This document shows, in pieces, positions 1-64,000 of a stretch of DNA of 64,000 nucleotides (the first letter of the stretch is position 1; each line of letters begins with the position of its first letter). Origin of the DNA: Candidatus Methylomirabilota bacterium (GTDB taxonomy: Bacteria > Methylomirabilota > Methylomirabilia > Rokubacteriales > CSP1-6). The position numbers and the translations under genes are program-made. The stretch lies in contig DASYUQ010000092.1 in assembly GCA_036001065.1 (NCBI GenBank), positions 434 to 64,433 on the forward strand. The letters run 5' to 3'. The notes below the pieces were generated by a model that did not search any database, was not told the origin of the DNA, and saw nothing but the letters and a program-made list of their open reading frames with translations.

Positions 1-610
1 GGGTGAAATACCGCGCGAGCATCGGGTGTTCCTCGCGCCACATCTCCGCGTTGCCCTCCTCGGCAAAGCTTGCGGACCATATCCCGGGGAGTTCCAGGGC
101 CGAGTAGAAGATTCTCCAGGAAGACGGAGTCGGGCTTCTTTGGGAATCTGAGCATGGCCCCCCTGCTACGGCCCCGACGATTGAGAGCTTATGCGAGCGA
201 AAGGGGGGCTTACCGACACGGAGATGGGGCGCTCGCTGCGATGCGGCCGGGGAAGGAGGGCTGAGGCCGGAGGTGTAAAGGGTTGCCACATACCCCAATG
301 GGGAGGGTACATTGAAGCTGTATAGTGCCGGATGTAGCGGCAGGGCCGGGCTGATGACCCGGGGCTTCGGGGCTCGTGGCCCTTCCACCCCGGGCGGCCG
401 ATCCCCACGCGGGGGGCGGACCGTAGAGCGAACGGTCGTGGTTCTAGCGGATCAGGCAGGGCCTGTCAAGCTGACCACTCTCCCGCCAAAGGTGAAGGTC
501 GCATGCTCGCCTGCAAGGAGACGGGTGTCGTCGTCGCCCTGGTCGTGTGCCGAGTTCCTTGCAGCGTCTTCGGATACGCTCGTCGATTCGAGCGCGAGGT
601 GAGGGTAGTG

Positions 611-709
611 ATGGCGGACGAAAAGGAACAGAAGGACAAGGACAAAGATAAGGACAAGCATCACCCGCCGCGTCCGGTGCCGCAGCCGACGCAGCATCCG
701 CAGCGGTAG
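611..709 (+). CDS. Possible 32-aa micro-ORF, (KD)n-rich, directly upstream of the E2-like gene
   Basis: ATG at 611 is preceded by GAGGTGAGGG. It translates to MADEKEQKDKDKDKDKHHPPRPVPQPTQHPQR and stops at 707-709, 50 nt before the ATG at 759. Low complexity, so coding status is uncertain. Confidence 0.2.
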   Translation: MADEKEQKDKDKDKDKHHPPRPVPQPTQHPQR

Positions 710-758
710 TTTTTGCTTGAACATCCTCGGCGGGTCTCTGTGGTGGAGTAGCGCAGAA

Positions 759-1544
759 ATGCGCGACTTCTGGCCATCCGAGATCCGCCGAGTCAAGCAG
801 GAATACCCTGCGTTCGAGTTACGTGACCGGCCACCGCGCCCCGACCTCGATCCGGATGACGCCGAACGGTGTGGTGTTGTCGTACGGACGTGGCGCGGCA
901 TGATGCAGCCCTTCCCGCCGACACTGGACAAGGACGAGCTACTCACGATCATCTCCGACCTGTACGACGGTGGCCCGGCACTCAGAATCGATTTGAACGG
1001 CACATTGCGCCACGATGTCCACTGTCGACGTCGAGCGCACCCCCTTCTCCCCGATCTCGTTCCCCAAAATCCGCTGACGGCCACGTATGAGATGGAGGTT
1101 GCGTACGCCGTGCCGCCGATGCGGCCCATCGTCCGCGCGATACACCCTCGGATCACGGTGCGCGAGTACCCGCAAATGCCGCAGCCCATCGCGCCGCTCA
1201 AGGCCTTGTGCGTCGCCAACGCGCCCACGGACCCGTGGAACTTCCACTCCGACGGCGCGCTACGCTATCTCGACTGGACTGCGTACTTTGTGGGCAAGCA
1301 CACCCTCTGGTTGGAGTGCTTACACCGCAATGGTCGCGCCGAGTGGCCCGGCCGTTCTCGCCCCGGCGATCCCGACGATGAGATCAAGAACACCCCTCCC
1401 AACGCCCCGTGTACCTGCAACTCGGAGGTCCCCTACCGCGACTGCCACCTAGCGTTCGACCTGGAGAACAGCGAGAGAAAGAAAAAAGGCCTACGTCCTG
1501 AAACGAGACCGTTGAGCATGGCGTTCTATAAATCTAGGCCGTGA
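759..1544 (+). CDS. Hypothetical protein with a UBC/E2-like core (tentative) and a C-terminal SEC-C zinc motif
   Basis: The ORF track gives 717..1544 (TTG). An in-frame ATG at 759 follows GGTGGAG. The SEC-C pattern CxCxSx3[YF][KR]xC[CH] is matched exactly by CTCNSEVPYRDCH. E2-like strings: EIRRVKQEYPAF, WRGMMQPFP, YEMEVAYAVPPMRPIVRAIHPRI (compare YPxxPPxVxFxxxIxHPN), then LKALCVANAPTDPW with a candidate catalytic Cys. The stop overlaps the next start (GTGA at 1541-1544). Confidence 0.65.
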   Translation: MRDFWPSEIRRVKQEYPAFELRDRPPRPDLDPDDAERCGVVVRTWRGMMQPFPPTLDKDELLTIISDLYDGGPALRIDLNGTLRHDVHCRRRAHPLLPDLVPQNPLTATYEMEVAYAVPPMRPIVRAIHPRITVREYPQMPQPIAPLKALCVANAPTDPWNFHSDGALRYLDWTAYFVGKHTLWLECLHRNGRAEWPGRSRPGDPDDEIKNTPPNAPCTCNSEVPYRDCHLAFDLENSERKKKGLRPETRPLSMAFYKSRP

Positions 1545-2179
1545 CGACTCACTACGCGCAGTCTGCAACTAGCATCTCCGGTGACCTTATCTCGCATGTT
1601 GAGTCACTTCACAGAACGGCATCGGAGTGGACCTCCCGTGGGCCGGCCGGTCTCGCACCCCTGGCAATCCCGGCGTATATCGTTGCCGTCGCAGCCGTCG
1701 AAGCGTATCTCAACGAGACGTACTCTTATTACTTCCGCCTGCCAGGGGAGGATGAGGAAGTGATATCAGCTGACGCTTTAGAGAAGCTAGAACTTGGTCT
1801 GAAACTGATCCTCCTTCCTTACTTGTTGTTCGGCAAAAAGCTCTCTAAAAGTCAGCAGCCTTATCAGGATATGGACCTCCTTATCAAGCTTCGTAATGAG
1901 CTTGTCCACTACAAGATGAGCGGGAAACCGCCGAAGCCTGTAAAGAGTCTCGCTCAGCGAGGCATTATAAAGCGCGTTCCGCCAGAGCAGGAGCAGGCCG
2001 GCGGACCCCACGCATGGGCTGACAGAATAAGCACGTTGGAAGGTATCCGCTGGGCAAACAACACCGCAGCTGCGACGGTCCATGCCCTGGCTGCCCTCGC
2101 ACCCTCGGACAAGGCAAAAGCGTTTACAAGCCTTGCGTCTAACTTTCGGACGATTCCGTTAGCGGCTCGAGGAAAGTAA
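1541..2179 (+). CDS. Hypothetical all-alpha protein with an Rx4H motif (HEPN-like, tentative)
   Basis: 212-aa ORF with a GTG start overlapping the upstream stop. LIKLRNELVHYK contains R-x4-H (R118..H123), the HEPN RNase signature, after helix-like segments (AVEAYLNETY). Clearly AT-richer than the surrounding genome. Confidence 0.65.
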   Translation: MTTHYAQSATSISGDLISHVESLHRTASEWTSRGPAGLAPLAIPAYIVAVAAVEAYLNETYSYYFRLPGEDEEVISADALEKLELGLKLILLPYLLFGKKLSKSQQPYQDMDLLIKLRNELVHYKMSGKPPKPVKSLAQRGIIKRVPPEQEQAGGPHAWADRISTLEGIRWANNTAAATVHALAALAPSDKAKAFTSLASNFRTIPLAARGK

Positions 2180-3075
2180 TGATCGCCGACGATGTCCTGG
2201 CAGGATTCATGCGCGTAGATCCCAAGCGCGGGGAAGTGTTCAAGCAGCAATTGGCATCTGCAATCGTCGTCAAGATTCAAAATGTCGCAAACTACTTTTG
2301 GGAAGGTACCGATCAGGAGGCATGGGATCTCCGCAGCGACTTTCCGAATGTCGCACCACCGTGGCCGCGCTTTTGGATGGAGTGGAAACTACCGACTGGT
2401 TTAGTGACGAAGACCGGTGGCTATCAGCGGCTTAGTGAAGAGGTTCCTCGGTGGGGTGTCGGTGTCTTCGGTGCTGCGGCAGAACTCGAAAACCGCTCTC
2501 TCGCGCGCTGGCAGTTGGATCTCTACTGCTTCTCTGGTTCGCCAGAGCGCCAAGATCCATTCATGGCGGCCATTCAACTGCTGATCGATGCTGACGGCCA
2601 TGTCGTGATGGGTGGTACGGAAGAAAACCCCCAAGCTGCCGTTTATGCGATTCCGAAGGCCGATATAGAGAGCTACGGTCAGGCCAGTGCAGAACTCGTG
2701 ACCAGCGCCAGCTTCCGTACGCCGGCGCTCCTTGCGCTCTGTTTTTGTCACTGCAACAACGTCACAATTATCGAAACACCGGTCTCATCCAAACTCCTCA
2801 AGAAACGAGACGCCCGCGATCGTGCACCCGTCACGAAGTACTACACGCTTGAAATCGCTCCTATGCAGAAGACCCTTCGAGAAGCGGCAGGCGCGGACGG
2901 TTCGCTCAAGCATGCCCTTCACATCTGTCGTGGTCACTTCAAAGACTATCGCGAGGGTAGCGGTCTATTCGATAAGTTTCGGGGGATGTATTGGTGGGAT
3001 ATGCACACGCGCGGGAGTAGCAAGCTTGGGGAGATCCGGAAGGACTACGACGTGAAGCCGCCTTGCTCCGCTTGA
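2179..3075 (+). CDS. Hypothetical protein, third gene of the cassette
   Basis: 298-aa ORF. The ATG at 2179 overlaps the upstream TAA by 1 nt and is preceded by GAGGAAAG. The composition is protein-like. The C-terminal block HICRGHFKDYREGSGLFDKFRGMYWWDMHTRG looks conserved but I cannot name a family. Confidence 0.65.
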   Translation: MIADDVLAGFMRVDPKRGEVFKQQLASAIVVKIQNVANYFWEGTDQEAWDLRSDFPNVAPPWPRFWMEWKLPTGLVTKTGGYQRLSEEVPRWGVGVFGAAAELENRSLARWQLDLYCFSGSPERQDPFMAAIQLLIDADGHVVMGGTEENPQAAVYAIPKADIESYGQASAELVTSASFRTPALLALCFCHCNNVTIIETPVSSKLLKKRDARDRAPVTKYYTLEIAPMQKTLREAAGADGSLKHALHICRGHFKDYREGSGLFDKFRGMYWWDMHTRGSSKLGEIRKDYDVKPPCSA

Positions 3076-3103
3076 CACTACGGAATAACTGGGGACAGCC
3101 GGG

Positions 3104-3253
3104 TCACTTCTTCCACCTCGCCGCTGCCGCCTTCTTCGCAATCTCCCGTCGTCGCTCTGCCGTGAGGTTCTTCGCCCGTGTCTGGCCGCCGATCCGGCCA
3201 AGCTCCTGGATGGCCCGTAGCACGCGCGGGTCGAGTCCTTTCCTGGCGCTCAT
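3104..3253 (-). CDS. Small basic 49-aa protein (below the ORF-track cutoff)
   Basis: Hand translation gives MSARKGLDPRVLRAIQELGRIGGQTRAKNLTAERRREIAKKAAAARWKK. The GG-x-RAK-x-L-[ST]-x-E-RR-x-IA-x-KAA-x-ARW tail is a recurrent small-protein pattern in mobile elements. Confidence 0.45.
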   Translation of the reverse strand: MSARKGLDPRVLRAIQELGRIGGQTRAKNLTAERRREIAKKAAAARWKK

Positions 3254-3346
3254 GGCTTAGGCCTAAGAATACCCTGGGCCGGTCTCAGAGACAACGCCCT
3301 GTCGGCAGGAGGAGAACTGAAGGCCTCCTTTGAGGGGGAGGCGCCG

Positions 3347-3538
3347 TCACCGCGCCACGTCAGGCCACCTATTGGGCGCTGCTGCGATCGCGTGCCGCTG
3401 GGCGATTACAGGGTCACCTGTGCGGAGTGATTCCTTCACCTCGCGCTTCCCAATGATCGGACGGAGCTTCGGCGGAACCATGCGACGGACGATGTAGACG
3501 CCATAACAGCGTGCGCTCCCCTGTACCAAGTGGAGCAC
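3347..3538 (-). pseudogene. N-terminal stub of a tyrosine integrase (arm-binding/DUF6538-like region only)
   Basis: The 63-aa ORF contains YIVRRMVPPKLRPIIGKREVKESLRTGDPVIAQRHA, the typical integrase N-terminal motif (yyfRrrvPkdLrpiiGkkeixxSLrT). No catalytic domain follows. Confidence 0.6.
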
Positions 3539-3582
3539 CGCGAAGATTGGCAGATCAGCTACTTCACGCGGTTAGCTGTGGC

Positions 3583-3610
3583 TGGTGGCCCCAACGGGAT
3601 TCGAACCCGG
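3583..3610 (-). other. tRNA 3'-half-like remnant (T-arm, acceptor 3' strand and CCA); not an intact tRNA
   Basis: tggtGGCCCCAacGGGATTCGAACCCgg is the reverse complement of a T-loop (GGTTCGAATCC-type), an acceptor strand and CCA. No complementary 5' acceptor strand or anticodon arm could be folded in 3611-3665. It differs from the tRNA-Phe 3' end and sits next to the integrase stub. Confidence 0.5.
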
Positions 3611-3696
3611 ATGAGTCCGGCCACGTTTTCGCCGGTCCTGCTGCCACTTTACGTGTCGACCAGTTCTGGCACTATCGACGCGATTCAAACCTGCAG

Positions 3697-4149
3697 CTAC
3701 GTTGAGCCATTGATCTCGCGCTCGAGTTTGCGAAGCCGCTCAATGAGCCTCTCGAAGCGCGGGGCAGTGCCGAAGATCATCGGAGCCATCTTTGCGTAGT
3801 CTCCAGCAAACTCGGCGAGCCTTGCCTCGGGGGGCACGAGCCTGAGTGTCCCGGGTTTAGCCGTGTCGTAGTGCGACCAGCCGGAGTAGAAGAAAACCTC
3901 CTTGTAACGCCTGACCTTCTCGAGCATCTCGGTGTCCCTGATGGCTCGCCGACCCGCCTCCGTGTCAGCAAGCAGCGCCAGGTCGTAACAATGACGCGAC
4001 AGCCGCTCTTTCGCTGGCCCCGCCGGACGGTGATACTCCGAATGTAGGAGCGTTGCCTTCTCCCAGAAGGTTCGCTCCGCTCCAAGAAGGGTATCCCAGG
4101 AAACGGGACGAGCTGGGATGCGAGACCCGGTAGCACCAGAGGCAGGAAG
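3697..4149 (-). pseudogene. C-terminal fragment of an AbiEii/AbiGii-family nucleotidyltransferase toxin (DUF1814)
   Basis: The frame is open from 4149 with no ATG/GTG/TTG before 3927. It reads ...ERTFWEKATLLHSEYHRPAGPAKERLSRHCYDLALLADTEAG...MLEKVRRYKEVFFYSGWSHYDTAKPGTLRLVPPEARLAEFAGDYAKMAPMIFG..., the conserved AbiEii C-terminal half. The N-terminal NTase half is absent. Confidence 0.6.
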
Positions 4150-4170
4150 TTAGTCCGCCAGCCTCCCCAG

Positions 4171-4950
4171 TCAGCGGCTCGGCGCAGCAGCGACCGGATA
4201 CTCCGACCACGTCTGGCCGGCCAGCTCGCGGCCGCCAGCCTTGGGCGTTCGACCGCCCCACTGCTTGAAGAAAAAGGCCACCCCGGCCGCCTGGCACAGG
4301 TCGCGGAGCTCAAGGAGCCAGCGTTCCGCTTCGGGCTTCGGTCTTACGCGGCCGGCGATAATTTCCACCAGGGCGCGCCGCGGGATGCCACCCGACTCGC
4401 CGCCGGCGATCAGCCAGGCGATCCCCCGAAGATCGAGGTCGGTAAGCGGCCCAAGCAACGGCTCAGCGCTGATGAACCTGATGCGAGCGTCCACCTGGCG
4501 GAGGCGCTCGACGCGCCAGGCATAGCGCATGGACTCAACCGACACGCCGAGCCACACGTTGGGCGGCACGGGCACGACCTCAGCCCGACCTCGGTGCCAC
4601 AAGACCATCCGATCCGGGCGTTTGGTCAACACCTGGAAGACATGTCGAGTCGCACGGGCCATAGTGGCGAACACCTCGTCTACATACTCAAGCGGCACAG
4701 CGTCGTGGAACAGATCACTCATGCTGTTGACAAATACGCGCCGTGGCTCTCGCCACCGAAGTGGCAGATCGAGCTGGTCGGGATGAAGTGTGACGGCGAA
4801 GCCATTCTGATAACGTGGGTTGCCCATGATCTTAAGGCGGAGGGCCAATCGTTCGGCGTAGCAGAACTTGCAGCCCGGCGAGATCTTGGTGCAGCCAGTG
4901 ACAGGATTCCACGTTGCGTCAGTCCACTCAATCGCCGAAGTAGCCCCCAC
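4171..4950 (-). CDS. DUF5131 / phage Gp37-Gp68 family protein (three-Cys motif)
   Basis: The N-terminus IEWTDATWNPVTGCTKISPGCKFCYAE is the family signature, including Cx6CxxC. 259 aa. Confidence 0.85.
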   Translation of the reverse strand: MGATSAIEWTDATWNPVTGCTKISPGCKFCYAERLALRLKIMGNPRYQNGFAVTLHPDQLDLPLRWREPRRVFVNSMSDLFHDAVPLEYVDEVFATMARATRHVFQVLTKRPDRMVLWHRGRAEVVPVPPNVWLGVSVESMRYAWRVERLRQVDARIRFISAEPLLGPLTDLDLRGIAWLIAGGESGGIPRRALVEIIAGRVRPKPEAERWLLELRDLCQAAGVAFFFKQWGGRTPKAGGRELAGQTWSEYPVAAAPSR

Positions 4951-4982
4951 GAAGGCTCTCTCCTTAGGCTCTTATCACTGAA

Positions 4983-5924
4983 TTATGACTCGTGGCCGGA
5001 CGTGCCATCGCGTTTTGGATTGCCTACAGCCCACAACTCCAGATCCAACTGCTCGCCCTGCTCCGGGACGTCAATGACGTCGCCGTAAGCACGGCGCATT
5101 TGCAGAGGCGCTTTCGGGTGGTCGGTCGCGTGAATCATATAGTACATGGTCCTTCCGCCTCGCTCGCGCTCATAAATCGCCCACGGCTTGACGGAGAGGT
5201 ATCCGAGCTCTCTCCTCATACGGTCGGCAAACCGATGAGCCCGGAGAGGGCCCGGCATCCCGCGCAGCTGCTGCCAATCGGAGCGACCCCACCACGCTTC
5301 AACCAGCGCTGGCCGCTTCACACCGGCCAGGGCTCGGTCAAGCCAGCTATTGGCCAGGAAATAGAAGAGCTCAATCTTGTAGCGTCCGGTTTTCTTGTGT
5401 GCCAGCGCCCGTAGTGTGGCCCACTGGCACTCAAAGGTCCACTGGTCGAGGAGACAGAACGTGGCCTCGTTCTCTCCGATCGCTGCCCCTTCAACGAAGT
5501 CAAGGACGCGCTCGTTGAAGTCTCCCGCGTAGATCTCCACAAAGCGCTCGTCGGACGGCGGCAGACTAGCCTTCAAGGCGTGAAGCCGTGCCAGTTGACC
5601 CCGGCTGCGCTCGAAAAGATGGAATCGACGTATCCACTTTGGCTCGAGCTCGAGCACGAGCTTCGCTGACCACGAGTCAGGGTCTTCAGGCTCTTGTGGA
5701 CCGGAGAACCCGTCAACGTACGTGCCGTGGCGTGTGATCATAAGGAACAGGAACAGATACCGCTGGATCAGTCGGGCCTTGTGGAGAGTCCATACCGGCT
5801 GGTCTGGCGTCGGGACGGACAGCGTTTCCGGTGCCACAGGCGCGGGTAGCGCGAAAAGGGTCGGCGCGTGGTCAGGATCGTTGCCAGGAAGCAGTTGCTC
5901 GCGCAACGGTCGACGACGCGTCAT
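4983..5924 (-). CDS. tcmP: Three-Cys-motif partner protein TcmP
   Basis: WTLHKARLIQRYLFLFLMITRHGTYVDGFSGPQ matches the TcmP (TIGR04474-type) N-terminal region. It lies immediately upstream of DUF5131, the defining gene pairing for the family. Confidence 0.75.
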   Translation of the reverse strand: MTRRRPLREQLLPGNDPDHAPTLFALPAPVAPETLSVPTPDQPVWTLHKARLIQRYLFLFLMITRHGTYVDGFSGPQEPEDPDSWSAKLVLELEPKWIRRFHLFERSRGQLARLHALKASLPPSDERFVEIYAGDFNERVLDFVEGAAIGENEATFCLLDQWTFECQWATLRALAHKKTGRYKIELFYFLANSWLDRALAGVKRPALVEAWWGRSDWQQLRGMPGPLRAHRFADRMRRELGYLSVKPWAIYERERGGRTMYYMIHATDHPKAPLQMRRAYGDVIDVPEQGEQLDLELWAVGNPKRDGTSGHES

Positions 5925-5928
5925 CGAG

Positions 5929-6933
5929 CTAATCAGTGTCGCGCGAACCGTGGAACCGCAGACTGGTTACGACAACGCGCCCGGGCTCAATCGAGCTCTC
6001 GTCGATGAGGTACACCAACCGCCTGAGTGGCTGAGAGTTGTCCGAGAACCAGTTCAAGATCCTCCAAGCTTTCGGGAGAAGATCTGTTGGGGCTGGGGTC
6101 ATCACGCCGCGGATAAATGCGGCCACGCCGCCGCGGCGGGTGAGATACTCGGCGAGAGCTCCGGCCGTCAGGTCTGCGATCGCTACAAAGTCCTCGGTCA
6201 CTGGCCCTGTGTCAATCGCTGTCGTACCGACCCGAAGGTGCCCAAGGTTGTGGTCAAGGTAAGAAGCTGAGACTGTAGCGGCTAGGTTCGTCAATTCGCG
6301 GAGTCGATCCGGGTTGGCCGCAATGTCGTCCTCGTCCGTGATCCAAATGACGTTCTGGCCGGGTGAACTCAATCCCGCCAGGAAGAAACTAACGAAGTGC
6401 ACGACCCGGAGCATTCGTTCGAGTACCGTCCGATTCCAGTGATCGTATTGCATAAGATCGAGTGGAGCTGCCTGGTTGTTCTGTAAGAAAAGACTGCCGG
6501 CGCGTTTCGAGATGAGAACTGCAACGAGGAGGCCAGGCATCGCATTGGCCGTCTCTAGGAACGGGCCAAGCGCTCGGCGCCGCCGCGTGTCACCCAGCTT
6601 GGAAAACGCAAACCGCCGACGATCCCGAAGATAGCGGTGCCTGATCTGATGCGTCTCAGATACCCAAGCGCTGAGATCCGAAGTATTCGCAAGGAGCAGG
6701 GCAAATGCCTCGTATCGGTAGCGCGGATGCTGACCGGCATAATCAGACCCAATCATCACCATGGGACCTGTATCGAGATTCGGTAGCAGCCCTGGATGCC
6801 GCCACTCGGCTTCCTGGATGCAGGCCGCGATGGTTCCCATCGGGCCAAGGTCTCGTCTTTTCAGGATGGTGGGATTAAACCTTGAGATTGGGACTCCGGC
6901 GCTCACCGGCAGCCCGAGTGAGCAGCCCGCCAA
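5929..6933 (-). CDS. Hypothetical protein (weak DUF3800-like features), first gene of the TcmP/DUF5131 operon
   Basis: 334-aa ORF ending 4 nt before the tcmP start. IWITDEDD and FVAIADLTAGALAEYL resemble the acidic motifs of DUF3800. The true start may be an internal Met (MGTIAAC or MVMIGSDYAG). AT-richer than the core. Confidence 0.6.
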   Translation of the reverse strand: MAGCSLGLPVSAGVPISRFNPTILKRRDLGPMGTIAACIQEAEWRHPGLLPNLDTGPMVMIGSDYAGQHPRYRYEAFALLLANTSDLSAWVSETHQIRHRYLRDRRRFAFSKLGDTRRRRALGPFLETANAMPGLLVAVLISKRAGSLFLQNNQAAPLDLMQYDHWNRTVLERMLRVVHFVSFFLAGLSSPGQNVIWITDEDDIAANPDRLRELTNLAATVSASYLDHNLGHLRVGTTAIDTGPVTEDFVAIADLTAGALAEYLTRRGGVAAFIRGVMTPAPTDLLPKAWRILNWFSDNSQPLRRLVYLIDESSIEPGRVVVTSLRFHGSRDTD

Positions 6934-7412
6934 GCCAGTAGCGGGAGGGACGGCCGCGACATTGCCGTCCCGACGCTATCCCGAAGGCGGCGGAGACGTC
7001 AAGTTATAGGCTTCTCACCTTTTCAGGGAGCCCTGCCGACGCCATGGATTTTTGGCTTTCGGAGGTACGGCTTGAGGCAGTCGCCGGGCCGCTTCATGGT
7101 CACTGGCCTAGCGTTCGGCAGTCGCTCGCCGTGCTCTCCTTGCACTCTGATTCCCGCATGGGCGCCGCACAATCTGTCCGGCTTCGCGTGCAAACGCGAC
7201 CTGCGGTAGAGCCAGCGACGCGCGCGGCGATTGAAGCGCCGAAGAGCACGGTGACTCCAGTTAGATCGGTACGGCTGATGGCGCGTCAGCTGACCAACCT
7301 CTGCCCGCTCTGCGCCTGCGATCCAGGAAGTGCTGCAAAACGCCTATGCTTCACGACTTCCCGTGGAGCTACGGCGACTCGCGTGGTGTCTGAAGTGGCT
7401 CTTCATCTCGCC

Positions 7413-7600
7413 TTACCGAAATGCTGTTCCTCGCCGCCCAAGGGGCTCGAGCTCATAGCGATCGCTCGCGGTGAGACGGTTCAGAGCGTCGGCCGACACC
7501 AGGAAGTGTCGATCGAGCTCACGCGTGGCGTGCTCAAGACGAGCCGCGGTGTTCATCACGTCGCCGTGAAACACGATATCGCGCTTCGTCTCTTCCTTCT
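7413..7600 (-). pseudogene. C-terminal stub of a class III adenylate/guanylate cyclase
   Basis: KRDIVFHGDVMNTAARLEHATRELDRHFLVSADALNRL...YELEPLG matches the cyclase core (GdxVNxAaRLe ... LG). It has no N-terminal half because the ARH gene stop at 7624 abuts it. Downstream frames look further degraded. Confidence 0.55.
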
Positions 7601-7623
7601 CTGGCTCCCCTTGGGTGCCGCTA

Positions 7624-9381
7624 TCAGCCGCCCGGCCCGCGTCGCAGGATCTGGAGCAACGCAGCAAGGAACGCCGCGGTCTGCTCGGGGGTGGCCTCGT
7701 TGGCGACCCGTCGAATTGCATAGCCGATGGACGCGTCGTCGCCTTGCTGGCGCTTCACCCAACCGATGGCCCGCTCTAGATCCAGCGGGCGGTCGCGCCG
7801 GGCCGGCCCAGACGCGGCCTCCTCCTGAGTGTCGCTACGCCCCGGGTCCGGCCGGTCCTCTCGCCAGTGACGGCGATCGGACTGGGGAGCGTCAGGCGTT
7901 TGGGGCATCTCGGGGGGGTCCCTGTGACGCGGTCCGCGCCTGTCAGTGTCGTCACCCGTGGTCTCCGGGTGGTGGACGACTGGCAGCTCGTCGCGGCGTT
8001 TGATCAAGATCGTCTGTCCGAACGTCAGTTCCGCCCACTGCCATTGGAACGATCCCTGCCGCGCCCGCATCGCCTCGCCGAGGGTGCGCCGGATCGGTCC
8101 AAGACCGGCAACGTGGAGCCCGTCGTGGCCGCGCAGTAGGGCGTCCGCTTGCGTCTGGGGAGCGACCCAGGTCAGCAGATCGGGGTAGCGATGCCCGACG
8201 CTGCGGCCGCCACTGGCGAGATCGGCCATTCTCCTGGCCTCGGCTGCGATGAGAGTGCTGTCCATCACCGGCACGGGCGGTTCGTCGGAGCCGACGGCAC
8301 CGAGAAGGGCGCCCGCCAACGTCGCGATGGTGTCGGTGTCGGAGCCGATGACGTTCGCAGCGGTGGCTAGCGACCTCGCGGGGGGTTCGTCGCACCAGGT
8401 AAGAGCTGCCGCCGCGACGACAGTGAGTATACCGCTGCCGCGGCGGGCCGGATCGAGAAGGTTGAGCGCATCGATCACGCGGCGATACCGCTCTCCCGCT
8501 GAACCGCTCGCGAGGGCACGTTCCGCGGCGCTGATAGCCTCGCCGACGTCATGGCACGCAGTCTGCCACGCTTCGGCGAACGGACTTCGTGCTTCCCGTT
8601 CCCACTCAGTGAGCCAGAACTGACCGAGCTGCGGATCGTCGCGGATTACGGACGGCACCATGCCGACTTCGTCGACGAGCTTGCCCAGGATCGCCGGGCT
8701 CGGGAGGGTCCCGGTAGCCATCGAGTGAGCGAGGGCGAGCGCATGAAGGGTCGCTCCAACCAGTGCCGTCGGGTGGGCGTGGGTGCACACCGAGTTGCGG
8801 AGCACGTCAAGCATGTAGGTGCGCGAATCATTCAGGTTCGAAGCGGCCCAGACATGCGGTTGGATTCGCATGGCGGCTCCATTACCTCCCGCGTGGAGCC
8901 AGTTCTGATAGGTATTCGAGAACCATGTGGTCGTGGCCTTCGCCAGATTGGTGGCAGCGGCCTTGGTCGAGAGCCCGCCGCCGAGCGCATACGCCAACCA
9001 AACAGGGAGCTCAACCTTGGCGAAAGCCTCGACATCGAACCCCTTCGGCCCGACGGCGCGGGCAACCGCAAGGCGAAGTTGCGTGTCGTCGGAGTAACAG
9101 CCCGCCGGGAGTGTCGCGTCAACCCCACCACGTCCGCCGATGCGCCGTTTCCACTCTATCGGAGTGGTCAGTTCGAGGCCTCCAGTGCGGCGGCGCAGTC
9201 CGGCGGCGTCGGTGAGCTCGCTGATGAACCCGAGCGCGTCGCCGTAGGCCGCCCACAGCGCCGACCGACGGGTTCGCGCGACGCGGGCGGCGTCGGCGGC
9301 GCCGCGCGGCAGCTGCTGCTCCGGCATCGCGGGCTCGGCGTTGTTGCGGGGCGGTTCGTCGAACAGCCCGTGGTCGCTCAC
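7624..9381 (-). CDS. ADP-ribosylglycohydrolase (ARH/DraG fold) with a C-terminal extension of about 250 aa
   Basis: ARH signatures: ALWAAYGDALGF, YSDDTQLRLAVARAV, GSDTDTIATLAGALLGA. The GTG start overlaps the DarT-like stop (GTGA at 9378-9381). The C-terminal part has a globular segment, a D/R/P/E-rich linker and a terminal helical block (IGWVKRQQGDDASIGYAIRRVANEATPEQTAAFLAALLQIL). Confidence 0.85.
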   Translation of the reverse strand: MSDHGLFDEPPRNNAEPAMPEQQLPRGAADAARVARTRRSALWAAYGDALGFISELTDAAGLRRRTGGLELTTPIEWKRRIGGRGGVDATLPAGCYSDDTQLRLAVARAVGPKGFDVEAFAKVELPVWLAYALGGGLSTKAAATNLAKATTTWFSNTYQNWLHAGGNGAAMRIQPHVWAASNLNDSRTYMLDVLRNSVCTHAHPTALVGATLHALALAHSMATGTLPSPAILGKLVDEVGMVPSVIRDDPQLGQFWLTEWEREARSPFAEAWQTACHDVGEAISAAERALASGSAGERYRRVIDALNLLDPARRGSGILTVVAAAALTWCDEPPARSLATAANVIGSDTDTIATLAGALLGAVGSDEPPVPVMDSTLIAAEARRMADLASGGRSVGHRYPDLLTWVAPQTQADALLRGHDGLHVAGLGPIRRTLGEAMRARQGSFQWQWAELTFGQTILIKRRDELPVVHHPETTGDDTDRRGPRHRDPPEMPQTPDAPQSDRRHWREDRPDPGRSDTQEEAASGPARRDRPLDLERAIGWVKRQQGDDASIGYAIRRVANEATPEQTAAFLAALLQILRRGPGG

Positions 9382-10070
9382 TCGAAGACCTCCGGTGCGT
9401 GGCGGACGCGAACATTGTGGTCGAGAGCGCCGAGGGCGCCGTGGACGTCGTCGAGCGCGTCTTCGGCCTGGACGTCGATCCGTTGGAGGTACCGCACGTC
9501 GACCTCACGCGGGTACAGCACCTCGGCCTGACGGTCCGTGGTGAAGTGGTCGGGGAGCCCGGCGCGGCTGTGAGTCGAGTCGTACCTGCCTATTACAGGG
9601 TCGTCGAATAGCTGGTTGAACCCTGCGAGCCCCTCTGCCCTCCGGCACGCCGGGTAAATGTTGTTGGTTGTCGCGAACACGACCCCGGGGTGGCTCAAGA
9701 TGTCCGGCACGAACGACAGCACCACCCACGACACACCGTCAGCGATGTGCCACCTCTCGGAGGTGTCAAACATCCAGTCGTTGATCCTCGAAATTGAGAG
9801 GCTCACGTAATCGAGCCAGGGGGCGTCGCGGCTCCGGTTCAAAGCGTTTGGGCGGTACACGTGCTCGAGGTACTGATCCCGCGGCAGCCGCCGTCTGCTC
9901 TTCAGGGCCCTGCCTGCCAAGATCCCGACTGCGCCATGGATGGTCGTGAAGTGGACGATGTCAGTAATGCCGCGCTTGATCGCGGCTGTCAGGACGTCAG
10001 AGCAGGGCGATAAGCGCGCCACTTCATCGCTCGTCCGGGGACGGGCCGCCTGGGGTCGGGTCATAGGCAT
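9378..10070 (-). CDS. darT: DarT-like DUF4433 ADP-ribosyltransferase (putative DNA-targeting toxin)
   Basis: The track ORF (9378..10661) is over-extended. The ATG at 10070 lies 7 nt after the helicase stop. Motifs parallel DarT: ITDIVHFTTIHGAVGIL (compare YHITHIDNLxGIL), DYVSLSI, VVFATTN, DRQAEVLYPREVDVRYLQRI (compare QAEFLV with the catalytic Glu). About 230 aa, the typical DarT size. Confidence 0.8.
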   Translation of the reverse strand: MPMTRPQAARPRTSDEVARLSPCSDVLTAAIKRGITDIVHFTTIHGAVGILAGRALKSRRRLPRDQYLEHVYRPNALNRSRDAPWLDYVSLSISRINDWMFDTSERWHIADGVSWVVLSFVPDILSHPGVVFATTNNIYPACRRAEGLAGFNQLFDDPVIGRYDSTHSRAGLPDHFTTDRQAEVLYPREVDVRYLQRIDVQAEDALDDVHGALGALDHNVRVRHAPEVFE

Positions 10071-10077
10071 CAATACC

Positions 10078-11484
10078 CTAGACCCTGACGGCATCGTAGG
10101 TCGCGGGATCAAGCAGGCCAATGAGTGTCGATCCCTCCCCAGGCTTGTAGCCGACCATGACGGAGGTGCGGGCACGACCGACGCCCATCGCGAGCAGCCG
10201 GCGGAGACGCTCGAGCGTCGCGTCCCCTTCCCCTTCGCCATGAGGTGTGACCTGCTGATTGAGGCCGGGGATAAGGACGTGGTCGAACTCGAGCCCCTTG
10301 GCGGAATGGATCGTCGACAGGCCCACCTGCTCGGGTCCGCTCGGCCAGACGCTCTGGCGCGTGAGCTCGCAGTGCGGGATGCCATGGCGGCGTAGCGTGG
10401 CGCGGGCGTAGTCGAACCACCTTCCGCCCCGCGGCTGCAAGATGGCCACCGACTCCTTCTTGAGATCGGCATGCTGCAGGAGCTCGGCCAGCATGTACTC
10501 GAGCTGGTTGCTGTAGGTGCCGATGACGACCTTGGGCCGCTTGCCTGTCTGCCGGCAGGCGGTGAAGTCGGGTAGCGACCCGTCGTCCTCGAGTGGCAGG
10601 CCCGCCACCAGTGGTCGCGCGAAGGCGGCAATCTCGGCGGTGTTCCGGTGGTTCTCCTCAAGCTTGTAGATCATGTTCGGCCGCAACGCGATGCCGACCT
10701 CGACCCACGTGAAGAAGCGAGGATAGATCCGCTGTACCGCGTCTAGCACGAACGTGGTCGAGTGGTTCTGGGACAAGTGGGCGAGCACGGCGCGCACCTG
10801 GTTGGCCGAGAAGTCCTGCGCTTCGTCGACAATGACGACGTCGTATTCCTCGGATTCGATGTCGGCCGCGCCGAGGGCGAGGTCGTTCCAGTCGAGAACG
10901 CCGGCGGCGTCCTTGGCGTCCTGGTAGGGCTGGATGACATCGTCGAGCAGGCGCTGCCGAAGGACGGCGTCGACTCTGGGCGAGTTACCCCGCCCAGTCC
11001 TTTCTTTTGAAAGGTACTCGCCGAGTTTCTCAGGGGTGAACCGCGAGACGGCGTACTCAACCTCGTCGACGAAGAAATCCAGTTGGTCGGGCCGGATCAT
11101 CCTGAGGAGATTCGGCTTCAGTCTCGCCGTCACCTCATCCCGATCGAGGATGTCGACGGGCCCGATAAGGCGGCGGGCCCACTTGCTGAAGGTGCTGACC
11201 TCGAGGTCGAGGCGCTGGTCGGCGGCGACCTGCTGGCGGGCGAGTTCGACGATGTAGCCCTCAAGCGTCTTGTTGTAGGTGAGGACCAAGACACTGACCG
11301 GGTCCCTCAGACCCAAACGATCCTGACGAGCGAGCCGACTCCTGGTCAGCTGCTTCAGACGGAGCAGGGCGGTGGTTGTCTTCCCGCTCCCCGCGGCTCC
11401 CCTGATGAGCCGAAAGCCGGGCCGGCTATCGGCGAGGATCGTCAGTTGCTCGCGAGAGGGCCGGACCGGCGGAAGGACCCGCAT
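10078..11484 (-). CDS. UvrD/Rep-like superfamily 1 helicase
   Basis: Walker A is IRGAAGSGKTTTAL, Walker B is VIVDEAQDF, and the C-terminal motif is HSAKGLEFDHVLIPGL. The ATG at 11484 is preceded by AGGAG (cctAGGAGtcgccccATG). The track ORF extends to 11727, but that N-terminal extension is Arg-rich junk. Confidence 0.85.
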   Translation of the reverse strand: MRVLPPVRPSREQLTILADSRPGFRLIRGAAGSGKTTTALLRLKQLTRSRLARQDRLGLRDPVSVLVLTYNKTLEGYIVELARQQVAADQRLDLEVSTFSKWARRLIGPVDILDRDEVTARLKPNLLRMIRPDQLDFFVDEVEYAVSRFTPEKLGEYLSKERTGRGNSPRVDAVLRQRLLDDVIQPYQDAKDAAGVLDWNDLALGAADIESEEYDVVIVDEAQDFSANQVRAVLAHLSQNHSTTFVLDAVQRIYPRFFTWVEVGIALRPNMIYKLEENHRNTAEIAAFARPLVAGLPLEDDGSLPDFTACRQTGKRPKVVIGTYSNQLEYMLAELLQHADLKKESVAILQPRGGRWFDYARATLRRHGIPHCELTRQSVWPSGPEQVGLSTIHSAKGLEFDHVLIPGLNQQVTPHGEGEGDATLERLRRLLAMGVGRARTSVMVGYKPGEGSTLIGLLDPATYDAVRV

Positions 11485-11658
11485 GGGGCGACTCCTAGGC
11501 GGAACCCGTTGCCCGGGTTCACATACTTGGCATGATACCCGCTCACGTCGAGGATAGCAACATGAGCGCCCTCCATCGCGAAGTTGAGGAGGACGAGGCC
11601 GCCATGGCGCTGGTCGCGCACATCGATCGCCGGGCGCATCGCCGGCTGCAGGCGAGCG

Positions 11659-11942
11659 ACTATACTCTGCGCCAAGCTCCTGGCGCCGATGGTGGCGCCG
11701 CTGCTCACGGCGCTGGAGCGGTATCACGGGGTCCCGATCTCCGCCGCCGTCCGCGCCACCCTCGAGGCCGCCAGCCCGGCGACGCTGGACCGACTGCTGC
11801 GCTCGCTGCGCCGCCGCCGCGCGCGCCCGCCCCGCCGGGCCTCGCCCCCCTGCACACGCTCCGGGCCCAGGTCCCGCTGCGCACCTGGAGTCAGTGGACC
11901 GGCGTGACGCCGGGCGCGGTCCAAGGCGATCTCGTCCTCCAT
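11659..11942 (+). pseudogene. N-terminal fragment of an IS transposase (integrase-core type), frameshifted and truncated
   Basis: Frame a reads ILCAKLLAPMVAPLLTALERYHGVPISAAVRATLEAASPATLDRLLRSLRRRR. Frame b reads LHTLRAQVPLRTWSQWTGVTPGAVQGDLVLH. These match the conserved N-terminal region of such transposases (icsKRLxpxlpelvxaLe...SaATiDRLL...iPiRTfaeWxdxxPGfxExDLVaHcG). No DDE core follows. Confidence 0.45.
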
Positions 11943-12878
11943 TACCTGTCGGCGATCCTGGCCAGCTCGCTCGCTCGCCATCCCGATCTGGAGGGCGGAT
12001 GGGCGCTCAAGGGCGGGACAGCCCTCAACCTGTTCCTTCTCGACGTTCCCCGATTGTCGATGGACATCGACATCAACTACGTGGGCCAGAGGGAGCTGGA
12101 GGCGATGCGGGCGGCCCGCCCACGTTTCGAGGCGGCGGTCGTAGCGTGCTGCGAGCGAGAAGATTGTACGGTGCGCCGCATGCCCGGCGAGCACGCGGGC
12201 GGGAAGCTTCGCCTGCGCTACACCGCGGCGACGGATGGCACCGGGTCGCTGGAGGTCGACGTGAACTTCCTGCTCCGGCGCCCAATCCTGGATTTGGAGC
12301 ACAGGGCGCCCCGCTTCCCGCCGGACGCTGGAGCCGAGACTGTTCCCCTCCTTCGCTCGAAGAGATCGCCGCCGGTAAGTTCACCGCGCTGCTGATCAGG
12401 CGAGCCACCCGCGACGCGTTCGACGCGTCTCAGCTTCTCGAGCTGGCCCCCAATCTGCTCGATCGGCCTGGCTTCCGACTGGCCTTCGTGATCTATGCCG
12501 TCGGAGTGCGACAGAGACATCCGGCGGCTCCGTCGCACCGATGTCGCCGTGACTCCAGCCGAGGTGCGGGATCAACTGCTGCCGCTGTTGCGCGTCGAAG
12601 GCCGGCCATTCGGCGGTGACCATGTCAGGCTAGCGGAGTACCTGACCAAGATCTGTACGTCAGCGGGAGAACGGCTACTGGCATGGACGGCCCGTGAACG
12701 GGAGTTCATCGATCGGCTGAGCGATGGCGGTGAGATCGTTGCTGAGCTCATCACTGACGTTTCGGCTACGCAGGCATTGGTGCGCAAGCACCCGCTCCTG
12801 CAGTGGAAGGCGCTGAACATCAGGGAGTTCAGGAGTCGGGGAAAGCCGGGCCCACGATCCGGGCGGCGACGCGCATAG
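11943..12878 (+). pseudogene. AbiEii/AbiGii-family nucleotidyltransferase toxin, N-terminally clipped by the IS stub and carrying at least two frameshifts
   Basis: GGWALKGGTALNLFLLDVPRLSMDIDINYVG is the NTase motif. It continues in a second frame (EEIAAGKFTALLIRRATRDAFDASQLLEL) and a third (12495..12878). Confidence 0.6.
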
Positions 12879-13833
12879 GAACCACCGCGACGGGCCGATC
12901 CCGGATCGCATCTCGTCGCCCAGGGTGACGGAGCGTCCGGAGGCACGCTCGACGGCACGCCGGCGGATCGTGGATCGGCATGCCGCCTGCCTGGAAAGCA
13001 TGAAGTATCACGGAAGTCGCGTGCTTCACGACTTGGTCTGAAGCGATAACGACTTGCGTCGCACGTGAGGTAAGTCTTTATCTTGCCGTACCACCGTCCT
13101 CTCCCTCCCCGCCCCTCTCCCGCCGGCCCCGTCCCTACCCCGTCATCGGTCCTGCGCCGGGCCCGTCTTGAGTCCGCCGCCGCCACGCCCGGAGGTCCGG
13201 TCCGGGTCCAAGAACAGCTCGAGAATCAGGCCGACCGAGGACCGGAGATCGATCGTCTGGCCGGTACTCTTCGGGTCCAGCCTTGGAACCAGCGCCAGGC
13301 AGCCGCCCAGCAATGCGGAAGGCCCAGCGGTGGCCACTGAACGGTGTCCAGCCGGGCCCGGTCCGACGGCTCTCGCTGGCGTCGGCCCTGCTCCGGGCTG
13401 AGCTGAACACCGCCATTGGCGCCGCCTACGAGGCCCTGGCGGCTCCGTTCGAACCTAGGCCAAGGCGAGCGTCTGGCTGGCCGCCAGCCTGCCTCCTGCG
13501 CTCGCCCCGCGGTCATCCGCTTCGATCGCGCGGCCCCACTACTGTGGCGATCTGAGGCGGGGCCGTGCATCTTGCCGCAGTCGAGCCGGGCCGATGGTTT
13601 GCTGCCTCGTGGCATGCCCACTCCATGATTCGGCAGCCCCGTCCGCGAGTTCCACCTGATCGCCGTGAGGACGCCAGGCCTCGGTGGGAACGGCAAAGTC
13701 CTTGCCTACTGCGCAGTCAGGCAGTCACCGTGACCATGCCGACCTGCCCTTCGCGTTCCCCAAGGCGCTCGGACGCCTTCCGGCCCGGGGCGCATCGTTC
13801 ACCCTTCGGCTCCTCGGCGGCTGAGTGTAGGCG

Positions 13834-14187
13834 ATGGACACACCCGGCCCGCTAGCCTCGGTGCCCGCGCTGGACGAGATCGCCCGCGAGCCGGGAAGGG
13901 CCGCGACGCTAACGCCCGATGTGGCTCGCACACTTCATGCTCGGTGCTTGGTAGTCCTGACGGCGCTACTCCCCGCCGTATCGACACCGGTCCCAATCGA
14001 GTCCACGGCGCGGGCCGAGGCGAGGAAGTGGCTCAGACCGAGAGAGGCGTCGATGCGGTTCAACGTTCCGAAACGGTGGCTCTTGGCGCACGCTGCCGAG
14101 ATCCCGGGAACACAGAGGCTATCCCGGAAGACCATCCTCTTCGAGGAGGCCCGGCTCGAACGCTGGCTGGAGAGGCACAAGCTTTGA
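13834..14187 (+). CDS. Excisionase/AlpA-like helix-turn-helix protein
   Basis: 117 aa. The C-terminal WLRPREASMRFNVPKRWLLAHAAEIPGTQRLSRKTILFEEARLERWLE resembles Xis/MerR-type HTH proteins. It sits immediately upstream of the integrase on the same strand. Confidence 0.6.
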   Translation: MDTPGPLASVPALDEIAREPGRAATLTPDVARTLHARCLVVLTALLPAVSTPVPIESTARAEARKWLRPREASMRFNVPKRWLLAHAAEIPGTQRLSRKTILFEEARLERWLERHKL

Positions 14188-14409
14188 ATATGACTGGCCA
14201 CATTGCCGTCTCGGTGCTGGAATTACCGTCACGGCCGAGAAGAGCCGCACCAGCAAGGAAGGAGAGGCCATGAGGAAAACCAGGCTTCGCATCGACCAGA
14301 AGGTTTGGCGCGGCGCCCGCATGGGGCCGCTCGACGAGCGAGTCGGCTTTCAGGGCATCGCCGACCGCGCGCTCCGGCTGCACCTCAAGACGCCGAAGGG
14401 AGGCGGGCG

Positions 14410-15630
14410 ATGAGCGGCGAGATCCAAGACGCGCCTCCCGTCCGCCGCGCCCGCGGCGACGGGTCGATCTTCCAGAAGCGGTACACGGACAGGCGCACGG
14501 GCGCGACGAAGAAAACCGACACGCTGTACATGAAGTTCTACGTCGGTGGTAAGCCAATTGTGGAGCCGACCGGGACCACGAAGTGGAACGCCGCCAGAAA
14601 GGTTCTGCGGCGCAGGATCGGCGAGATCGCCAGCGGGCGATACATCCCCGCCGATGTCGAGAAGACGACCTTCGGGCAGGTCAAGCAGATGGCGCTCGAC
14701 CATTATCGGGCCAATGGCCGGAAGTCCCTCGATCGCTTCGAGGACGCCGTCTCGCACCTGAGCGGGTTCTTCCCAGACCAGCTCAGGGTTCGCGACATCA
14801 GTCCTGACCGAATCACCGCCTACGTTGCGGCCCGGAAAGAGGAGAAGGCGGCAAACGCCACGATTAACAGAGAGCTCGCCGCCATGAAGCTGATGCTGCG
14901 GCTCGGCGAGCGCGCTGGAAAGGTTGTGAACCGCCCCTACGTCGGGATGCTGGAGGAGAACAACCGGCGCAAGGGGTTCATGGAGGACGACCAGTTCGCG
15001 GCCATCCAAGCGCATCTACCGCACGACCTGAAGGCTCCGATGGAGGTCGGGTTCATCACTGGTTGGCGCGTGAAGTCGGAGATCCTGACGAGACAGAAGT
15101 CCCACCTCGACCTCAAGGCTGGATGGCTGCGGCTGGAACCGGGCGAGACGAAGAACGGTGAGGGCCGGATGTTCCCTCTCCTCCCGCGGCTGCGAAAGGT
15201 GCTCGAGGCACAGGCGGTGAGAACCGAGGCCGTCGAAAGGGCCACGGGCCGGATCATCCCGTGGCTCTTCCACCGCAACGGCAAGCCGATCAAGTCCTTC
15301 CGTCGGGCGTGGCTGACCGTGTGCCTCAAGGCCGGATTCGCTCGGGTCGTCTCCGAGCAGCCCCGAAAGATCGAGGCGCTCCGAATCCCGCATGACTTCC
15401 GCCGGACGGCGATCCGAAACCTGGAACGGGCTGGCATCCCCCGGTCCGCCGCGATGGCGATGGTTGGGCACAAGACCGAGAGCGTGTATCGCCGCTACGC
15501 CATCGTCGAGGAGAAGATGCTGAATGAGGCCGGCGTGAAACTCCAGGGGCTCTATGACAGCGCCGAGGCCCCCGCCCGCACTGTTGTGGCTCTGGACGAG
15601 GCTCGTGCCGCTCGGGGCGCGAAGGCGTAA
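14410..15630 (+). CDS. int: Tyrosine recombinase / phage-type integrase
   Basis: The in-frame ATG at 14410 starts MSGEIQDAPP...GSIFQKRYTDRRTG. The C-terminal catalytic region is HDFRRTAIRNLERAGIPRSAAMAMVGHKTESVYRRYAIV (R..H-x-x-R..Y). The gene ends 96 nt from the tRNA-Phe 3' end. Confidence 0.9.
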   Translation: MSGEIQDAPPVRRARGDGSIFQKRYTDRRTGATKKTDTLYMKFYVGGKPIVEPTGTTKWNAARKVLRRRIGEIASGRYIPADVEKTTFGQVKQMALDHYRANGRKSLDRFEDAVSHLSGFFPDQLRVRDISPDRITAYVAARKEEKAANATINRELAAMKLMLRLGERAGKVVNRPYVGMLEENNRRKGFMEDDQFAAIQAHLPHDLKAPMEVGFITGWRVKSEILTRQKSHLDLKAGWLRLEPGETKNGEGRMFPLLPRLRKVLEAQAVRTEAVERATGRIIPWLFHRNGKPIKSFRRAWLTVCLKAGFARVVSEQPRKIEALRIPHDFRRTAIRNLERAGIPRSAAMAMVGHKTESVYRRYAIVEEKMLNEAGVKLQGLYDSAEAPARTVVALDEARAARGAKA

Positions 15631-15726
15631 CCGGAATGGTGCAAGTTCGGGGTAAGTCGAAGCTCCAGAACGAGACGCTCCCGAAGATCCTCTACTCGGA
15701 AGTCCTTAACAGGGCTGATAAAGGAA

Positions 15727-15802
<76 letters not shown>

Positions 15803-15840
15803 ACCAGATCGAGAAGAATAGCAGAGGGGTATGGGGGTGT

Positions 15841-16278
15841 CTATTCGACGACGGTGATGATGCCGATGGCGCCGGACTTCTGGAAGTACACCGTGACGAT
15901 GATGACCTCGCCCGGCGTCAGCGTGCGCGTCAGATCGCTGAGGACGATGCGCGGCCCGTCCTTGTCGAATTTGAGGACGCTCTGCCCCGGGATGTCGATC
16001 TCGCTCACCTGACGGCCCGACGGCGAGCGCAGCTCGGCGCGTCGGGCCACCGGCGCCTGCGCCCCCAGCAGGACGTCGCCGTATTTCCCCGTGCTCTTGA
16101 GGTCGAAGTAGACGACGGCCTCGTTGGCGGTCGGCGACCGCACCGCGCGCCCCTTCTCGGGCTGCAGGCGCACGCCGCCGACGTCTGGCGCGGTGGGGTA
16201 GTACGTGCAGCCGGCGGTCAGCGCCAGCAGCGCCAGCGCGCCGCCGGCGGCGCGCGGTGACCACCGGCCCCGCGTCAT
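15841..16278 (-). CDS. Copper chaperone PCu(A)C-like lipoprotein (DUF461)
   Basis: MTRGRWSP...LALLALTAGC lipobox, then VYFDLKSTGKYGDVLLGAQAPVARRAELR...IDIPGQSVLKFDKDGPRIVLSDLTRTLTPGEVIIVTVYF. The ATG overlaps the upstream TGA (ATGA at 16276-16280). Confidence 0.75.
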   Translation of the reverse strand: MTRGRWSPRAAGGALALLALTAGCTYYPTAPDVGGVRLQPEKGRAVRSPTANEAVVYFDLKSTGKYGDVLLGAQAPVARRAELRSPSGRQVSEIDIPGQSVLKFDKDGPRIVLSDLTRTLTPGEVIIVTVYFQKSGAIGIITVVE

Positions 16279-17597
16279 CAGGCGCCGAAGGCCCGGTCGG
16301 CGACCATCGCCTGGAAGGCGCGGGTGTACGCCTGAATGGTCCGCTCGATGTCCTCGTCGGTGTGCACGGCGGAGACCCAGCCGTGGTTCATGGAGCAGTC
16401 GACGCCCTCGTTGAGCAGCGCGCAGCGGAGCAGGTGATAGAGCGGGCCCTTGCGGGGGCGGTCGAAGCCGGCCAGCCCGGGCTTGCCCTCGAAGGAGACG
16501 TGATAGATCGAGGCCTCCCCGTAGCAGGTGCCGGGCACGCCGAGACGCCTCATCGCATCGCCGAGCCCCCGGCGCAGCTCCTCGCCCGCTTTGTTGGCGC
16601 GCGCTTGCAGCGAGGCGTCCGCGCACAGCTCGAGCGTGGCGATGGCCGCGGCCGCGCAGAGCGGGTTGGCGTTGAAGGTGCCGGCGTGAGCCACGCGCTG
16701 GCTGCGGTCCCAGTCGGGGTTGCCGCGGAAGGCGATGACCGACATGATCTCGCGCTGGCCGCAGAGCGCCCCGCCCGGCAGCCCTCCGGCGACGATCTTG
16801 GCCAGCGTGGTCAGGTCGGGCGTCACGTTGAAGTATTCCTGGGCGCCGCCCGGCGCGTAGCGAAAGCCGGTAATGACCTCGTCGAAGATCAGCACCACGT
16901 CGTGCCGGGCCGTGAGCGCGCGCAGTTCCTGGAGGTAGCCCGGGATCGTCGGCGTCGTCCCCGCCTGGCCGCCGGCGGGCTCGAGGATGACGGCGGCCAC
17001 GTCGCCGCGCCCGAGCGCGACCTCCACCGCCTTGACGTCGTTGGGCGGGCAGATGACCACCTGGTCCATGGTGGCGCCGGGGACGCCGGCCGACATCGGC
17101 ACCTCGTAGGGCGGATTCACCGCGGCCACGGCGCCGTCGTGCCAGCCGTGGAAGTGTCCGGCCAGCTTCAGGACCTTGGGCCGTCCGGTATAAGCCCGGG
17201 CCACCCGCATCGCCAGATGCGTCGCCTCGGTCCCCGACATCGTGAAGCGCGTCAGCTCGGCGCAGGGGACGAGCTGGTTCACGAGCTCGGCCCACCGCAC
17301 CTCCAGCTCGTGGCTGGCGCCCAGGTGCGTACCGCGGGCCATCTGGGTCTGCACGGCCTTGACCACCGCCGGGTGGCAGTGGCCGAGGAAGAGGGCGCCG
17401 TGCCCCATCCAGTAATCGATGTACTCGTTGCCGTCGACGTCCCACTTGCGGGTGCCGCCAGCGCGGTCGACGTAGACGGGGAACGGCGTCAGGTGCCGGA
17501 TGTCGTGGGTGATGCCACCGGGAATCACCTTCCGCGCGCGCTCGGCCAGCGCCGCCGACTTGGGATGCTTCGCCCGGTACGCGTCGTGGATGGTCAT
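16278..17597 (-). CDS. Class III aminotransferase (glutamate-1-semialdehyde aminomutase-like)
   Basis: VIPGGITHD...WDVDGNEYIDYWMGHGALFLGHCHPAVVKAV. 439 aa. Confidence 0.85.
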   Translation of the reverse strand: MTIHDAYRAKHPKSAALAERARKVIPGGITHDIRHLTPFPVYVDRAGGTRKWDVDGNEYIDYWMGHGALFLGHCHPAVVKAVQTQMARGTHLGASHELEVRWAELVNQLVPCAELTRFTMSGTEATHLAMRVARAYTGRPKVLKLAGHFHGWHDGAVAAVNPPYEVPMSAGVPGATMDQVVICPPNDVKAVEVALGRGDVAAVILEPAGGQAGTTPTIPGYLQELRALTARHDVVLIFDEVITGFRYAPGGAQEYFNVTPDLTTLAKIVAGGLPGGALCGQREIMSVIAFRGNPDWDRSQRVAHAGTFNANPLCAAAAIATLELCADASLQARANKAGEELRRGLGDAMRRLGVPGTCYGEASIYHVSFEGKPGLAGFDRPRKGPLYHLLRCALLNEGVDCSMNHGWVSAVHTDEDIERTIQAYTRAFQAMVADRAFGA

Positions 17598-17607
17598 AGC
17601 GTCTCCA

Positions 17608-18558
17608 TCATACCCGATCTGGCTTCGAGCCTGACCGCCGCGCGGCGGGCGCTGGCCGGCCGGGCGCGGCCAGCCGCAGCAGCTCGACGACCGCCGTGTG
17701 CGCCTCGAGGGGCAGGCCGTCCACGGTCGGCGTGCGGCGGCGGAGGACGCCGTCCACCGCCCCCGCGTCCACGCACGCCTCGATCAAACGCCGCTCGAGC
17801 GACGGCGTATGCAGGAGCGGCCGCCGCGCCAGCCGCTCGAGCGCCGCCACGATCCCGTAGGCGCCCCAGTTCGACGTCCCCGCCACGACCAGGTGATCGA
17901 CGCCGACGACCGAGGCGATCCGCGCCATGAGCCGGCCCTCCCGCGAGAGCCGGCTGCGCACGTTGCCCATGCCGATCTCGTTGCCGCCGTCGCCGACCGC
18001 GATGGTGACGGGCCTCGCGCGCTGCGAGGGGCCTCGGCGGCCGCCACCTCCGACCAAAAACAACTCGTCGATAGGGCGGTTCCACGCCGCCACCGACTCG
18101 CCGCGGGCGCTCAGGTACTCGCCCGAACGCGCGCGGCCGGGCCGCTCGATCGCCACCAGGTGCGTCGGCCGCTCGCTGTCGAGCAGGGCCCCGGCCGCCC
18201 CGTCACCCTCGGGATAGATCTCGATGTCGACCGGCTCCTCGAGCGCCTTCAGCACGGCGCCGAGCGGCTCCACGACGGCGGGGTCGGTCACGTAGCGGAC
18301 GGTCGCGCCGAGCCGCCGCAGCGCTCGTCCCAGCACCGCGGCCCCGGGCGGCCCATCGGTCTCGGGCAGGCCGGGCGGCACGCAGAAGCCGGTCGCGATC
18401 AGGACGTGGCGCGCGCCGCGCAGCGCGCGGGCGGCGGCCAGCGCCGCTCCCGGCGTGAAGAAGCTCCCGATCCCGCGGCCGCCGAGGTCGAGCGCCAGCA
18501 CCTGATCGATCGCGTCCAGCCGGGACCGGGAGGCGGGCACGGTGGAGCACGCTATCAC
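17608..18558 (-). CDS. DUF4392 (D-glutamate cyclase-like) protein
   Basis: TIAVGDGGNEIGMGNV and ETDGPPGA are DUF4392 hallmarks. The GTG at 18558 overlaps the treZ stop (GTGA). The track ORF upstream of this is Arg/Ala junk. Confidence 0.7.
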   Translation of the reverse strand: MIACSTVPASRSRLDAIDQVLALDLGGRGIGSFFTPGAALAAARALRGARHVLIATGFCVPPGLPETDGPPGAAVLGRALRRLGATVRYVTDPAVVEPLGAVLKALEEPVDIEIYPEGDGAAGALLDSERPTHLVAIERPGRARSGEYLSARGESVAAWNRPIDELFLVGGGGRRGPSQRARPVTIAVGDGGNEIGMGNVRSRLSREGRLMARIASVVGVDHLVVAGTSNWGAYGIVAALERLARRPLLHTPSLERRLIEACVDAGAVDGVLRRRTPTVDGLPLEAHTAVVELLRLAAPGRPAPAARRSGSKPDRV

Positions 18559-20339
18559 CGCGCCAGCTCGAAGAGCAAGACCTGGAACGGCGCCAGAGGA
18601 TAGGTCCGCGGCTCGCCGCCGAAGCGCGGGTCGGCGCTGTCCAGCAACAGGCGCGATCCGGCCGGCTCCACCCAGGGCCGGCGCTCCGCGGTGAGGTTGG
18701 CGAAGAGCTGGACGGGGTCGCCCTCCGCGGAGGCACGGGTCACGGTGAGCACGGCGCCGCTCGGATCGAGGTCGACGCGCGTCCGCTCCTTGTTGCGCGC
18801 GCCCAGCGCCGGGTGCGCGCGCCGGAGCCCGAGCCAGGCCCGGTAGTAATCCCGCAGCGCGTGATGGCGCGGCGCCGCCGCCAGCGAGTGATTCAGCCGC
18901 GACCTGACGAACGTCAACGGCAGCGTCGGGTCGGGGATCGCGCCCTCCCATGCGAAGCGGCTGAACTCCGCCGCCCGACCCCGCCGGACGGCCTCGGCGA
19001 GCTCGGGGTCCAGAAAGGACGTGAAGAACTGGAAGGGCGCCGTCTCGCCATACTCCTCGCCCATGAAGAGGAGCGGCAGGGCCGGCGCCACCAGCATCAG
19101 GGCGGCCGCGAGCTTCAGCGCCTCGAACGGCACCAGCGCGCCGAGCCGCTCGCCGCGGGCGCGGTTGCCCACCTGATCGTGGTTCTGGGTGAAGATCACG
19201 AACCGCTCGGCGGGGAGATCGGCGCTGGCCGTGCCCCGGGCGCCGCCGAAGTACTCGGAGTGCTCTCCCTGGTAGGCGAAGCCCTCGCTGAGCGCGCGCG
19301 GCAGGTGGCGCCGGTCGCTGAAGTCGACGTAGTAGCCCCCCCGCTCACCGGTAAGGCGGACGTGGAGCGCGTGGTGGAAGTCGTCCGACCATACGGCGTC
19401 GAGGCCGAGGCCGCCCTGGGCCCGCGGCAGCACGATGTGGCGGTCGTTGTCGTGCGACTCGGCGATCACGTGGCCGGGGCGGCCGAGCCGGGCGGCCTCC
19501 GCCCGCACCGCCTCCGCGATCTCGGCCAGGATGTGCAGCGGGCTCGCGTCGAAAATCGAGTGGATGGCGTCCAGGCGCAGGCCGTCGACGTGGAACTCCC
19601 GGACCCAGTAGCGCGCGTTGTCGATGAAGTGCCGGCGCACGCCCGCGCCGTCGGGGCCGTCGAAGTTCACCGCCTGACCCCAGGGGGTCTTGTAGCGATC
19701 GGTGAAGTAGGGGCCGAACTCCCCGAGGTAGTTGCCCTCCGGGCCCAGGTGGTTGTAGACCACATCGAGCACGACGCTGAGGCCGCGGGCGTGGCAGGCG
19801 TCGACCAGGCGGCGGAGGCCCTGGGGCCCCCCGTAGGTCGACTGGGGGGCGTAGAGATGCACACCGTCGTAGCCCCAGTTGCGCGAGCCCGGGAACTCGG
19901 CGACGGGCATCAGCTCGATGGCGGTGACCCCGAGATCGGCGAGCTGGTTGAGGTGGGCGATGGCCGCCTCGAAGGTCCCGGCGGTGGTGAACGCCCCGAC
20001 GTGTACCTCGTAGAAGACAAGGTCGGCGAGCCCGTGGCCGCCGAACCCCCCATCGGTCCAGGTGAAGACGGAGGGGTCCACCACCGCGGAGGGACCGTGC
20101 ACCCCCTCCGGCTGCCAGCGCGACACGGGATCGGGGCGGTACCGCTCGCCGTCGAGCCGGTACTGATAGCGGGTGCCGGCCCCCAGGCGCCCCACGGTCA
20201 GCTCGAAGACGCCGTCGTCCAGGGGGGCCATGGGCTGGGGCCGGCGGCCCTCGAGGACCACCTCCACCGAGCGGCAGCGGGGTGCCCAGACATGGAAGGT
20301 CACGCCCTCGTGATGAAGGCTTGCGCCGAATCCGTTCAT
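18555..20339 (-). CDS. treZ: Malto-oligosyltrehalose trehalohydrolase
   Basis: MNGFGASLHHEGVTFHVWAP...YRPDPVSRWQPEGVHGPSAVVDP...GVTAIELMPVAEFPGSRNWGYDGV...VVLDVVYNHLGPEGNYL, a GH13 TreZ pattern. Confidence 0.9.
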   Translation of the reverse strand: MNGFGASLHHEGVTFHVWAPRCRSVEVVLEGRRPQPMAPLDDGVFELTVGRLGAGTRYQYRLDGERYRPDPVSRWQPEGVHGPSAVVDPSVFTWTDGGFGGHGLADLVFYEVHVGAFTTAGTFEAAIAHLNQLADLGVTAIELMPVAEFPGSRNWGYDGVHLYAPQSTYGGPQGLRRLVDACHARGLSVVLDVVYNHLGPEGNYLGEFGPYFTDRYKTPWGQAVNFDGPDGAGVRRHFIDNARYWVREFHVDGLRLDAIHSIFDASPLHILAEIAEAVRAEAARLGRPGHVIAESHDNDRHIVLPRAQGGLGLDAVWSDDFHHALHVRLTGERGGYYVDFSDRRHLPRALSEGFAYQGEHSEYFGGARGTASADLPAERFVIFTQNHDQVGNRARGERLGALVPFEALKLAAALMLVAPALPLLFMGEEYGETAPFQFFTSFLDPELAEAVRRGRAAEFSRFAWEGAIPDPTLPLTFVRSRLNHSLAAAPRHHALRDYYRAWLGLRRAHPALGARNKERTRVDLDPSGAVLTVTRASAEGDPVQLFANLTAERRPWVEPAGSRLLLDSADPRFGGEPRTYPLAPFQVLLFELAR

Positions 20340-20403
20340 ACGGTCCAATGTGGAGACTCCTGGCCCCGATCGCGCCGGGGGCCACGACAAAGGGCACGCG
20401 CCG

Positions 20404-22101
20404 ATGGGCTATCCGTTCTCACTGGTCCTCCACACCCATCTTCCGATGGTGGTCAATCACGGTCGCTGGCCCCACGGCAGCGACTGGCTCTGCGAAGCGG
20501 CCTTCGAATGTTACCTGCCGTTGCTGGACGTGGTCCACCGTCTCGTCGCCGACGGCATTTCGCCCAAGTGGACGATCAACCTCTCGCCGGTTCTCACCGA
20601 GCAGCTTGCCTCCCCGGAGTTCCAGAAGGAGCTGGCCTTCTACTACGAAAACACCCGCCGCGCGTGCGTGGAGAGCCGGGAGCACTTCGGTCGCGAAGGC
20701 AGCCAGGACATGGTCAAGCTCACCCATTTCTGGGAGCAGTTCTACGAGCGGATGTGGGAGCTGCACCGCCGCATCGGCGGCGACATCCCGGGCACCTGCG
20801 CCGACCTCGAGCACCAGGGTCACATCGAGATTCTCACCTGCGCGGCGACCCATGGCTACCTGCCCCTCCTCTCCCGCGACGAGTCCATCCATCTCCAGCT
20901 CCGCACCGCGGTGGAGACGCACCGCCGCCACTTCGGCCGCGCTCCCCGCGGCATCTGGCTGCCCGAGTGCGCCTACCGGCCACGCTACGAGTGGACGCCG
21001 CCCACGGGCCCCGAGCAGAGCAAGACCCGGCAGGTCCGGCCGGGGATCGAGGAGATGCTGGCCGCCCACGGGCTCGAGTACTTCATCGCCGACGCGCACC
21101 TGATCGCCGCCGGCGCGCCCCTGTTCTTCTACCGTGACTACTTCCCCCTGCGCGGCGAGATCGTCGACGCGCCGCCGGAGATGCCCCGCACGGAGCGGCG
21201 CTCGCCCTATGCGCCCTGGCGGGTCGCCTCGCGTGGGGGCAACGGCAGCGCCATCGCCTTCTTCCGCGACCCCAAGACAACCCTGCAAGTGTGGAGCCGG
21301 GAGCACGGCTATCCCGGCGACTTCGCCTACCTCGAGTTCCACAAGAAGCACTTCCCGGGCGGATTGCGCTTCTGGCGCATCACCGATGCGGCGAAAGACC
21401 TGGGGACCAAGGCCCCCTACGAGCCCGAGGTCGCCGCCCAGCGCATCGCCCTGCAGGCCCGGCACTTCATCGAGCTCGTCCGCGACACCGCGGCCAAGGC
21501 CTCCACCCAGGGGCCGGCCCTCATCTGCTCGCCGTACGACGCGGAGCTGTTCGGCCACTGGTGGTTCGAGGGGCCGGCGTGGCTCGAGCAGGTGGCCCGC
21601 GGCTTCCAGGCCGCCGGGGTGACGGCGATGACGCTGGGCGAAGCGTTGGAGGCGGTGCCGCCGCGCGCGACCGTGTCGCTGCCGGAGGGCTCCTGGGGCG
21701 AGGGTGGCGATCACCGCGTGTGGCTCAACGCCCACACGGAGTGGACGTGGGACCGCGTCTACAGCGCCGAGGCCGAGTGGGTCGAGCTCCTCGGCCGGGC
21801 CGACGGGGCCAACGCGGACTTCCGGCGCGTGCTGGCGCAGGCGACGCGAGAGCTGTTGCTGCTCCAGGCCTCCGACTGGCAGTTCCTCATCACGACCTGG
21901 GCGGCCCGCGATTACGCCGAGCGCCGCGTCGCCGAGCACTACGCGGAGTTCAAGCACCTGGCTGAGCTGGCCCGCGCGCTGGCCGACGGCCAGGCCCTGT
22001 CGCCTGAGGCGGCGGGCATGCTGCGGCGCCTGGAGCGCGAGGACTTCTGCTTTCCCGAGCTCGATCCGGCCTGGGCCCGCGGCGGGGCCGGGGGCCATTG
22101 A
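20404..22101 (+). CDS. GH57-family 1,4-alpha-glucan branching enzyme-like protein (DUF1957 type)
   Basis: MGYPFSLVLHTHLPMVVNHGRWPHGSDWLCEAAFECYLPLL... is the typical GH57 branching-enzyme N-terminus. Confidence 0.85.
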   Translation: MGYPFSLVLHTHLPMVVNHGRWPHGSDWLCEAAFECYLPLLDVVHRLVADGISPKWTINLSPVLTEQLASPEFQKELAFYYENTRRACVESREHFGREGSQDMVKLTHFWEQFYERMWELHRRIGGDIPGTCADLEHQGHIEILTCAATHGYLPLLSRDESIHLQLRTAVETHRRHFGRAPRGIWLPECAYRPRYEWTPPTGPEQSKTRQVRPGIEEMLAAHGLEYFIADAHLIAAGAPLFFYRDYFPLRGEIVDAPPEMPRTERRSPYAPWRVASRGGNGSAIAFFRDPKTTLQVWSREHGYPGDFAYLEFHKKHFPGGLRFWRITDAAKDLGTKAPYEPEVAAQRIALQARHFIELVRDTAAKASTQGPALICSPYDAELFGHWWFEGPAWLEQVARGFQAAGVTAMTLGEALEAVPPRATVSLPEGSWGEGGDHRVWLNAHTEWTWDRVYSAEAEWVELLGRADGANADFRRVLAQATRELLLLQASDWQFLITTWAARDYAERRVAEHYAEFKHLAELARALADGQALSPEAAGMLRRLEREDFCFPELDPAWARGGAGGH

Positions 22102-22104
22102 GCG

Positions 22105-23349
22105 ATGGCCCGACGCCCCCGCGTGCTCACGATGATCATGGCCGGCGGCAAGGGCGAGCGCCTGCACCCGCTGACGCGCGACCGCTCCAAGCCGGCGGTG
22201 CCGTTCGGCGGACGGCACCGGATCGTCGACTTCGTCCTGTCCAACTTCGTGAACTCGGAGCTGCTCTCGCTCTACATCCTCGTGCAGTACAAGTCGCAGT
22301 CGCTCATCGAGCACGTGCGCCTGGCCTGGCGGACGACCGGTATCGTCCCCGACTACTTCGTCACGGTGGTGCCGCCGCAGATGCGCACGGGCCCCGCCTG
22401 GTACCGGGGCACCGCCGACGCCGTGCTGCAGAACCTGAATCTCATCGACGACTTCAACCCCGACATCGTCGCGATCTTCGGCTCCGACCATATTTACCGG
22501 ATGGACGTGAACCAGCTGCTCGGCTTCCACCGGGAGGCGGGCGCCGAGGTCACCGTGGCCGCCCGGCCGGTGCCCCTGGCCGACGCACCGCAGGTCGGCG
22601 TGCTCACGGTGGATGCGAGCGCGCGGGTCGTCGACTTCCACGAGAAGCCGGCCCACCCGACCCCGATGCCCGGCGACCCGCAGCGCGTCCTGGCTTCGAT
22701 GGGCAATTACCTCTTCAACCGCTCCGTTCTGGCCGAGGCGCTCCTGGCCGACGCGCGGCGCAGCACCGACCACGACTTCGGCCGCTCGATCATCCCCGAG
22801 CTGGTCCCGACCCGACGCGTCTTCGCCTACGACTTCCAGCTCAACGAGGTGCCGGGCGTCAAGCCCTACGAGGAGCCGGGCTACTGGCGCGACGTGGGCA
22901 CGATCGACGCGTACTGGCAGGCCCACATGGACCTGCTGGGCGAGGCGCCGCGCTTCGACATCGACAACCGCGACTGGCCCATCCGCACCGGGCAGTACCC
23001 CGGTCCGCCGGCACGCTTCATCGGCGGTGACGTCGACAACACCCAGATCGCCGAGGGCTCGTTGATCAAGCGGGCCACCATCCGCAACTCGATCCTGGGC
23101 CGCAGCGTGTGGGTCAACGAGGGCGCGGTGATCGAAGACTCGATCATCATGGACCACACCACGGTGGGCAAGGGCGCGCGCCTCCGGCGCGCCATCGTCG
23201 ACCGCTTCAACATCGTCCCGGCCGATGCCGAGATCGGCCTCGATCCGGCCGCCGACCGGCGACGCTACCACGTCGATCCGGGCTCGGGCCTGGTGGTGGT
23301 GCCGCGGGGTGGGCGGCGCGAGTTCCTCACGTCCCTGGAAGAGCTCTGA
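22105..23349 (+). CDS. glgC: Glucose-1-phosphate adenylyltransferase
   Basis: VLTMIMAGGKGERLHPLTRDRSKPAVPFGGRHRIVDFVLSNFVNS... Confidence 0.92.
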   Translation: MARRPRVLTMIMAGGKGERLHPLTRDRSKPAVPFGGRHRIVDFVLSNFVNSELLSLYILVQYKSQSLIEHVRLAWRTTGIVPDYFVTVVPPQMRTGPAWYRGTADAVLQNLNLIDDFNPDIVAIFGSDHIYRMDVNQLLGFHREAGAEVTVAARPVPLADAPQVGVLTVDASARVVDFHEKPAHPTPMPGDPQRVLASMGNYLFNRSVLAEALLADARRSTDHDFGRSIIPELVPTRRVFAYDFQLNEVPGVKPYEEPGYWRDVGTIDAYWQAHMDLLGEAPRFDIDNRDWPIRTGQYPGPPARFIGGDVDNTQIAEGSLIKRATIRNSILGRSVWVNEGAVIEDSIIMDHTTVGKGARLRRAIVDRFNIVPADAEIGLDPAADRRRYHVDPGSGLVVVPRGGRREFLTSLEEL

Positions 23350-25742
23350 TGGCCGGCCGCTTCATCGCCATCCACGGCCACTTCTATCAGCCGCCGCGCG
23401 AGAACCCGTGGCTGGAGGCCGTCGAGGTGCAGGATGGAGCGGCGCCCTACCACGACTGGAACGAGCGGGTGACGGCGGAGTGCTACGCGCCGAACACCGC
23501 CGCCCGCCGCGTCGGTCAGGACAACCGGATCCTCGACATCGTCAACAACTTCGAGAAGATCTCCTTCAACGTGGGCCCCACCCTCATCGCCTGGCTCGAG
23601 CGCCACGTGCCGGACGTCCACGCCAGAATTCTGGAGGCCGACCGGCTGAGCGCGCAGGCCCACGGCGGGCACGGCAACGCGATCGCCCAGGTCTACAACC
23701 ACATGATCCTGCCCCTGGCCATCCGGCGCGACAAGATCACGCAGGTGCTGTGGGGGTGCCGGGACTTCGAGAAGCGCTTCGGGCGTGAGCCCGAGGGCAT
23801 GTGGCTGCCCGAGACGGCCGTGGACAACGAGTCTCTGGAGATCCTGGCCGAGGCAGGACTGAAGTTCACCATCCTGGCCCCGCACCAGGCCTGGCGCATC
23901 CGCAAGATCGGGACCGAGGCCTGGGAAGAGGTCAACGAGCGCATCGACCCCAGCCGACCCTATCTCTGGCGCGGCCCCCGCGGCCGGACCCTCGCGCTCT
24001 TCTTCTACGACGGCCCCATCTCCCGGGCCATCGCCTTCGGGGACGCGCTCGATCGCGGCGAACATCTGGTCGCCCGCCTGAAGGCGGGCTTCAGCGAGGA
24101 GCGCGCCTGGACCCAGGTCGTCCACTGCGCGACCGACGGCGAGTCCTACGGCCACCACAAGAAATTCGGCGACATGGCGCTGGCCGCGGCCATCAAGCAG
24201 ATCGAGGTGGAGGGCTTCGCGACGCTCAGCAACTACGGCCTGTTCCTGGCCGCCCAACCGCCGACCCACGAGGTCGAGATCCACGAGCGCACGTCGTGGA
24301 GCTGTGCCCACGGCGTGGAGCGGTGGCGGGCCGATTGTGGCTGCCGGATCCGCGGCGATTGGCACCAGCGCTGGCGGGGCCCGCTGCGGGAGGCCCTGGA
24401 CTGGCTCCGCGAGCAGATCGACGCGTTCTACGAGGCGCGGGCCTCGGCGTACCTCAAGGACCCCTGGGCGGCGCGCGACGCCTACATCGAGGTGATCCTG
24501 GACCGCAGCCCGGAGCAGCTCGGCGCCTGGCTGGCCCGCCAGCAACGCACCCCGCTGGAGGCGGCCGCGCAGGTGGAGACGCGCCGGCTCCTCGAGATGG
24601 AGCGCAACCGCCTGCTCATGTACACGTCGTGCGGGTGGTTCTTCGACGAGCTCTCGGGGCTCGAGCCCACCCAGATCCTCAAGTACGCGGCCATGGCGCT
24701 GCAGTACCTGCGCGACCTGGGCGGCGGCCAGCTGGAGGCGGAGTTCATCCGCCGGCTGGAGGCGGCGCCCAGCAACGTGGCGCTCTTCCGTGACGGCGGC
24801 GACGTCTACCGCAAGCTGATCCGTCCCGCGGTCGTCGATCTGCGCCGGGTGGTGGCCCACTACGCCATCAGCGGACTCTTCGACGAGTATCCCGACGACG
24901 CGGTGATCTACGCCTGGCGGGTGCAGCGGCTCGACGACGAGCGCGAGTCGTACAACGGCACCGTGCTCCGCATCGGGCGCGTGCGGGTGGCCTCGCAGAT
25001 CACCGGCGAGTCCCGCGACATCATATACGCCGTGCTGCACTTCGGCGGTCACGACTTCTCCTGCGGTATCCGGAGCTACGAGGGCCCGGAGAGCTACGAC
25101 GCGATGAAGACGGATCTCCTGCGGCGCTACGCCCAGCGCAGCCTGGCCGACATGGTGCGCGGGCTCGACGAGTACTTCTATCAGGAAATCTTCGCGCTCA
25201 CCCACCTCTTCATCGAGCAGCGCCGGCGGGTGCTGGCCAGCGTGACCCAGGCCGTCCTGGACAAGTACGAGCAGACGTACCACCGGGTCTGGGAGGAGAG
25301 CCGCAAGCTGGTGCGTTACTTGAGAGAGGCCGACGCGCCCATCCCCGAAGTGTTCCGGATCACCGCCAAGCACGTGTTCGAGGAGCAGATCATCGCGGAG
25401 CTGGGCCGCGCCGCCGAGGCCGGCGCGCTGCCCGAGCGTGTCTTCGAGCTCGCCGACGAGGCGCGGGCGCTGGGCCTCGGCCTCGACCTGGCGCCCGGCC
25501 GTTGGGCGATGAACCGGGCGATCGGGTGGGCGCTGGACGCCGTGGGCGAGCATCCGACGGCCGATCGCGTGGCCGGGGCCGTGGCCCTCGTCCAGGGCGC
25601 CAAGCGCCTGGGCGTCAACTTCGGGCTCTGGCGCACGCAGAACCAGTTCTTCGCGCTGTGGCGCGATCACCCGGAGGCGCGCCAGACGCTCCGGCCCCTG
25701 GCCGACGCGCTCGGCTTCGCGCTGCCGGCGGAGGCGGCGTGA
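23349..25742 (+). CDS. GH57 glycoside hydrolase with a DUF3536 C-terminal domain
   Basis: MAGRFIAIHGHFYQPPRENPWLEAVEVQD...ISFNVGPTLIAWLE. The ATG overlaps the glgC TGA by 1 nt. Confidence 0.85.
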   Translation: MAGRFIAIHGHFYQPPRENPWLEAVEVQDGAAPYHDWNERVTAECYAPNTAARRVGQDNRILDIVNNFEKISFNVGPTLIAWLERHVPDVHARILEADRLSAQAHGGHGNAIAQVYNHMILPLAIRRDKITQVLWGCRDFEKRFGREPEGMWLPETAVDNESLEILAEAGLKFTILAPHQAWRIRKIGTEAWEEVNERIDPSRPYLWRGPRGRTLALFFYDGPISRAIAFGDALDRGEHLVARLKAGFSEERAWTQVVHCATDGESYGHHKKFGDMALAAAIKQIEVEGFATLSNYGLFLAAQPPTHEVEIHERTSWSCAHGVERWRADCGCRIRGDWHQRWRGPLREALDWLREQIDAFYEARASAYLKDPWAARDAYIEVILDRSPEQLGAWLARQQRTPLEAAAQVETRRLLEMERNRLLMYTSCGWFFDELSGLEPTQILKYAAMALQYLRDLGGGQLEAEFIRRLEAAPSNVALFRDGGDVYRKLIRPAVVDLRRVVAHYAISGLFDEYPDDAVIYAWRVQRLDDERESYNGTVLRIGRVRVASQITGESRDIIYAVLHFGGHDFSCGIRSYEGPESYDAMKTDLLRRYAQRSLADMVRGLDEYFYQEIFALTHLFIEQRRRVLASVTQAVLDKYEQTYHRVWEESRKLVRYLREADAPIPEVFRITAKHVFEEQIIAELGRAAEAGALPERVFELADEARALGLGLDLAPGRWAMNRAIGWALDAVGEHPTADRVAGAVALVQGAKRLGVNFGLWRTQNQFFALWRDHPEARQTLRPLADALGFALPAEAA

Positions 25743-28615
25743 CGGCAGCCGGGCCCCGCGTGCCGCTGGCGACCTACCGCCTGCAGCTCGGCCGGGAGCT
25801 CACCTTCGACGACGCCGCGCGGGTCCTCGACTACCTGGCGGCCCTCGGCATCTCCGATTGCTACACGTCGCCCTTCTTCGAGACCAGCTCGGAGGGCTCG
25901 CACGGCTACGACGTGTCCGACCACAACCGCATCCGCGCCGAGCTGGGGGGCGAGGCGGCGTTCGCGCGGTTCGTCGAGGCGCGGCGGCGGCAGGGCCTGG
26001 GGCTGCTCATCGACGTCGTGCCCAACCACATGGGCATCGCCAAGAACCGCAACGCCTGGTGGCTGGACGTCCTCGAGAACGGGCCGGGCTCCGGCTACGC
26101 GCACGTCTTCGACATCGACTGGGCTCCGGTCAAGCGGGAGCTGGCGGGCAAGGTCCTGCTCCCCATCCTGGGAGACCAGTACGGCATCGTGCTCGAGCGC
26201 GGCGAGCTGCGGCTCGAGCTGGGCCAGGGCGTCGTCGCCATCCGCTACTACGACACGCTGCTGCCGCTCGCGCCGCGCTCCTACGCCCGGATCCTGAGTC
26301 ACCGGCTCGACGAGCTGCAGGCGGCGCTGGGACCCGAGCATCCCGCCCTGCGCGAGCTGAAGGCCCTGGCCGCGTGGTTCGTGACCCTGCCGCCTCCGGC
26401 CGTGGGTGATCGTGAGCGGCGCGAGACGATCCGGGCCCACAAGGAGGCCGGGGGGGTACGCCTGGCCGCGCTGCTCGAGCGCTCCCGCGAGGTGCGCGAG
26501 TTCCTGGAGGACAACGTCCGCCGGTTCAACGGTACGCCGGACGATCCGCAATCGTTCGATCTGCTCGACGACCTGCTGGACGACCAGGCCTATCGGCTCG
26601 CGTTCTGGCGGGTGGCGGGCGAGGAAATCAACTACCGACGCTTCTTCGACATCAACGAGCTGGCGGCCATCCGTGTCGAGGACCCCGACGTCTTCGCCGA
26701 GACGCACCGGCTGACCTTCCGGCTGGTGAGCGAGGGGTGCGTGACCGGCCTGCGCATCGACCACCCCGATGGTCTCTACGCGCCCGCCGAGTACTTCCGG
26801 CGGCTGCAGCGCGAGTGCGCCCGCGCCCGCGGCGTGGCCGCGAGCGACCGGCCCGGCTTCTACGTCGTCGCCGAGAAGATCCTGGGGCCGGGGGAGCCGC
26901 TGCCCCGGACGTGGGCCGTGGCCGGCACCACCGGCTACGAGTTCATCAATCTCCTCAACGGGATCTTCGTCGACCGCAGCCAGGCCCGGGCCATGGAGCA
27001 CGTCTATGCGCGGCTCATCAAGGAGCGCCCGCCCTTCACGGAGGTCGTCTACGAGTCGAAGCGGCTGATCATGCACACGTCGATGGCCTCGGAGCTGAAC
27101 ATGCTCGCGCATCGGCTCAACCTGATTTCCGAGAAGCACCGCTCCTCCCGCGACTTCACGCTGCTGAGCCTGGCCCGGGCGCTGGCCGAGATCATCGCCA
27201 ACTTCCCCGTCTACCGCACGTACGTGGGCGAGGACGAGGGCGGGCCGCACGAGCGGGACCGGGAGTACATCGCCCGGGCGGTGGCCCACGCCAAGCGCCG
27301 GACGCCGACGATGAGTGCCTCGATCTACGACTGGATCCAGGACATCCTCACCCTCAAGTACCCGCCCTGGGCCGGCGAGGACGATCGCCGCGAGCGGCTC
27401 GATTTCGCCATGCGCTTCCAGCAGATCACGGCACCGGTGACCGCCAAGGGCTACGAGGACACCGCCCTCTACCGCTTCAACCGGCTGGTGTCGCTCAACG
27501 AGGTCGGCGGCGACCCCTCCCGCTTCGGCACGCCGCTGGCCGAGTTCCACGCGGCCATGGCCGAGCGGCAGCGCACCTTCCCGCACGGCCTCAGCGCCAC
27601 CTCCACGCACGACACCAAGCGCGGAGAGGACGTCCGTGCCCGCATCAACGTCCTCAGCGAGATTCCCGGCGAGTGGCGCCGGCGGGTCGGCCTCTGGCAG
27701 AAGCTGAACCGCAAGCACCGGGCGATCGTCGATGCGCGGCCGACGCCGGGGGCCAACACGGAGTACCTGATCTACCAGACGCTGGTCGGCGCCTGGCCGG
27801 TGACTGTGGAGCGCCTGCGCACGTACATGCTGAAGGCCATCCACGAGGCCAAGTCCCACACGAGCTGGATCAACCCCGACCCCCGCTACGACGAGGCCAT
27901 CGCCCGCTTCGTCGAGGCCATCCTGGATCCCGCCCGCTCCGCCCGCTTCCTCGACGACTTCACCGCCTTCCAGGCCCGGGTGGCCCACTTCGGCGCGTTC
28001 AACGCGCTGGCCCAGACGCTCGTCAAGATCACGGCGCCGGGCGTCCCCGACTTCTACCAGGGCACCGAGCTGTGGGAGCTGAGCCTGGTCGACCCCGACA
28101 ACCGGCGGCCGGTGGACTGGGCGCTCCGCCGGCGCATGCTCCAGGAGCTGGCGGCGGCGGTGGAGGCGGCGCCGGACCGGGCCGCGCTCGCCCAGGAGCT
28201 CGTCAAGAACAAAGAGGACGGGCGCATCAAGCTCTACGTGATCCGCCAGGCGCTGGCCTGCCGCCGCGCCCACGCGGCGCTGTTCCGGGAGGGCGACTAC
28301 CGGCCGCTGGAGACCGAGGGGCCCCTCGCCGACCACGTCTGCGCGTTCGCACGGCTCTCGGGAGACACCGCGGCCCTCACCGTGGTGCCCCGCCTGCTCG
28401 CGCGCCGCGCCGTCGAGGAGCCGCCGCTCGGGCGCGAGTACTGGGGCCACGAGACGCGCCTGCGCGTTCCCCCCGAAGCGGGCTCCCGGTTCGTCAACCC
28501 GCTCACCGGCGAGGGGGTCGCCGCCGAGGAGGGGGTGCTCAGCCTCGGCCGCGTGTTCGCAAGCTTCCCGGTAGCCCTGCTAGTGCGCGAAGATGGGAGT
28601 GGGATGGCGGCGTGA
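25739..28615 (+). CDS. treY: Malto-oligosyltrehalose synthase
   Basis: [55 protein letters not shown]. The GTG start overlaps the upstream stop (GTGA at 25739-25742). Confidence 0.9.
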
Positions 28616-29283
28616 GGACGCGGACGGCCAGGAATCCCTTCGGCTTCATCGGCTGCGTCGAGCTGCGCCAGGCGCTCGACAAGCATGCCCTGGACGAGCG
28701 CGAGCTGATGGACCGTCTGGAGGAGGTTCCGGCCGGCTCGGTCTTCTACCACACGCACGGCTACTTCCTGCGCCATCGGCCGCTCACCACCGCCTACGGC
28801 AACGACTTCGCGCGGTGGACGGCCGTGGAGGTGCGCGACCAGGCGCTGGCCGAGCGCCTCGCCGTCGTGGATCCGTTCGGGTTCCCTGATCTGGAATTGC
28901 TCCGGGAGGAGCTGGTGACGATCATCCACGATCACCTGCGACAGCTCAACACGGTGCCGCGGGCGGAGCTGGCCGGGGCGTTCCATTTCCAGCAGTCGCA
29001 CATCGTGCAGGTCGAGCTGGGCCCGCTGGCCACGAACCTGGCCGAGTTCCGGGACGGCCTGGCCGCGGTGGACGCGAGCGCCATCTACTTCCACATGGTC
29101 GAGGCGCGGACCCGGCTCGGTCGCCCCTCGGGCGACTTCGCCGAGTGGCTGCGCACCTCGCTCGAGCTGCCGGCTCTGGCCGACCGCATCGAGCGCATCG
29201 ACACCTACATGACGAGCCTCGAGCGCGTGCGCGCGCGCGTGCTGAGCCTCGTGGACCAGGCCCTAGAAGAGGAAGTGGCGTGA
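28612..29283 (+). CDS. DUF5752-family protein
   Basis: FIGCVELRQALDKHALDERELMDRLEEVPAGSVFYHTHGYFLRH.... The start overlaps the treY stop (GTGA). The start codon choice is tentative. Confidence 0.65.
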   Translation: MRTRTARNPFGFIGCVELRQALDKHALDERELMDRLEEVPAGSVFYHTHGYFLRHRPLTTAYGNDFARWTAVEVRDQALAERLAVVDPFGFPDLELLREELVTIIHDHLRQLNTVPRAELAGAFHFQQSHIVQVELGPLATNLAEFRDGLAAVDASAIYFHMVEARTRLGRPSGDFAEWLRTSLELPALADRIERIDTYMTSLERVRARVLSLVDQALEEEVA

Positions 29284-30470
29284 CCCGGATCGACGACTAC
29301 CGTCAGGTGGCGCCGCCCGGCGTCGTCGACATCATCCTGAAGCTCGCCGAGCGCGTGCGGGGGCGACGGTTCCTCCACGTGAGCGGCGGCCGGTTCGGTG
29401 GGGGCCCTGCCGAGATCCTGCGCGCGGCGGTGCCGATCCTGTGCGACATGGGCATCGACACGCGCTGGGAGATCACGGGGGGCGATCCCGGCTTCTACAC
29501 GACGACGCGGGCGCTGCAGGCGGCCCTGGAGGGCGCCGAGCGCGTGCTGGCCGACGAGGCGCTCGCCCATTACGTCGAGATGAACCGGGTGAACGCCAAG
29601 AAGCTGTCGTTCGAGGCCGACCTTGTCGTCGTCCATGACGTCCAGCCGGCCACGCTCGTCGCCCAGCGGACCGACGGACGCTGGGTGTGGCGCTGCCACT
29701 TCGACTGCTCCCGCGCGCAGCGCCGGGCGTGGTCCTTCTTCCGGCAGTTCGTCTCCCAGTACGACGCCACCGTCTTTTCGCTGCCGGAATTCGCCCGGCG
29801 CCTGGGGGTGCCGCAGTACGTCATCTACCCGTCCATCGATCCCCTGTCCGAGAAGAACCGCGAGCTGACCCCCCGCGAGGTGGCGACGATCCTCGGGTCC
29901 CTGCGCCTGGCCCAGGACAAGCCGCTGCTCGTGCAGATCGGTCCCTTCACGCGCGCCCAGGACCCGCTGGGGGTCGTCAACGCGTGCCGGCTCGTCAAGA
30001 AGCATTATGATATCCGGCTGGTCCTGGCCGGCACCGCGGGAGACGATCGCGAGAGCCTGGAGGTCCTGGCCGAGCTCCGGGAGGCGGCCCACCATGATCC
30101 CGACATCGTCGTGCTGGAGCTGCCCCCCGACGCGCACCTCCAGATCAACGCGCTCCAGCGCGGCGCCACCATCGTGCTGCAGAAGTCGGTGCGCGAGGGC
30201 TTCGGGCTCGGCGCCGCCGAGGCGATGTGGAAGGGCAAGCCCGTCGTGGGTGGGTTCGGGGGCGGGCTCGCCCAGCAGATCATCTCCGACGTGACCGGCT
30301 ACACGGTGCACTCCGTGGAGGGCGCGGCGTTTCGCCTCCGCCACCTCCTCAACAACCCCGAGCTGATCGCCCGGATGGGGACGGCCGGGCGGGAGCACGT
30401 CCGCCGCACGTTCCTCGTCACCCGCCACATCACGGACTACCTGGCGCTCCTGATCCATCTCGCCGGATGA
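29280..30470 (+). CDS. GT4 glycosyltransferase, TreT-like (trehalose synthase family)
   Basis: IDDYRQVAPPGVVDIILKLAERVRGRRFLHVSGGRFGGGPAEILRAAVPILCDMGIDTRWEITGGDPGFYTTTRALQAALEG, plus a C-terminal GT-B block (VLQKSVREGFGLGAAEAMWKGKPVV). GTGA overlap at the start. Confidence 0.8.
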   Translation: MTRIDDYRQVAPPGVVDIILKLAERVRGRRFLHVSGGRFGGGPAEILRAAVPILCDMGIDTRWEITGGDPGFYTTTRALQAALEGAERVLADEALAHYVEMNRVNAKKLSFEADLVVVHDVQPATLVAQRTDGRWVWRCHFDCSRAQRRAWSFFRQFVSQYDATVFSLPEFARRLGVPQYVIYPSIDPLSEKNRELTPREVATILGSLRLAQDKPLLVQIGPFTRAQDPLGVVNACRLVKKHYDIRLVLAGTAGDDRESLEVLAELREAAHHDPDIVVLELPPDAHLQINALQRGATIVLQKSVREGFGLGAAEAMWKGKPVVGGFGGGLAQQIISDVTGYTVHSVEGAAFRLRHLLNNPELIARMGTAGREHVRRTFLVTRHITDYLALLIHLAG

Positions 30471-31726
30471 CCGACGTCTCCCCGGCCCGTGACCTGCCCC
30501 CGGAGCTCCAGGAACAGGTCGAGCGCCTGCGCTCCGCGGAGATCGCCGTGGCCCTGCTCACCTACAACAATGCGGCCACGGCCCCGGCGGTGGCCGAGGT
30601 GGCACGGGCCGGGCTGGAGAAGCACTTTCCGGGCGTCCCGGCGGCGCTCATCAACGCCGACGCCGGATCGTCGGACGGCACACCGGAGTTGCTGGCCGCC
30701 GGCGCGCTTCCGGTCGTCCTGGCCCGTCACGACGCGCCGATGACCGAGCGCGCCACGGTGCCCTTCCACGGCGTCCCCGGGCGGGGCGGGGCGTTGCGCC
30801 TCGCGTTCGGCATCGCCCAGCGCCTGGGCGTCCGCGCGCTGGTCGTGCTGGAGGCGGAGGTCACCTCGATGACCGACGCGTGGATCGCCCGCCTGGTGGG
30901 CCCCGTCTGGGAGGAGAAGGCCGATCTCGTGGCGCCGACGTACGCGCGCCACCGTTACGACGGCACCATCACGAATCTCCTGCTAGCGCCGCTGATCCGG
31001 GCCCTCTACGGCCGCCGCCTGCGCCAGCCGCTGCCGGGCTCGCAGGCGCTCTCGGCGCGCCTGCTCGAGCACCTGCTCCTCCATCCGCGGTGGACCTGGC
31101 CCGGGCGCGACGTCACGGATCTCTGGATCGTCGGCACGGCGATTGCTGACGGCTTCGCGGTGTGGGAGGCGTGGCTCGGCCGGCGCCGCGTGGAATCGCG
31201 CACCCGCACGACCGATTTGCCCACGATGGTCGCCCAGACGCTGGGGGCCGTTTTCACCGTGATGGACCGCCACCAGGACCTCTGGCTCGAAGTGCGCGGT
31301 AGCGAACCGCTGCCGGCCCTGGGAGATCCGGTACTGCCCTCCACCGAGCCGATGGCGGTGGACGTCGAGCGCATGATCGGAGCGTTCCGGCAAGGGCTGA
31401 GCGACCTGGGGCCCATCTGGGAGGACATCCTCGGCCCCGAGACGCTGGCCGACGTGCTGGCGCTGGACGTGACCGACGTCGCGCGCTTTCGGTTTCCTGA
31501 CGACCTCTGGGCGCGGGTGGTCTACGACTTCGCGCTCGGCCACCACTACGGCGTCGTGCACCGCGACCATCTGCTGCGCTCGCTGGTGCCGCTCTATCTG
31601 GGCCGCACCGCCGCCTTCGTCATCGCCACCCAGAGACGCGACGCCGCGGGCACCGAGGCCATGCTGGAGGCCGTGGGCGCCGCCTTCGAGCGCCTGAAGC
31701 CGTATCTCGTCGCGAGGTGGCGCTAG
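30467..31726 (+). CDS. Glycosyltransferase (GT-A/GT2-like)
   Basis: IAVALLTYNNAATAPAVAEVARAGLEKHFPGVPAALINADAGSSDGTPELL is a GT-A N-terminal pattern. ATGA overlap with the upstream stop. Confidence 0.65.
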   Translation: MTDVSPARDLPPELQEQVERLRSAEIAVALLTYNNAATAPAVAEVARAGLEKHFPGVPAALINADAGSSDGTPELLAAGALPVVLARHDAPMTERATVPFHGVPGRGGALRLAFGIAQRLGVRALVVLEAEVTSMTDAWIARLVGPVWEEKADLVAPTYARHRYDGTITNLLLAPLIRALYGRRLRQPLPGSQALSARLLEHLLLHPRWTWPGRDVTDLWIVGTAIADGFAVWEAWLGRRRVESRTRTTDLPTMVAQTLGAVFTVMDRHQDLWLEVRGSEPLPALGDPVLPSTEPMAVDVERMIGAFRQGLSDLGPIWEDILGPETLADVLALDVTDVARFRFPDDLWARVVYDFALGHHYGVVHRDHLLRSLVPLYLGRTAAFVIATQRRDAAGTEAMLEAVGAAFERLKPYLVARWR

Positions 31727-33672
31727 TGCTCCCTTCCGGACCCTGGCGCACGGTCGTCATCGAGAACGTCGCGCCCGCCGTGGACGGTGGCCGTTATCCG
31801 GCCAAGCGGGAGGTCGGCGCCGTCGTCGAAGTATCGGCGGACATCTTCAAGGAGGGCCACGACGTGCTGGTGGCCTTCGTCAGGTATCGCCTCGCCGGCG
31901 AAGGCGCGTGGCGCGAAAGCCCGATGCACTTCGTGGACAACGACCGTTGGGCGGGACGGTTCACGCTGGAGGCGATCGGACGCTGGGTCTTCACCATCGA
32001 GGCGCTGGCCGACCCGTTCCGCTCGTGGCTGGCGGACCTGGACAAGCGCGTGGAGGCCGGCCAGGACGTCGGCAGCGAGCTCGTGGAGGGCGCGGGGCTC
32101 GTGCGCGCGGCCGCCGGGCGCGCCTTGGGTCGGGAGGCCGAGGCCCTGGAGGCGTATGCCGGGCGCCTCGCGCTGCGTCCCGCCCAGGCCGAGGCCGTGG
32201 CCGCCGCCCGCGAGGAGCGCCTGGGCGCGCTGATGCACGCCCACCTGGATCGCCGCGAGTCGACCTGGGCCGAGCGCGAGTTCGAGATCGTCGCCGACCG
32301 CGAGCGCGCTCGCTTCGCCGCCTGGTACGAGTTCTTCCCCCGCTCGGGCCCGCCGGGACGCCACGCCACCTTCAAGGACGCCGAGGCCCAGCTGGAGCGC
32401 GCGGCCGCCGCGGGATTCGACGTGGTCTATCTGCCGCCCATCCATCCGATCGGCCGCACCCACCGCAAGGGCCGCAACAACTCGCTGGTGGCCCGCCCCG
32501 ACGACCCGGGCAGCCCCTGGGCCATCGGCAGCGAGGAGGGCGGCCACATGGCCGTCCATCCCGAGCTGGGTACGCTCGACGACTTCGACCGCTTCGTCGA
32601 GCGGGCGCGGGCCCTGGGGCTGGAGGTCGCGCTGGACTTCGCCATCCAGTGCTCGCCCGATCATCCCTACGTGCGGCAGCACCCGGAGTGGTTCTTCCAC
32701 CGGCCGGATGGCACCATCAAGTATGCCGAGAATCCGCCCAAGAAGTACCAGGACATCTACCCGCTGAACTTCCACGGCCGGGACCCGCGTCCGCTCTGGC
32801 AGGAGATGCGGCGCATCCTCGAGTTCTGGATCGGCCACGGCGTGCGGAGCTTCCGCGTGGACAACCCGCACACCAAGCCGGTCAAGTTCTGGGAGTGGCT
32901 GATCCGGAGCGTCCAGGATGAGCATCCGGACGTCATCCTCCTCGCCGAGGCGTTCACGCGGCCCAAGATGATGAAGGTCCTGGCCAAGGCGGGCTTCACG
33001 CAGTCGTACACCTATTTCACCTGGCGGAACGAGAAGCAGGAGCTGATCGATTACCTCACCGAGATCACCCAGCCCCCCGTCGCCGAGTACTTCCGCGGCC
33101 ACCTCTGGCCCAACACCCCCGACATCCTGCACGCCACGCTGCAGAAGGGGGGGCGCCCCGCTTTCAGGATGCGCCTGGTGCTGGCGGCGACGCTCTCGTC
33201 GCTCTACGGCATCTACTCGGGCTACGAGCTGTGCGAGAACCAGCCGTTCGCGGAGGGCTCCGAGGAGTACCTGAATTCGGAGAAGTACGAGCTCAAGTCG
33301 CGCGACTGGGACGCCCCCGGCAACATCGTCGACCTCGTCACCAAGGTCAACTGGATCCGGCGGGACCACCGCGCGCTGCAGCTCTACACCAACCTCCGCT
33401 TCTATCCCTCCGACGACCCGCACATCCTCTTCTACGGCAAGATGACCCCCGAGCGCGGCGACGTCGTCTTCGTCGCCGTCAACCTCGATCCGTTCGCCAC
33501 CCACTCCGCCTTGGTGGAGCTGCCGCTGGGGGAGCTCGGCATCCCCGAAGACCGGCCCTATCGTTTACACGAGCTGATCACCGACACCTGGCAGGAGTGG
33601 CGCGGCCGGGGCGGCCGGGTGACGCTGGACCCCCAGCACGAACCCGCCGCCATCTTCGTCCCGCAGCGCTGA
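31717..33672 (+). CDS. glgE: Alpha-1,4-glucan:maltose-1-phosphate maltosyltransferase
   Basis: VVIENVAPAVDGGRYPAKREVGAVVEVSADIFKEGHDVL...WYEFFPRS...GFDVVYLPPIHPIGRTHRKGRNNS.... The start is GTG 31717 or GTG 31726. Confidence 0.9.
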   Translation: MALVLPSGPWRTVVIENVAPAVDGGRYPAKREVGAVVEVSADIFKEGHDVLVAFVRYRLAGEGAWRESPMHFVDNDRWAGRFTLEAIGRWVFTIEALADPFRSWLADLDKRVEAGQDVGSELVEGAGLVRAAAGRALGREAEALEAYAGRLALRPAQAEAVAAAREERLGALMHAHLDRRESTWAEREFEIVADRERARFAAWYEFFPRSGPPGRHATFKDAEAQLERAAAAGFDVVYLPPIHPIGRTHRKGRNNSLVARPDDPGSPWAIGSEEGGHMAVHPELGTLDDFDRFVERARALGLEVALDFAIQCSPDHPYVRQHPEWFFHRPDGTIKYAENPPKKYQDIYPLNFHGRDPRPLWQEMRRILEFWIGHGVRSFRVDNPHTKPVKFWEWLIRSVQDEHPDVILLAEAFTRPKMMKVLAKAGFTQSYTYFTWRNEKQELIDYLTEITQPPVAEYFRGHLWPNTPDILHATLQKGGRPAFRMRLVLAATLSSLYGIYSGYELCENQPFAEGSEEYLNSEKYELKSRDWDAPGNIVDLVTKVNWIRRDHRALQLYTNLRFYPSDDPHILFYGKMTPERGDVVFVAVNLDPFATHSALVELPLGELGIPEDRPYRLHELITDTWQEWRGRGGRVTLDPQHEPAAIFVPQR

Positions 33673-33682
33673 CGGCGAGCGC

Positions 33683-34084
33683 CTAGCCCTCCAGGATCTT
33701 CTTCAACGTCCGCAGATCGCGCTCGACCAGCCCGACGTCCTCGGCGTACTTCTCGTCCGACATCCCGGGCATCTGGAAGACGGTGAAGAGGATCTCGCTC
33801 CCCGAGGCGTTAGGCACCACTCGCATCGGAACGAGCATTTCCGCCCCGGCCGCCGGGCTCACGTAGTGGTCGAGGACGCCGAGCTCGTTCCGTCCGACGA
33901 ATCGGATCCTCATGGGACCGTCCGGCGTCTCCACGACCCACTGGCCCTCCGATCTCCTCACCGACCGAGACAAGCCCGTCGCCCACCGCGGCAGGTTCTC
34001 GGGGTTCGAGACGAAGCCATACACGTGCCCGGGCGGACGGTCGATGGAAACACTCAGCGTCCTGGATCTCAGAACAGGCGCCAT
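33683..34084 (-). CDS. SRPBCC-superfamily protein
   Basis: 133 aa. SVSIDRPPGHVYGFVSNPENLPRWATGL is typical of polyketide cyclase/SRPBCC domains. Confidence 0.7.
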   Translation of the reverse strand: MAPVLRSRTLSVSIDRPPGHVYGFVSNPENLPRWATGLSRSVRRSEGQWVVETPDGPMRIRFVGRNELGVLDHYVSPAAGAEMLVPMRVVPNASGSEILFTVFQMPGMSDEKYAEDVGLVERDLRTLKKILEG

Positions 34085-34279
34085 TCAGGCTCGCCCCCTC
34101 TTCGGCTTCGTGGGGGTGGTGACGGTGTTCTGGACCGCGCGGATCAGCCAGTCGCCGTCTTGCACCATGACCATGCCGATGATCCCCTTGAAGTCCTTGA
34201 CGATCTCTCCCGACGGAAGCGTGAAACCGGTCATCTCCCACGTCGCATGCACGATCGCGGTGTCGGGTCGGCGCCCTTC
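34085..34279 (-). pseudogene. C-terminal remnant of an NTF2/SnoaL-like protein
   Basis: Hand translation of the open frame gives ...DTAIVHATWEMTGFTLPSGEIVKDFKGIIGMVMVQDGDWLIRAVQNTVTTPTKPKRGRA*. It resembles the last strands of SnoaL/DUF4440 domains. There is no room for an N-terminal half because the hydrolase stop is at 34295. Confidence 0.35.
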
Positions 34280-34294
34280 TCACGGTGGGCCATG

Positions 34295-35155
34295 TCAGTG
34301 CACGATGAAGTCCCGAATCACCGCCAGGGCACGCTCCGGCGCATCGGCGACCACCCCATGACCGCACCTAGGGAACCTCTCGAAGCGCACCAGATGTGCC
34401 GGAAGAGCGGCAGCGATCTCCATCTGACATTCGATCGGGGTCATGGGGTCCTCTTCTCCGCCGAGCACGAGTGTCGAGCACTGCACGCGCTGAAGCGCAG
34501 GGAACAGGTTAAACGTGCGGCCCTCGCCGCCCGGCCGGGTGAACCAGTGGGTGACCTCGGGATGGCGGATCGCGCGGCGCACCACGTCCGGATCCCGTGG
34601 GGTCCGCGTGTAGAGAGGGAAGGCCATGCGGATCCAGGCCTCGAGCGTAGCCTCGTCCGTGTGCCCGTCGAGCAGGCGGTGGCGGGCGAGCGCCCCGACC
34701 TCGGGTCCACCCAAGCGTTCAAACAGCGCGACTTTCTGCTCCAGATGTGTTCCGCCCGCTGCCTCGGTGCTCACCAGGAGCAACTTGGCGGGGTGTTCAG
34801 GATGGCGCGTGGCGTACGCCAGGGCGACCATGCCGCCAAACGACGCGCCCAAGATGATCGGGCGCGCGATCCCGAGCACCTCACAGAACGCGTGCACATC
34901 GTCGCCCCACTGAGCCAACGTCCACGTCTCGCGGGGTCCTGCGTCGCTGCGCCCATTCCCGCGATGGTCAAGGAAAACGACTTGCGCAATATCCGTTAGT
35001 TGTGAGAACTGCGGCTTGTACAGCGAATGGTCCATGCCGGGGCCGCCGTGGAGCAGGATGAGCGTTGGCTTCTCCCTCATCATCGGACCGTCGGGGACGA
35101 GGCTGGCGCCTTCGACGTCAAAGAAGAGTCGTACGCCATTGACGAGCACCCGCAT
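34295..35155 (-). CDS. Alpha/beta hydrolase (proline iminopeptidase-like)
   Basis: PTLILLHGGPGMDHS...VVFLDHRGNGRSD...ILGASFGGMVALAYA (nucleophile elbow). Confidence 0.85.
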   Translation of the reverse strand: MRVLVNGVRLFFDVEGASLVPDGPMMREKPTLILLHGGPGMDHSLYKPQFSQLTDIAQVVFLDHRGNGRSDAGPRETWTLAQWGDDVHAFCEVLGIARPIILGASFGGMVALAYATRHPEHPAKLLLVSTEAAGGTHLEQKVALFERLGGPEVGALARHRLLDGHTDEATLEAWIRMAFPLYTRTPRDPDVVRRAIRHPEVTHWFTRPGGEGRTFNLFPALQRVQCSTLVLGGEEDPMTPIECQMEIAAALPAHLVRFERFPRCGHGVVADAPERALAVIRDFIVH

Positions 35156-35265
35156 ATCACTTCCTCCCTGACTCTCTACAGCACCTCCCTGAGGCTGCCG
35201 AACGCTCAGGCTGAGCGGCCGGCGCTGCCGGTCCGCTCCAGCCTGCTGTTCGGCGGCCCACGGAT

Positions 35266-35662
35266 TCAGCCCCAGTTTTCTGTCTCGAGCCCTACGACAC
35301 GCCTGAAGTGCTGGGTATTGTTCGTGACGAACGTCAACCCCAACGACAGGGCATGAGCAGCCATGAGGGTGTCGAACGTCCCGATCGGCTCGCCGCGCCG
35401 AGCCAGTGCGGCCGCGACCGTGGCGAAGCGACCGGCAGCGGATTGATCGAAGGAGACAACCTCAACGGACTCCACGAAGGTACTGATCAGACGGTGAAGT
35501 TTCCGGTGAGCGTCTTGCCTCGGCGCCGAAGCGCAGTTCCGCGAGGGTGATCGAGCTGATACAGAGATCCGACGGGCGGTGTTCGAGCAGACGTGCCGCG
35601 ACCCGTCCTTGGCCACGGAGGGCAAAGCTCACCGTGTCCGTGTCGAGCATGTACCGTGGCAT
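35266..35662 (-). pseudogene. vapC: VapC PIN-domain toxin with one frameshift (or a sequencing error)
   Basis: The N-terminal frame reads MPRYMLDTDTVSFALRGQGRVAARLLEHRPSDLCISSITLAELRFGAEARRS. The C-terminal part is in another frame: LHRLISTFVESVEVVSFDQSAAGRFATVAAALARRGEPIGTFDTLMAAHALSLGLTFVTNNTQHFRRVVGLETENW. The shift is near 35500-35530. Confidence 0.7.
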
Positions 35663-35901
35663 CAGGCAAACGGATCACGCAGATCCCGGACGCGCTGCTG
35701 CTTCGGGCGGGGAATCTTCCCAGGCCAGGCACCCAGGCAAGCCCGGAACTTGTCCGGCCACTCATCCGCCGCCTCGAGGATGACGCGACGGCCTTGACGA
35801 CGCACCAAAACGTCGCCCTGAGCAGTGAACCGGCACTCCTTTGGGAGGCGGACCGCCTGACTGCCGCCATTCTGGAACAGTTTCGCGCGAGCGGGTTTCA
35901 T
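35662..35901 (-). CDS. vapB: VapB antitoxin (AbrB/SpoVT family)
   Basis: AKLFQNGGSQAVRLPKECRF...VLVRRQGRRVILE. The stop overlaps the vapC start. Confidence 0.8.
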   Translation of the reverse strand: MKPARAKLFQNGGSQAVRLPKECRFTAQGDVLVRRQGRRVILEAADEWPDKFRACLGAWPGKIPRPKQQRVRDLRDPFA

Positions 35902-36093
35902 GGTGTCAGTCTAGACTCGTGTCTATACGGGGTCAAGCTGCGAGCGCCGGCTCTTGTCCGTCGAACTAATTTAGATGTATACGGAACTGGATAACCAGGG
36001 TGACGCGGCGCGCCCGGACAGCGTAGCACGGTCGCCGTCCCTGGATGAGGCGCGGCCAAACACTTCAGCGACGTGGACTTTGTCGGCACCGCA

Positions 36094-36195
36094 TTTGACG
36101 ACCTCGAGATGTCGTACGAGATCAGCCTTGACCGCGCCGGGAAGCATCGTCACGCGATCTCTGTCGCCTTTGCCGCCGCGCACGATGATCTGATT
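36094..36195 (-). pseudogene. Short internal fragment of a tyrosine recombinase (integron-integrase/Xer-like)
   Basis: (QII)VRGGKGDRDRVTMLPGAVKADLVRHLEVV matches the conserved xRxGKGxKDRxxxLP box. Nothing else of the gene remains. Confidence 0.5.
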
Positions 36196-36299
36196 GGAGG
36201 CGAAGGGTGTTCACAAGGTGTCGCCGAACAGATACCCTCAAGGCGCTGGCGCCGCCAGGTACGCCCTACGAGCAGGCTGTAGAATCTTATACTGAGGCC

Positions 36300-37947
<1,648 letters not shown>

Positions 37948-37973
<26 letters not shown>

Positions 37974-39336
37974 CGTCCTGGCCGCCTGGCTGGCCCGCCA
38001 GCGCTGGTTCGCCGCCAAGACGCGCCGGATCGAGGCGATCGTGATCGAGGACGCGGTACCGCTGGCCGGAGCGGTGATCGCCATCGCCCACGTGACGCTC
38101 GACGACGGCGGGACCGACCGCTACGCGGTCCCCCTCGGCGCCCCCTCGGCGGGTGGCGACGTCGCCGACGCGCTCGACGACCCGCGCTTCTGTCTCGCGC
38201 TCCTCGACCTCATCGCCCGCGGCGCCTCCCGCACCGGCCAGTGGGGTGAGGTCCGCGGAGGCCCGACGTCCGCCTTCCCTCGCGGCCTGGCGCCGGACCT
38301 CCCGGTGCGCCGCCTGGGCGGTGAGCAGAGCAACACGTCCGTCGTCTTCGGGGACGCAGTCATCGTGAAGCACTTCCGGCGTCTCGCCGAGGGGATCAAC
38401 CCGGAGGCGGAGATGACGCGGTTTCTCACCGAGCGCGCGCGCTTCGCCCAGACGCCCCGGCTCTTCGGCCAGCTCGACTACCGGCGCGACGGCGCCACGA
38501 CGACCCTCGCCGTCGCCCAGGAACTGGTGGCCGGCGCCCGCGACGGATGGCAGTGGATGCTGGCGGCGCTGGGAGACTTTTACGATCGCGCGCGCCGCGC
38601 GTCCGGCCCGCCCGACGCGGCGCAGGTACGGGCACTCGCCGGCGCGTCGCTGGGGGCGCTCGACCGGCTCGGCGCGGTGACGGCCGGGCTCCACCGGGCG
38701 CTGGCGTCGGACCCGCACGATGCCGATTTCGCGCCCGAGCCCATCGCGCCCGGCGATCTCGCCGCCTGGAGCCGGGACGTCGGCGCCCGGCTGGAGGCCG
38801 CGCGCGCCGCCCTCGGCCGCGAGGGCCTCGTCGCAGACCTCGACGTGCGGGACGCCCTCGACGGCCTGCGGGGCAGCCAGAAGATCCGCCACCACGGCGA
38901 TCTCCACCTGGGCCAGACGCTCTACCGCGACGGCGACTTCGCGATCATCGACTTCGAGGGCGAGCCGATCCGCCCGCTGGCCGAGCGCCGGCGGAAGCAC
39001 ACGCCCCTGCGCGATGTCGCCGGCTTGCTGCGCTCCATCGATTACGCCGCCCAGGCGTCACGCCCGGCCGGGCTGGAAGCGTGGGTGAGGGCGTGGCAGG
39101 CGGAGGCGGCGCGCGCGCTCCGGGCCGCCTACCGCGCCGGCGCCCGCGGCGCTCCGTTCACCCCGGAGAGGGACGAGGCCTTCGCGCGCGCGGTGGCGGT
39201 CTTCGAGCTGGAAAAGGCCGCCTACGAGATCGTGTACGAGGCCAACCACCGCCCCGACTGGGTGGAGATCCCGACGCGCGGGCTGTTCAGCGCCGCGGCG
39301 CGCCTTCGCCCTTCGCCGGCGGCTGGGGCGGCGTGA
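37948..39336 (+). CDS. pep2: Maltokinase (Pep2/Mak)
   Basis: [21 protein letters not shown]...[37 protein letters not shown]...[10 protein letters not shown]. Follows treS with a 26-nt overlap. Confidence 0.88.
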
Positions 39337-39790
39337 AGAGCATCGACTGCACCTGCCACCCCTCCTGGTCGAAGGACACGATCAGCCCGCTCTCGTAGAA
39401 AAAGGACTTGGGCTGCCCGGCCGCCGACACGCGTGTGGGCTCGCCCCAGCCCTCCAGCACCGTGGGGCGGGTGAAGACGCCCGGTTTCGGCTCGAGCGTG
39501 AGCGAGCGGACGAGTGCGGGTCGATAGCCGGCGGGCGTCAGGAGCCCGAAATCCACGACGAGCCGCCGGATGCCCGCCGGCGCCTGGGGGCCTTCGTACG
39601 CCCACTGCGCGGTGTCGTAGCCGTCGACCTTCTGCGCGGTCGTCCGCGTGGGTCCGCCGTACTGCGCGCGCACCGTGTCCATGGTGCTCTGGCCGGGGTT
39701 GATCGTCCCCCACTCGGCGGCGACGGTCTCGCCGGACAGCGCGAGCAGGGCCAGGGCGATCAGGACCGGCAGCCTCCGCCACCCGCGCAT
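39287..39790 (-). CDS. Hypothetical exported protein
   Basis: The signal-peptide-like N-terminus is MRGWRRLPVLIALALLALSGETVAA. 167 aa with protein-like composition. The convergent 3' end overlaps pep2. Confidence 0.55.
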   Translation of the reverse strand: MRGWRRLPVLIALALLALSGETVAAEWGTINPGQSTMDTVRAQYGGPTRTTAQKVDGYDTAQWAYEGPQAPAGIRRLVVDFGLLTPAGYRPALVRSLTLEPKPGVFTRPTVLEGWGEPTRVSAAGQPKSFFYESGLIVSFDQEGWQVQSMLFTPPQPPAKGEGAPRR

Positions 39791-39796
39791 GGGGCG

Positions 39797-41395
39797 CTAG
39801 AAGCCGAGCGCGACGCCGTCGCCGCGCGGGTCGGCCCCGCCCATCAAGGTCCCGTCGCGCACGAGGATGCCGTGGGCGTGGCCCACTTTGTAGAAGAGCG
39901 CCGGCGCCGGCTTGACGTGGTGGCCCTTGCGAGCGAGCCCGGCGAATACGCGCGGCGGCACCCGGCTCTCGAGGTTGATGGTGTCGGCGGGCTCGCCCGG
40001 CAGGAACGCGCCGATCAGGAACCGTGGCCGCTCGATCGCCTCCTGGATGTCCATGCCGTAGTCGAGGACGTTGGTCAGCACCTGGACGTGGAACATGGCC
40101 TGCCCGTTGCCACCCATGGTGGCGAAGCCCAGCCGGGGGCGCTCGTCGCAGGTGACGATGGAGGCGATCAGCGTGTGGAAGGGTCGCTTGCGGGGAGCGA
40201 AGACGCTCGGATGCGCGGGCTCCACACTGAAGTGCCGGCCACGATTTTGGAGAACGACGCCCGTGCCCGGCGCCACCACGCCCGAACCGAAGGCGTTGAA
40301 GAGGCTCTGGATGACGCTGATCACGTTGCCGCGCCCGTCGGCCACGAGGAAGCCGGTGGTATCGCCCTCGGGCTCGCCCGGCGCGTATGATCCGGCCTTC
40401 TTCGGATCGAACTCCCGGCGGCGCAGCGCCGCGTACTCCTTGTCGAGGAGCGATCCAACCGGCACCCGCGCGTGCTCGGGGTCACCGATCCAGCGGTCAC
40501 GGTCGGCGTAGGCGAGCTTGATGACCTCGATGAGCAGGTGCAGGTGCTCGACCGAGTGGACGCGGTGGCGCGCGAGCGGGAAGCCCTCCAGCAGGTTGAA
40601 GGCCAGCAGGGCGGCCAGGCCCTGGGTCGGCGGCGGCGTCTGGTAGATCGTCTGGCCGCGATACGTCGTCGCGATCGGCTCGCCCCACTCGCCGGTGTGA
40701 GCCGCCAGGTCAGCGGCCGTCAGAAAGCCGTCCCGCTCGAGCCGCCGGGCGATCGCCTCGGCGACTCGTCCCCGATAGAAGAGGTCGGGACCCTCGGCCC
40801 CGAGGTCGCGGAGCGTGCGCGCCAGATCGGGCTGGACGAACAGCGCACCGAGGTCCGGCGCCCGGTCGCCGGGGCAGAAGATCCGCCGCCACTCCGGGTC
40901 CGGATTCTGGGGGGCCAGCTCGGCGATCGCCTGACTCACGATGGAGGTGAGGGGGAAGCCGCGCTCGGCGTAATGGATGGCCGGCCCCAGCAGCTCGCCG
41001 AGCGGGCGCGTGCCGAAGCGCTCGAGCAGCATGACCCAGCCGCGTACGCAGCCCGGCACGCTCACCGTGGCCGGGCCGAGCGTGGGCAGCCGATCCATCC
41101 CCCGCCGGCGCAGCTCCGGGAGCCCCGCCCGCGAGCCCGACCGGCCGGCGCCGTTGAGGAAGTGCACGCGCCGCGTCGCCGCCTCGTAGTAGAGGCAGAA
41201 GATGTCGCCGCCCACACCACAGTTGTTCGGCTGCGTCACCGCCAGCACGGCGTTCGTGGCGACGGCGGCGTCGGCCGCGGTGCCGCCGGCCTTGAGCACC
41301 TCGACGCCGGCGAGCGTCGCCAGCGGGTGGGCCGAGGCCACCATGCCGTCGTGGCCGAGCGCCACCGGGCGGTACGAATATCCGATCTGGGGCAC
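39797..41395 (-). CDS. ggt: Gamma-glutamyltransferase family protein
   Basis: GMVASAHPLATLAGVEVLKAGGTAADAAVATNAVLAVTQPNNCGVGGD...TTGFLVADGRGNV. The GTG at 41395 is just downstream of the upstream gene stop at 41400. Confidence 0.88.
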   Translation of the reverse strand: MPQIGYSYRPVALGHDGMVASAHPLATLAGVEVLKAGGTAADAAVATNAVLAVTQPNNCGVGGDIFCLYYEAATRRVHFLNGAGRSGSRAGLPELRRRGMDRLPTLGPATVSVPGCVRGWVMLLERFGTRPLGELLGPAIHYAERGFPLTSIVSQAIAELAPQNPDPEWRRIFCPGDRAPDLGALFVQPDLARTLRDLGAEGPDLFYRGRVAEAIARRLERDGFLTAADLAAHTGEWGEPIATTYRGQTIYQTPPPTQGLAALLAFNLLEGFPLARHRVHSVEHLHLLIEVIKLAYADRDRWIGDPEHARVPVGSLLDKEYAALRRREFDPKKAGSYAPGEPEGDTTGFLVADGRGNVISVIQSLFNAFGSGVVAPGTGVVLQNRGRHFSVEPAHPSVFAPRKRPFHTLIASIVTCDERPRLGFATMGGNGQAMFHVQVLTNVLDYGMDIQEAIERPRFLIGAFLPGEPADTINLESRVPPRVFAGLARKGHHVKPAPALFYKVGHAHGILVRDGTLMGGADPRGDGVALGF

Positions 41396-41399
41396 CGGG

Positions 41400-42419
41400 C
41401 TAGCCTCCCGAGAAGAGCTTGGAGATCTCGTCCTGGGGAAAAACCGGCAGCGGCCGTTCCCCGGTTCCGTCCACCAGCACGACGCCGCGGTCCCGCGGGA
41501 CGACCTGGCCGATGTAGTGGCTGTCGATCCCCTCGCGGGCGAGGGCGTGGATGACGATGGACGCATCCGCGGGCCCCAGCGTCATCAGCAGGGCGCCGGA
41601 AGCGATCGTGCCCAGCGGATCGAGTCCGCAGGCGCGGCACAGCTCCGCACCCTCGGGCAGCACGACGATGCGCTCGCGATCGATGCGGAGGCCCACCCCC
41701 GCCGCCTGGGCCAGCTCCCAGAGCGCGGTGGCGATGCCCCCCTCCGTCGGGTCGTGCATGGCGTGGACCGTGGCCAGCTCGCAGGCGATCTCGGCCTCGG
41801 GCAGGACGCTGAGCCCCGGCGATTTCAGAAACGCCTTGGCCTTCTTGATGGTGGACACGCGGACCCCGCGCGCGAGCAGCTCGGCCTCGCGCTCGCGCGC
41901 GATGATGGCGGCGCCCTCCAGCGGCACGCCCTTGGTCATGACGACGGCGTCACCCACCTGCGCCCCGCCCGTGGTCACGAGCTTGTCCTTGGCCACCTCG
42001 CCGAGCATGGTGCCGGCGACGATCGGGCGGTCCAGGCCGTGGGTGATCTCGGTGTGGCCCCCGACCAGGGCGACGTCGAGCTCCTGGCAGGCCTCGGCGA
42101 GCTGGTCGAGCAGCGCCGTCGCCGACTCCTCGGTCGTGCGGCCTTCGGGCAGCAGGAGCGTCGCCAGGAACCACCGGGGCCGGGCGCCGCGGACCGCGAC
42201 GTCGTTGGCGTTGACTTGCAGCGCGTACCAGGCGACGTCATCGGCGGCGAAGGTGATGGGGTCGGTGGTGGCCACCAGGTAGCGGTCGCCCACGTCGATC
42301 ACGGCGGCGTCCTCGCCCACGCGCGGGCCCACGACGACCCGGGGGTCCTTCACCGGGTGCTTGTCGAAGATCGCCTGGAGCGCCTGGGCGCGGAGCTTGC
42401 CAACCGGTAGGCAATTCAT
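41400..42419 (-). CDS. AIR synthase-related protein (PurM/HypE/ThiL superfamily)
   Basis: VGEDAAVIDVGDRYLVATTDPITF...YALQVNANDVAVRGARPRWFLATLLLPEG...VGGHTE. Confidence 0.8.
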   Translation of the reverse strand: MNCLPVGKLRAQALQAIFDKHPVKDPRVVVGPRVGEDAAVIDVGDRYLVATTDPITFAADDVAWYALQVNANDVAVRGARPRWFLATLLLPEGRTTEESATALLDQLAEACQELDVALVGGHTEITHGLDRPIVAGTMLGEVAKDKLVTTGGAQVGDAVVMTKGVPLEGAAIIAREREAELLARGVRVSTIKKAKAFLKSPGLSVLPEAEIACELATVHAMHDPTEGGIATALWELAQAAGVGLRIDRERIVVLPEGAELCRACGLDPLGTIASGALLMTLGPADASIVIHALAREGIDSHYIGQVVPRDRGVVLVDGTGERPLPVFPQDEISKLFSGG

Positions 42420-42444
42420 CGCGGTGACCCGTAGTATACCCGAC

Positions 42445-43356
42445 GTGCCCCGGCCGCTCATCGAGTGCGTCCCCAACGTCAGCGAGGGACGCGACCGCGC
42501 CCTGATCGAGCGCCTCGCCGCGACGCTGGGCGGGCAGCCCGGCGTGACGCTGATGAACGTCCACGCCGACCCCGATCATCACCGCTCGGTCTTCTCGTTC
42601 CTGGGCCCGCCGGCGGCCGTGGAAGCCGCCGCGCTCGCGCTCGCCGACCGCGTGCTGGAGGCGATCGACCTCCGCACGCACCACGGCATCCATCCCCGTA
42701 TCGGCGCGCTCGACGTGCTGCCCTTCGTCCCGCTGGCTGAGCTGTCGATGGCCGAGACCGTCGAGGTCGCGCGCCGGGTCGGCCGGACGCTCGCCGCCCG
42801 TCACCATCTGCCCGTCTACTACTACGGGCGGGCCGCCACCGGACCGGGACGGCGGCGGCTGCCCGACGCCCGGCGCGGAGGCTACGAGGGGCTGGCCGAA
42901 CGTTTGCGCGGCGCCGATCCACCCGACGACGGGCCCGGGCGCTTCGATCCGCGGGCGGGCGCGGTGCTGGTCGGCGCGCGCGACATCCTCGTCGCGTTCA
43001 ACGTGTGGCTCGACGGGGGCGATCTCGAGGCCGCCCGCGCCATCGCCCGCGCCGTCCGCGAATCGAGTGGCGGGCTGGCGGGGGTCCAGGCGATGGGGCT
43101 CTTGCTGGTCAGCCGCGGGATCGCCCAGGTCTCGATGAACCTCCTCGACTACCGTACGACGCCGATCCCGGCCGCGTTCGACCGGGTGAAGGAAGAGGCC
43201 GGGCGGCGAGGAATCGGCGTCCGCGGCAGCGAGCTCGTCGGCGTGGCGCCGCGGGCGGCCTTCCGAGGGCGCTCGCCCGCGAGCGTGGGCCTGCCCGACT
43301 TCACCTCCGATCTGCTCCTGGATTCGTACCTGACGAGGGCGCTCGGCGGCGAGTAG
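42445..43356 (+). CDS. Glutamate formimidoyltransferase
   Basis: LIECVPNVSEGRDRALIERL...HADPDHHRSVFSF...HPRIGALDVLPFVPL is the FtcD N-terminal domain pattern. Confidence 0.85.
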   Translation: MPRPLIECVPNVSEGRDRALIERLAATLGGQPGVTLMNVHADPDHHRSVFSFLGPPAAVEAAALALADRVLEAIDLRTHHGIHPRIGALDVLPFVPLAELSMAETVEVARRVGRTLAARHHLPVYYYGRAATGPGRRRLPDARRGGYEGLAERLRGADPPDDGPGRFDPRAGAVLVGARDILVAFNVWLDGGDLEAARAIARAVRESSGGLAGVQAMGLLLVSRGIAQVSMNLLDYRTTPIPAAFDRVKEEAGRRGIGVRGSELVGVAPRAAFRGRSPASVGLPDFTSDLLLDSYLTRALGGE

Positions 43357-43358
43357 CC

Positions 43359-44615
43359 TCAGGCCGGCGGGGCGTCGCCGGACCAGTCCAGGACGAGGCA
43401 GGTCCAGCGGTTAGGGACGACGATCTCGCCGGCGGCGGCGTGGTAGTCGACGTCGGTCGGATAGGCCCGGATCCGCAACCCTTCGGTACCCGGACGGCCG
43501 GCGGCGTTCCAGGCCTGGACTTCATCGAGCAGCCGACGCACCAGCGCCTCGTCATCACCGAACCCGCGCACGAAGAGGTCGAACGCAGGTGGATTCGCCG
43601 CCTGTTCGGCCGGAGACGCGTCGCATGGCGGGCGCATCAGAAAGCAGGCCCCATGCTCCTCGAACAGTCCTGCCGAGCTGCAGTACTTCCCAGCCAGCGC
43701 GAAGAGATAGGGCACGGCGCTCCCGTCCGCGCTCGGTCCCTCGGCCTCGAACCAACAGAAGACACCTGGTTCGTGGAGCGCCATCCAGGGGATCAACCCG
43801 CCGTAGACCTCAGGGGGCGTCAATCGCACCGCCGCCGGCGTGTCCCGGGGCGGTCCGGTCAGCAGCGCGTAGGCCGCCTCGGTGTTGACCTGTCCGGGGT
43901 CCCTCACCCAGAGACTCAGGCCGGACGCAGGCCCGAGCGGTAGGCGCGTCACCGCAGGAGCGAAGGCGCCGCGGAGCGGAATGAACAGACATTCCTTTAC
44001 CGAAACACTGACCAAGTGGCGGTCTCCGGGTTCGAACGCCACCGATTTCTGAGCCCCTCCCACCATCAAAGGCAGGACCAGGCGTCCGCCCCGCTTCAAT
44101 TGCTCGCGCCAAGCGGGGGCCACGTCCCCGGCACCTACCGTCAGAATGATGCGGTCGTAGGGCGCGGCCTCCGAGTAGCCGAAGCCTCCATCCCTACAGA
44201 TCACTCGCACGCGGTCGAATCCGGCCGCCGCCAGGTGCGTGCGGGCCTCGTCGACGATGTCCTGGTCGATGTCGACGGTGGTGACGTCTCCGGTCTCTCC
44301 CACGATATGAGCGATGAGAGCAGCGTTGTAGCCGGTACCGGCGCCGATCTCCAGGACGCGATGGCCGGGCTCCAGGCCGAGCTGCTCGAGCATCACCGCC
44401 ATGATTTGCGGCTGTGACGAGGAGCTGACCGCCTCACCCGCCACCGTCTTCGTGATGATGTACCGGTCGCGGTAGACCTCTTCTACCGCCACGCCCGGCA
44501 GGAACAGATCACGCGGCACCTCACGAAACGCCCGCTCGATCCGGGGCGAGCGGATGTGGCCGTCCGCTTTGACCTTGTCGACGAGGGCCTGACGCAGCGC
44601 CGATATCTCCGCCAT
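43359..44615 (-). CDS. Protein-L-isoaspartate O-methyltransferase-family methyltransferase with a C-terminal domain of about 200 aa
   Basis: RAFREVPRDLFLP...SSSQPQIMAVMLEQLGLEPGHRVLEIGAGTGYNAALIAHIVG...RIILTVGAGDVAPAWREQLKRGGRLVLPL. 418 aa total. Confidence 0.8.
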   Translation of the reverse strand: MAEISALRQALVDKVKADGHIRSPRIERAFREVPRDLFLPGVAVEEVYRDRYIITKTVAGEAVSSSSQPQIMAVMLEQLGLEPGHRVLEIGAGTGYNAALIAHIVGETGDVTTVDIDQDIVDEARTHLAAAGFDRVRVICRDGGFGYSEAAPYDRIILTVGAGDVAPAWREQLKRGGRLVLPLMVGGAQKSVAFEPGDRHLVSVSVKECLFIPLRGAFAPAVTRLPLGPASGLSLWVRDPGQVNTEAAYALLTGPPRDTPAAVRLTPPEVYGGLIPWMALHEPGVFCWFEAEGPSADGSAVPYLFALAGKYCSSAGLFEEHGACFLMRPPCDASPAEQAANPPAFDLFVRGFGDDEALVRRLLDEVQAWNAAGRPGTEGLRIRAYPTDVDYHAAAGEIVVPNRWTCLVLDWSGDAPPA

Positions 44616-44632
44616 TGCAGTCTCGACGCGAC

Positions 44633-44724
44633 CCTAGTGCCGTTCCAACTTGTTGATACTAAATCTGTCCACGAACGACGTACACGGTGCCTTCCTAGGC
44701 GCGAATAGTTGGAACGGCACTAGG
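44633..44724. repeat. Perfect 18-bp inverted repeat with a 56-nt AT-rich spacer
   Basis: cCTAGTGCCGTTCCAACT (44633-44650) pairs with AGTTGGAACGGCACTAGg (44707-44724). The right arm contains the stop codon of the DUF2889 gene. It lies 18 nt upstream of the methyltransferase start. Confidence 0.85.
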
Positions 44725-45616
44725 CCGCGAGTAGCTTCAGGAGGTCGGCCGTCAGGTCGTAGAGCTGCGCGCAGCCCGGGGGGCCGCCGAGGAGGATGCC
44801 GATCCGCTTGCGCAAGCCCTCGTCCACGGTCTCGCCGATCAGGGAGCGGATCTTGCTCTGAGGCTCGGAGCAGATCCCCATGTAGGGGAGCTTCGGCGTG
44901 ACATGCTCGGCCCGGACGATCACGCCGGTGGCCAGATCGACCTCACAGGTGATCTCGAAGCCGTGGACGTTGTCGTGCATGGAGTGGAAGAGGCCGAGCC
45001 GTCCCCGGCCCCGCTCGAGCCGCGCCAGCTTGTGGCGCACGAAGACGCGGCGCTGGCCGGGACGGGGGCTGTAGAGATCGGGCCCCATCGGCGTTGCCAC
45101 CGTCCGCGTGGCGACCAGCGCCCGGCCCGCGCTGCTGTACGTGAAGCACGAGTCGGGCAGGTCGATCCACCCGGTCGTGTCGAGCTGCCAGCATTCCCAG
45201 GCGCTGCCGCCGGCCGCCCGCTCGGCGCGCTCCCGCGGCACCTTCGTCACCTGGCGCGCCAGCCGCGCGATCTCGATGGCGGCGTCCACGACCAGCGCGG
45301 CGCCGTCGCCCGACCCCGTCGCCTCCGCCACGCGTCGCGCGAACCCCGCGACCATCCGGGCGCCGGCCAGCGTCTCGACGCCGCGCTCGACCTCGGGCGC
45401 GACCGGGCCGCCGAGCACACGGCAGCGCGCCGCGCGGATCTCATACGCCGGCGAGGGCGCGGCGATCGCCGCCAGCTCGATGGCGCGATCGTCGTCGCGC
45501 AGCCGCACGGTGTGGGTCAGGGCGTCGTCGTGGGTGTTGTCGGTCCACCCCTCCATGACGCGCTGGTAGCGGTCGCGCGCCCGGAGCACCCGCGGGTCGA
45601 GCCCGGGCGCGGTCAC
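44720..45616 (-). CDS. DUF2889-family protein
   Basis: 298 aa. The C-terminal LLGGPPGCAQLYDLTADLLKLL is typical of DUF2889. The GTG overlaps the upstream TGA. Confidence 0.65.
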   Translation of the reverse strand: MTAPGLDPRVLRARDRYQRVMEGWTDNTHDDALTHTVRLRDDDRAIELAAIAAPSPAYEIRAARCRVLGGPVAPEVERGVETLAGARMVAGFARRVAEATGSGDGAALVVDAAIEIARLARQVTKVPRERAERAAGGSAWECWQLDTTGWIDLPDSCFTYSSAGRALVATRTVATPMGPDLYSPRPGQRRVFVRHKLARLERGRGRLGLFHSMHDNVHGFEITCEVDLATGVIVRAEHVTPKLPYMGICSEPQSKIRSLIGETVDEGLRKRIGILLGGPPGCAQLYDLTADLLKLLAA

Positions 45617-45762
45617 TTCTTGCCGAGATACTTCTCGGGCTCGCGATCGAACTTCTGCTTGCAGCCCACGGCGCAGAAGTAATAGGTCTGCCCCTGGTAC
45701 GTGGACTGCGCCGCCGCCTTGGGGGGCTCGACGGTCATCTTGCAGACGGGATCGACGGCCAT
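45613..45762 (-). CDS. YHS/TRASH-domain small metal-binding protein (49 aa, below the track cutoff)
   Basis: Hand translation gives MAVDPVCKMTVEPPKAAAQSTYQGQTYYFCAVGCKQKFDREPEKYLGKK. There is a strong RBS (GAGGAGGAGtcgcATG). Confidence 0.8.
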   Translation of the reverse strand: MAVDPVCKMTVEPPKAAAQSTYQGQTYYFCAVGCKQKFDREPEKYLGKK

Positions 45763-45773
45763 GCGACTCCTCC

Positions 45774-48002
<2,229 letters not shown>

Positions 48003-48010
48003 GCCCGGCC

Positions 48011-48292
48011 TCACTTCACTCCGAACCGGGAGAAGACGTCCAGCAGCTCGTCCATCTTGCGCTGCCGCTCGCCCTTCGACCCGGACCGGAACGCGTCGGC
48101 GACGCACGATTCGATGTGCCGCCCCAGCAGCAGCTTCTGGACCTGCTCGAGGGCCCCCTGCACCGCCGAGATCTGCAGCAGGATGTCCACGCAGTACGCC
48201 TCGCCGGCGATCATCCGCTGCAGCCCCTGCACCTGGCCCTCGATACGCCGCAGCCGTCCCCGCGCCTTGCTCTTCGTCGTCTCGTCGATCAT
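48011..48292 (-). CDS. csoR: CsoR-family copper-sensing repressor
   Basis: [39 protein letters not shown]...HIESC (Cys-His-Cys ligand pattern). Confidence 0.9.
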
Positions 48293-48320
48293 GTCACCCC
48301 CGCCCGGCCCCCTCGCCCAT

Positions 48321-48337
48321 ATACCCTATGGGGGTAT
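48321..48337. promoter_or_regulatory. Putative CsoR operator
   Basis: ATACCCTATGGGGGTAT is a GC-tract inverted repeat (ATACCC-N5-GGGTAT) 29 nt upstream of the csoR start. It is nearly identical in form to the B. subtilis copZA operator type (TACCC...GGGGTA). Confidence 0.65.
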
Positions 48338-48383
48338 TATGGGGCCCCGAGCCCGGCCCGGTCAAGCTCCCGTCGGCGCCGGC

Positions 48384-48794
48384 TCAGAGCTCGAAGAGCA
48401 GCTGCTGCTCGGCGGCGGAGTTGGCGGCGCGGGGCCGGCGCGGCCGCCCCTTCGAGCGCCGGCTCCGCCGGCGCAACCCCTTCCTGGGGGAGGCCTCGGA
48501 GGGGGCCGCCGAGGCCCCCTCCGACGAGGACGGGGGGCGACGCCCCCCTCCGAGCTTCTTCCAGCCCTTCTGGTGGGCGATACGGTCGCCCTGCTTGATC
48601 ACCAGCAGGTCGACCAGGCGGGCCAGCGGGCTGCGCAGGAGGATGAGGTACTTCTCCCAGTAGCGCGGGGAGAGGGCCAGCGTCCGCATCTGGTCGACGG
48701 CCAGCGTCAGCGCGGCGCGGTCGCCCTTCTTGGCGGCGGCGCGGAGTTCGCCGAGGATCCTGCCTCTCGACAGCCGGGAGGGCGGGGAGCTCAC
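48384..48794 (-). CDS. Hypothetical protein with a basic, low-complexity C-terminal tail
   Basis: 136-aa ORF. The N-terminal 75 aa look globular (RILGELRAAAKKGDRAALTLAVDQMRTLALSPRYWEKYLILLRSPLARLVDLLVIKQGD). It follows the MetE-like gene by 4 nt. Confidence 0.45.
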   Translation of the reverse strand: MSSPPSRLSRGRILGELRAAAKKGDRAALTLAVDQMRTLALSPRYWEKYLILLRSPLARLVDLLVIKQGDRIAHQKGWKKLGGGRRPPSSSEGASAAPSEASPRKGLRRRSRRSKGRPRRPRAANSAAEQQLLFEL

Positions 48795-48798
48795 GTGT

Positions 48799-49854
48799 TC
48801 AGGGCTTGCCGCTGAGCTCGCGGCGCAGCAGGCGGGCGGCTTCCACCATCGAACGCAGCTTGGAGACGGCCACCCATCGCGGCGTCTCCCAGAGCCCGCA
48901 GTCGGGGGCCAGCCACAACCGCTCGGCCGGGACGTGCTTGAGCGCCAGGCGGGCGCGGGCGGCGACCTCCTCGGGCGACTCGATGCGAAAGGCCTTCACG
49001 TCGACGACCCCCACGGCGACCTCCTTGTCCGTCGGGTGCACGCTCCACAGCTCGATCTCCGCCATCTCACGGTTGGCGTACTCGAAGACGAACTGCTGCA
49101 CGGGGGCGTCGACGATCTGCGGGTAGAGCGTGCTGTAGTGCCGGGGGGTCGCGAAGGAGTTGTTGTGGGCGTTGCCGAAGCACACGTGGAGGGCGAGCTT
49201 GGCCGACACGCCCTGCACCACCTCCCGCAACGCCTCCAGCATGGGGCCGGGCCCGGCCCTGACGATGCGGTGCTTGCCGGCGCTCATCACGTAGTTCGGC
49301 TCGTCGATCTGGATAAAGTCGCAGCCGGCCTCGACCAGACTCCGGACCTCGCGGCGGACGATGGCGACGAGATCGGCCACCAGCGTCTCCTCGGACGCGT
49401 AGGGTCCACCGCGCCTGAGCGGCATCAGCAGCGTCAGGGGCCCCGGCACCGCCACGCGCAGGGGGCGGTCGGCGTGGGCGCACGCGAACCGGAACTCGTC
49501 GACGATTCCCAGGCCTGCCGGCGCCTCGATGCGCCCCACAACCTGGTACGGGCAGTGAGAGTCGTAGTTGGCCGGGCCCAGGCGGCGCGGAACGGCGAGA
49601 GGCTCGAGGCCGGTCAGGCGGCTGTAGAAACCGCGGATGAAGGTGACGCGACGCATCTCGCCGTCGGAGATGACGTCCACGCCCGCCTCGATCTGATCGC
49701 GGATAGCGATCCGGACGGCGTCGTCATAGGCTTCCTGGATGTCGGTCGGGCCGAGCCGGTTGGCGTCCGTGGCCTCGCGGACGAGATAGAGCCACGAGGG
49801 CAGGGCGTGCGACCCGACCACCGTCGTCGGCAGCAGTGGCAGCTCCCGGGCCAT
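48799..49854 (-). CDS. Cobalamin-independent methionine synthase family protein (MetE C-terminal-domain-like)
   Basis: LPTTVVGSHALPSWL...AIRDQIEAGVDVISDGEMRR...FIQIDEP...LHVCFGN. Confidence 0.8.
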   Translation of the reverse strand: MARELPLLPTTVVGSHALPSWLYLVREATDANRLGPTDIQEAYDDAVRIAIRDQIEAGVDVISDGEMRRVTFIRGFYSRLTGLEPLAVPRRLGPANYDSHCPYQVVGRIEAPAGLGIVDEFRFACAHADRPLRVAVPGPLTLLMPLRRGGPYASEETLVADLVAIVRREVRSLVEAGCDFIQIDEPNYVMSAGKHRIVRAGPGPMLEALREVVQGVSAKLALHVCFGNAHNNSFATPRHYSTLYPQIVDAPVQQFVFEYANREMAEIELWSVHPTDKEVAVGVVDVKAFRIESPEEVAARARLALKHVPAERLWLAPDCGLWETPRWVAVSKLRSMVEAARLLRRELSGKP

Positions 49855-49933
49855 GCTGGCCGGATGCTACCACGGCCCCGGCCGCCATGGCCGCCCCCCG
49901 CGATGCGCTCCCGATCCACGTGTGCGAACGTCG

Positions 49934-50064
49934 TATGGGAGTGAGGCGGGGGCCATTCCAAGACCCGTAGCTTCTGGGGGTCGAGGGAGCGGCCGCGTAG
50001 GAGGCGCGTGGGCAACGCATCGTGGATAGCGTGGTCTTGGAGTGGCCCCCGCCTCGCTCCCGTA
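49934..50064. repeat. 32-nt inverted repeat (29/32 Watson-Crick) with a 67-nt spacer, between the rng stop and the MetE-like start
   Basis: The left arm is tatgggagtgaggcgggggccattccaagacc. The right arm is ggtcttggagtggcccccgcctcgctcccgta. All 3 non-WC positions are T (left) opposite G (right). Confidence 0.85.
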
Positions 50065-50070
50065 CACCGC

Positions 50071-51600
50071 TCAGCGCACGTGGATCTCGTACTCTTCGCG
50101 GCTGGCGCGGCCGGTGGCCGGCTGGATCGTGACCTTCACGTCGAGTGCCCGGGCTACCCGCTGGAGGGCGTCGCGGGCGTCGCCTTCGAGGTAGGCAGCC
50201 AGCTCGGGGTGGACGCGCACCACGATCTCGCGCGCCCCCGACTCGGCGACCTTGGCCGGCATCGCCCGGAAGATCTCGGCGGCCAGCGTGGCGTCGGACT
50301 TGGTCACGCCGGCCCCCTTGCAGGCCGGGCACGGCACGGTGAGCAGCGACCGGAGGTCCTGGCGCACGCGCTTGCGCGTCATCTCCACCAGGCCCAGCTC
50401 GGAGATCTCCAGCACGTTGGTCCGCGCCTTGTCCTCGGCCAGCGCCCGCGTGAGCGCGCGGTACACCTGCTCGCGGTGCTCGGGCACCTCCATGTCGATG
50501 AAGTCGATGATGATCAGGCCGCCGAGGTCGCGCAGGCGGATCTGGCGGACGGTCTCGCCGACCGCTTCCAGGTTGATCTTCAGCACGGTCTGCTCGAAGT
50601 CGCGCTTACCGACGTACTTGCCGGTGTTGACGTCGATCGACACCAGCGCCTCGGTGTGGTCGATGACGATGTAGCCGCCGGACTTGAGCCACACGCGGCG
50701 GCGCAGCGCCTTTTCGATCTCCTTTTCGACCCCGAACGCCTCGAAGAGCGGCACCCGCCCCTCGTGCAGTTTCACGCGCTCGGCCAGGGCCGGCACCAGC
50801 GCCTGGACGTCGCCCTGGCACTTGTCGTAGACCTCGCGGCTGTCGACCAGGAACTGGTCGACGTCGGGCGACATCAGGTCGCGCACCACGCGAAAGGTCA
50901 GGTCCATCTCCTCGTGCAGGACCGCCGGGGCCGTCGCTTGCTCGTAGCGCGTCTGGATCTGCGACCAGAGGCGGCCCAGGAACTCCACGTCGGCGGCGAA
51001 TTCCGCCTCGCCCCGCCCTGCCGCGTTGGTGCGGACGATGAACCCGCCCGGGGGAGGGTTCAGGCTGCGCAGGAGCGCGCGCAGCCGGTCGCGCTCGTGC
51101 TCGTCGCGAATGCGGCGCGACACGCCGATATGCCGCGCGTGCGGCATGTACACGAGATACCGGCCGGGCAGCGAGGCGAACGCCGTGACCCGAGCGCCCT
51201 TGGTGCCCAGCGATTCCTTGGCGACCTGGACCAGGACTTCCTGCCCCTTCCGCAACACCTCTTCGATGGGGGCCCGCGCCTCGCGCTTGGGCTCGACCTC
51301 GTCGAGGTCGACGTCGGCGACGTCGGCGTCCTCCTCGCTGCCGCCCAGCATCTCGCGGGCGTAGTCGCCGAGGTTGGCCGTGTAGTCGCCGGCGTAGAGG
51401 AAGGCGTCCTTGGGGAGGCCGATGTCGACGAACGCCGCCTGCATGCCCGGCAGGACGTTCGTCACGACACCCTTATAAACGCTCCCGACGATCGAGCGGC
51501 GCGCGTGCCGCTCGAGATAGAGCTCGGTGAGGAGGGCTCCCTCCAGCACCGCCACGCGAGTCTCGGTGAACCCGGCGTTGACCAGAATACGCTTGTCCAC
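50071..51600 (-). CDS. rng: Ribonuclease G/E family endoribonuclease
   Basis: ILVNAGFTETRVAVLEGALLTELYLER...GSVYKGVVTNVLPGMQAAFVDIG...GGLIIIDFIDM. Confidence 0.9.
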   Translation of the reverse strand: MDKRILVNAGFTETRVAVLEGALLTELYLERHARRSIVGSVYKGVVTNVLPGMQAAFVDIGLPKDAFLYAGDYTANLGDYAREMLGGSEEDADVADVDLDEVEPKREARAPIEEVLRKGQEVLVQVAKESLGTKGARVTAFASLPGRYLVYMPHARHIGVSRRIRDEHERDRLRALLRSLNPPPGGFIVRTNAAGRGEAEFAADVEFLGRLWSQIQTRYEQATAPAVLHEEMDLTFRVVRDLMSPDVDQFLVDSREVYDKCQGDVQALVPALAERVKLHEGRVPLFEAFGVEKEIEKALRRRVWLKSGGYIVIDHTEALVSIDVNTGKYVGKRDFEQTVLKINLEAVGETVRQIRLRDLGGLIIIDFIDMEVPEHREQVYRALTRALAEDKARTNVLEISELGLVEMTRKRVRQDLRSLLTVPCPACKGAGVTKSDATLAAEIFRAMPAKVAESGAREIVVRVHPELAAYLEGDARDALQRVARALDVKVTIQPATGRASREEYEIHVR

Positions 51601-51655
51601 GGCAGCACCTCGCCGGCACGGCGGATCGCGGATCTCGTCGACCGCGCGCCATGCC

Positions 51656-52750
51656 TCATTGGAACTGCCGCATCCGGACCGAGAGGAGAAGCCCGAGGGC
51701 CATCATGGAGACGAGCATCGAGGACCCGCCGTAACTCATAAAGGGCAGCGGGATCCCGACGACAGGCAGGAGGCCGGTTACCATCCCCACGTTGATGAGA
51801 ATCTGGGCCGCCAGCAGGCTCGTCGCGCCCAGCGCGACGAGTCGTCCGACGGAGTCGCGCGCCGCCGCAGCGATGTCGAAGCCCCGCAAGAGGAGCAACG
51901 CATAGCCCAGCAGCAGCACGAGACACCCGACGAACCCCCACATCTCGGCGAATACGGCGAAAATGAAGTCCGTGTGGCGCTCCGGCAGGAAGGCCAGCCG
52001 GCTCTGCGTGGCGCCGGCGATGCCCTTCCCGAGGAGCTGACCCGACCCGATGGCGATCTTGGCCTGGATCACGTTGTACGCGCTCCCCAGGGGATCGCGG
52101 AACGGATCCAGGTACACCATGATTCGTTCCCGCTGATAGTCCTTCAGCGCCAGCCAGGCTACGGGCAGCGCGGCGAACCCGGCGAGCGCCAGGCCTCCGA
52201 GCAGCCGCAATCGCACCCCGGCGCCGACGAGCAGGGCGATCAGCAGGGGCCAGAGCAGCAGCGCCGTGCCCAGGTCGGGCTGTCTGACGATCAGCACGAA
52301 CGGCACGGCGACGATCGGAAGCAGCAGTGAGACGATGATCAGGGTGATCGGTTGAGCCCAGCGCGCCGTGAGCAGCCACACGAGCATCAACAGGAAGCAG
52401 AGCTTGAAGATCTCGGACGGCTGCATGGAGAGCGGGCCGACGATGATCCAGCGGCGCGCGCCCGACACGGTACGTCCCAGGAGCAACACGGCGCCCAGGG
52501 CGCCCAGCCCCAGGACGTAGAGGGCCGGCCCCATCCGCACGAGCCTGCGGTAATCCAGGCTGGCGACGACGACGAGGGCCAGGGCCCCCAGGCCGACCCA
52601 GGCGAGCTGCCGGAGCACGAGCCCGCTTCCGGCGCGTCCGACGTTGAGGCTCGTCAGCGTGGTCAGGCTCAGCGCGATCAGCCCGAGCGCGACGCCCAGG
52701 AGCGGCCAGTCGACGTTCTGGAGCAGCCGGCGATCGATGCCGACGATCAC
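51656..52750 (-). CDS. rodA: Rod shape-determining protein RodA (SEDS family)
   Basis: IDRRLLQNVDWPLLGVALGLIALSL...QPSEIFK...TDFIFAVFAEMWGFVG...PLPFMSYGGSS. Confidence 0.92.
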   Translation of the reverse strand: MIVGIDRRLLQNVDWPLLGVALGLIALSLTTLTSLNVGRAGSGLVLRQLAWVGLGALALVVVASLDYRRLVRMGPALYVLGLGALGAVLLLGRTVSGARRWIIVGPLSMQPSEIFKLCFLLMLVWLLTARWAQPITLIIVSLLLPIVAVPFVLIVRQPDLGTALLLWPLLIALLVGAGVRLRLLGGLALAGFAALPVAWLALKDYQRERIMVYLDPFRDPLGSAYNVIQAKIAIGSGQLLGKGIAGATQSRLAFLPERHTDFIFAVFAEMWGFVGCLVLLLGYALLLLRGFDIAAAARDSVGRLVALGATSLLAAQILINVGMVTGLLPVVGIPLPFMSYGGSSMLVSMMALGLLLSVRMRQFQ

Positions 52751-52805
52751 AGGCCCGCCTCTCCGATCATTGGCTCGCCTCGGACGGGCGGGATTCTCTA
52801 GGTTC

Positions 52806-52924
52806 GCTCGCCTCGGGCGCAGGCACCCCAGCCCCTGGCCGCCCTGCGGCTCGCACGACCCATCCCCGGCTCGCCTCGGGCGCAGGGGCCCCAGCCCCTG
52901 GCCGCCCTGCGGCTCGCACGACCC
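52806..52924. repeat. Tandem direct repeat, two 56-nt units (54/56 identical) with a 63-nt period, plus a partial third copy at 52773-52783
   Basis: The unit is gctcgcctcgggcgcagg[ca/gg]ccccagcccctggccgccctgcggctcgcacgaccc at 52806-52861 and 52869-52924, in the mrdA-rodA intergenic gap. Confidence 0.9.
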
Positions 52925-52927
52925 CGA

Positions 52928-54754
52928 TCATCCGGCGATTTCCACGGCGGCGACTTTCTCGAAGAAGATCGCGTTGAGGATCTTGCGCACGACCGGCGCC
53001 GCCACCTGTCCGCCCCGGCCGCCGCGCTCCACGAGCACGACCACCACGACCTCGGGGTCCCGGACCGGCGCGAAGGCCGCGAACCACGCGTGGTCCTGGC
53101 CTCGGTCCGCCCTAGAGTTGGCGATCATCTGAGCCGTGCCGGTCTTGCCCGCGATGTCGAGGCCGGGAATCCGCGCCTCGACTCCGGTGCCCTCGTTCAC
53201 GACCGCCAGCAGGCTCTGGCGCAGGTAGGCCCAGACCAGCGGCGAGAGCTCGACGTGTCCGGTCACCCTGCCCGGATCGCTCCAGACGATCCCGCGCTCC
53301 CGCCGCTCGATACGCTGCACCAGGCGCGGCTTCCACAGTACGCCGCCGTTGGCGATGGCGGCCATGAACTTCGCCACCTGGAGCGGCGTGACCAGGACCG
53401 GCCCCTGCCCGATCGAGAGGTTCACGACGTCGCCCGCCTGCCACTGGTCGCGCCCGCGCTTGGACCGGGCCTGGGGAACGAGCCCGAACTTCTCGCCGGC
53501 GAGATCGATGCCGGTCGCCTGCCCGAAGCCGAACGCGCGCGCGTACTTGGCCATGGCGGTGCCGCCCACCTTGAGCCCGGCCTGGTAGAAGAAGATGTTG
53601 CAGGAGTGGGCGATCGCCCGGCGGAGGTCGACGGTGCCGTGGCCGTCCACCTTCCAGTCCTTGAACGTCCGGTTGCCGAGCTGGAACTCGCCCGAGCACT
53701 GCACGCGGTCGAGCGGCGTCAGCGTCCCTTCCTGTAGCCCGGCCGCGGTGACCACGAGCTTGAAGACGGAGCCGGGCGCGTACTGGCTCTGGATGGTACG
53801 GTTCAGCAGCGGATGCTCGGGGTGCTGGACCACCTTGAGCCAGGCGGCTCGATCGATCGTACCCGTGAACCGGTCGATCTCGAACGCGGGCGTGGAGACC
53901 ATGGCCAGCACGTCCCCGCTCCGCGGATCCATGACGACGGCGGCGCCGGCTCGCCCCTCCATGGCCTGCTCGGCCGCTTCCTGGATGCGGCGGTCCACGG
54001 TGGTCACGACCTGGGCGCCCGGGTTGGGCTCGGTTTGCTGGACGACCCGGACGGGGCGGCCCATCGCGTCGACCTCGATCCGCTCGCCGCCGTCGCGCCC
54101 GCGCAGGAACTCGTCGAGCAGTCGCTCGAGCCCGCTTTGACCCACCATGTCCCCGCGCCGGTAGCGGCCCTGCTTGAGCTGCTCGTCGTTGGCCTCCCGG
54201 ACGTAGCCCAGGAGGTGCGCGGCGAAGCGGCTCGACGGGTACGTGCGCTGCGGCTCCACCTCGACGATGACGCCGGGCAGCTCGAGCTTCCACTCCTCCA
54301 CCTTCGCCATGTCCTCGAGCCTGAGCCCCCGGCGCACGCGCACGGGCAGGAACGAGTCCAGGGACACCCGCGCGACCGACTCTGCCAGCTCCGCGTACGG
54401 AATTCGCAGCAGCGCGGCCACCCGGCCCAGCACGGCGTCACGGCCCTGCTCGTCGCGGGGCAGCTCGCGGGGGATGAGCGACAGCGTGAAGGTCGGCCGG
54501 TTGTCCACCAGCGGCACGCCGTTGCGGTCGAAGAGGATGCCGCGGGGGGCGGCGACCGGCCGGATGCGGATGCGGTTCTTGTCCGAGGCATCGAGGAAGT
54601 ATCCGCCCTCGAGCACCTGCAGGTACCAGAGCTGGCCGACGACCACGACTAAGGCCACCACGACGGCGGCGGCCACCGCGGTCACCCGCTTCTTGCCGGC
54701 ATCGCGGCCCTCGGGGAGTGACCGCCAGCCCTGGCTCAGGCCGAAGCGTCTCAC
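52928..54754 (-). CDS. mrdA: Penicillin-binding protein 2 (elongasome transpeptidase)
   Basis: WYLQVLEGGYFLDASDKNRIRIRPVAAPRGILFDRNGVPLVDN...SVFK...SCN...KTGTA. Confidence 0.92.
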   Translation of the reverse strand: MRRFGLSQGWRSLPEGRDAGKKRVTAVAAAVVVALVVVVGQLWYLQVLEGGYFLDASDKNRIRIRPVAAPRGILFDRNGVPLVDNRPTFTLSLIPRELPRDEQGRDAVLGRVAALLRIPYAELAESVARVSLDSFLPVRVRRGLRLEDMAKVEEWKLELPGVIVEVEPQRTYPSSRFAAHLLGYVREANDEQLKQGRYRRGDMVGQSGLERLLDEFLRGRDGGERIEVDAMGRPVRVVQQTEPNPGAQVVTTVDRRIQEAAEQAMEGRAGAAVVMDPRSGDVLAMVSTPAFEIDRFTGTIDRAAWLKVVQHPEHPLLNRTIQSQYAPGSVFKLVVTAAGLQEGTLTPLDRVQCSGEFQLGNRTFKDWKVDGHGTVDLRRAIAHSCNIFFYQAGLKVGGTAMAKYARAFGFGQATGIDLAGEKFGLVPQARSKRGRDQWQAGDVVNLSIGQGPVLVTPLQVAKFMAAIANGGVLWKPRLVQRIERRERGIVWSDPGRVTGHVELSPLVWAYLRQSLLAVVNEGTGVEARIPGLDIAGKTGTAQMIANSRADRGQDHAWFAAFAPVRDPEVVVVVLVERGGRGGQVAAPVVRKILNAIFFEKVAAVEIAG

Positions 54755-55239
54755 GAGGCGTCTCGCTGGCGCGCTTCCGTCCAGGCCAGGGCCAGGACGA
54801 GGGCCGCCCCCAGGAAGCCGTTGTAGAGGGCCTGGGGGAGCACGACATAGGACATCAGCTCGACGAACGGCGCCGGAAAGTGGAAGAGCTTGAGCAGCGC
54901 GAAGCGGACGAGCCCCTCGGCCACGCTCAGGAACACCAGGCCGGGCACCTGCACGAGCGGCTGGGTGACGCGCAGTCGCGCCCCCAGCGTGCCGATACCG
55001 AACCCGACCAGGGCCTTGGTGAGCGCCTGGACGCCGATCAGCCCCCCGCCGGCGGCGTCCTGCAGCAGCCCGGCCGCGAAGCCGCCGACGCAGCCGAACT
55101 CCGGTCCGCGCCTCAGCGCGAGCAGCACGACGACGATGAGCGGGATGTCGGGCGCGACGTCGGCGATGCGGAGCGCCGGGGCCAGCGTGGCATGGGCGAT
55201 GCCGCCGCCGAAGACCGTCAGCGCCAGGAGCCCCCGCAT
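54751..55239 (-). CDS. mreD: Rod shape-determining protein MreD
   Basis: 162-aa polytopic membrane protein between mreC and mrdA. PDIPLIVVVLLALRRGPEFG..GFAAGLLQD. Confidence 0.8.
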   Translation of the reverse strand: MRGLLALTVFGGGIAHATLAPALRIADVAPDIPLIVVVLLALRRGPEFGCVGGFAAGLLQDAAGGGLIGVQALTKALVGFGIGTLGARLRVTQPLVQVPGLVFLSVAEGLVRFALLKLFHFPAPFVELMSYVVLPQALYNGFLGAALVLALAWTEARQRDAS

Positions 55240-55242
55240 GAG

Positions 55243-56079
55243 CTAGCCGCCCCGGGGGAAGTAGGCGGTCATGTCCTGCATGCGGTCGCCCGTCACCAGG
55301 AGGACCTCGTCGATGCGGGCGAAGTCGACCACCGGTGTGAGGTGCGCGTAACTGAAGAGGGCCGCGCCGCGGTCGTCGATGGCGCGCACCCGGCCGATGG
55401 GGATGCCGCGCGGGAACATGCCGCCCTGCCCTGACGTGACGACGAGATCGCCGACCTGCAGCCCGGCGCCGTCGCGCGCCATGTACTTGAAGCGGATGGT
55501 GCCGCGCGGCTCACCCTCGACGATCCCGGGCGCGCGGGTGCGCAGCAGGTGGGCGCCCACGGTGGACGCCGGATCGGTGAGCACCTGCACCACCGACGCG
55601 CCCGGCCGCACGTCCACCACCCGTCCCACCAGTCCGTCGGGCGAGATGACGGCGGTCAGCCGCCGAACGTCGTCGGCGCGGCCGCGGTTGACCGTCAGCG
55701 AGCGCACCCAGCCGCCCCACTCGCGGGCGATGATCTCGCCCGGCAGCGTCTCGAGCGGCAGGCGCGCGCGCAGGTCGAGCAGGCGGCGTAGCCGGCGGTT
55801 TTCTTCCGCTGTCTCCGTCACCGCCAGGGCCTCGACGCGCAGCCGCTGAATCTCCTCCCGCAGGCGGCGGTTCTCGCCGCGCACGTTCTTCCAATCGACG
55901 TAAGTGGACCAGAACCCGAAGGCCCCGCGATGGACGACCGCCAGGCCCTTCTGGACCGGCGTGGTGACCAGGGCCAGGAGGTCGGCGGTCCGGGAGGCGT
56001 GGCCGCGGGTCTGGATGGTCAGGAGAACGAGACAGACCACGATCACCGAACCAAGCAGGGCCAGCGTGCGAGTCTTCAC
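55243..56079 (-). CDS. mreC: Rod shape-determining protein MreC
   Basis: A TM helix, then the coiled coil ENRRLREEIQRLR and the beta domain (GLVGRVVDV...VTSG..GMFPRGIPIG). Confidence 0.9.
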   Translation of the reverse strand: MKTRTLALLGSVIVVCLVLLTIQTRGHASRTADLLALVTTPVQKGLAVVHRGAFGFWSTYVDWKNVRGENRRLREEIQRLRVEALAVTETAEENRRLRRLLDLRARLPLETLPGEIIAREWGGWVRSLTVNRGRADDVRRLTAVISPDGLVGRVVDVRPGASVVQVLTDPASTVGAHLLRTRAPGIVEGEPRGTIRFKYMARDGAGLQVGDLVVTSGQGGMFPRGIPIGRVRAIDDRGAALFSYAHLTPVVDFARIDEVLLVTGDRMQDMTAYFPRGG

Positions 56080-56109
56080 ACCTGCGACCTCCAGAACGCG
56101 ACAACCGCG

Positions 56110-57258
<1,149 letters not shown>

Positions 57259-57315
57259 TTAGGGCATCCCCGTCGGGTTCTTTCCGGCTGTCCTACCGAG
57301 AAAAGGAAAAGTTTT

Positions 57316-57686
57316 TCAGGCAGTTTCGACTCCAAGCCGGCGACGGACATAGAGGATCAGCCCGCCCTCGGCGATCAGCGCCTGGAGCAGGGGCGGGAAG
57401 GGGGCCGCCCGGTAGGTTCTACCGGTAGTTACGTCCACGATGGCACCCGTGGTGACATCAACCGTCACCTGGTCGCCGGTCCGGACCTCCCGCGCCGCCT
57501 CGGGAGATTCCAGGATAGGCAGGCCGATGTTGATGGCGTTTCGCAAGAAGATCCGCCCGAAGGTGGCGGCGATGACGGCCCCGATGCCGAACGCGTGAAG
57601 TCCCGCGGGCGCCGTCTCCCGCGAGGAGCCGCAGCCGAAGTTCCTCCCCCCACGATGATGTCGGTCTCCCGCGCGGGGTGGATCAC
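57316..57686 (-). pseudogene. LeuD-like (aconitase swivel domain) small-subunit remnant: N-terminally short with a frameshift at a C/G run
   Basis: Frame b ends ...ETDIIVGGG. Frame a continues [46 protein letters not shown].... The junction is at cctccccccacg (about 57644-57655). No LeuC-like partner is nearby. Confidence 0.5.
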
Positions 57687-57703
57687 GCTCTGGCCGAAAA
57701 CGG

Positions 57704-58765
57704 GTGCTCAGGTATAGCATTGCCGCCGCTGCCGTGACAACCGACGAGTTCGAGGCGTGGTTCGACAAGGGCGTCACCGACGGCCTGCCCGTCGTGCCGC
57801 CGACGCGGGCCCGGGTCGAGCGGATGCTGGCCGCCAGCCGGCGCCAGCCCCGGGAGCTGCTGGGCGAGATGCCGCCGAATTACGGACGGCTCACGGTCGA
57901 GAAGGTCGCGATCAACGCCGTCATGGCCGGCTGCCGGCCCGAGTATCTGCCGATCGTCGTGGCCGCCGCCGAATGCGCCTGCGATCCCGCCTTCAACCTG
58001 CACGGCGTCGCCAGCTCGACGCACTTCTCGGCCCCGCTGATCATCGTCAACGGCCCGATCCGAGCGCGTATCGGCGTCAACAGCGGCTTCGGCGTCTTCG
58101 GTCCCGGCTGGCGGGCCAACGCGACAATCGGGCGTGCGCTGCGCCTGCTCATGATCAACATCGGCGGCGCCCGGCCCGGCGAGACCTCGATGTCCACCTT
58201 CGGCCACCCGGGCCGCTACACCTACTGCGTCGGCGAAAACGAGGAGGCGAGCCCCTGGCCGCCCTATCACGTCGACCGGGGGCTCGGGCCCGGGACGAGC
58301 GCGGTGACGCTCTTTGCCGGCGAGGCACCGCACGGCATCTCCGATCACTCGAGCCGTACCGCGCGCGCGCTGGCCGGCTCGCTGGGCTGGTCCATGGCCG
58401 GCCTCTGGAACAGCAAGCACTACCCGCTCTACTCCCACACGCTGCTCGTGGTCGGCCCGGAGCACGCCCGCACCTTCGCCGACGACGGCTGGACCAAAGC
58501 CGACCTGGCGCGCCATCTCTACGAGACGATCCGCCGGCCCTACCGCGAGCTGCTCCCCCAGGAAGACCACGGCGAAGGGACGAACCTGCGCTACGGCAAG
58601 ACGCCGCCCGATCCGGACGCGCTCGTCCCGAAGTTCCCGTCGCCCGACGAGATCCACGTGATCGTCGCCGGAGGGACGGCCGGGAGGTTCTCGGTGGCAA
58701 TCCCCGGCTGGCTGGGGACCAAGAACGGCTCGCGCCCGGTCACCCGTCCCATAGAATTCGATTGA
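57704..58765 (+). CDS. Conserved-looking hypothetical protein
   Basis: 353-aa ORF with balanced composition (GLPVVPPT...[20 protein letters not shown]...[21 protein letters not shown]...). The antisense 410-aa ORF is Arg/Gly junk. I cannot name the family. Confidence 0.7.
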
Positions 58766-58846
58766 CGAGCCGCCCCGTCCGTGTAAGACTGACGCTGGTT
58801 CTGGTTCAAACCGGATTATTCGGGAGCTGAGCAGTGACCGAAAAAC

Positions 58847-58884
58847 ACGCCGCGCGGGATCCAGTTCGCGCGGCGTTTTTATTT
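58847..58884 (+). terminator. Intrinsic-terminator-like hairpin with a U tract, about 90 nt upstream of csp copy 1
   Basis: ACGCCGCGCG (58847-58856), a 10-nt loop, then CGCGCGGCGT (58867-58876), followed by TTTTaTTT. An A-run precedes it, so it could act bidirectionally. Confidence 0.7.
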
Positions 58885-58965
58885 GCCGCCCGATGGTGGG
58901 CGGCAACCCCACCATCGCGGTGGGAGCACACAGGGGCTGAAGACCCCTAGGGAGAGGTCAGCGGT

Positions 58966-59166
58966 ATGGCACAAGGTCGAGTGAAGTGGTTCAACGATGC
59001 GAAGGGCTACGGGTTCATCACGCAGGACGGCGGTGAGGACGTCTTCGTCCATTACAGTGCCATCCAGGGCAACGGCTTCAAGAGCCTGGCGGAGGGCGAC
59101 ACTGTCGAGTTCGAGGTGACGCGCGGCCCAAAGGGTCTTCAGGCGGCCAACGTCCGGAAGGTCTAG
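58966..59166 (+). CDS. Cold-shock protein (CspA family)
   Basis: [51 protein letters not shown]... Confidence 0.95.
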
Positions 59167-59179
59167 CCCCTGCAGTTCC

Positions 59180-59207
59180 CACCCGGGCCCGCCAACGGGC
59201 CCGGGTG
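59180..59207 (+). terminator. GC-rich perfect hairpin after csp copy 1 (no U tract)
   Basis: CACCCGGGCCCG-ccaa-CGGGCCCGGGTG. Confidence 0.4.
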
Positions 59208-59245
59208 CTCACCACGTAAGGTTCCCCACCCGCCGATCAACCGTC

Positions 59246-59275
59246 TTGACAGAGTTTTTTTCACCGTTGTAAAGT
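59246..59275 (+). promoter_or_regulatory. Sigma-70-like promoter for csp copy 2
   Basis: TTGACA (59246-59251), an 18-nt spacer, then TAAAGT (59270-59275). It lies in an AT-richer patch about 200 nt upstream of the start codon. Confidence 0.5.
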
Positions 59276-59348
59276 TTCCCGAGTTCCCGAGTCATGGTGG
59301 GCAGGATCGGGCCAGTGGCAGCAGGAGTCGCTCAGGTCTGAGGAGCAC

Positions 59349-59386
59349 GACGTCGCGCGGACCCAGGTCCCGCGGCGTTTTTTGTT
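59349..59386 (+). terminator. Hairpin with a T6 tract inside the predicted 5' leader of csp copy 2 (attenuator-like); paralogous to 58847-58884
   Basis: acgtcgcgcgga-cccaggt-cccgcggcgtTTTTTg. It has the same sequence architecture as the element upstream of copy 1. Confidence 0.55.
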
Positions 59387-59471
59387 GTCCCCGAGTCATC
59401 GGGACGCCCCGGCCATGGGGGCCGGGATCACCGGAGCGACCAGGCCCGCTCCACAAAAAAGGAAAGGGAGT

Positions 59472-59672
59472 ATGGCACAAGGCACGGTGAAGTGGTTCAA
59501 CGACGCGAAGGGTTACGGCTTCATCCAGGTCGAGGGCGGCGAGGACGTCTTCGTCCACTACAGCGCCATCCAGGCTCAAGGTTTCAAGAGCCTGAGTGAG
59601 GGCGACAAGGTGGAGTTCGAGGTGACCAAGGGACCCAAGGGGCTGCAAGCGTCCAACGTCCGCAAGGTCTGA
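59472..59672 (+). CDS. Cold-shock protein (CspA family), second copy
   Basis: [51 protein letters not shown].... The RBS is GGAAAGGGAG. Confidence 0.95.
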
Positions 59673-59691
59673 CGTCGCGGACCACTTCGCC

Positions 59692-59723
59692 GGCCCGCCG
59701 GGCTTCCCCGGCGGGCCTTTTTT
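59692..59723 (+). terminator. Canonical intrinsic terminator after csp copy 2
   Basis: GGCCCGCCGGG-cttc-CCCGGCGGGCC followed by TTTTTT. Confidence 0.85.
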
Positions 59724-59860
59724 GAAAAGAAAACCCCGACGAGGGCTGCGACGCGTTCTGCCATCGAGACTGCGCGTCGCCCCGCTGGTGGGGCGGGATC
59801 GTCGGGGTCGGTGGTGCCTGGTCTCCCAGGCGCTCCACCTAGAGCTAGCGTGGAACCTGC

Positions 59861-59920
59861 CTAGGAGGCATCCACCTCACAGATCACCGCAGGGGTACAC
59901 ATCGGCTGGATCACCTCCTA
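59861..59920. other. Hairpin pairing an SD-like arm with a 16S-3'-end-like (anti-SD) arm
   Basis: The left arm is TAGGAGGCATCCACC (59862-59876). The right arm is GGCTGGATCACCTCCTA (59904-59920). The right arm contains CGGCTGGATCACCTCCT, identical to the conserved 16S rRNA 3' terminus. Confidence 0.6.
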
Positions 59921-60117
59921 TCTCGGCAAGGGCGCCACGCGGGCCCAGTCCCACTGACCTCGAACCGGATGCCGACTCCCGGCCCCAGGCTCGACCACGT
60001 CAGCCGCCGGCGGTATTGTCGGCGGGGACGCTTGAGGAGCGCTGTTGACGCTCCGATCGATTTGCCCTCAATCCTACCGCAGCCCGCGGGCGAGCCAAAG
60101 AAAAAGTCGGGCGCGCC

Positions 60118-60432
60118 TCACTTGATGATGATGCGGTCGCGGTTGCGTTCCCAGAGCGCGGCACCGATGCCCTCGACCTTCCGCAACTCCTCCGGCTTCT
60201 TGAACGGGCCGTGGGCTTGCCGGTACTCGACGATCTTCTCGGCGACCTTGCGCCCGACGCCGCTGAGCGTCATCAGGTCCTTGACGTCGGCGGTGTTGAC
60301 GTTCACCTTGTCGCCGACGGGGACAGAGGCGCTCGCTGCGCGGGGTCCGGAGTGCTGCGCCCCCAGCGCCGGGAACGGGGTGAGGAGAACAGCGATCATC
60401 AGCGCCACGAACAGCCTGTATCCGTGCATCAT
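60118..60432 (-). CDS. ComEA-like helix-hairpin-helix DNA-binding protein
   Basis: The signal/TM segment is MMHGYRLFVALMIAVLL, followed by VNVNTADVKDLMTLSGVGRKVAEKIVEYRQAHGPFKKPEELRKVEGIG. The RBS is GGAGGAGtccacATG. Confidence 0.85.
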   Translation of the reverse strand: MMHGYRLFVALMIAVLLTPFPALGAQHSGPRAASASVPVGDKVNVNTADVKDLMTLSGVGRKVAEKIVEYRQAHGPFKKPEELRKVEGIGAALWERNRDRIIIK

Positions 60433-60539
60433 GTGGACTCCTCCGCGTGTTGAGTGAACGACGCCATGCTCGCGAGCGACGCCATTCAAACGGCGCGCGA
60501 ACGGTCCGTCAACGTGCAATGTTCGATACGGAGAGAGCG

Positions 60540-60845
60540 TCAGTCTTCCGAGACGTGCTCGAGCGACTTCATGTACTCGGCCCACTCGACGGGGAGCAGC
60601 GCCTTCTTTCGGGTGTTGCAGTCCTTGCAGGCGGGGACGACGTTGCCACGTGCGCTGCGCCCGCCCCGGCCGAGCGGCACCAGGTGATCCATGGTCAGCG
60701 CGCGCGGGCCGACCTGGCGGCGGCAGTAGTAGCAGATACCCGTGGCGAGGCGGCGCTTCCACCACTGGCTCTGGCGCAGCTCGCGCGCCCGCGCGCGCTC
60801 GCGCTTGAGCTCGTCAGGATCGGTGGGCGCGTAGAACTCACTCAT
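60540..60845 (-). CDS. HNH endonuclease-family protein
   Basis: CYYCRRQ...LTMDHLVPLGRGGRSARGNVVPACKDCNTRK. Confidence 0.85.
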   Translation of the reverse strand: MSEFYAPTDPDELKRERARARELRQSQWWKRRLATGICYYCRRQVGPRALTMDHLVPLGRGGRSARGNVVPACKDCNTRKKALLPVEWAEYMKSLEHVSED

Positions 60846-62841
60846 GCGCCGCCAGCTCCGTGGAGAGCGCCTCCCACTCGCGCATGAGCCACGCCACCTG
60901 CTCCTCGGCGCTCTTCCGCTCGAGGGCGACGGCGCGCACGCGCTCGCCGTCGGCGTAGAGGTTCGGGTCGCCGAGCGTGTCGCCGAGCTGGCGCAGCCGT
61001 TCCTCCAGCGCGTGGATCTGCCTTTCGACCTCTTCCAGCCGCCTCCGCAGCTCCCGCACCTCTGGGTCGACGCGCCGCCGATGCTTCGTCCTATCGCGGG
61101 CGTCGCCGTCGTCGACCGCCGAGGACTCCGTCGCCGCCTCGGCGTTGAGATGCCCGCGGCGCCGAGGGCGCGGAGGGGCGGGGGGCCCTCCGGACGAGTT
61201 GCCTTTCGAAGGCCGGAGGGCCCCCCGCCCCTCCGCGGCCTCGGTAGTCATGCGCGCCTTGGCCGCGAGGTAGTCGTCGTAGTCCCCGAGGTACGTCGTA
61301 AGCGCCCCGCCGGCGATCTCGACGATCTTGGTCGCCATCCGGTTGATGAAATAGCGATCGTGCGAGATGAAGACGATCGTGCCGCTGAAGCCCGCCAGCG
61401 CGTCCTCCAGCACCTCGCGGGAGGCCAGGTCCAGGTGGTTGGTGGGCTCGTCCAGGCACAGGAGCGCCGTCGGGCGGACGAGCATCTTCGCCAGCGCCAG
61501 CCGGGCCTTCTCGCCGCCGGACAGCACGCTCACCTTCTTGTCCACCGCGTCGCCCGAGAAGAGAAATGCGCCCAGGAGCGCGCGGAGGCGCATGTGCGCG
61601 GCCTCCGGCGCCACCGCCTCCAGCTCCTCCAGCACGGTGCGCTCGGGACTCAGCGCGTCGACTTGATGCTGGGCATAATAATGAACGGCCACGTGCGCGC
61701 CCAGCGTCCGCTCGCCCCGCTCGAACGGCAGCACACCGGCCAGGATGCGGAGCAGGGTCGACTTGCCGGCGCCGTTGACGCCCACCAGCGCCACCCGGTC
61801 GCCGCGCTCGATGTCGAAGTCGATCCCGGCGTACACGACGTTGTCGCCGTAGGCCTTGTGGATCCCGCAGAGCGTGGCCACCCGGCGCCCCGTGCGGGGC
61901 GGCTCGGGGAAGACCACGCGGATCCGGCGCGTCCGATCCTCGATCTCGATCCGCTCCAGGCGCGCGAGCATCTTGACCCGGCTCTGCACCTGGCGCGCCC
62001 GGGTCGCCTGGTAGCGGAAGCGCTCGATGAAGCGCTCAATCTCCGCCACGCGCTTGGCCTGGTTCCGAGCCTGGGCCTCCCGGAGCTCGCGCCGCGCCTG
62101 GCGCTCGACGACAAAGGCGTCGTAGTTGCCCGGGTAGACCGTGAGGCCCGCGGGGCCGAGGTCGGCGATGGAGGAGACCATGCGGTTGAGGAAGTAGCGA
62201 TCGTGGGCGACGACGACGACGGTGCCGTCGTACCCGGCCAGGAAGTTCTCGAGCCAGGCGAGGGATTCCAGATCCAGATGGTTCGTGGGCTCGTCCAGGA
62301 GCAGCAGGGCGGGCCGCAGGAGCAGCAGCCGCGCCAGCGCCGCCCGCATGCGCCAGCCGCCGGAGAGCTCGGCGAGGGGACGGTGGAGATCCGCCGCGCC
62401 GAACCCGAGGCCGCTCAGGATGGTGCGGGCTTCGCTCTCCAGGCGGTAGCCGCCCAGGGCGTCGAACCGGTGCTGGAGGTCCCCATAGCGCGCGGTCAGC
62501 GCCTGGCGGGGCGACGCCTCCAGCGCGGCCGCGACCTCCTCCATCTCGCGCTCGAGCCGCCAGACGTCCTCGAAGCCGCTCAGCGCCTCGCCGAGGACCG
62601 ACCCCAGGCCGCTCGCCGCGACCTCCTGGGGCAGGTAGCCGACCGCGGCCCCCCGCGCGCGGATCACGCGACCGCTGTCGGGCTCCTCGAGCCCGGCGAG
62701 AATCCGACAGAGCGTCGTCTTGCCGGCGCCGTTGGGGCCGACCAGCCCGATCCGCTCCCCGCCGGTGATGCGCCAGGACAGATCTCGGAAGAGCGTCTGT
62801 CCGCCGTAGGCCTTCGAGACGGAATCGAGCTGGACGAGCAC
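60838..62841 (-). CDS. ABC-F family ATPase (two ABC domains, linker, C-terminal coiled coil)
   Basis: Two Walker A motifs (GPNGAGKTT, GVNGAGKST), two LSGG signatures, and the ABC-F inter-domain linker (RFRYQATRARQVQSR). Confidence 0.92.
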   Translation of the reverse strand: MLVQLDSVSKAYGGQTLFRDLSWRITGGERIGLVGPNGAGKTTLCRILAGLEEPDSGRVIRARGAAVGYLPQEVAASGLGSVLGEALSGFEDVWRLEREMEEVAAALEASPRQALTARYGDLQHRFDALGGYRLESEARTILSGLGFGAADLHRPLAELSGGWRMRAALARLLLLRPALLLLDEPTNHLDLESLAWLENFLAGYDGTVVVVAHDRYFLNRMVSSIADLGPAGLTVYPGNYDAFVVERQARRELREAQARNQAKRVAEIERFIERFRYQATRARQVQSRVKMLARLERIEIEDRTRRIRVVFPEPPRTGRRVATLCGIHKAYGDNVVYAGIDFDIERGDRVALVGVNGAGKSTLLRILAGVLPFERGERTLGAHVAVHYYAQHQVDALSPERTVLEELEAVAPEAAHMRLRALLGAFLFSGDAVDKKVSVLSGGEKARLALAKMLVRPTALLCLDEPTNHLDLASREVLEDALAGFSGTIVFISHDRYFINRMATKIVEIAGGALTTYLGDYDDYLAAKARMTTEAAEGRGALRPSKGNSSGGPPAPPRPRRRGHLNAEAATESSAVDDGDARDRTKHRRRVDPEVRELRRRLEEVERQIHALEERLRQLGDTLGDPNLYADGERVRAVALERKSAEEQVAWLMREWEALSTELAAHE

Positions 62842-62851
62842 CCGCGCGCTC

Positions 62852-63253
62852 TCAGCCCATGCCCTGCACCCGCTCGGGCAGGATCTTCACCATCACCCGG
62901 GCCTCGCCGGGTTGGCGGTATGGATACTTGTCCTGCCCCAGGTACTTCTTGGCCAGGGTGTCGATGTGCGTATCGGCCCCCCGCTCGGTCATCTCCGCGA
63001 CGCGCCCGCGAATCTGCACGTAACGGTAGGGATTGTCCGGGTCCTGGATCGCCAGCGCCACCCGGGGATTGCGCTGGAGGTTGCGGTCCTTCACGCGCCC
63101 GCGGGCGGTGTTGAAGCGGATGTGGGTGCCGTCGAAGTCGACCCAGACGGGGGTGACCTGGGGTGTGCCGTCCCGCCCGACCGTGGCGAGATGCGCAAAC
63201 GCCTTCTTGTCCAGGATGTCGCGATAGCGCGCGAGATCTCCGTTGCCACTCAT
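62852..63253 (-). CDS. PPOX-class (pyridoxamine 5'-phosphate oxidase-like, probable F420/FMN-binding) protein
   Basis: AFAHLATVGRDGTPQVTPVWVDFDGTHIRFNTARGRVKDRNLQRNPRVALAI.DP.NPYRYVQIRG. The ATG overlaps the upstream TGA (ATGA). Confidence 0.8.
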   Translation of the reverse strand: MSGNGDLARYRDILDKKAFAHLATVGRDGTPQVTPVWVDFDGTHIRFNTARGRVKDRNLQRNPRVALAIQDPDNPYRYVQIRGRVAEMTERGADTHIDTLAKKYLGQDKYPYRQPGEARVMVKILPERVQGMG

Positions 63254-63594
63254 GTCCTGCCTCCCTTGAGCTGCTCCAGGACGGAGAACGCGTGGCGGAC
63301 GGACTTGGCCGCCAGCGTGCCGCCCATGAGGAGCCCGATGTCCAGCGTCTCGGCGATCTCCGCGTCGGTGGCGCCCTGGTCGAGGACCTCCTCGACCCGA
63401 TGATCGATTCAGTCGAAGCAGTTCTGCGAGACCGCCACCGCCAGGGCCGTCAGCTCCTTGTGCTTCCGGCTGAGCGCCCCGTCGGCGAAGACCTTCTGGC
63501 CCAGCTCGCCGAACGCCGGATAGACCTTCATCGGCGATTTCAGCATCAGGGCGTTGAGCCGCCGCTTCTCCGACTTGCGTTCGTGGATGTGCAT
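63250..63594 (-). CDS. AhpD/carboxymuconolactone-decarboxylase-family protein with an in-frame UGA read as selenocysteine (CxxU)
   Basis: The track ORF stops at TGA 63409-63411 (..ALAVAVSQNCFD*). The same frame continues IDHRVEEVLDQGATDAEIAETLDIGLLMGGTLAAKSVRHAFSVLEQLKGGRT*. The TGA aligns with the second Cys of the family CxxC(I)xH motif. A SECIS-like hairpin lies 11 nt downstream. The real stop at 63250-63252 overlaps the next gene's ATG. Confidence 0.7.
63378..63397 (-). promoter_or_regulatory. Bacterial SECIS-like stem-loop
   Basis: The mRNA sense is GGUCGAGG-AGGU-CCUCGACC: a perfect 8-bp stem with GGU in the apical loop, starting 11 nt 3' of the UGA. Confidence 0.6.
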
Positions 63595-63606
63595 GCTGCC
63601 TCTCCT

Positions 63607-63987
63607 TCAGCCGGCGCTCGTGGTCAACTCGATGGCCCGCGCCTCGGCCAGCGAGCGCAGCGCCAGGAGCACCCGGACGACGCACTGCTGGACGAGCAGC
63701 GCGTCCTGCGCGAACGGATCCGCCAGCCACTCGCGCGCCCAGTCGCCGCCCTTCTCGTTGGCGAAGCCGAGCGTCGGCGAGAGCTTCTGGAGCCGCAGCA
63801 GGAGGTCGTCCGGCGGCAAGCCGGAGGCGCGTAGTCGAACGACCACGGCCGCCCGGACCGAGGCGTTCCAGATGCCGGTCAGCCCCTCCAGCAACGCCTG
63901 GTAACAGGTGAGGTCCGGCTTGCCCTGGAACTCGTTGAGGACCGTCGGGACCAGGGCGTTGACGACGGCGTCGCCCTCCTCGTCCAC
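63607..63987 (-). CDS. Hypothetical protein; the 5' end may lie beyond the window edge
   Basis: 126-aa ORF with a GTG start called at 63987. The frame stays open to position 64000. It is the first gene of a same-strand string with the AhpD-like and PPOX genes. Confidence 0.5.
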   Translation of the reverse strand: MDEEGDAVVNALVPTVLNEFQGKPDLTCYQALLEGLTGIWNASVRAAVVVRLRASGLPPDDLLLRLQKLSPTLGFANEKGGDWAREWLADPFAQDALLVQQCVVRVLLALRSLAEARAIELTTSAG

Positions 63988-64000
63988 GCCGAACAGCGGC

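Follow-up and report, generated by a model that had tools for sequence, protein, structure and literature searches.

The closest described relative of the operon reported here is DarHTG, published by Liu et al. (bioRxiv, December 2025; NAR, April 2026; PMC13069673) and also known as Liu-DS3 or, in the preprint, as "TgaH-DarTG". In E. coli it comprises DarH, a UvrD-like helicase lacking the 2B domain, the transferase DarT, and DarG3, an antitoxin resembling ARH proteins. The system protects against phages T4, T5, T7, and SSL_2009a, and this defence needs both the DarT active site and the ATP-binding residues of the helicase; an attempt at a DarG3 mutant was unsuccessful, and the frequency of the system was given as "<0.5 %" (PMC13069673). 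Two related toxin-antitoxin-type modules contain no helicase. DarTG1 (DarT1-NADAR of E. coli C7, PDB 8baq; Schuller et al., 2023, PMC11543638), likewise a phage defence, uses a NADAR domain as its antitoxin. DarTG2, found in Thermus, EPEC, and M. tuberculosis, pairs the thymine-specific DarT2 with DarG, a macrodomain hydrolase bearing an extra C-terminal part. This C-terminal part of DarG2 binds DarT. A further group of transferase-hydrolase (ART-ARH) pairs, comprising DraT/DraG, Tre1/Tri1, and a Listeria pair (8za7), relies on an adjacent ARH-fold hydrolase to neutralise a transferase that targets protein arginines.

The window analysed here, a 64,000-nucleotide stretch of Candidatus Methylomirabilota DNA, carries three tightly packed, intact genes on its minus strand at 7624-11484, as read from the open reading frames and their junctions. 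The locus is very probably an intact member of the DarHTG family, that is, a three-gene toxin-antitoxin-type anti-phage system residing on a mobile island. Its elements are as follows.

10078-11484, minus strand: helicase gene (darH-like), 468 aa counted from the ATG
9378-10070, minus strand: DarT-like gene (darT-like), 230 aa
7624-9381, minus strand: ARH gene (darG3-like), 585 aa, with a GTG start and a C-terminal extension
11492-11496, minus strand: Shine-Dalgarno sequence AGGAG, read from the sequence, 7 nt upstream of the helicase ATG
11532-11560, minus strand: candidate sigma70-like promoter TTGCTA-17-TATCAT, a consensus match only, 48 nt upstream of the helicase ATG

A gap of 7 nt separates the helicase stop (TAG, 10080-10078) from the DarT ATG (10070-10068), and the DarT stop overlaps the ARH start by 4 nt in the sequence GTGA (9381-9378), an overlap kept in 51 of 78 loci. 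These junctions, and the ribosome-binding site ahead of the helicase, are as a first-pass annotation of this DNA gave them, with the three genes packed as one unit. The candidate promoter is the sole sigma70-like site within 7300-11900, where 0.4 would be expected in shuffled sequence. A database annotation of these proteins places the starts later, giving 214 and 567 aa for DarT and the ARH protein; conservation of both the N-terminus and the overlap supports the longer starts (230 and 585 aa) of the first-pass annotation as the probable ones.

All three proteins are full-length homologues of an E. coli trio, the helicase of WP_000699006 (44% identity), the transferase of WP_000151475 (39%), and the hydrolase of WP_001087212 (35% over 566 aa). 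The E. coli trio has the same gene order, and full-length homologues of all three proteins occur in 21 of 5426 complete E. coli genomes (0.39%), a frequency that fits the published "<0.5 %" and so supports equating this trio with the system of Liu et al. We infer that identity from the matching frequency and from the identical description. The correspondence extends through every component: a three-gene operon in the order helicase-DarT-hydrolase; a helicase assigned from its translation to the UvrD family, with Walker A GSGKT and DEAQD in place and apparently without 2B; an intact DarT active site, in which E183 and the residues equivalent to those of DarT1 are invariant; and an ARH-fold antitoxin, neither macrodomain nor NADAR, whose C-terminal extension is common to the window and E. 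coli proteins. The window member differs in its host phylum and in some 23 extra N-terminal residues that its DarT subclade possesses relative to E. coli DarT. Pfam, PDB, and fold searches, together with synteny, bear out the initial description: a DarTG-type module whose antitoxin is an ARH-fold hydrolase instead of a macrodomain or NADAR, with an SF1 helicase in the operon. The accompanying premise that the trio was uncatalogued falls, since it is already published as DarHTG (PMC13069673), an outcome that the first-pass annotation had itself named as refuting; the operon is one more member of that family.

The three products match the Pfam models PF14487, PF03747, UvrD_C, UvrD-helicase, and AAA_19. 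For the helicase, the scores are 4.3e-13 for UvrD_C, 1.1e-10 for UvrD-helicase, and 1.7e-6 for AAA_19, and its translation contains Walker A (GAAGSGKTT), motif II (VIVDEAQDF), motif III (VLDAVQRIY), motif IV (ENHRNT), motif V (STIHSAKGLEFDHV), and motif VI (LLAMGVGRAR). In an alignment with Rep, residues 300-385 cover Rep 298-550, about 167 residues fewer, between motifs IV and V. Since this shortfall falls where the 2B domain sits, the protein is, judging from the alignment, a UvrD-like SF1 helicase without 2B. Its best PADLOC matches are to the NERD+UvrD (2.9e-21) and GajB (3.2e-20) models. These matches liken it to Gabija GajB and other defence-associated UvrD-like helicases; unlike in Gabija, the effector beside the window helicase is an ADP-ribosyltransferase, and the ORF list and neighbouring genes contain no GajA-like (ATPase/TOPRIM) gene next to it.

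The middle protein matches PF14487 with an E-value of 2.2e-21. The DUF4433/DarT landmarks first noted in it are present, most of their residues being invariant or nearly so in the family alignment, where H40, R79, D82, S92, M100, N136, and the catalytic E183 are among the invariant positions. A PDB search with the family profile retrieved E. coli C7 DarT1 (8baq; E = 2.4e-8), and none of the DarT2 chains came within E ≤ 10. An AF2 model of moderate quality (mean pLDDT 72, some loops below 50) has DarT1 and DarT2 as its sole structural neighbours in Foldseek, 8baq being the best match (4e-9, TM 0.63/0.69), followed by Thermus DarT2 (2e-6), with DarT2 structures spanning 2e-6 to 5e-4. Aligned residue pairs between the window protein and DarT1 are R79/R52, D82/D54, S92/S63, M100/M71, N136/N104, and E183/E152; all six DarT1 residues are functionally essential, the Asn coordinating the target guanine and the R/D pair being catalytic (PMC11543638). 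The window DarT is closer to the guanine-specific DarT1 than to the thymine-specific DarT2. DarT1 is the closest solved DarT by profile and fold, and at an identity of only about 20% the two agree in having Ser where H-Y-E has its "Y", in the R/D pair and the Met, in the Asn that coordinates the base, and in the catalytic Glu; DarT2, which has the same fold, carries His119 where the window family has Asn. An Asn in the place of DarT1 N104 is a hint that guanine may be the target base. This DarT1-like character was not found in the main text of Liu et al. (PMC13069673). Assignment to the R-S-E protein-arginine type of transferase was considered and rejected, the protein being a DarT-family member (H-Y-E lineage, Ser in place of Y) with only DarT1 and DarT2 as structural neighbours. 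Canonical DarTG1 or DarTG2 membership was likewise set aside: the toxin fits, but the antitoxin has no macrodomain or NADAR.

The last protein matches PF03747 (ADP_ribosyl_GH) at 8.1e-30 over residues 44-363; this is its only Pfam family, with no Macro or NADAR domain detected by Pfam and no PADLOC match. The ARH motifs first reported are indeed there, and in the family alignment the majority of their residues vary little or not at all. The AF2 model (mean pLDDT 82, pTM 0.77) finds ARH3, MJ1187, DraG, and the Listeria ART-ARH immunity protein 8za7 as its top Foldseek matches. The protein can be divided into four segments.

8212-9306, minus strand: ARH catalytic domain, residues about 26-390, from the ARH3 alignment, invariant columns, and model
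7987-8199, minus strand: conserved module 1, residues about 395-465, a YPDLL-W-xP motif followed by a five-stranded beta domain
7789-7962, minus strand: linker, residues 474-531, variable, charged, and disordered (pLDDT < 50)
7642-7779, minus strand: conserved module 2, residues 535-580, a C-terminal three-helix bundle with the motif "IGxALRRV"

In the catalytic domain, the invariant E55, S97-D98-D99, and D348-T349-D350 align with the metal-ligand stretches of human ARH3, which we take to be E41, T76-D77-D78, and D314-T315-D316. Module 1 has its own invariant residues, GLG 426-428, F445, W447, W449, G455-Q456, and K461, and no sequence family was found for it in Pfam or PDB searches. Sequence-family searches returned no known family for module 2, where, across 41 close relatives, R557 never varies and G553 hardly does; the E. 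coli DarG3-like protein retains G553 and not R557. The conserved C-terminal module was not found in the main text of Liu et al. (PMC13069673).

Of 80 related loci, 79, spread over at least six phyla, keep the order helicase-DarT-ARH, which is also seen on plasmids; such an arrangement is far beyond chance. The helicase lies directly upstream in the same 79, mostly with a gap of 9 nt or less or an overlap. The closest relatives of the window proteins come from Acidimicrobiia MAGs. The contexts of the trio elsewhere are unrelated and often defence-rich or mobile: HsdR plus Bil, DruA, IS/integrase islands, a Tn7-like element, and plasmids. This conserved synteny, taken together with the unrelated contexts and the plasmid occurrences, supports the earlier suggestion that the trio moves as a block. 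Within the window, the surroundings of the operon are themselves those of an island.

14203-15630, plus strand: tyrosine integrase of the island carrying the operon (PF00589 8.5e-11, PF02899 1.9e-4)
15727-15802, minus strand: tRNA-Phe (GAA), found by ARAGORN, at the GC step from 0.637 to 0.702
7413-7601, minus strand: C-terminal fragment (62 aa) of a class III nucleotide cyclase, directly downstream of the operon (tblastn 5e-7, to annotated adenylate/guanylate cyclase genes)
11970-12619, plus strand: frameshifted AbiEii remnant (type IV toxin-antitoxin nucleotidyltransferase toxin), divergent from the operon

GC content is 0.637 over 1-15726 and 0.702 over 15803-64000, and the island's GC boundary lies at the tRNA-Phe gene, which is also its likely integration site. 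Because the cassette (0.665) sits in this lower-GC island, its GC is not host-like, contrary to the initial impression. Such a tRNA-Phe/integrase setting was not found in the main text of Liu et al. (PMC13069673). Gene wrecks had been placed on both sides of the operon; the cyclase stub stands, if weakly, having no Pfam match, whereas searches gave no confirmation of an "IS stub" at 11659-11942. The AbiEii remnant, with PF08843 matches in two frames (1.1e-14 in that of 11532-12395; 1.3e-3 in that of 11894-12619), begins from about 11970, just past the supposed stub.

How the operon might act can be outlined from these parts. A single transcript of translationally coupled genes would yield DarH, DarT, and DarG3. 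DarT would be an NAD+-dependent ADP-ribosyltransferase that, once unleashed, presumably ADP-ribosylates bases of single-stranded phage (and host) DNA, blocking replication, and that DarG3 would hold harmless in uninfected cells. Hydrolysis of the adduct would fall to the ARH domain of DarG3, which is intact at every position aligned with an ARH3 metal ligand, and the conserved C-terminal module is probably the part that binds DarT, DarH, or both. DarH, a UvrD-like ATPase apparently without 2B, most likely links the system to phage DNA: it may make ssDNA, or follow it, for DarT, or it may sense intermediates of phage replication; by analogy with E. coli, it is probably needed for defence.

The DNA base is the debatable element of this scheme. 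Since, to our knowledge, efficient removal of base-linked ADP-ribose has not yet been shown for any ARH-family enzyme, the DarT target might be something else. Of several hydrolases assayed on guanosine-ADPr, NADARs alone reversed the modification and ARHs showed no activity (PMC11833690), and ARH-like hydrolases showed low activity at most on uracil-ADPr (PMC13036486). The transferase could accordingly modify protein or RNA, for instance an arginine or serine residue in a phage protein, a host protein, or the helicase, with DarG3 acting as known ARHs do; its fold, nearest ARH3, DraG, and the Listeria immunity protein, would suit such a role. This is nonetheless unlikely, given a clearly DarT-fold transferase whose sole structural neighbours modify DNA, the retention of the guanine-coordinating Asn and the catalytic R/D pair, and a DNA helicase as obligatory partner. 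The ART-ARH pairs resemble the locus in their adjacent hydrolase and its fold, and differ in that the window transferase is a DarT, the ARH protein has an extra module of about 195 aa, and a helicase belongs to the unit.

The preferred reading as a phage defence also has to be set against one in which the cassette mainly maintains the tRNA-Phe island, by addiction or stabilisation, or regulates replication. The integrative island here and the plasmids and Tn7-like element elsewhere would accord with such a role, and DarTG in M. tuberculosis is reported to control replication and gene expression (PMC12170906). We think it quite improbable, however: the identically organised E. coli system is active against four phages (PMC13069673), the genes nearby in this and other loci include HsdR, Bil, DruA, and AbiEii, and addiction and defence can coexist in any case. 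A functional unit of DarT and ARH alone, the helicase being an unrelated neighbour, would fit one locus (L031) that is without a helicase and several others (L010, L012, L015, L054, and L070) that have it split over reading frames. Such a unit is hardly credible, since the helicase is so consistently and closely juxtaposed in the remaining 79 loci and its ATP-binding residues are needed for defence in E. coli (PMC13069673); indel errors are a possible cause of the split reading frames, many of which occur in MAG assemblies.

Three consecutive minus-strand genes, recovered from a six-frame ORF listing and by direct reading of the strand, make up the operon:

11484 (ATG) to stop 10080-10078, minus strand: helicase gene, 468 aa
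10070 to 9378, minus strand: DarT-like gene, 230 aa
9381 (GTG) to 7624, minus strand: ADP-ribosylglycohydrolase (ARH) gene, 585 aa

The junctions are exactly as the first-pass annotation had described them: 7 nt separate the helicase stop from the DarT ATG, a GTGA at 9381-9378 forms the overlap of the DarT and ARH genes, and a ribosome-binding site (AGGAG, spacing 7 nt) precedes the helicase ATG. A single sigma70-like site within 7300-11900 lies on the correct strand, 48 nt upstream of that ATG. The annotation's reading of the trio as a helicase/DarT-like/ARH operon is likewise real and correct, as the HMM searches it had called for returned DarT (PF14487, 2.2e-21) for the middle protein, ADP_ribosyl_GH (PF03747, 8.1e-30) for the last, and UvrD_C (4.3e-13), UvrD-helicase (1.1e-10) and AAA_19 (1.7e-6) for the first. 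NCBIfam and PADLOC point to the same kinds of protein in weak agreement; PADLOC contains no model that fits the ARH protein, its match for the DarT-like protein is weak (7.2e-6), and its 2023 models would probably not call the locus DarTG. One database calls DarT and ARH from later starts, with lengths of 214 and 567 aa. The longer forms (230 and 585 aa) are favoured on sequence grounds, because the DarT N-terminus is conserved, with A9, P11 and R12 nearly invariant, as is the 4-nt DarT/ARH overlap.

The trio had been presumed uncatalogued. Its architecture has in fact already been named DarHTG and functionally validated in E. coli, in a domain-centric survey by Liu et al. ('Systematic discovery of bacterial anti-phage systems through a protein domain-centric strategy', NAR April 2026, preprint December 2025; PMC13069673). 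The E. coli candidate of that survey, Liu-DS3, resembles a DarTG operon to which a UvrD-like helicase without a 2B domain has been added; it was named DarHTG, and its helicase DarH (TgaH in the preprint). It defends against T4, T5, T7 and SSL_2009a with abortive-infection-like behaviour, occurs in <0.5 % of E. coli genomes and is spread over several phyla; construction of a mutant of DarG3, its ARH-like antitoxin, was not achieved (PMC13069673). We infer that Liu-DS3 is the E. coli trio found here, since the descriptions are identical and the frequencies match: the DNA of a Kluyvera locus, used as query, has a match of 93.8 % identity in 21 of the 5426 complete E. coli genomes (0.39 %). RefSeq names the E. 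coli genes '3'-5' exonuclease', 'DarT family protein' and 'ADP-ribosylglycohydrolase family protein'. Against these, the window helicase (44 % identity, 2e-136) and DarT (39 %, 1e-49) align end to end, and the ARH aligns over 566 residues (35 %, 2e-117). The window locus is thus a divergent further member of DarHTG, an architecture already published. Canonical DarTG, Gabija and DraT/DraG-type pairs were rejected as a home for the locus, because each differs in, or misses, one defining component. Literature searches gave the NAR paper alone for DarT3, DarTG3 or DarG3, the remaining matches being citation-superscript false positives, and nothing for DUF4433 together with DraG; Schuller et al. 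2023 (PMC11543638) and a 2022 review from the Aravind group give only the macrodomain and NADAR as DarT partners.

The trio holds together well beyond E. coli. Homologs of the DarT-like protein form 637 clusters in a collection of 5.8 billion proteins, the best 120 of these being 59-100 % identical. When a single genome per species was scanned, 80 loci emerged, from Chloroflexota, Acidobacteriota, Spirochaetia, Binatia, Actinomycetota, and Alpha- and Gammaproteobacteria (Pseudomonas, Vibrio, Kluyvera, Xenorhabdus). With the window proteins as tblastn queries, this survey of DarT neighbourhoods, which the first-pass annotation had proposed, placed ARH directly downstream of DarT in 80/80 loci and the helicase directly upstream in 79/80. 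The 4-nt overlap of DarT stop and ARH start is present in 51 of 78 loci, and in most loci the helicase and DarT genes overlap or lie <=9 nt apart. Such synteny, with its recurring tight junctions, argues that the trio is one selected unit. In the three neighbourhoods that were inspected, a UvrD-like helicase (~467 aa), DarT (~230 aa) and ARH (~580 aa) were all present in otherwise unrelated surroundings. In a Binatia MAG the trio adjoins metabolic and TonB-receptor genes. In a Paracoccaceae MAG (L002), where the helicase is split into two gene calls, DruA lies near it (3110-3781). Its neighbours in an Acidimicrobiia MAG (L003, region 9028-11758) are HsdR, of type I restriction, on one side and a Bil-type (BilD/ThiF) cluster on the other; this copy is 83-86 % identical to that of the window in helicase and DarT, and about 75 % in ARH. 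In E. coli (L084, 12081-15983) the neighbours include IS/integrase genes and a P-loop NTPase of 1300 aa. Only five plasmids carry DarT-like relatives, among them a 322-kb Salmonella plasmid with the trio and a small Streptomyces plasmid (L086, 1-2335) with the trio beside a Tn7-like TnsA and a DDE transposase; none were found in IMG/VR viral contigs or GenBank phage genomes. The neighbours in L002, L003, L084 and L086 are examples of defence or mobility genes.

The helicase translation has all SF1 motifs. It aligns to Rep in two blocks, residues 215-300 with Rep 209-298 and residues 385-441 with Rep 550-606, so that ~167 residues are absent where Rep and UvrD have their 2B domain. In this it resembles DarH, for which the same absence was published. 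In a few loci, reading-frame splits affect the helicase (L010, the same as L002, and L012, L015, L054 and L070) or the gene is absent (L031); DarT and ARH are seemingly intact in L010, L012, L015 and L031, whereas in L054 and L070 the ARH gene is split too. These loci include many MAG assemblies, in which indel errors are possible; if the losses are real, the DarT-ARH pair can persist without its helicase.

The toxin is closest to DarT1. A profile of 23 family members had E. coli C7 DarT1 as its sole PDB match (2.4e-8), with no DarT2 chain matching even at E <= 10. Congruent with this, Foldseek with the AF2 model (mean pLDDT 72, weak loops) ranked DarT1 best (4e-9, TM 0.63/0.69), followed by Thermus DarT2 (about 2e-6) and then M. 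tuberculosis DarT. Every residue that Schuller et al. 2023 defined as essential in DarT1 (PMC11543638) has a family-invariant counterpart in the window DarT family:

H40: His of the HFTT motif, the 'H' of H-Y-E
R79: DarT1 R52 in the alignment
D82: DarT1 D54 in the alignment
S92: DarT1 S63; Ser replaces the Tyr of H-Y-E, as in DarT1
M100: DarT1 M71 in the alignment
N136: DarT1 N104 in the alignment
E183: DarT1 E152 in the alignment

DarT1 reads N2/N3 of its target guanine through the Asn at position 104 (PMC11543638), where DarT2 instead has His119. Because the window DarT keeps the essential DarT1 residues, including this Asn, its sequence suggests guanine as the target.

The AF2 model of the ARH protein (mean pLDDT 82) places the ARH domain at residues about 26-390, and its best structural matches are ARH3, MJ1187, DraG and the Listeria ART-ARH immunity protein. 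E55, S97-D98-D99 and D348-T349-D350 are invariant in the family; these positions align with the stretches of ARH3 in which its metal ligands lie. Beyond this domain lie ~195 residues, whose beta domain, linker and helix bundle are all conserved down to E. coli:

residues 395-580 (window 7642-8199, minus strand): whole C-terminal module, from model and conservation
residues 395-465: five-stranded beta domain, led into by an invariant YPDLL-W-xP motif
residues 474-531: linker, disordered and variable
residues 535-580: three-helix bundle at the protein end

The beta domain has invariant GLG and F-W-W-GQ-K residues. The module has no significant Pfam or PDB sequence match, its best PDB match, yeast mating factor alpha (E 0.43), being spurious, and the DarHTG paper's main text yielded no discussion of it (PMC13069673).

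The best-supported reading of the locus is a DarHTG-type toxin-antitoxin defence, in which DarT would ADP-ribosylate ssDNA bases and so block replication, DarG3 would reverse this modification and/or sequester DarT, and DarH would couple the system to phage DNA. Hydrolysis by ARH is the weakest step of this mechanism. In a published panel, guanosine-ADPr was reversed only by NADARs (PMC11833690), and ARH enzymes show low activity at most on uracil-ADPr (PMC13036486), so either the specificity of DarG3 is new or the DarT target is not a base. A non-base target is the main rival, which we regard as improbable. Within the DarHTG-type reading, one may tentatively combine a DarT1-like guanine-N2 ADP-ribosyltransferase, a DarG3 acting as ARH-fold hydrolase of nucleobase-linked ADP-ribose on DNA, a C-terminal module tethering DarG3 to DarT and/or DarH, and a helicase whose engagement with phage DNA releases or redirects DarT; the full combination is possible, if on balance doubtful. 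Cleavage of nucleobase-linked ADP-ribose went undetected in the ARH enzymes tested by published hydrolase panels (for guanosine-ADPr, PMC11833690). If the combination is true, DarG3 would be the first demonstrated case of an ARH-fold enzyme cleaving this linkage on DNA, and the macrodomain and NADAR would be joined by ARH as a third fold with the same task.

The discovery value is small, since the 2025-2026 publications already named the architecture and demonstrated phage defence by it in E. coli. Some usefulness as a lead remains, since the work published so far is purely genetic (PMC13069673). The remaining interest lies in biochemistry (the DarT target, ARH reversal of DNA-base ADP-ribosylation, and the role of the helicase) and in the DarG3 C-terminal module, for which a large, well-conserved family spanning many phyla offers many orthologs, including the high-GC one of the window, for biochemical and structural work.

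The surroundings of the cassette include the following features:

15727-15802, minus strand: tRNA-Phe(GAA) gene
14203-15630, plus strand: tyrosine integrase gene, adjoining tRNA-Phe
about 11970-12619, plus strand: remnant of the nucleotidyltransferase toxin AbiEii, frameshifted (PF08843 matched in two frames)
7413-7601, minus strand: class III adenylate/guanylate cyclase fragment, 62 aa, with a GDVMNTAARLE motif (tblastn 5e-7)
5929-6933, minus strand: 334-aa ORF without family, beyond TcmP
4983-5924, minus strand: three-Cys-motif partner protein TcmP (TIGR04474, 1.8e-35)
4171-4950, minus strand: DUF5131 protein (PF07505, 3.5e-88)

A lower-GC region has its right-hand boundary at the tRNA-Phe gene and the integrase (0.637 over 1-15726 vs 0.702 over 15803-64000). 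The cassette itself has a GC of 0.665 and a GC3 of 0.78-0.84, and many long open frames elsewhere in the window have a GC3 of 0.88-0.95. It therefore lies in an integrative island, and the host-like GC claimed for it does not hold. The island looks to be at least 15.7 kb long, with its left end beyond the window, because no att direct repeat was found within 1-16200.

The AbiEii remnant is divergent from the helicase promoter candidate and, being frameshifted, represents a second, decayed toxin-antitoxin/abortive-infection gene beside the intact system. The 'IS stub' (11584-11907 in this analysis) found no support from Pfam, NCBIfam or plasmid tblastn. The cyclase stub, a short fragment just downstream of the ARH stop, resembles the C-terminal part of class III cyclase domains by tblastn, with no match to it in Pfam. 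TcmP and DUF5131 form a conserved pair, which shares the island with the defence operon.
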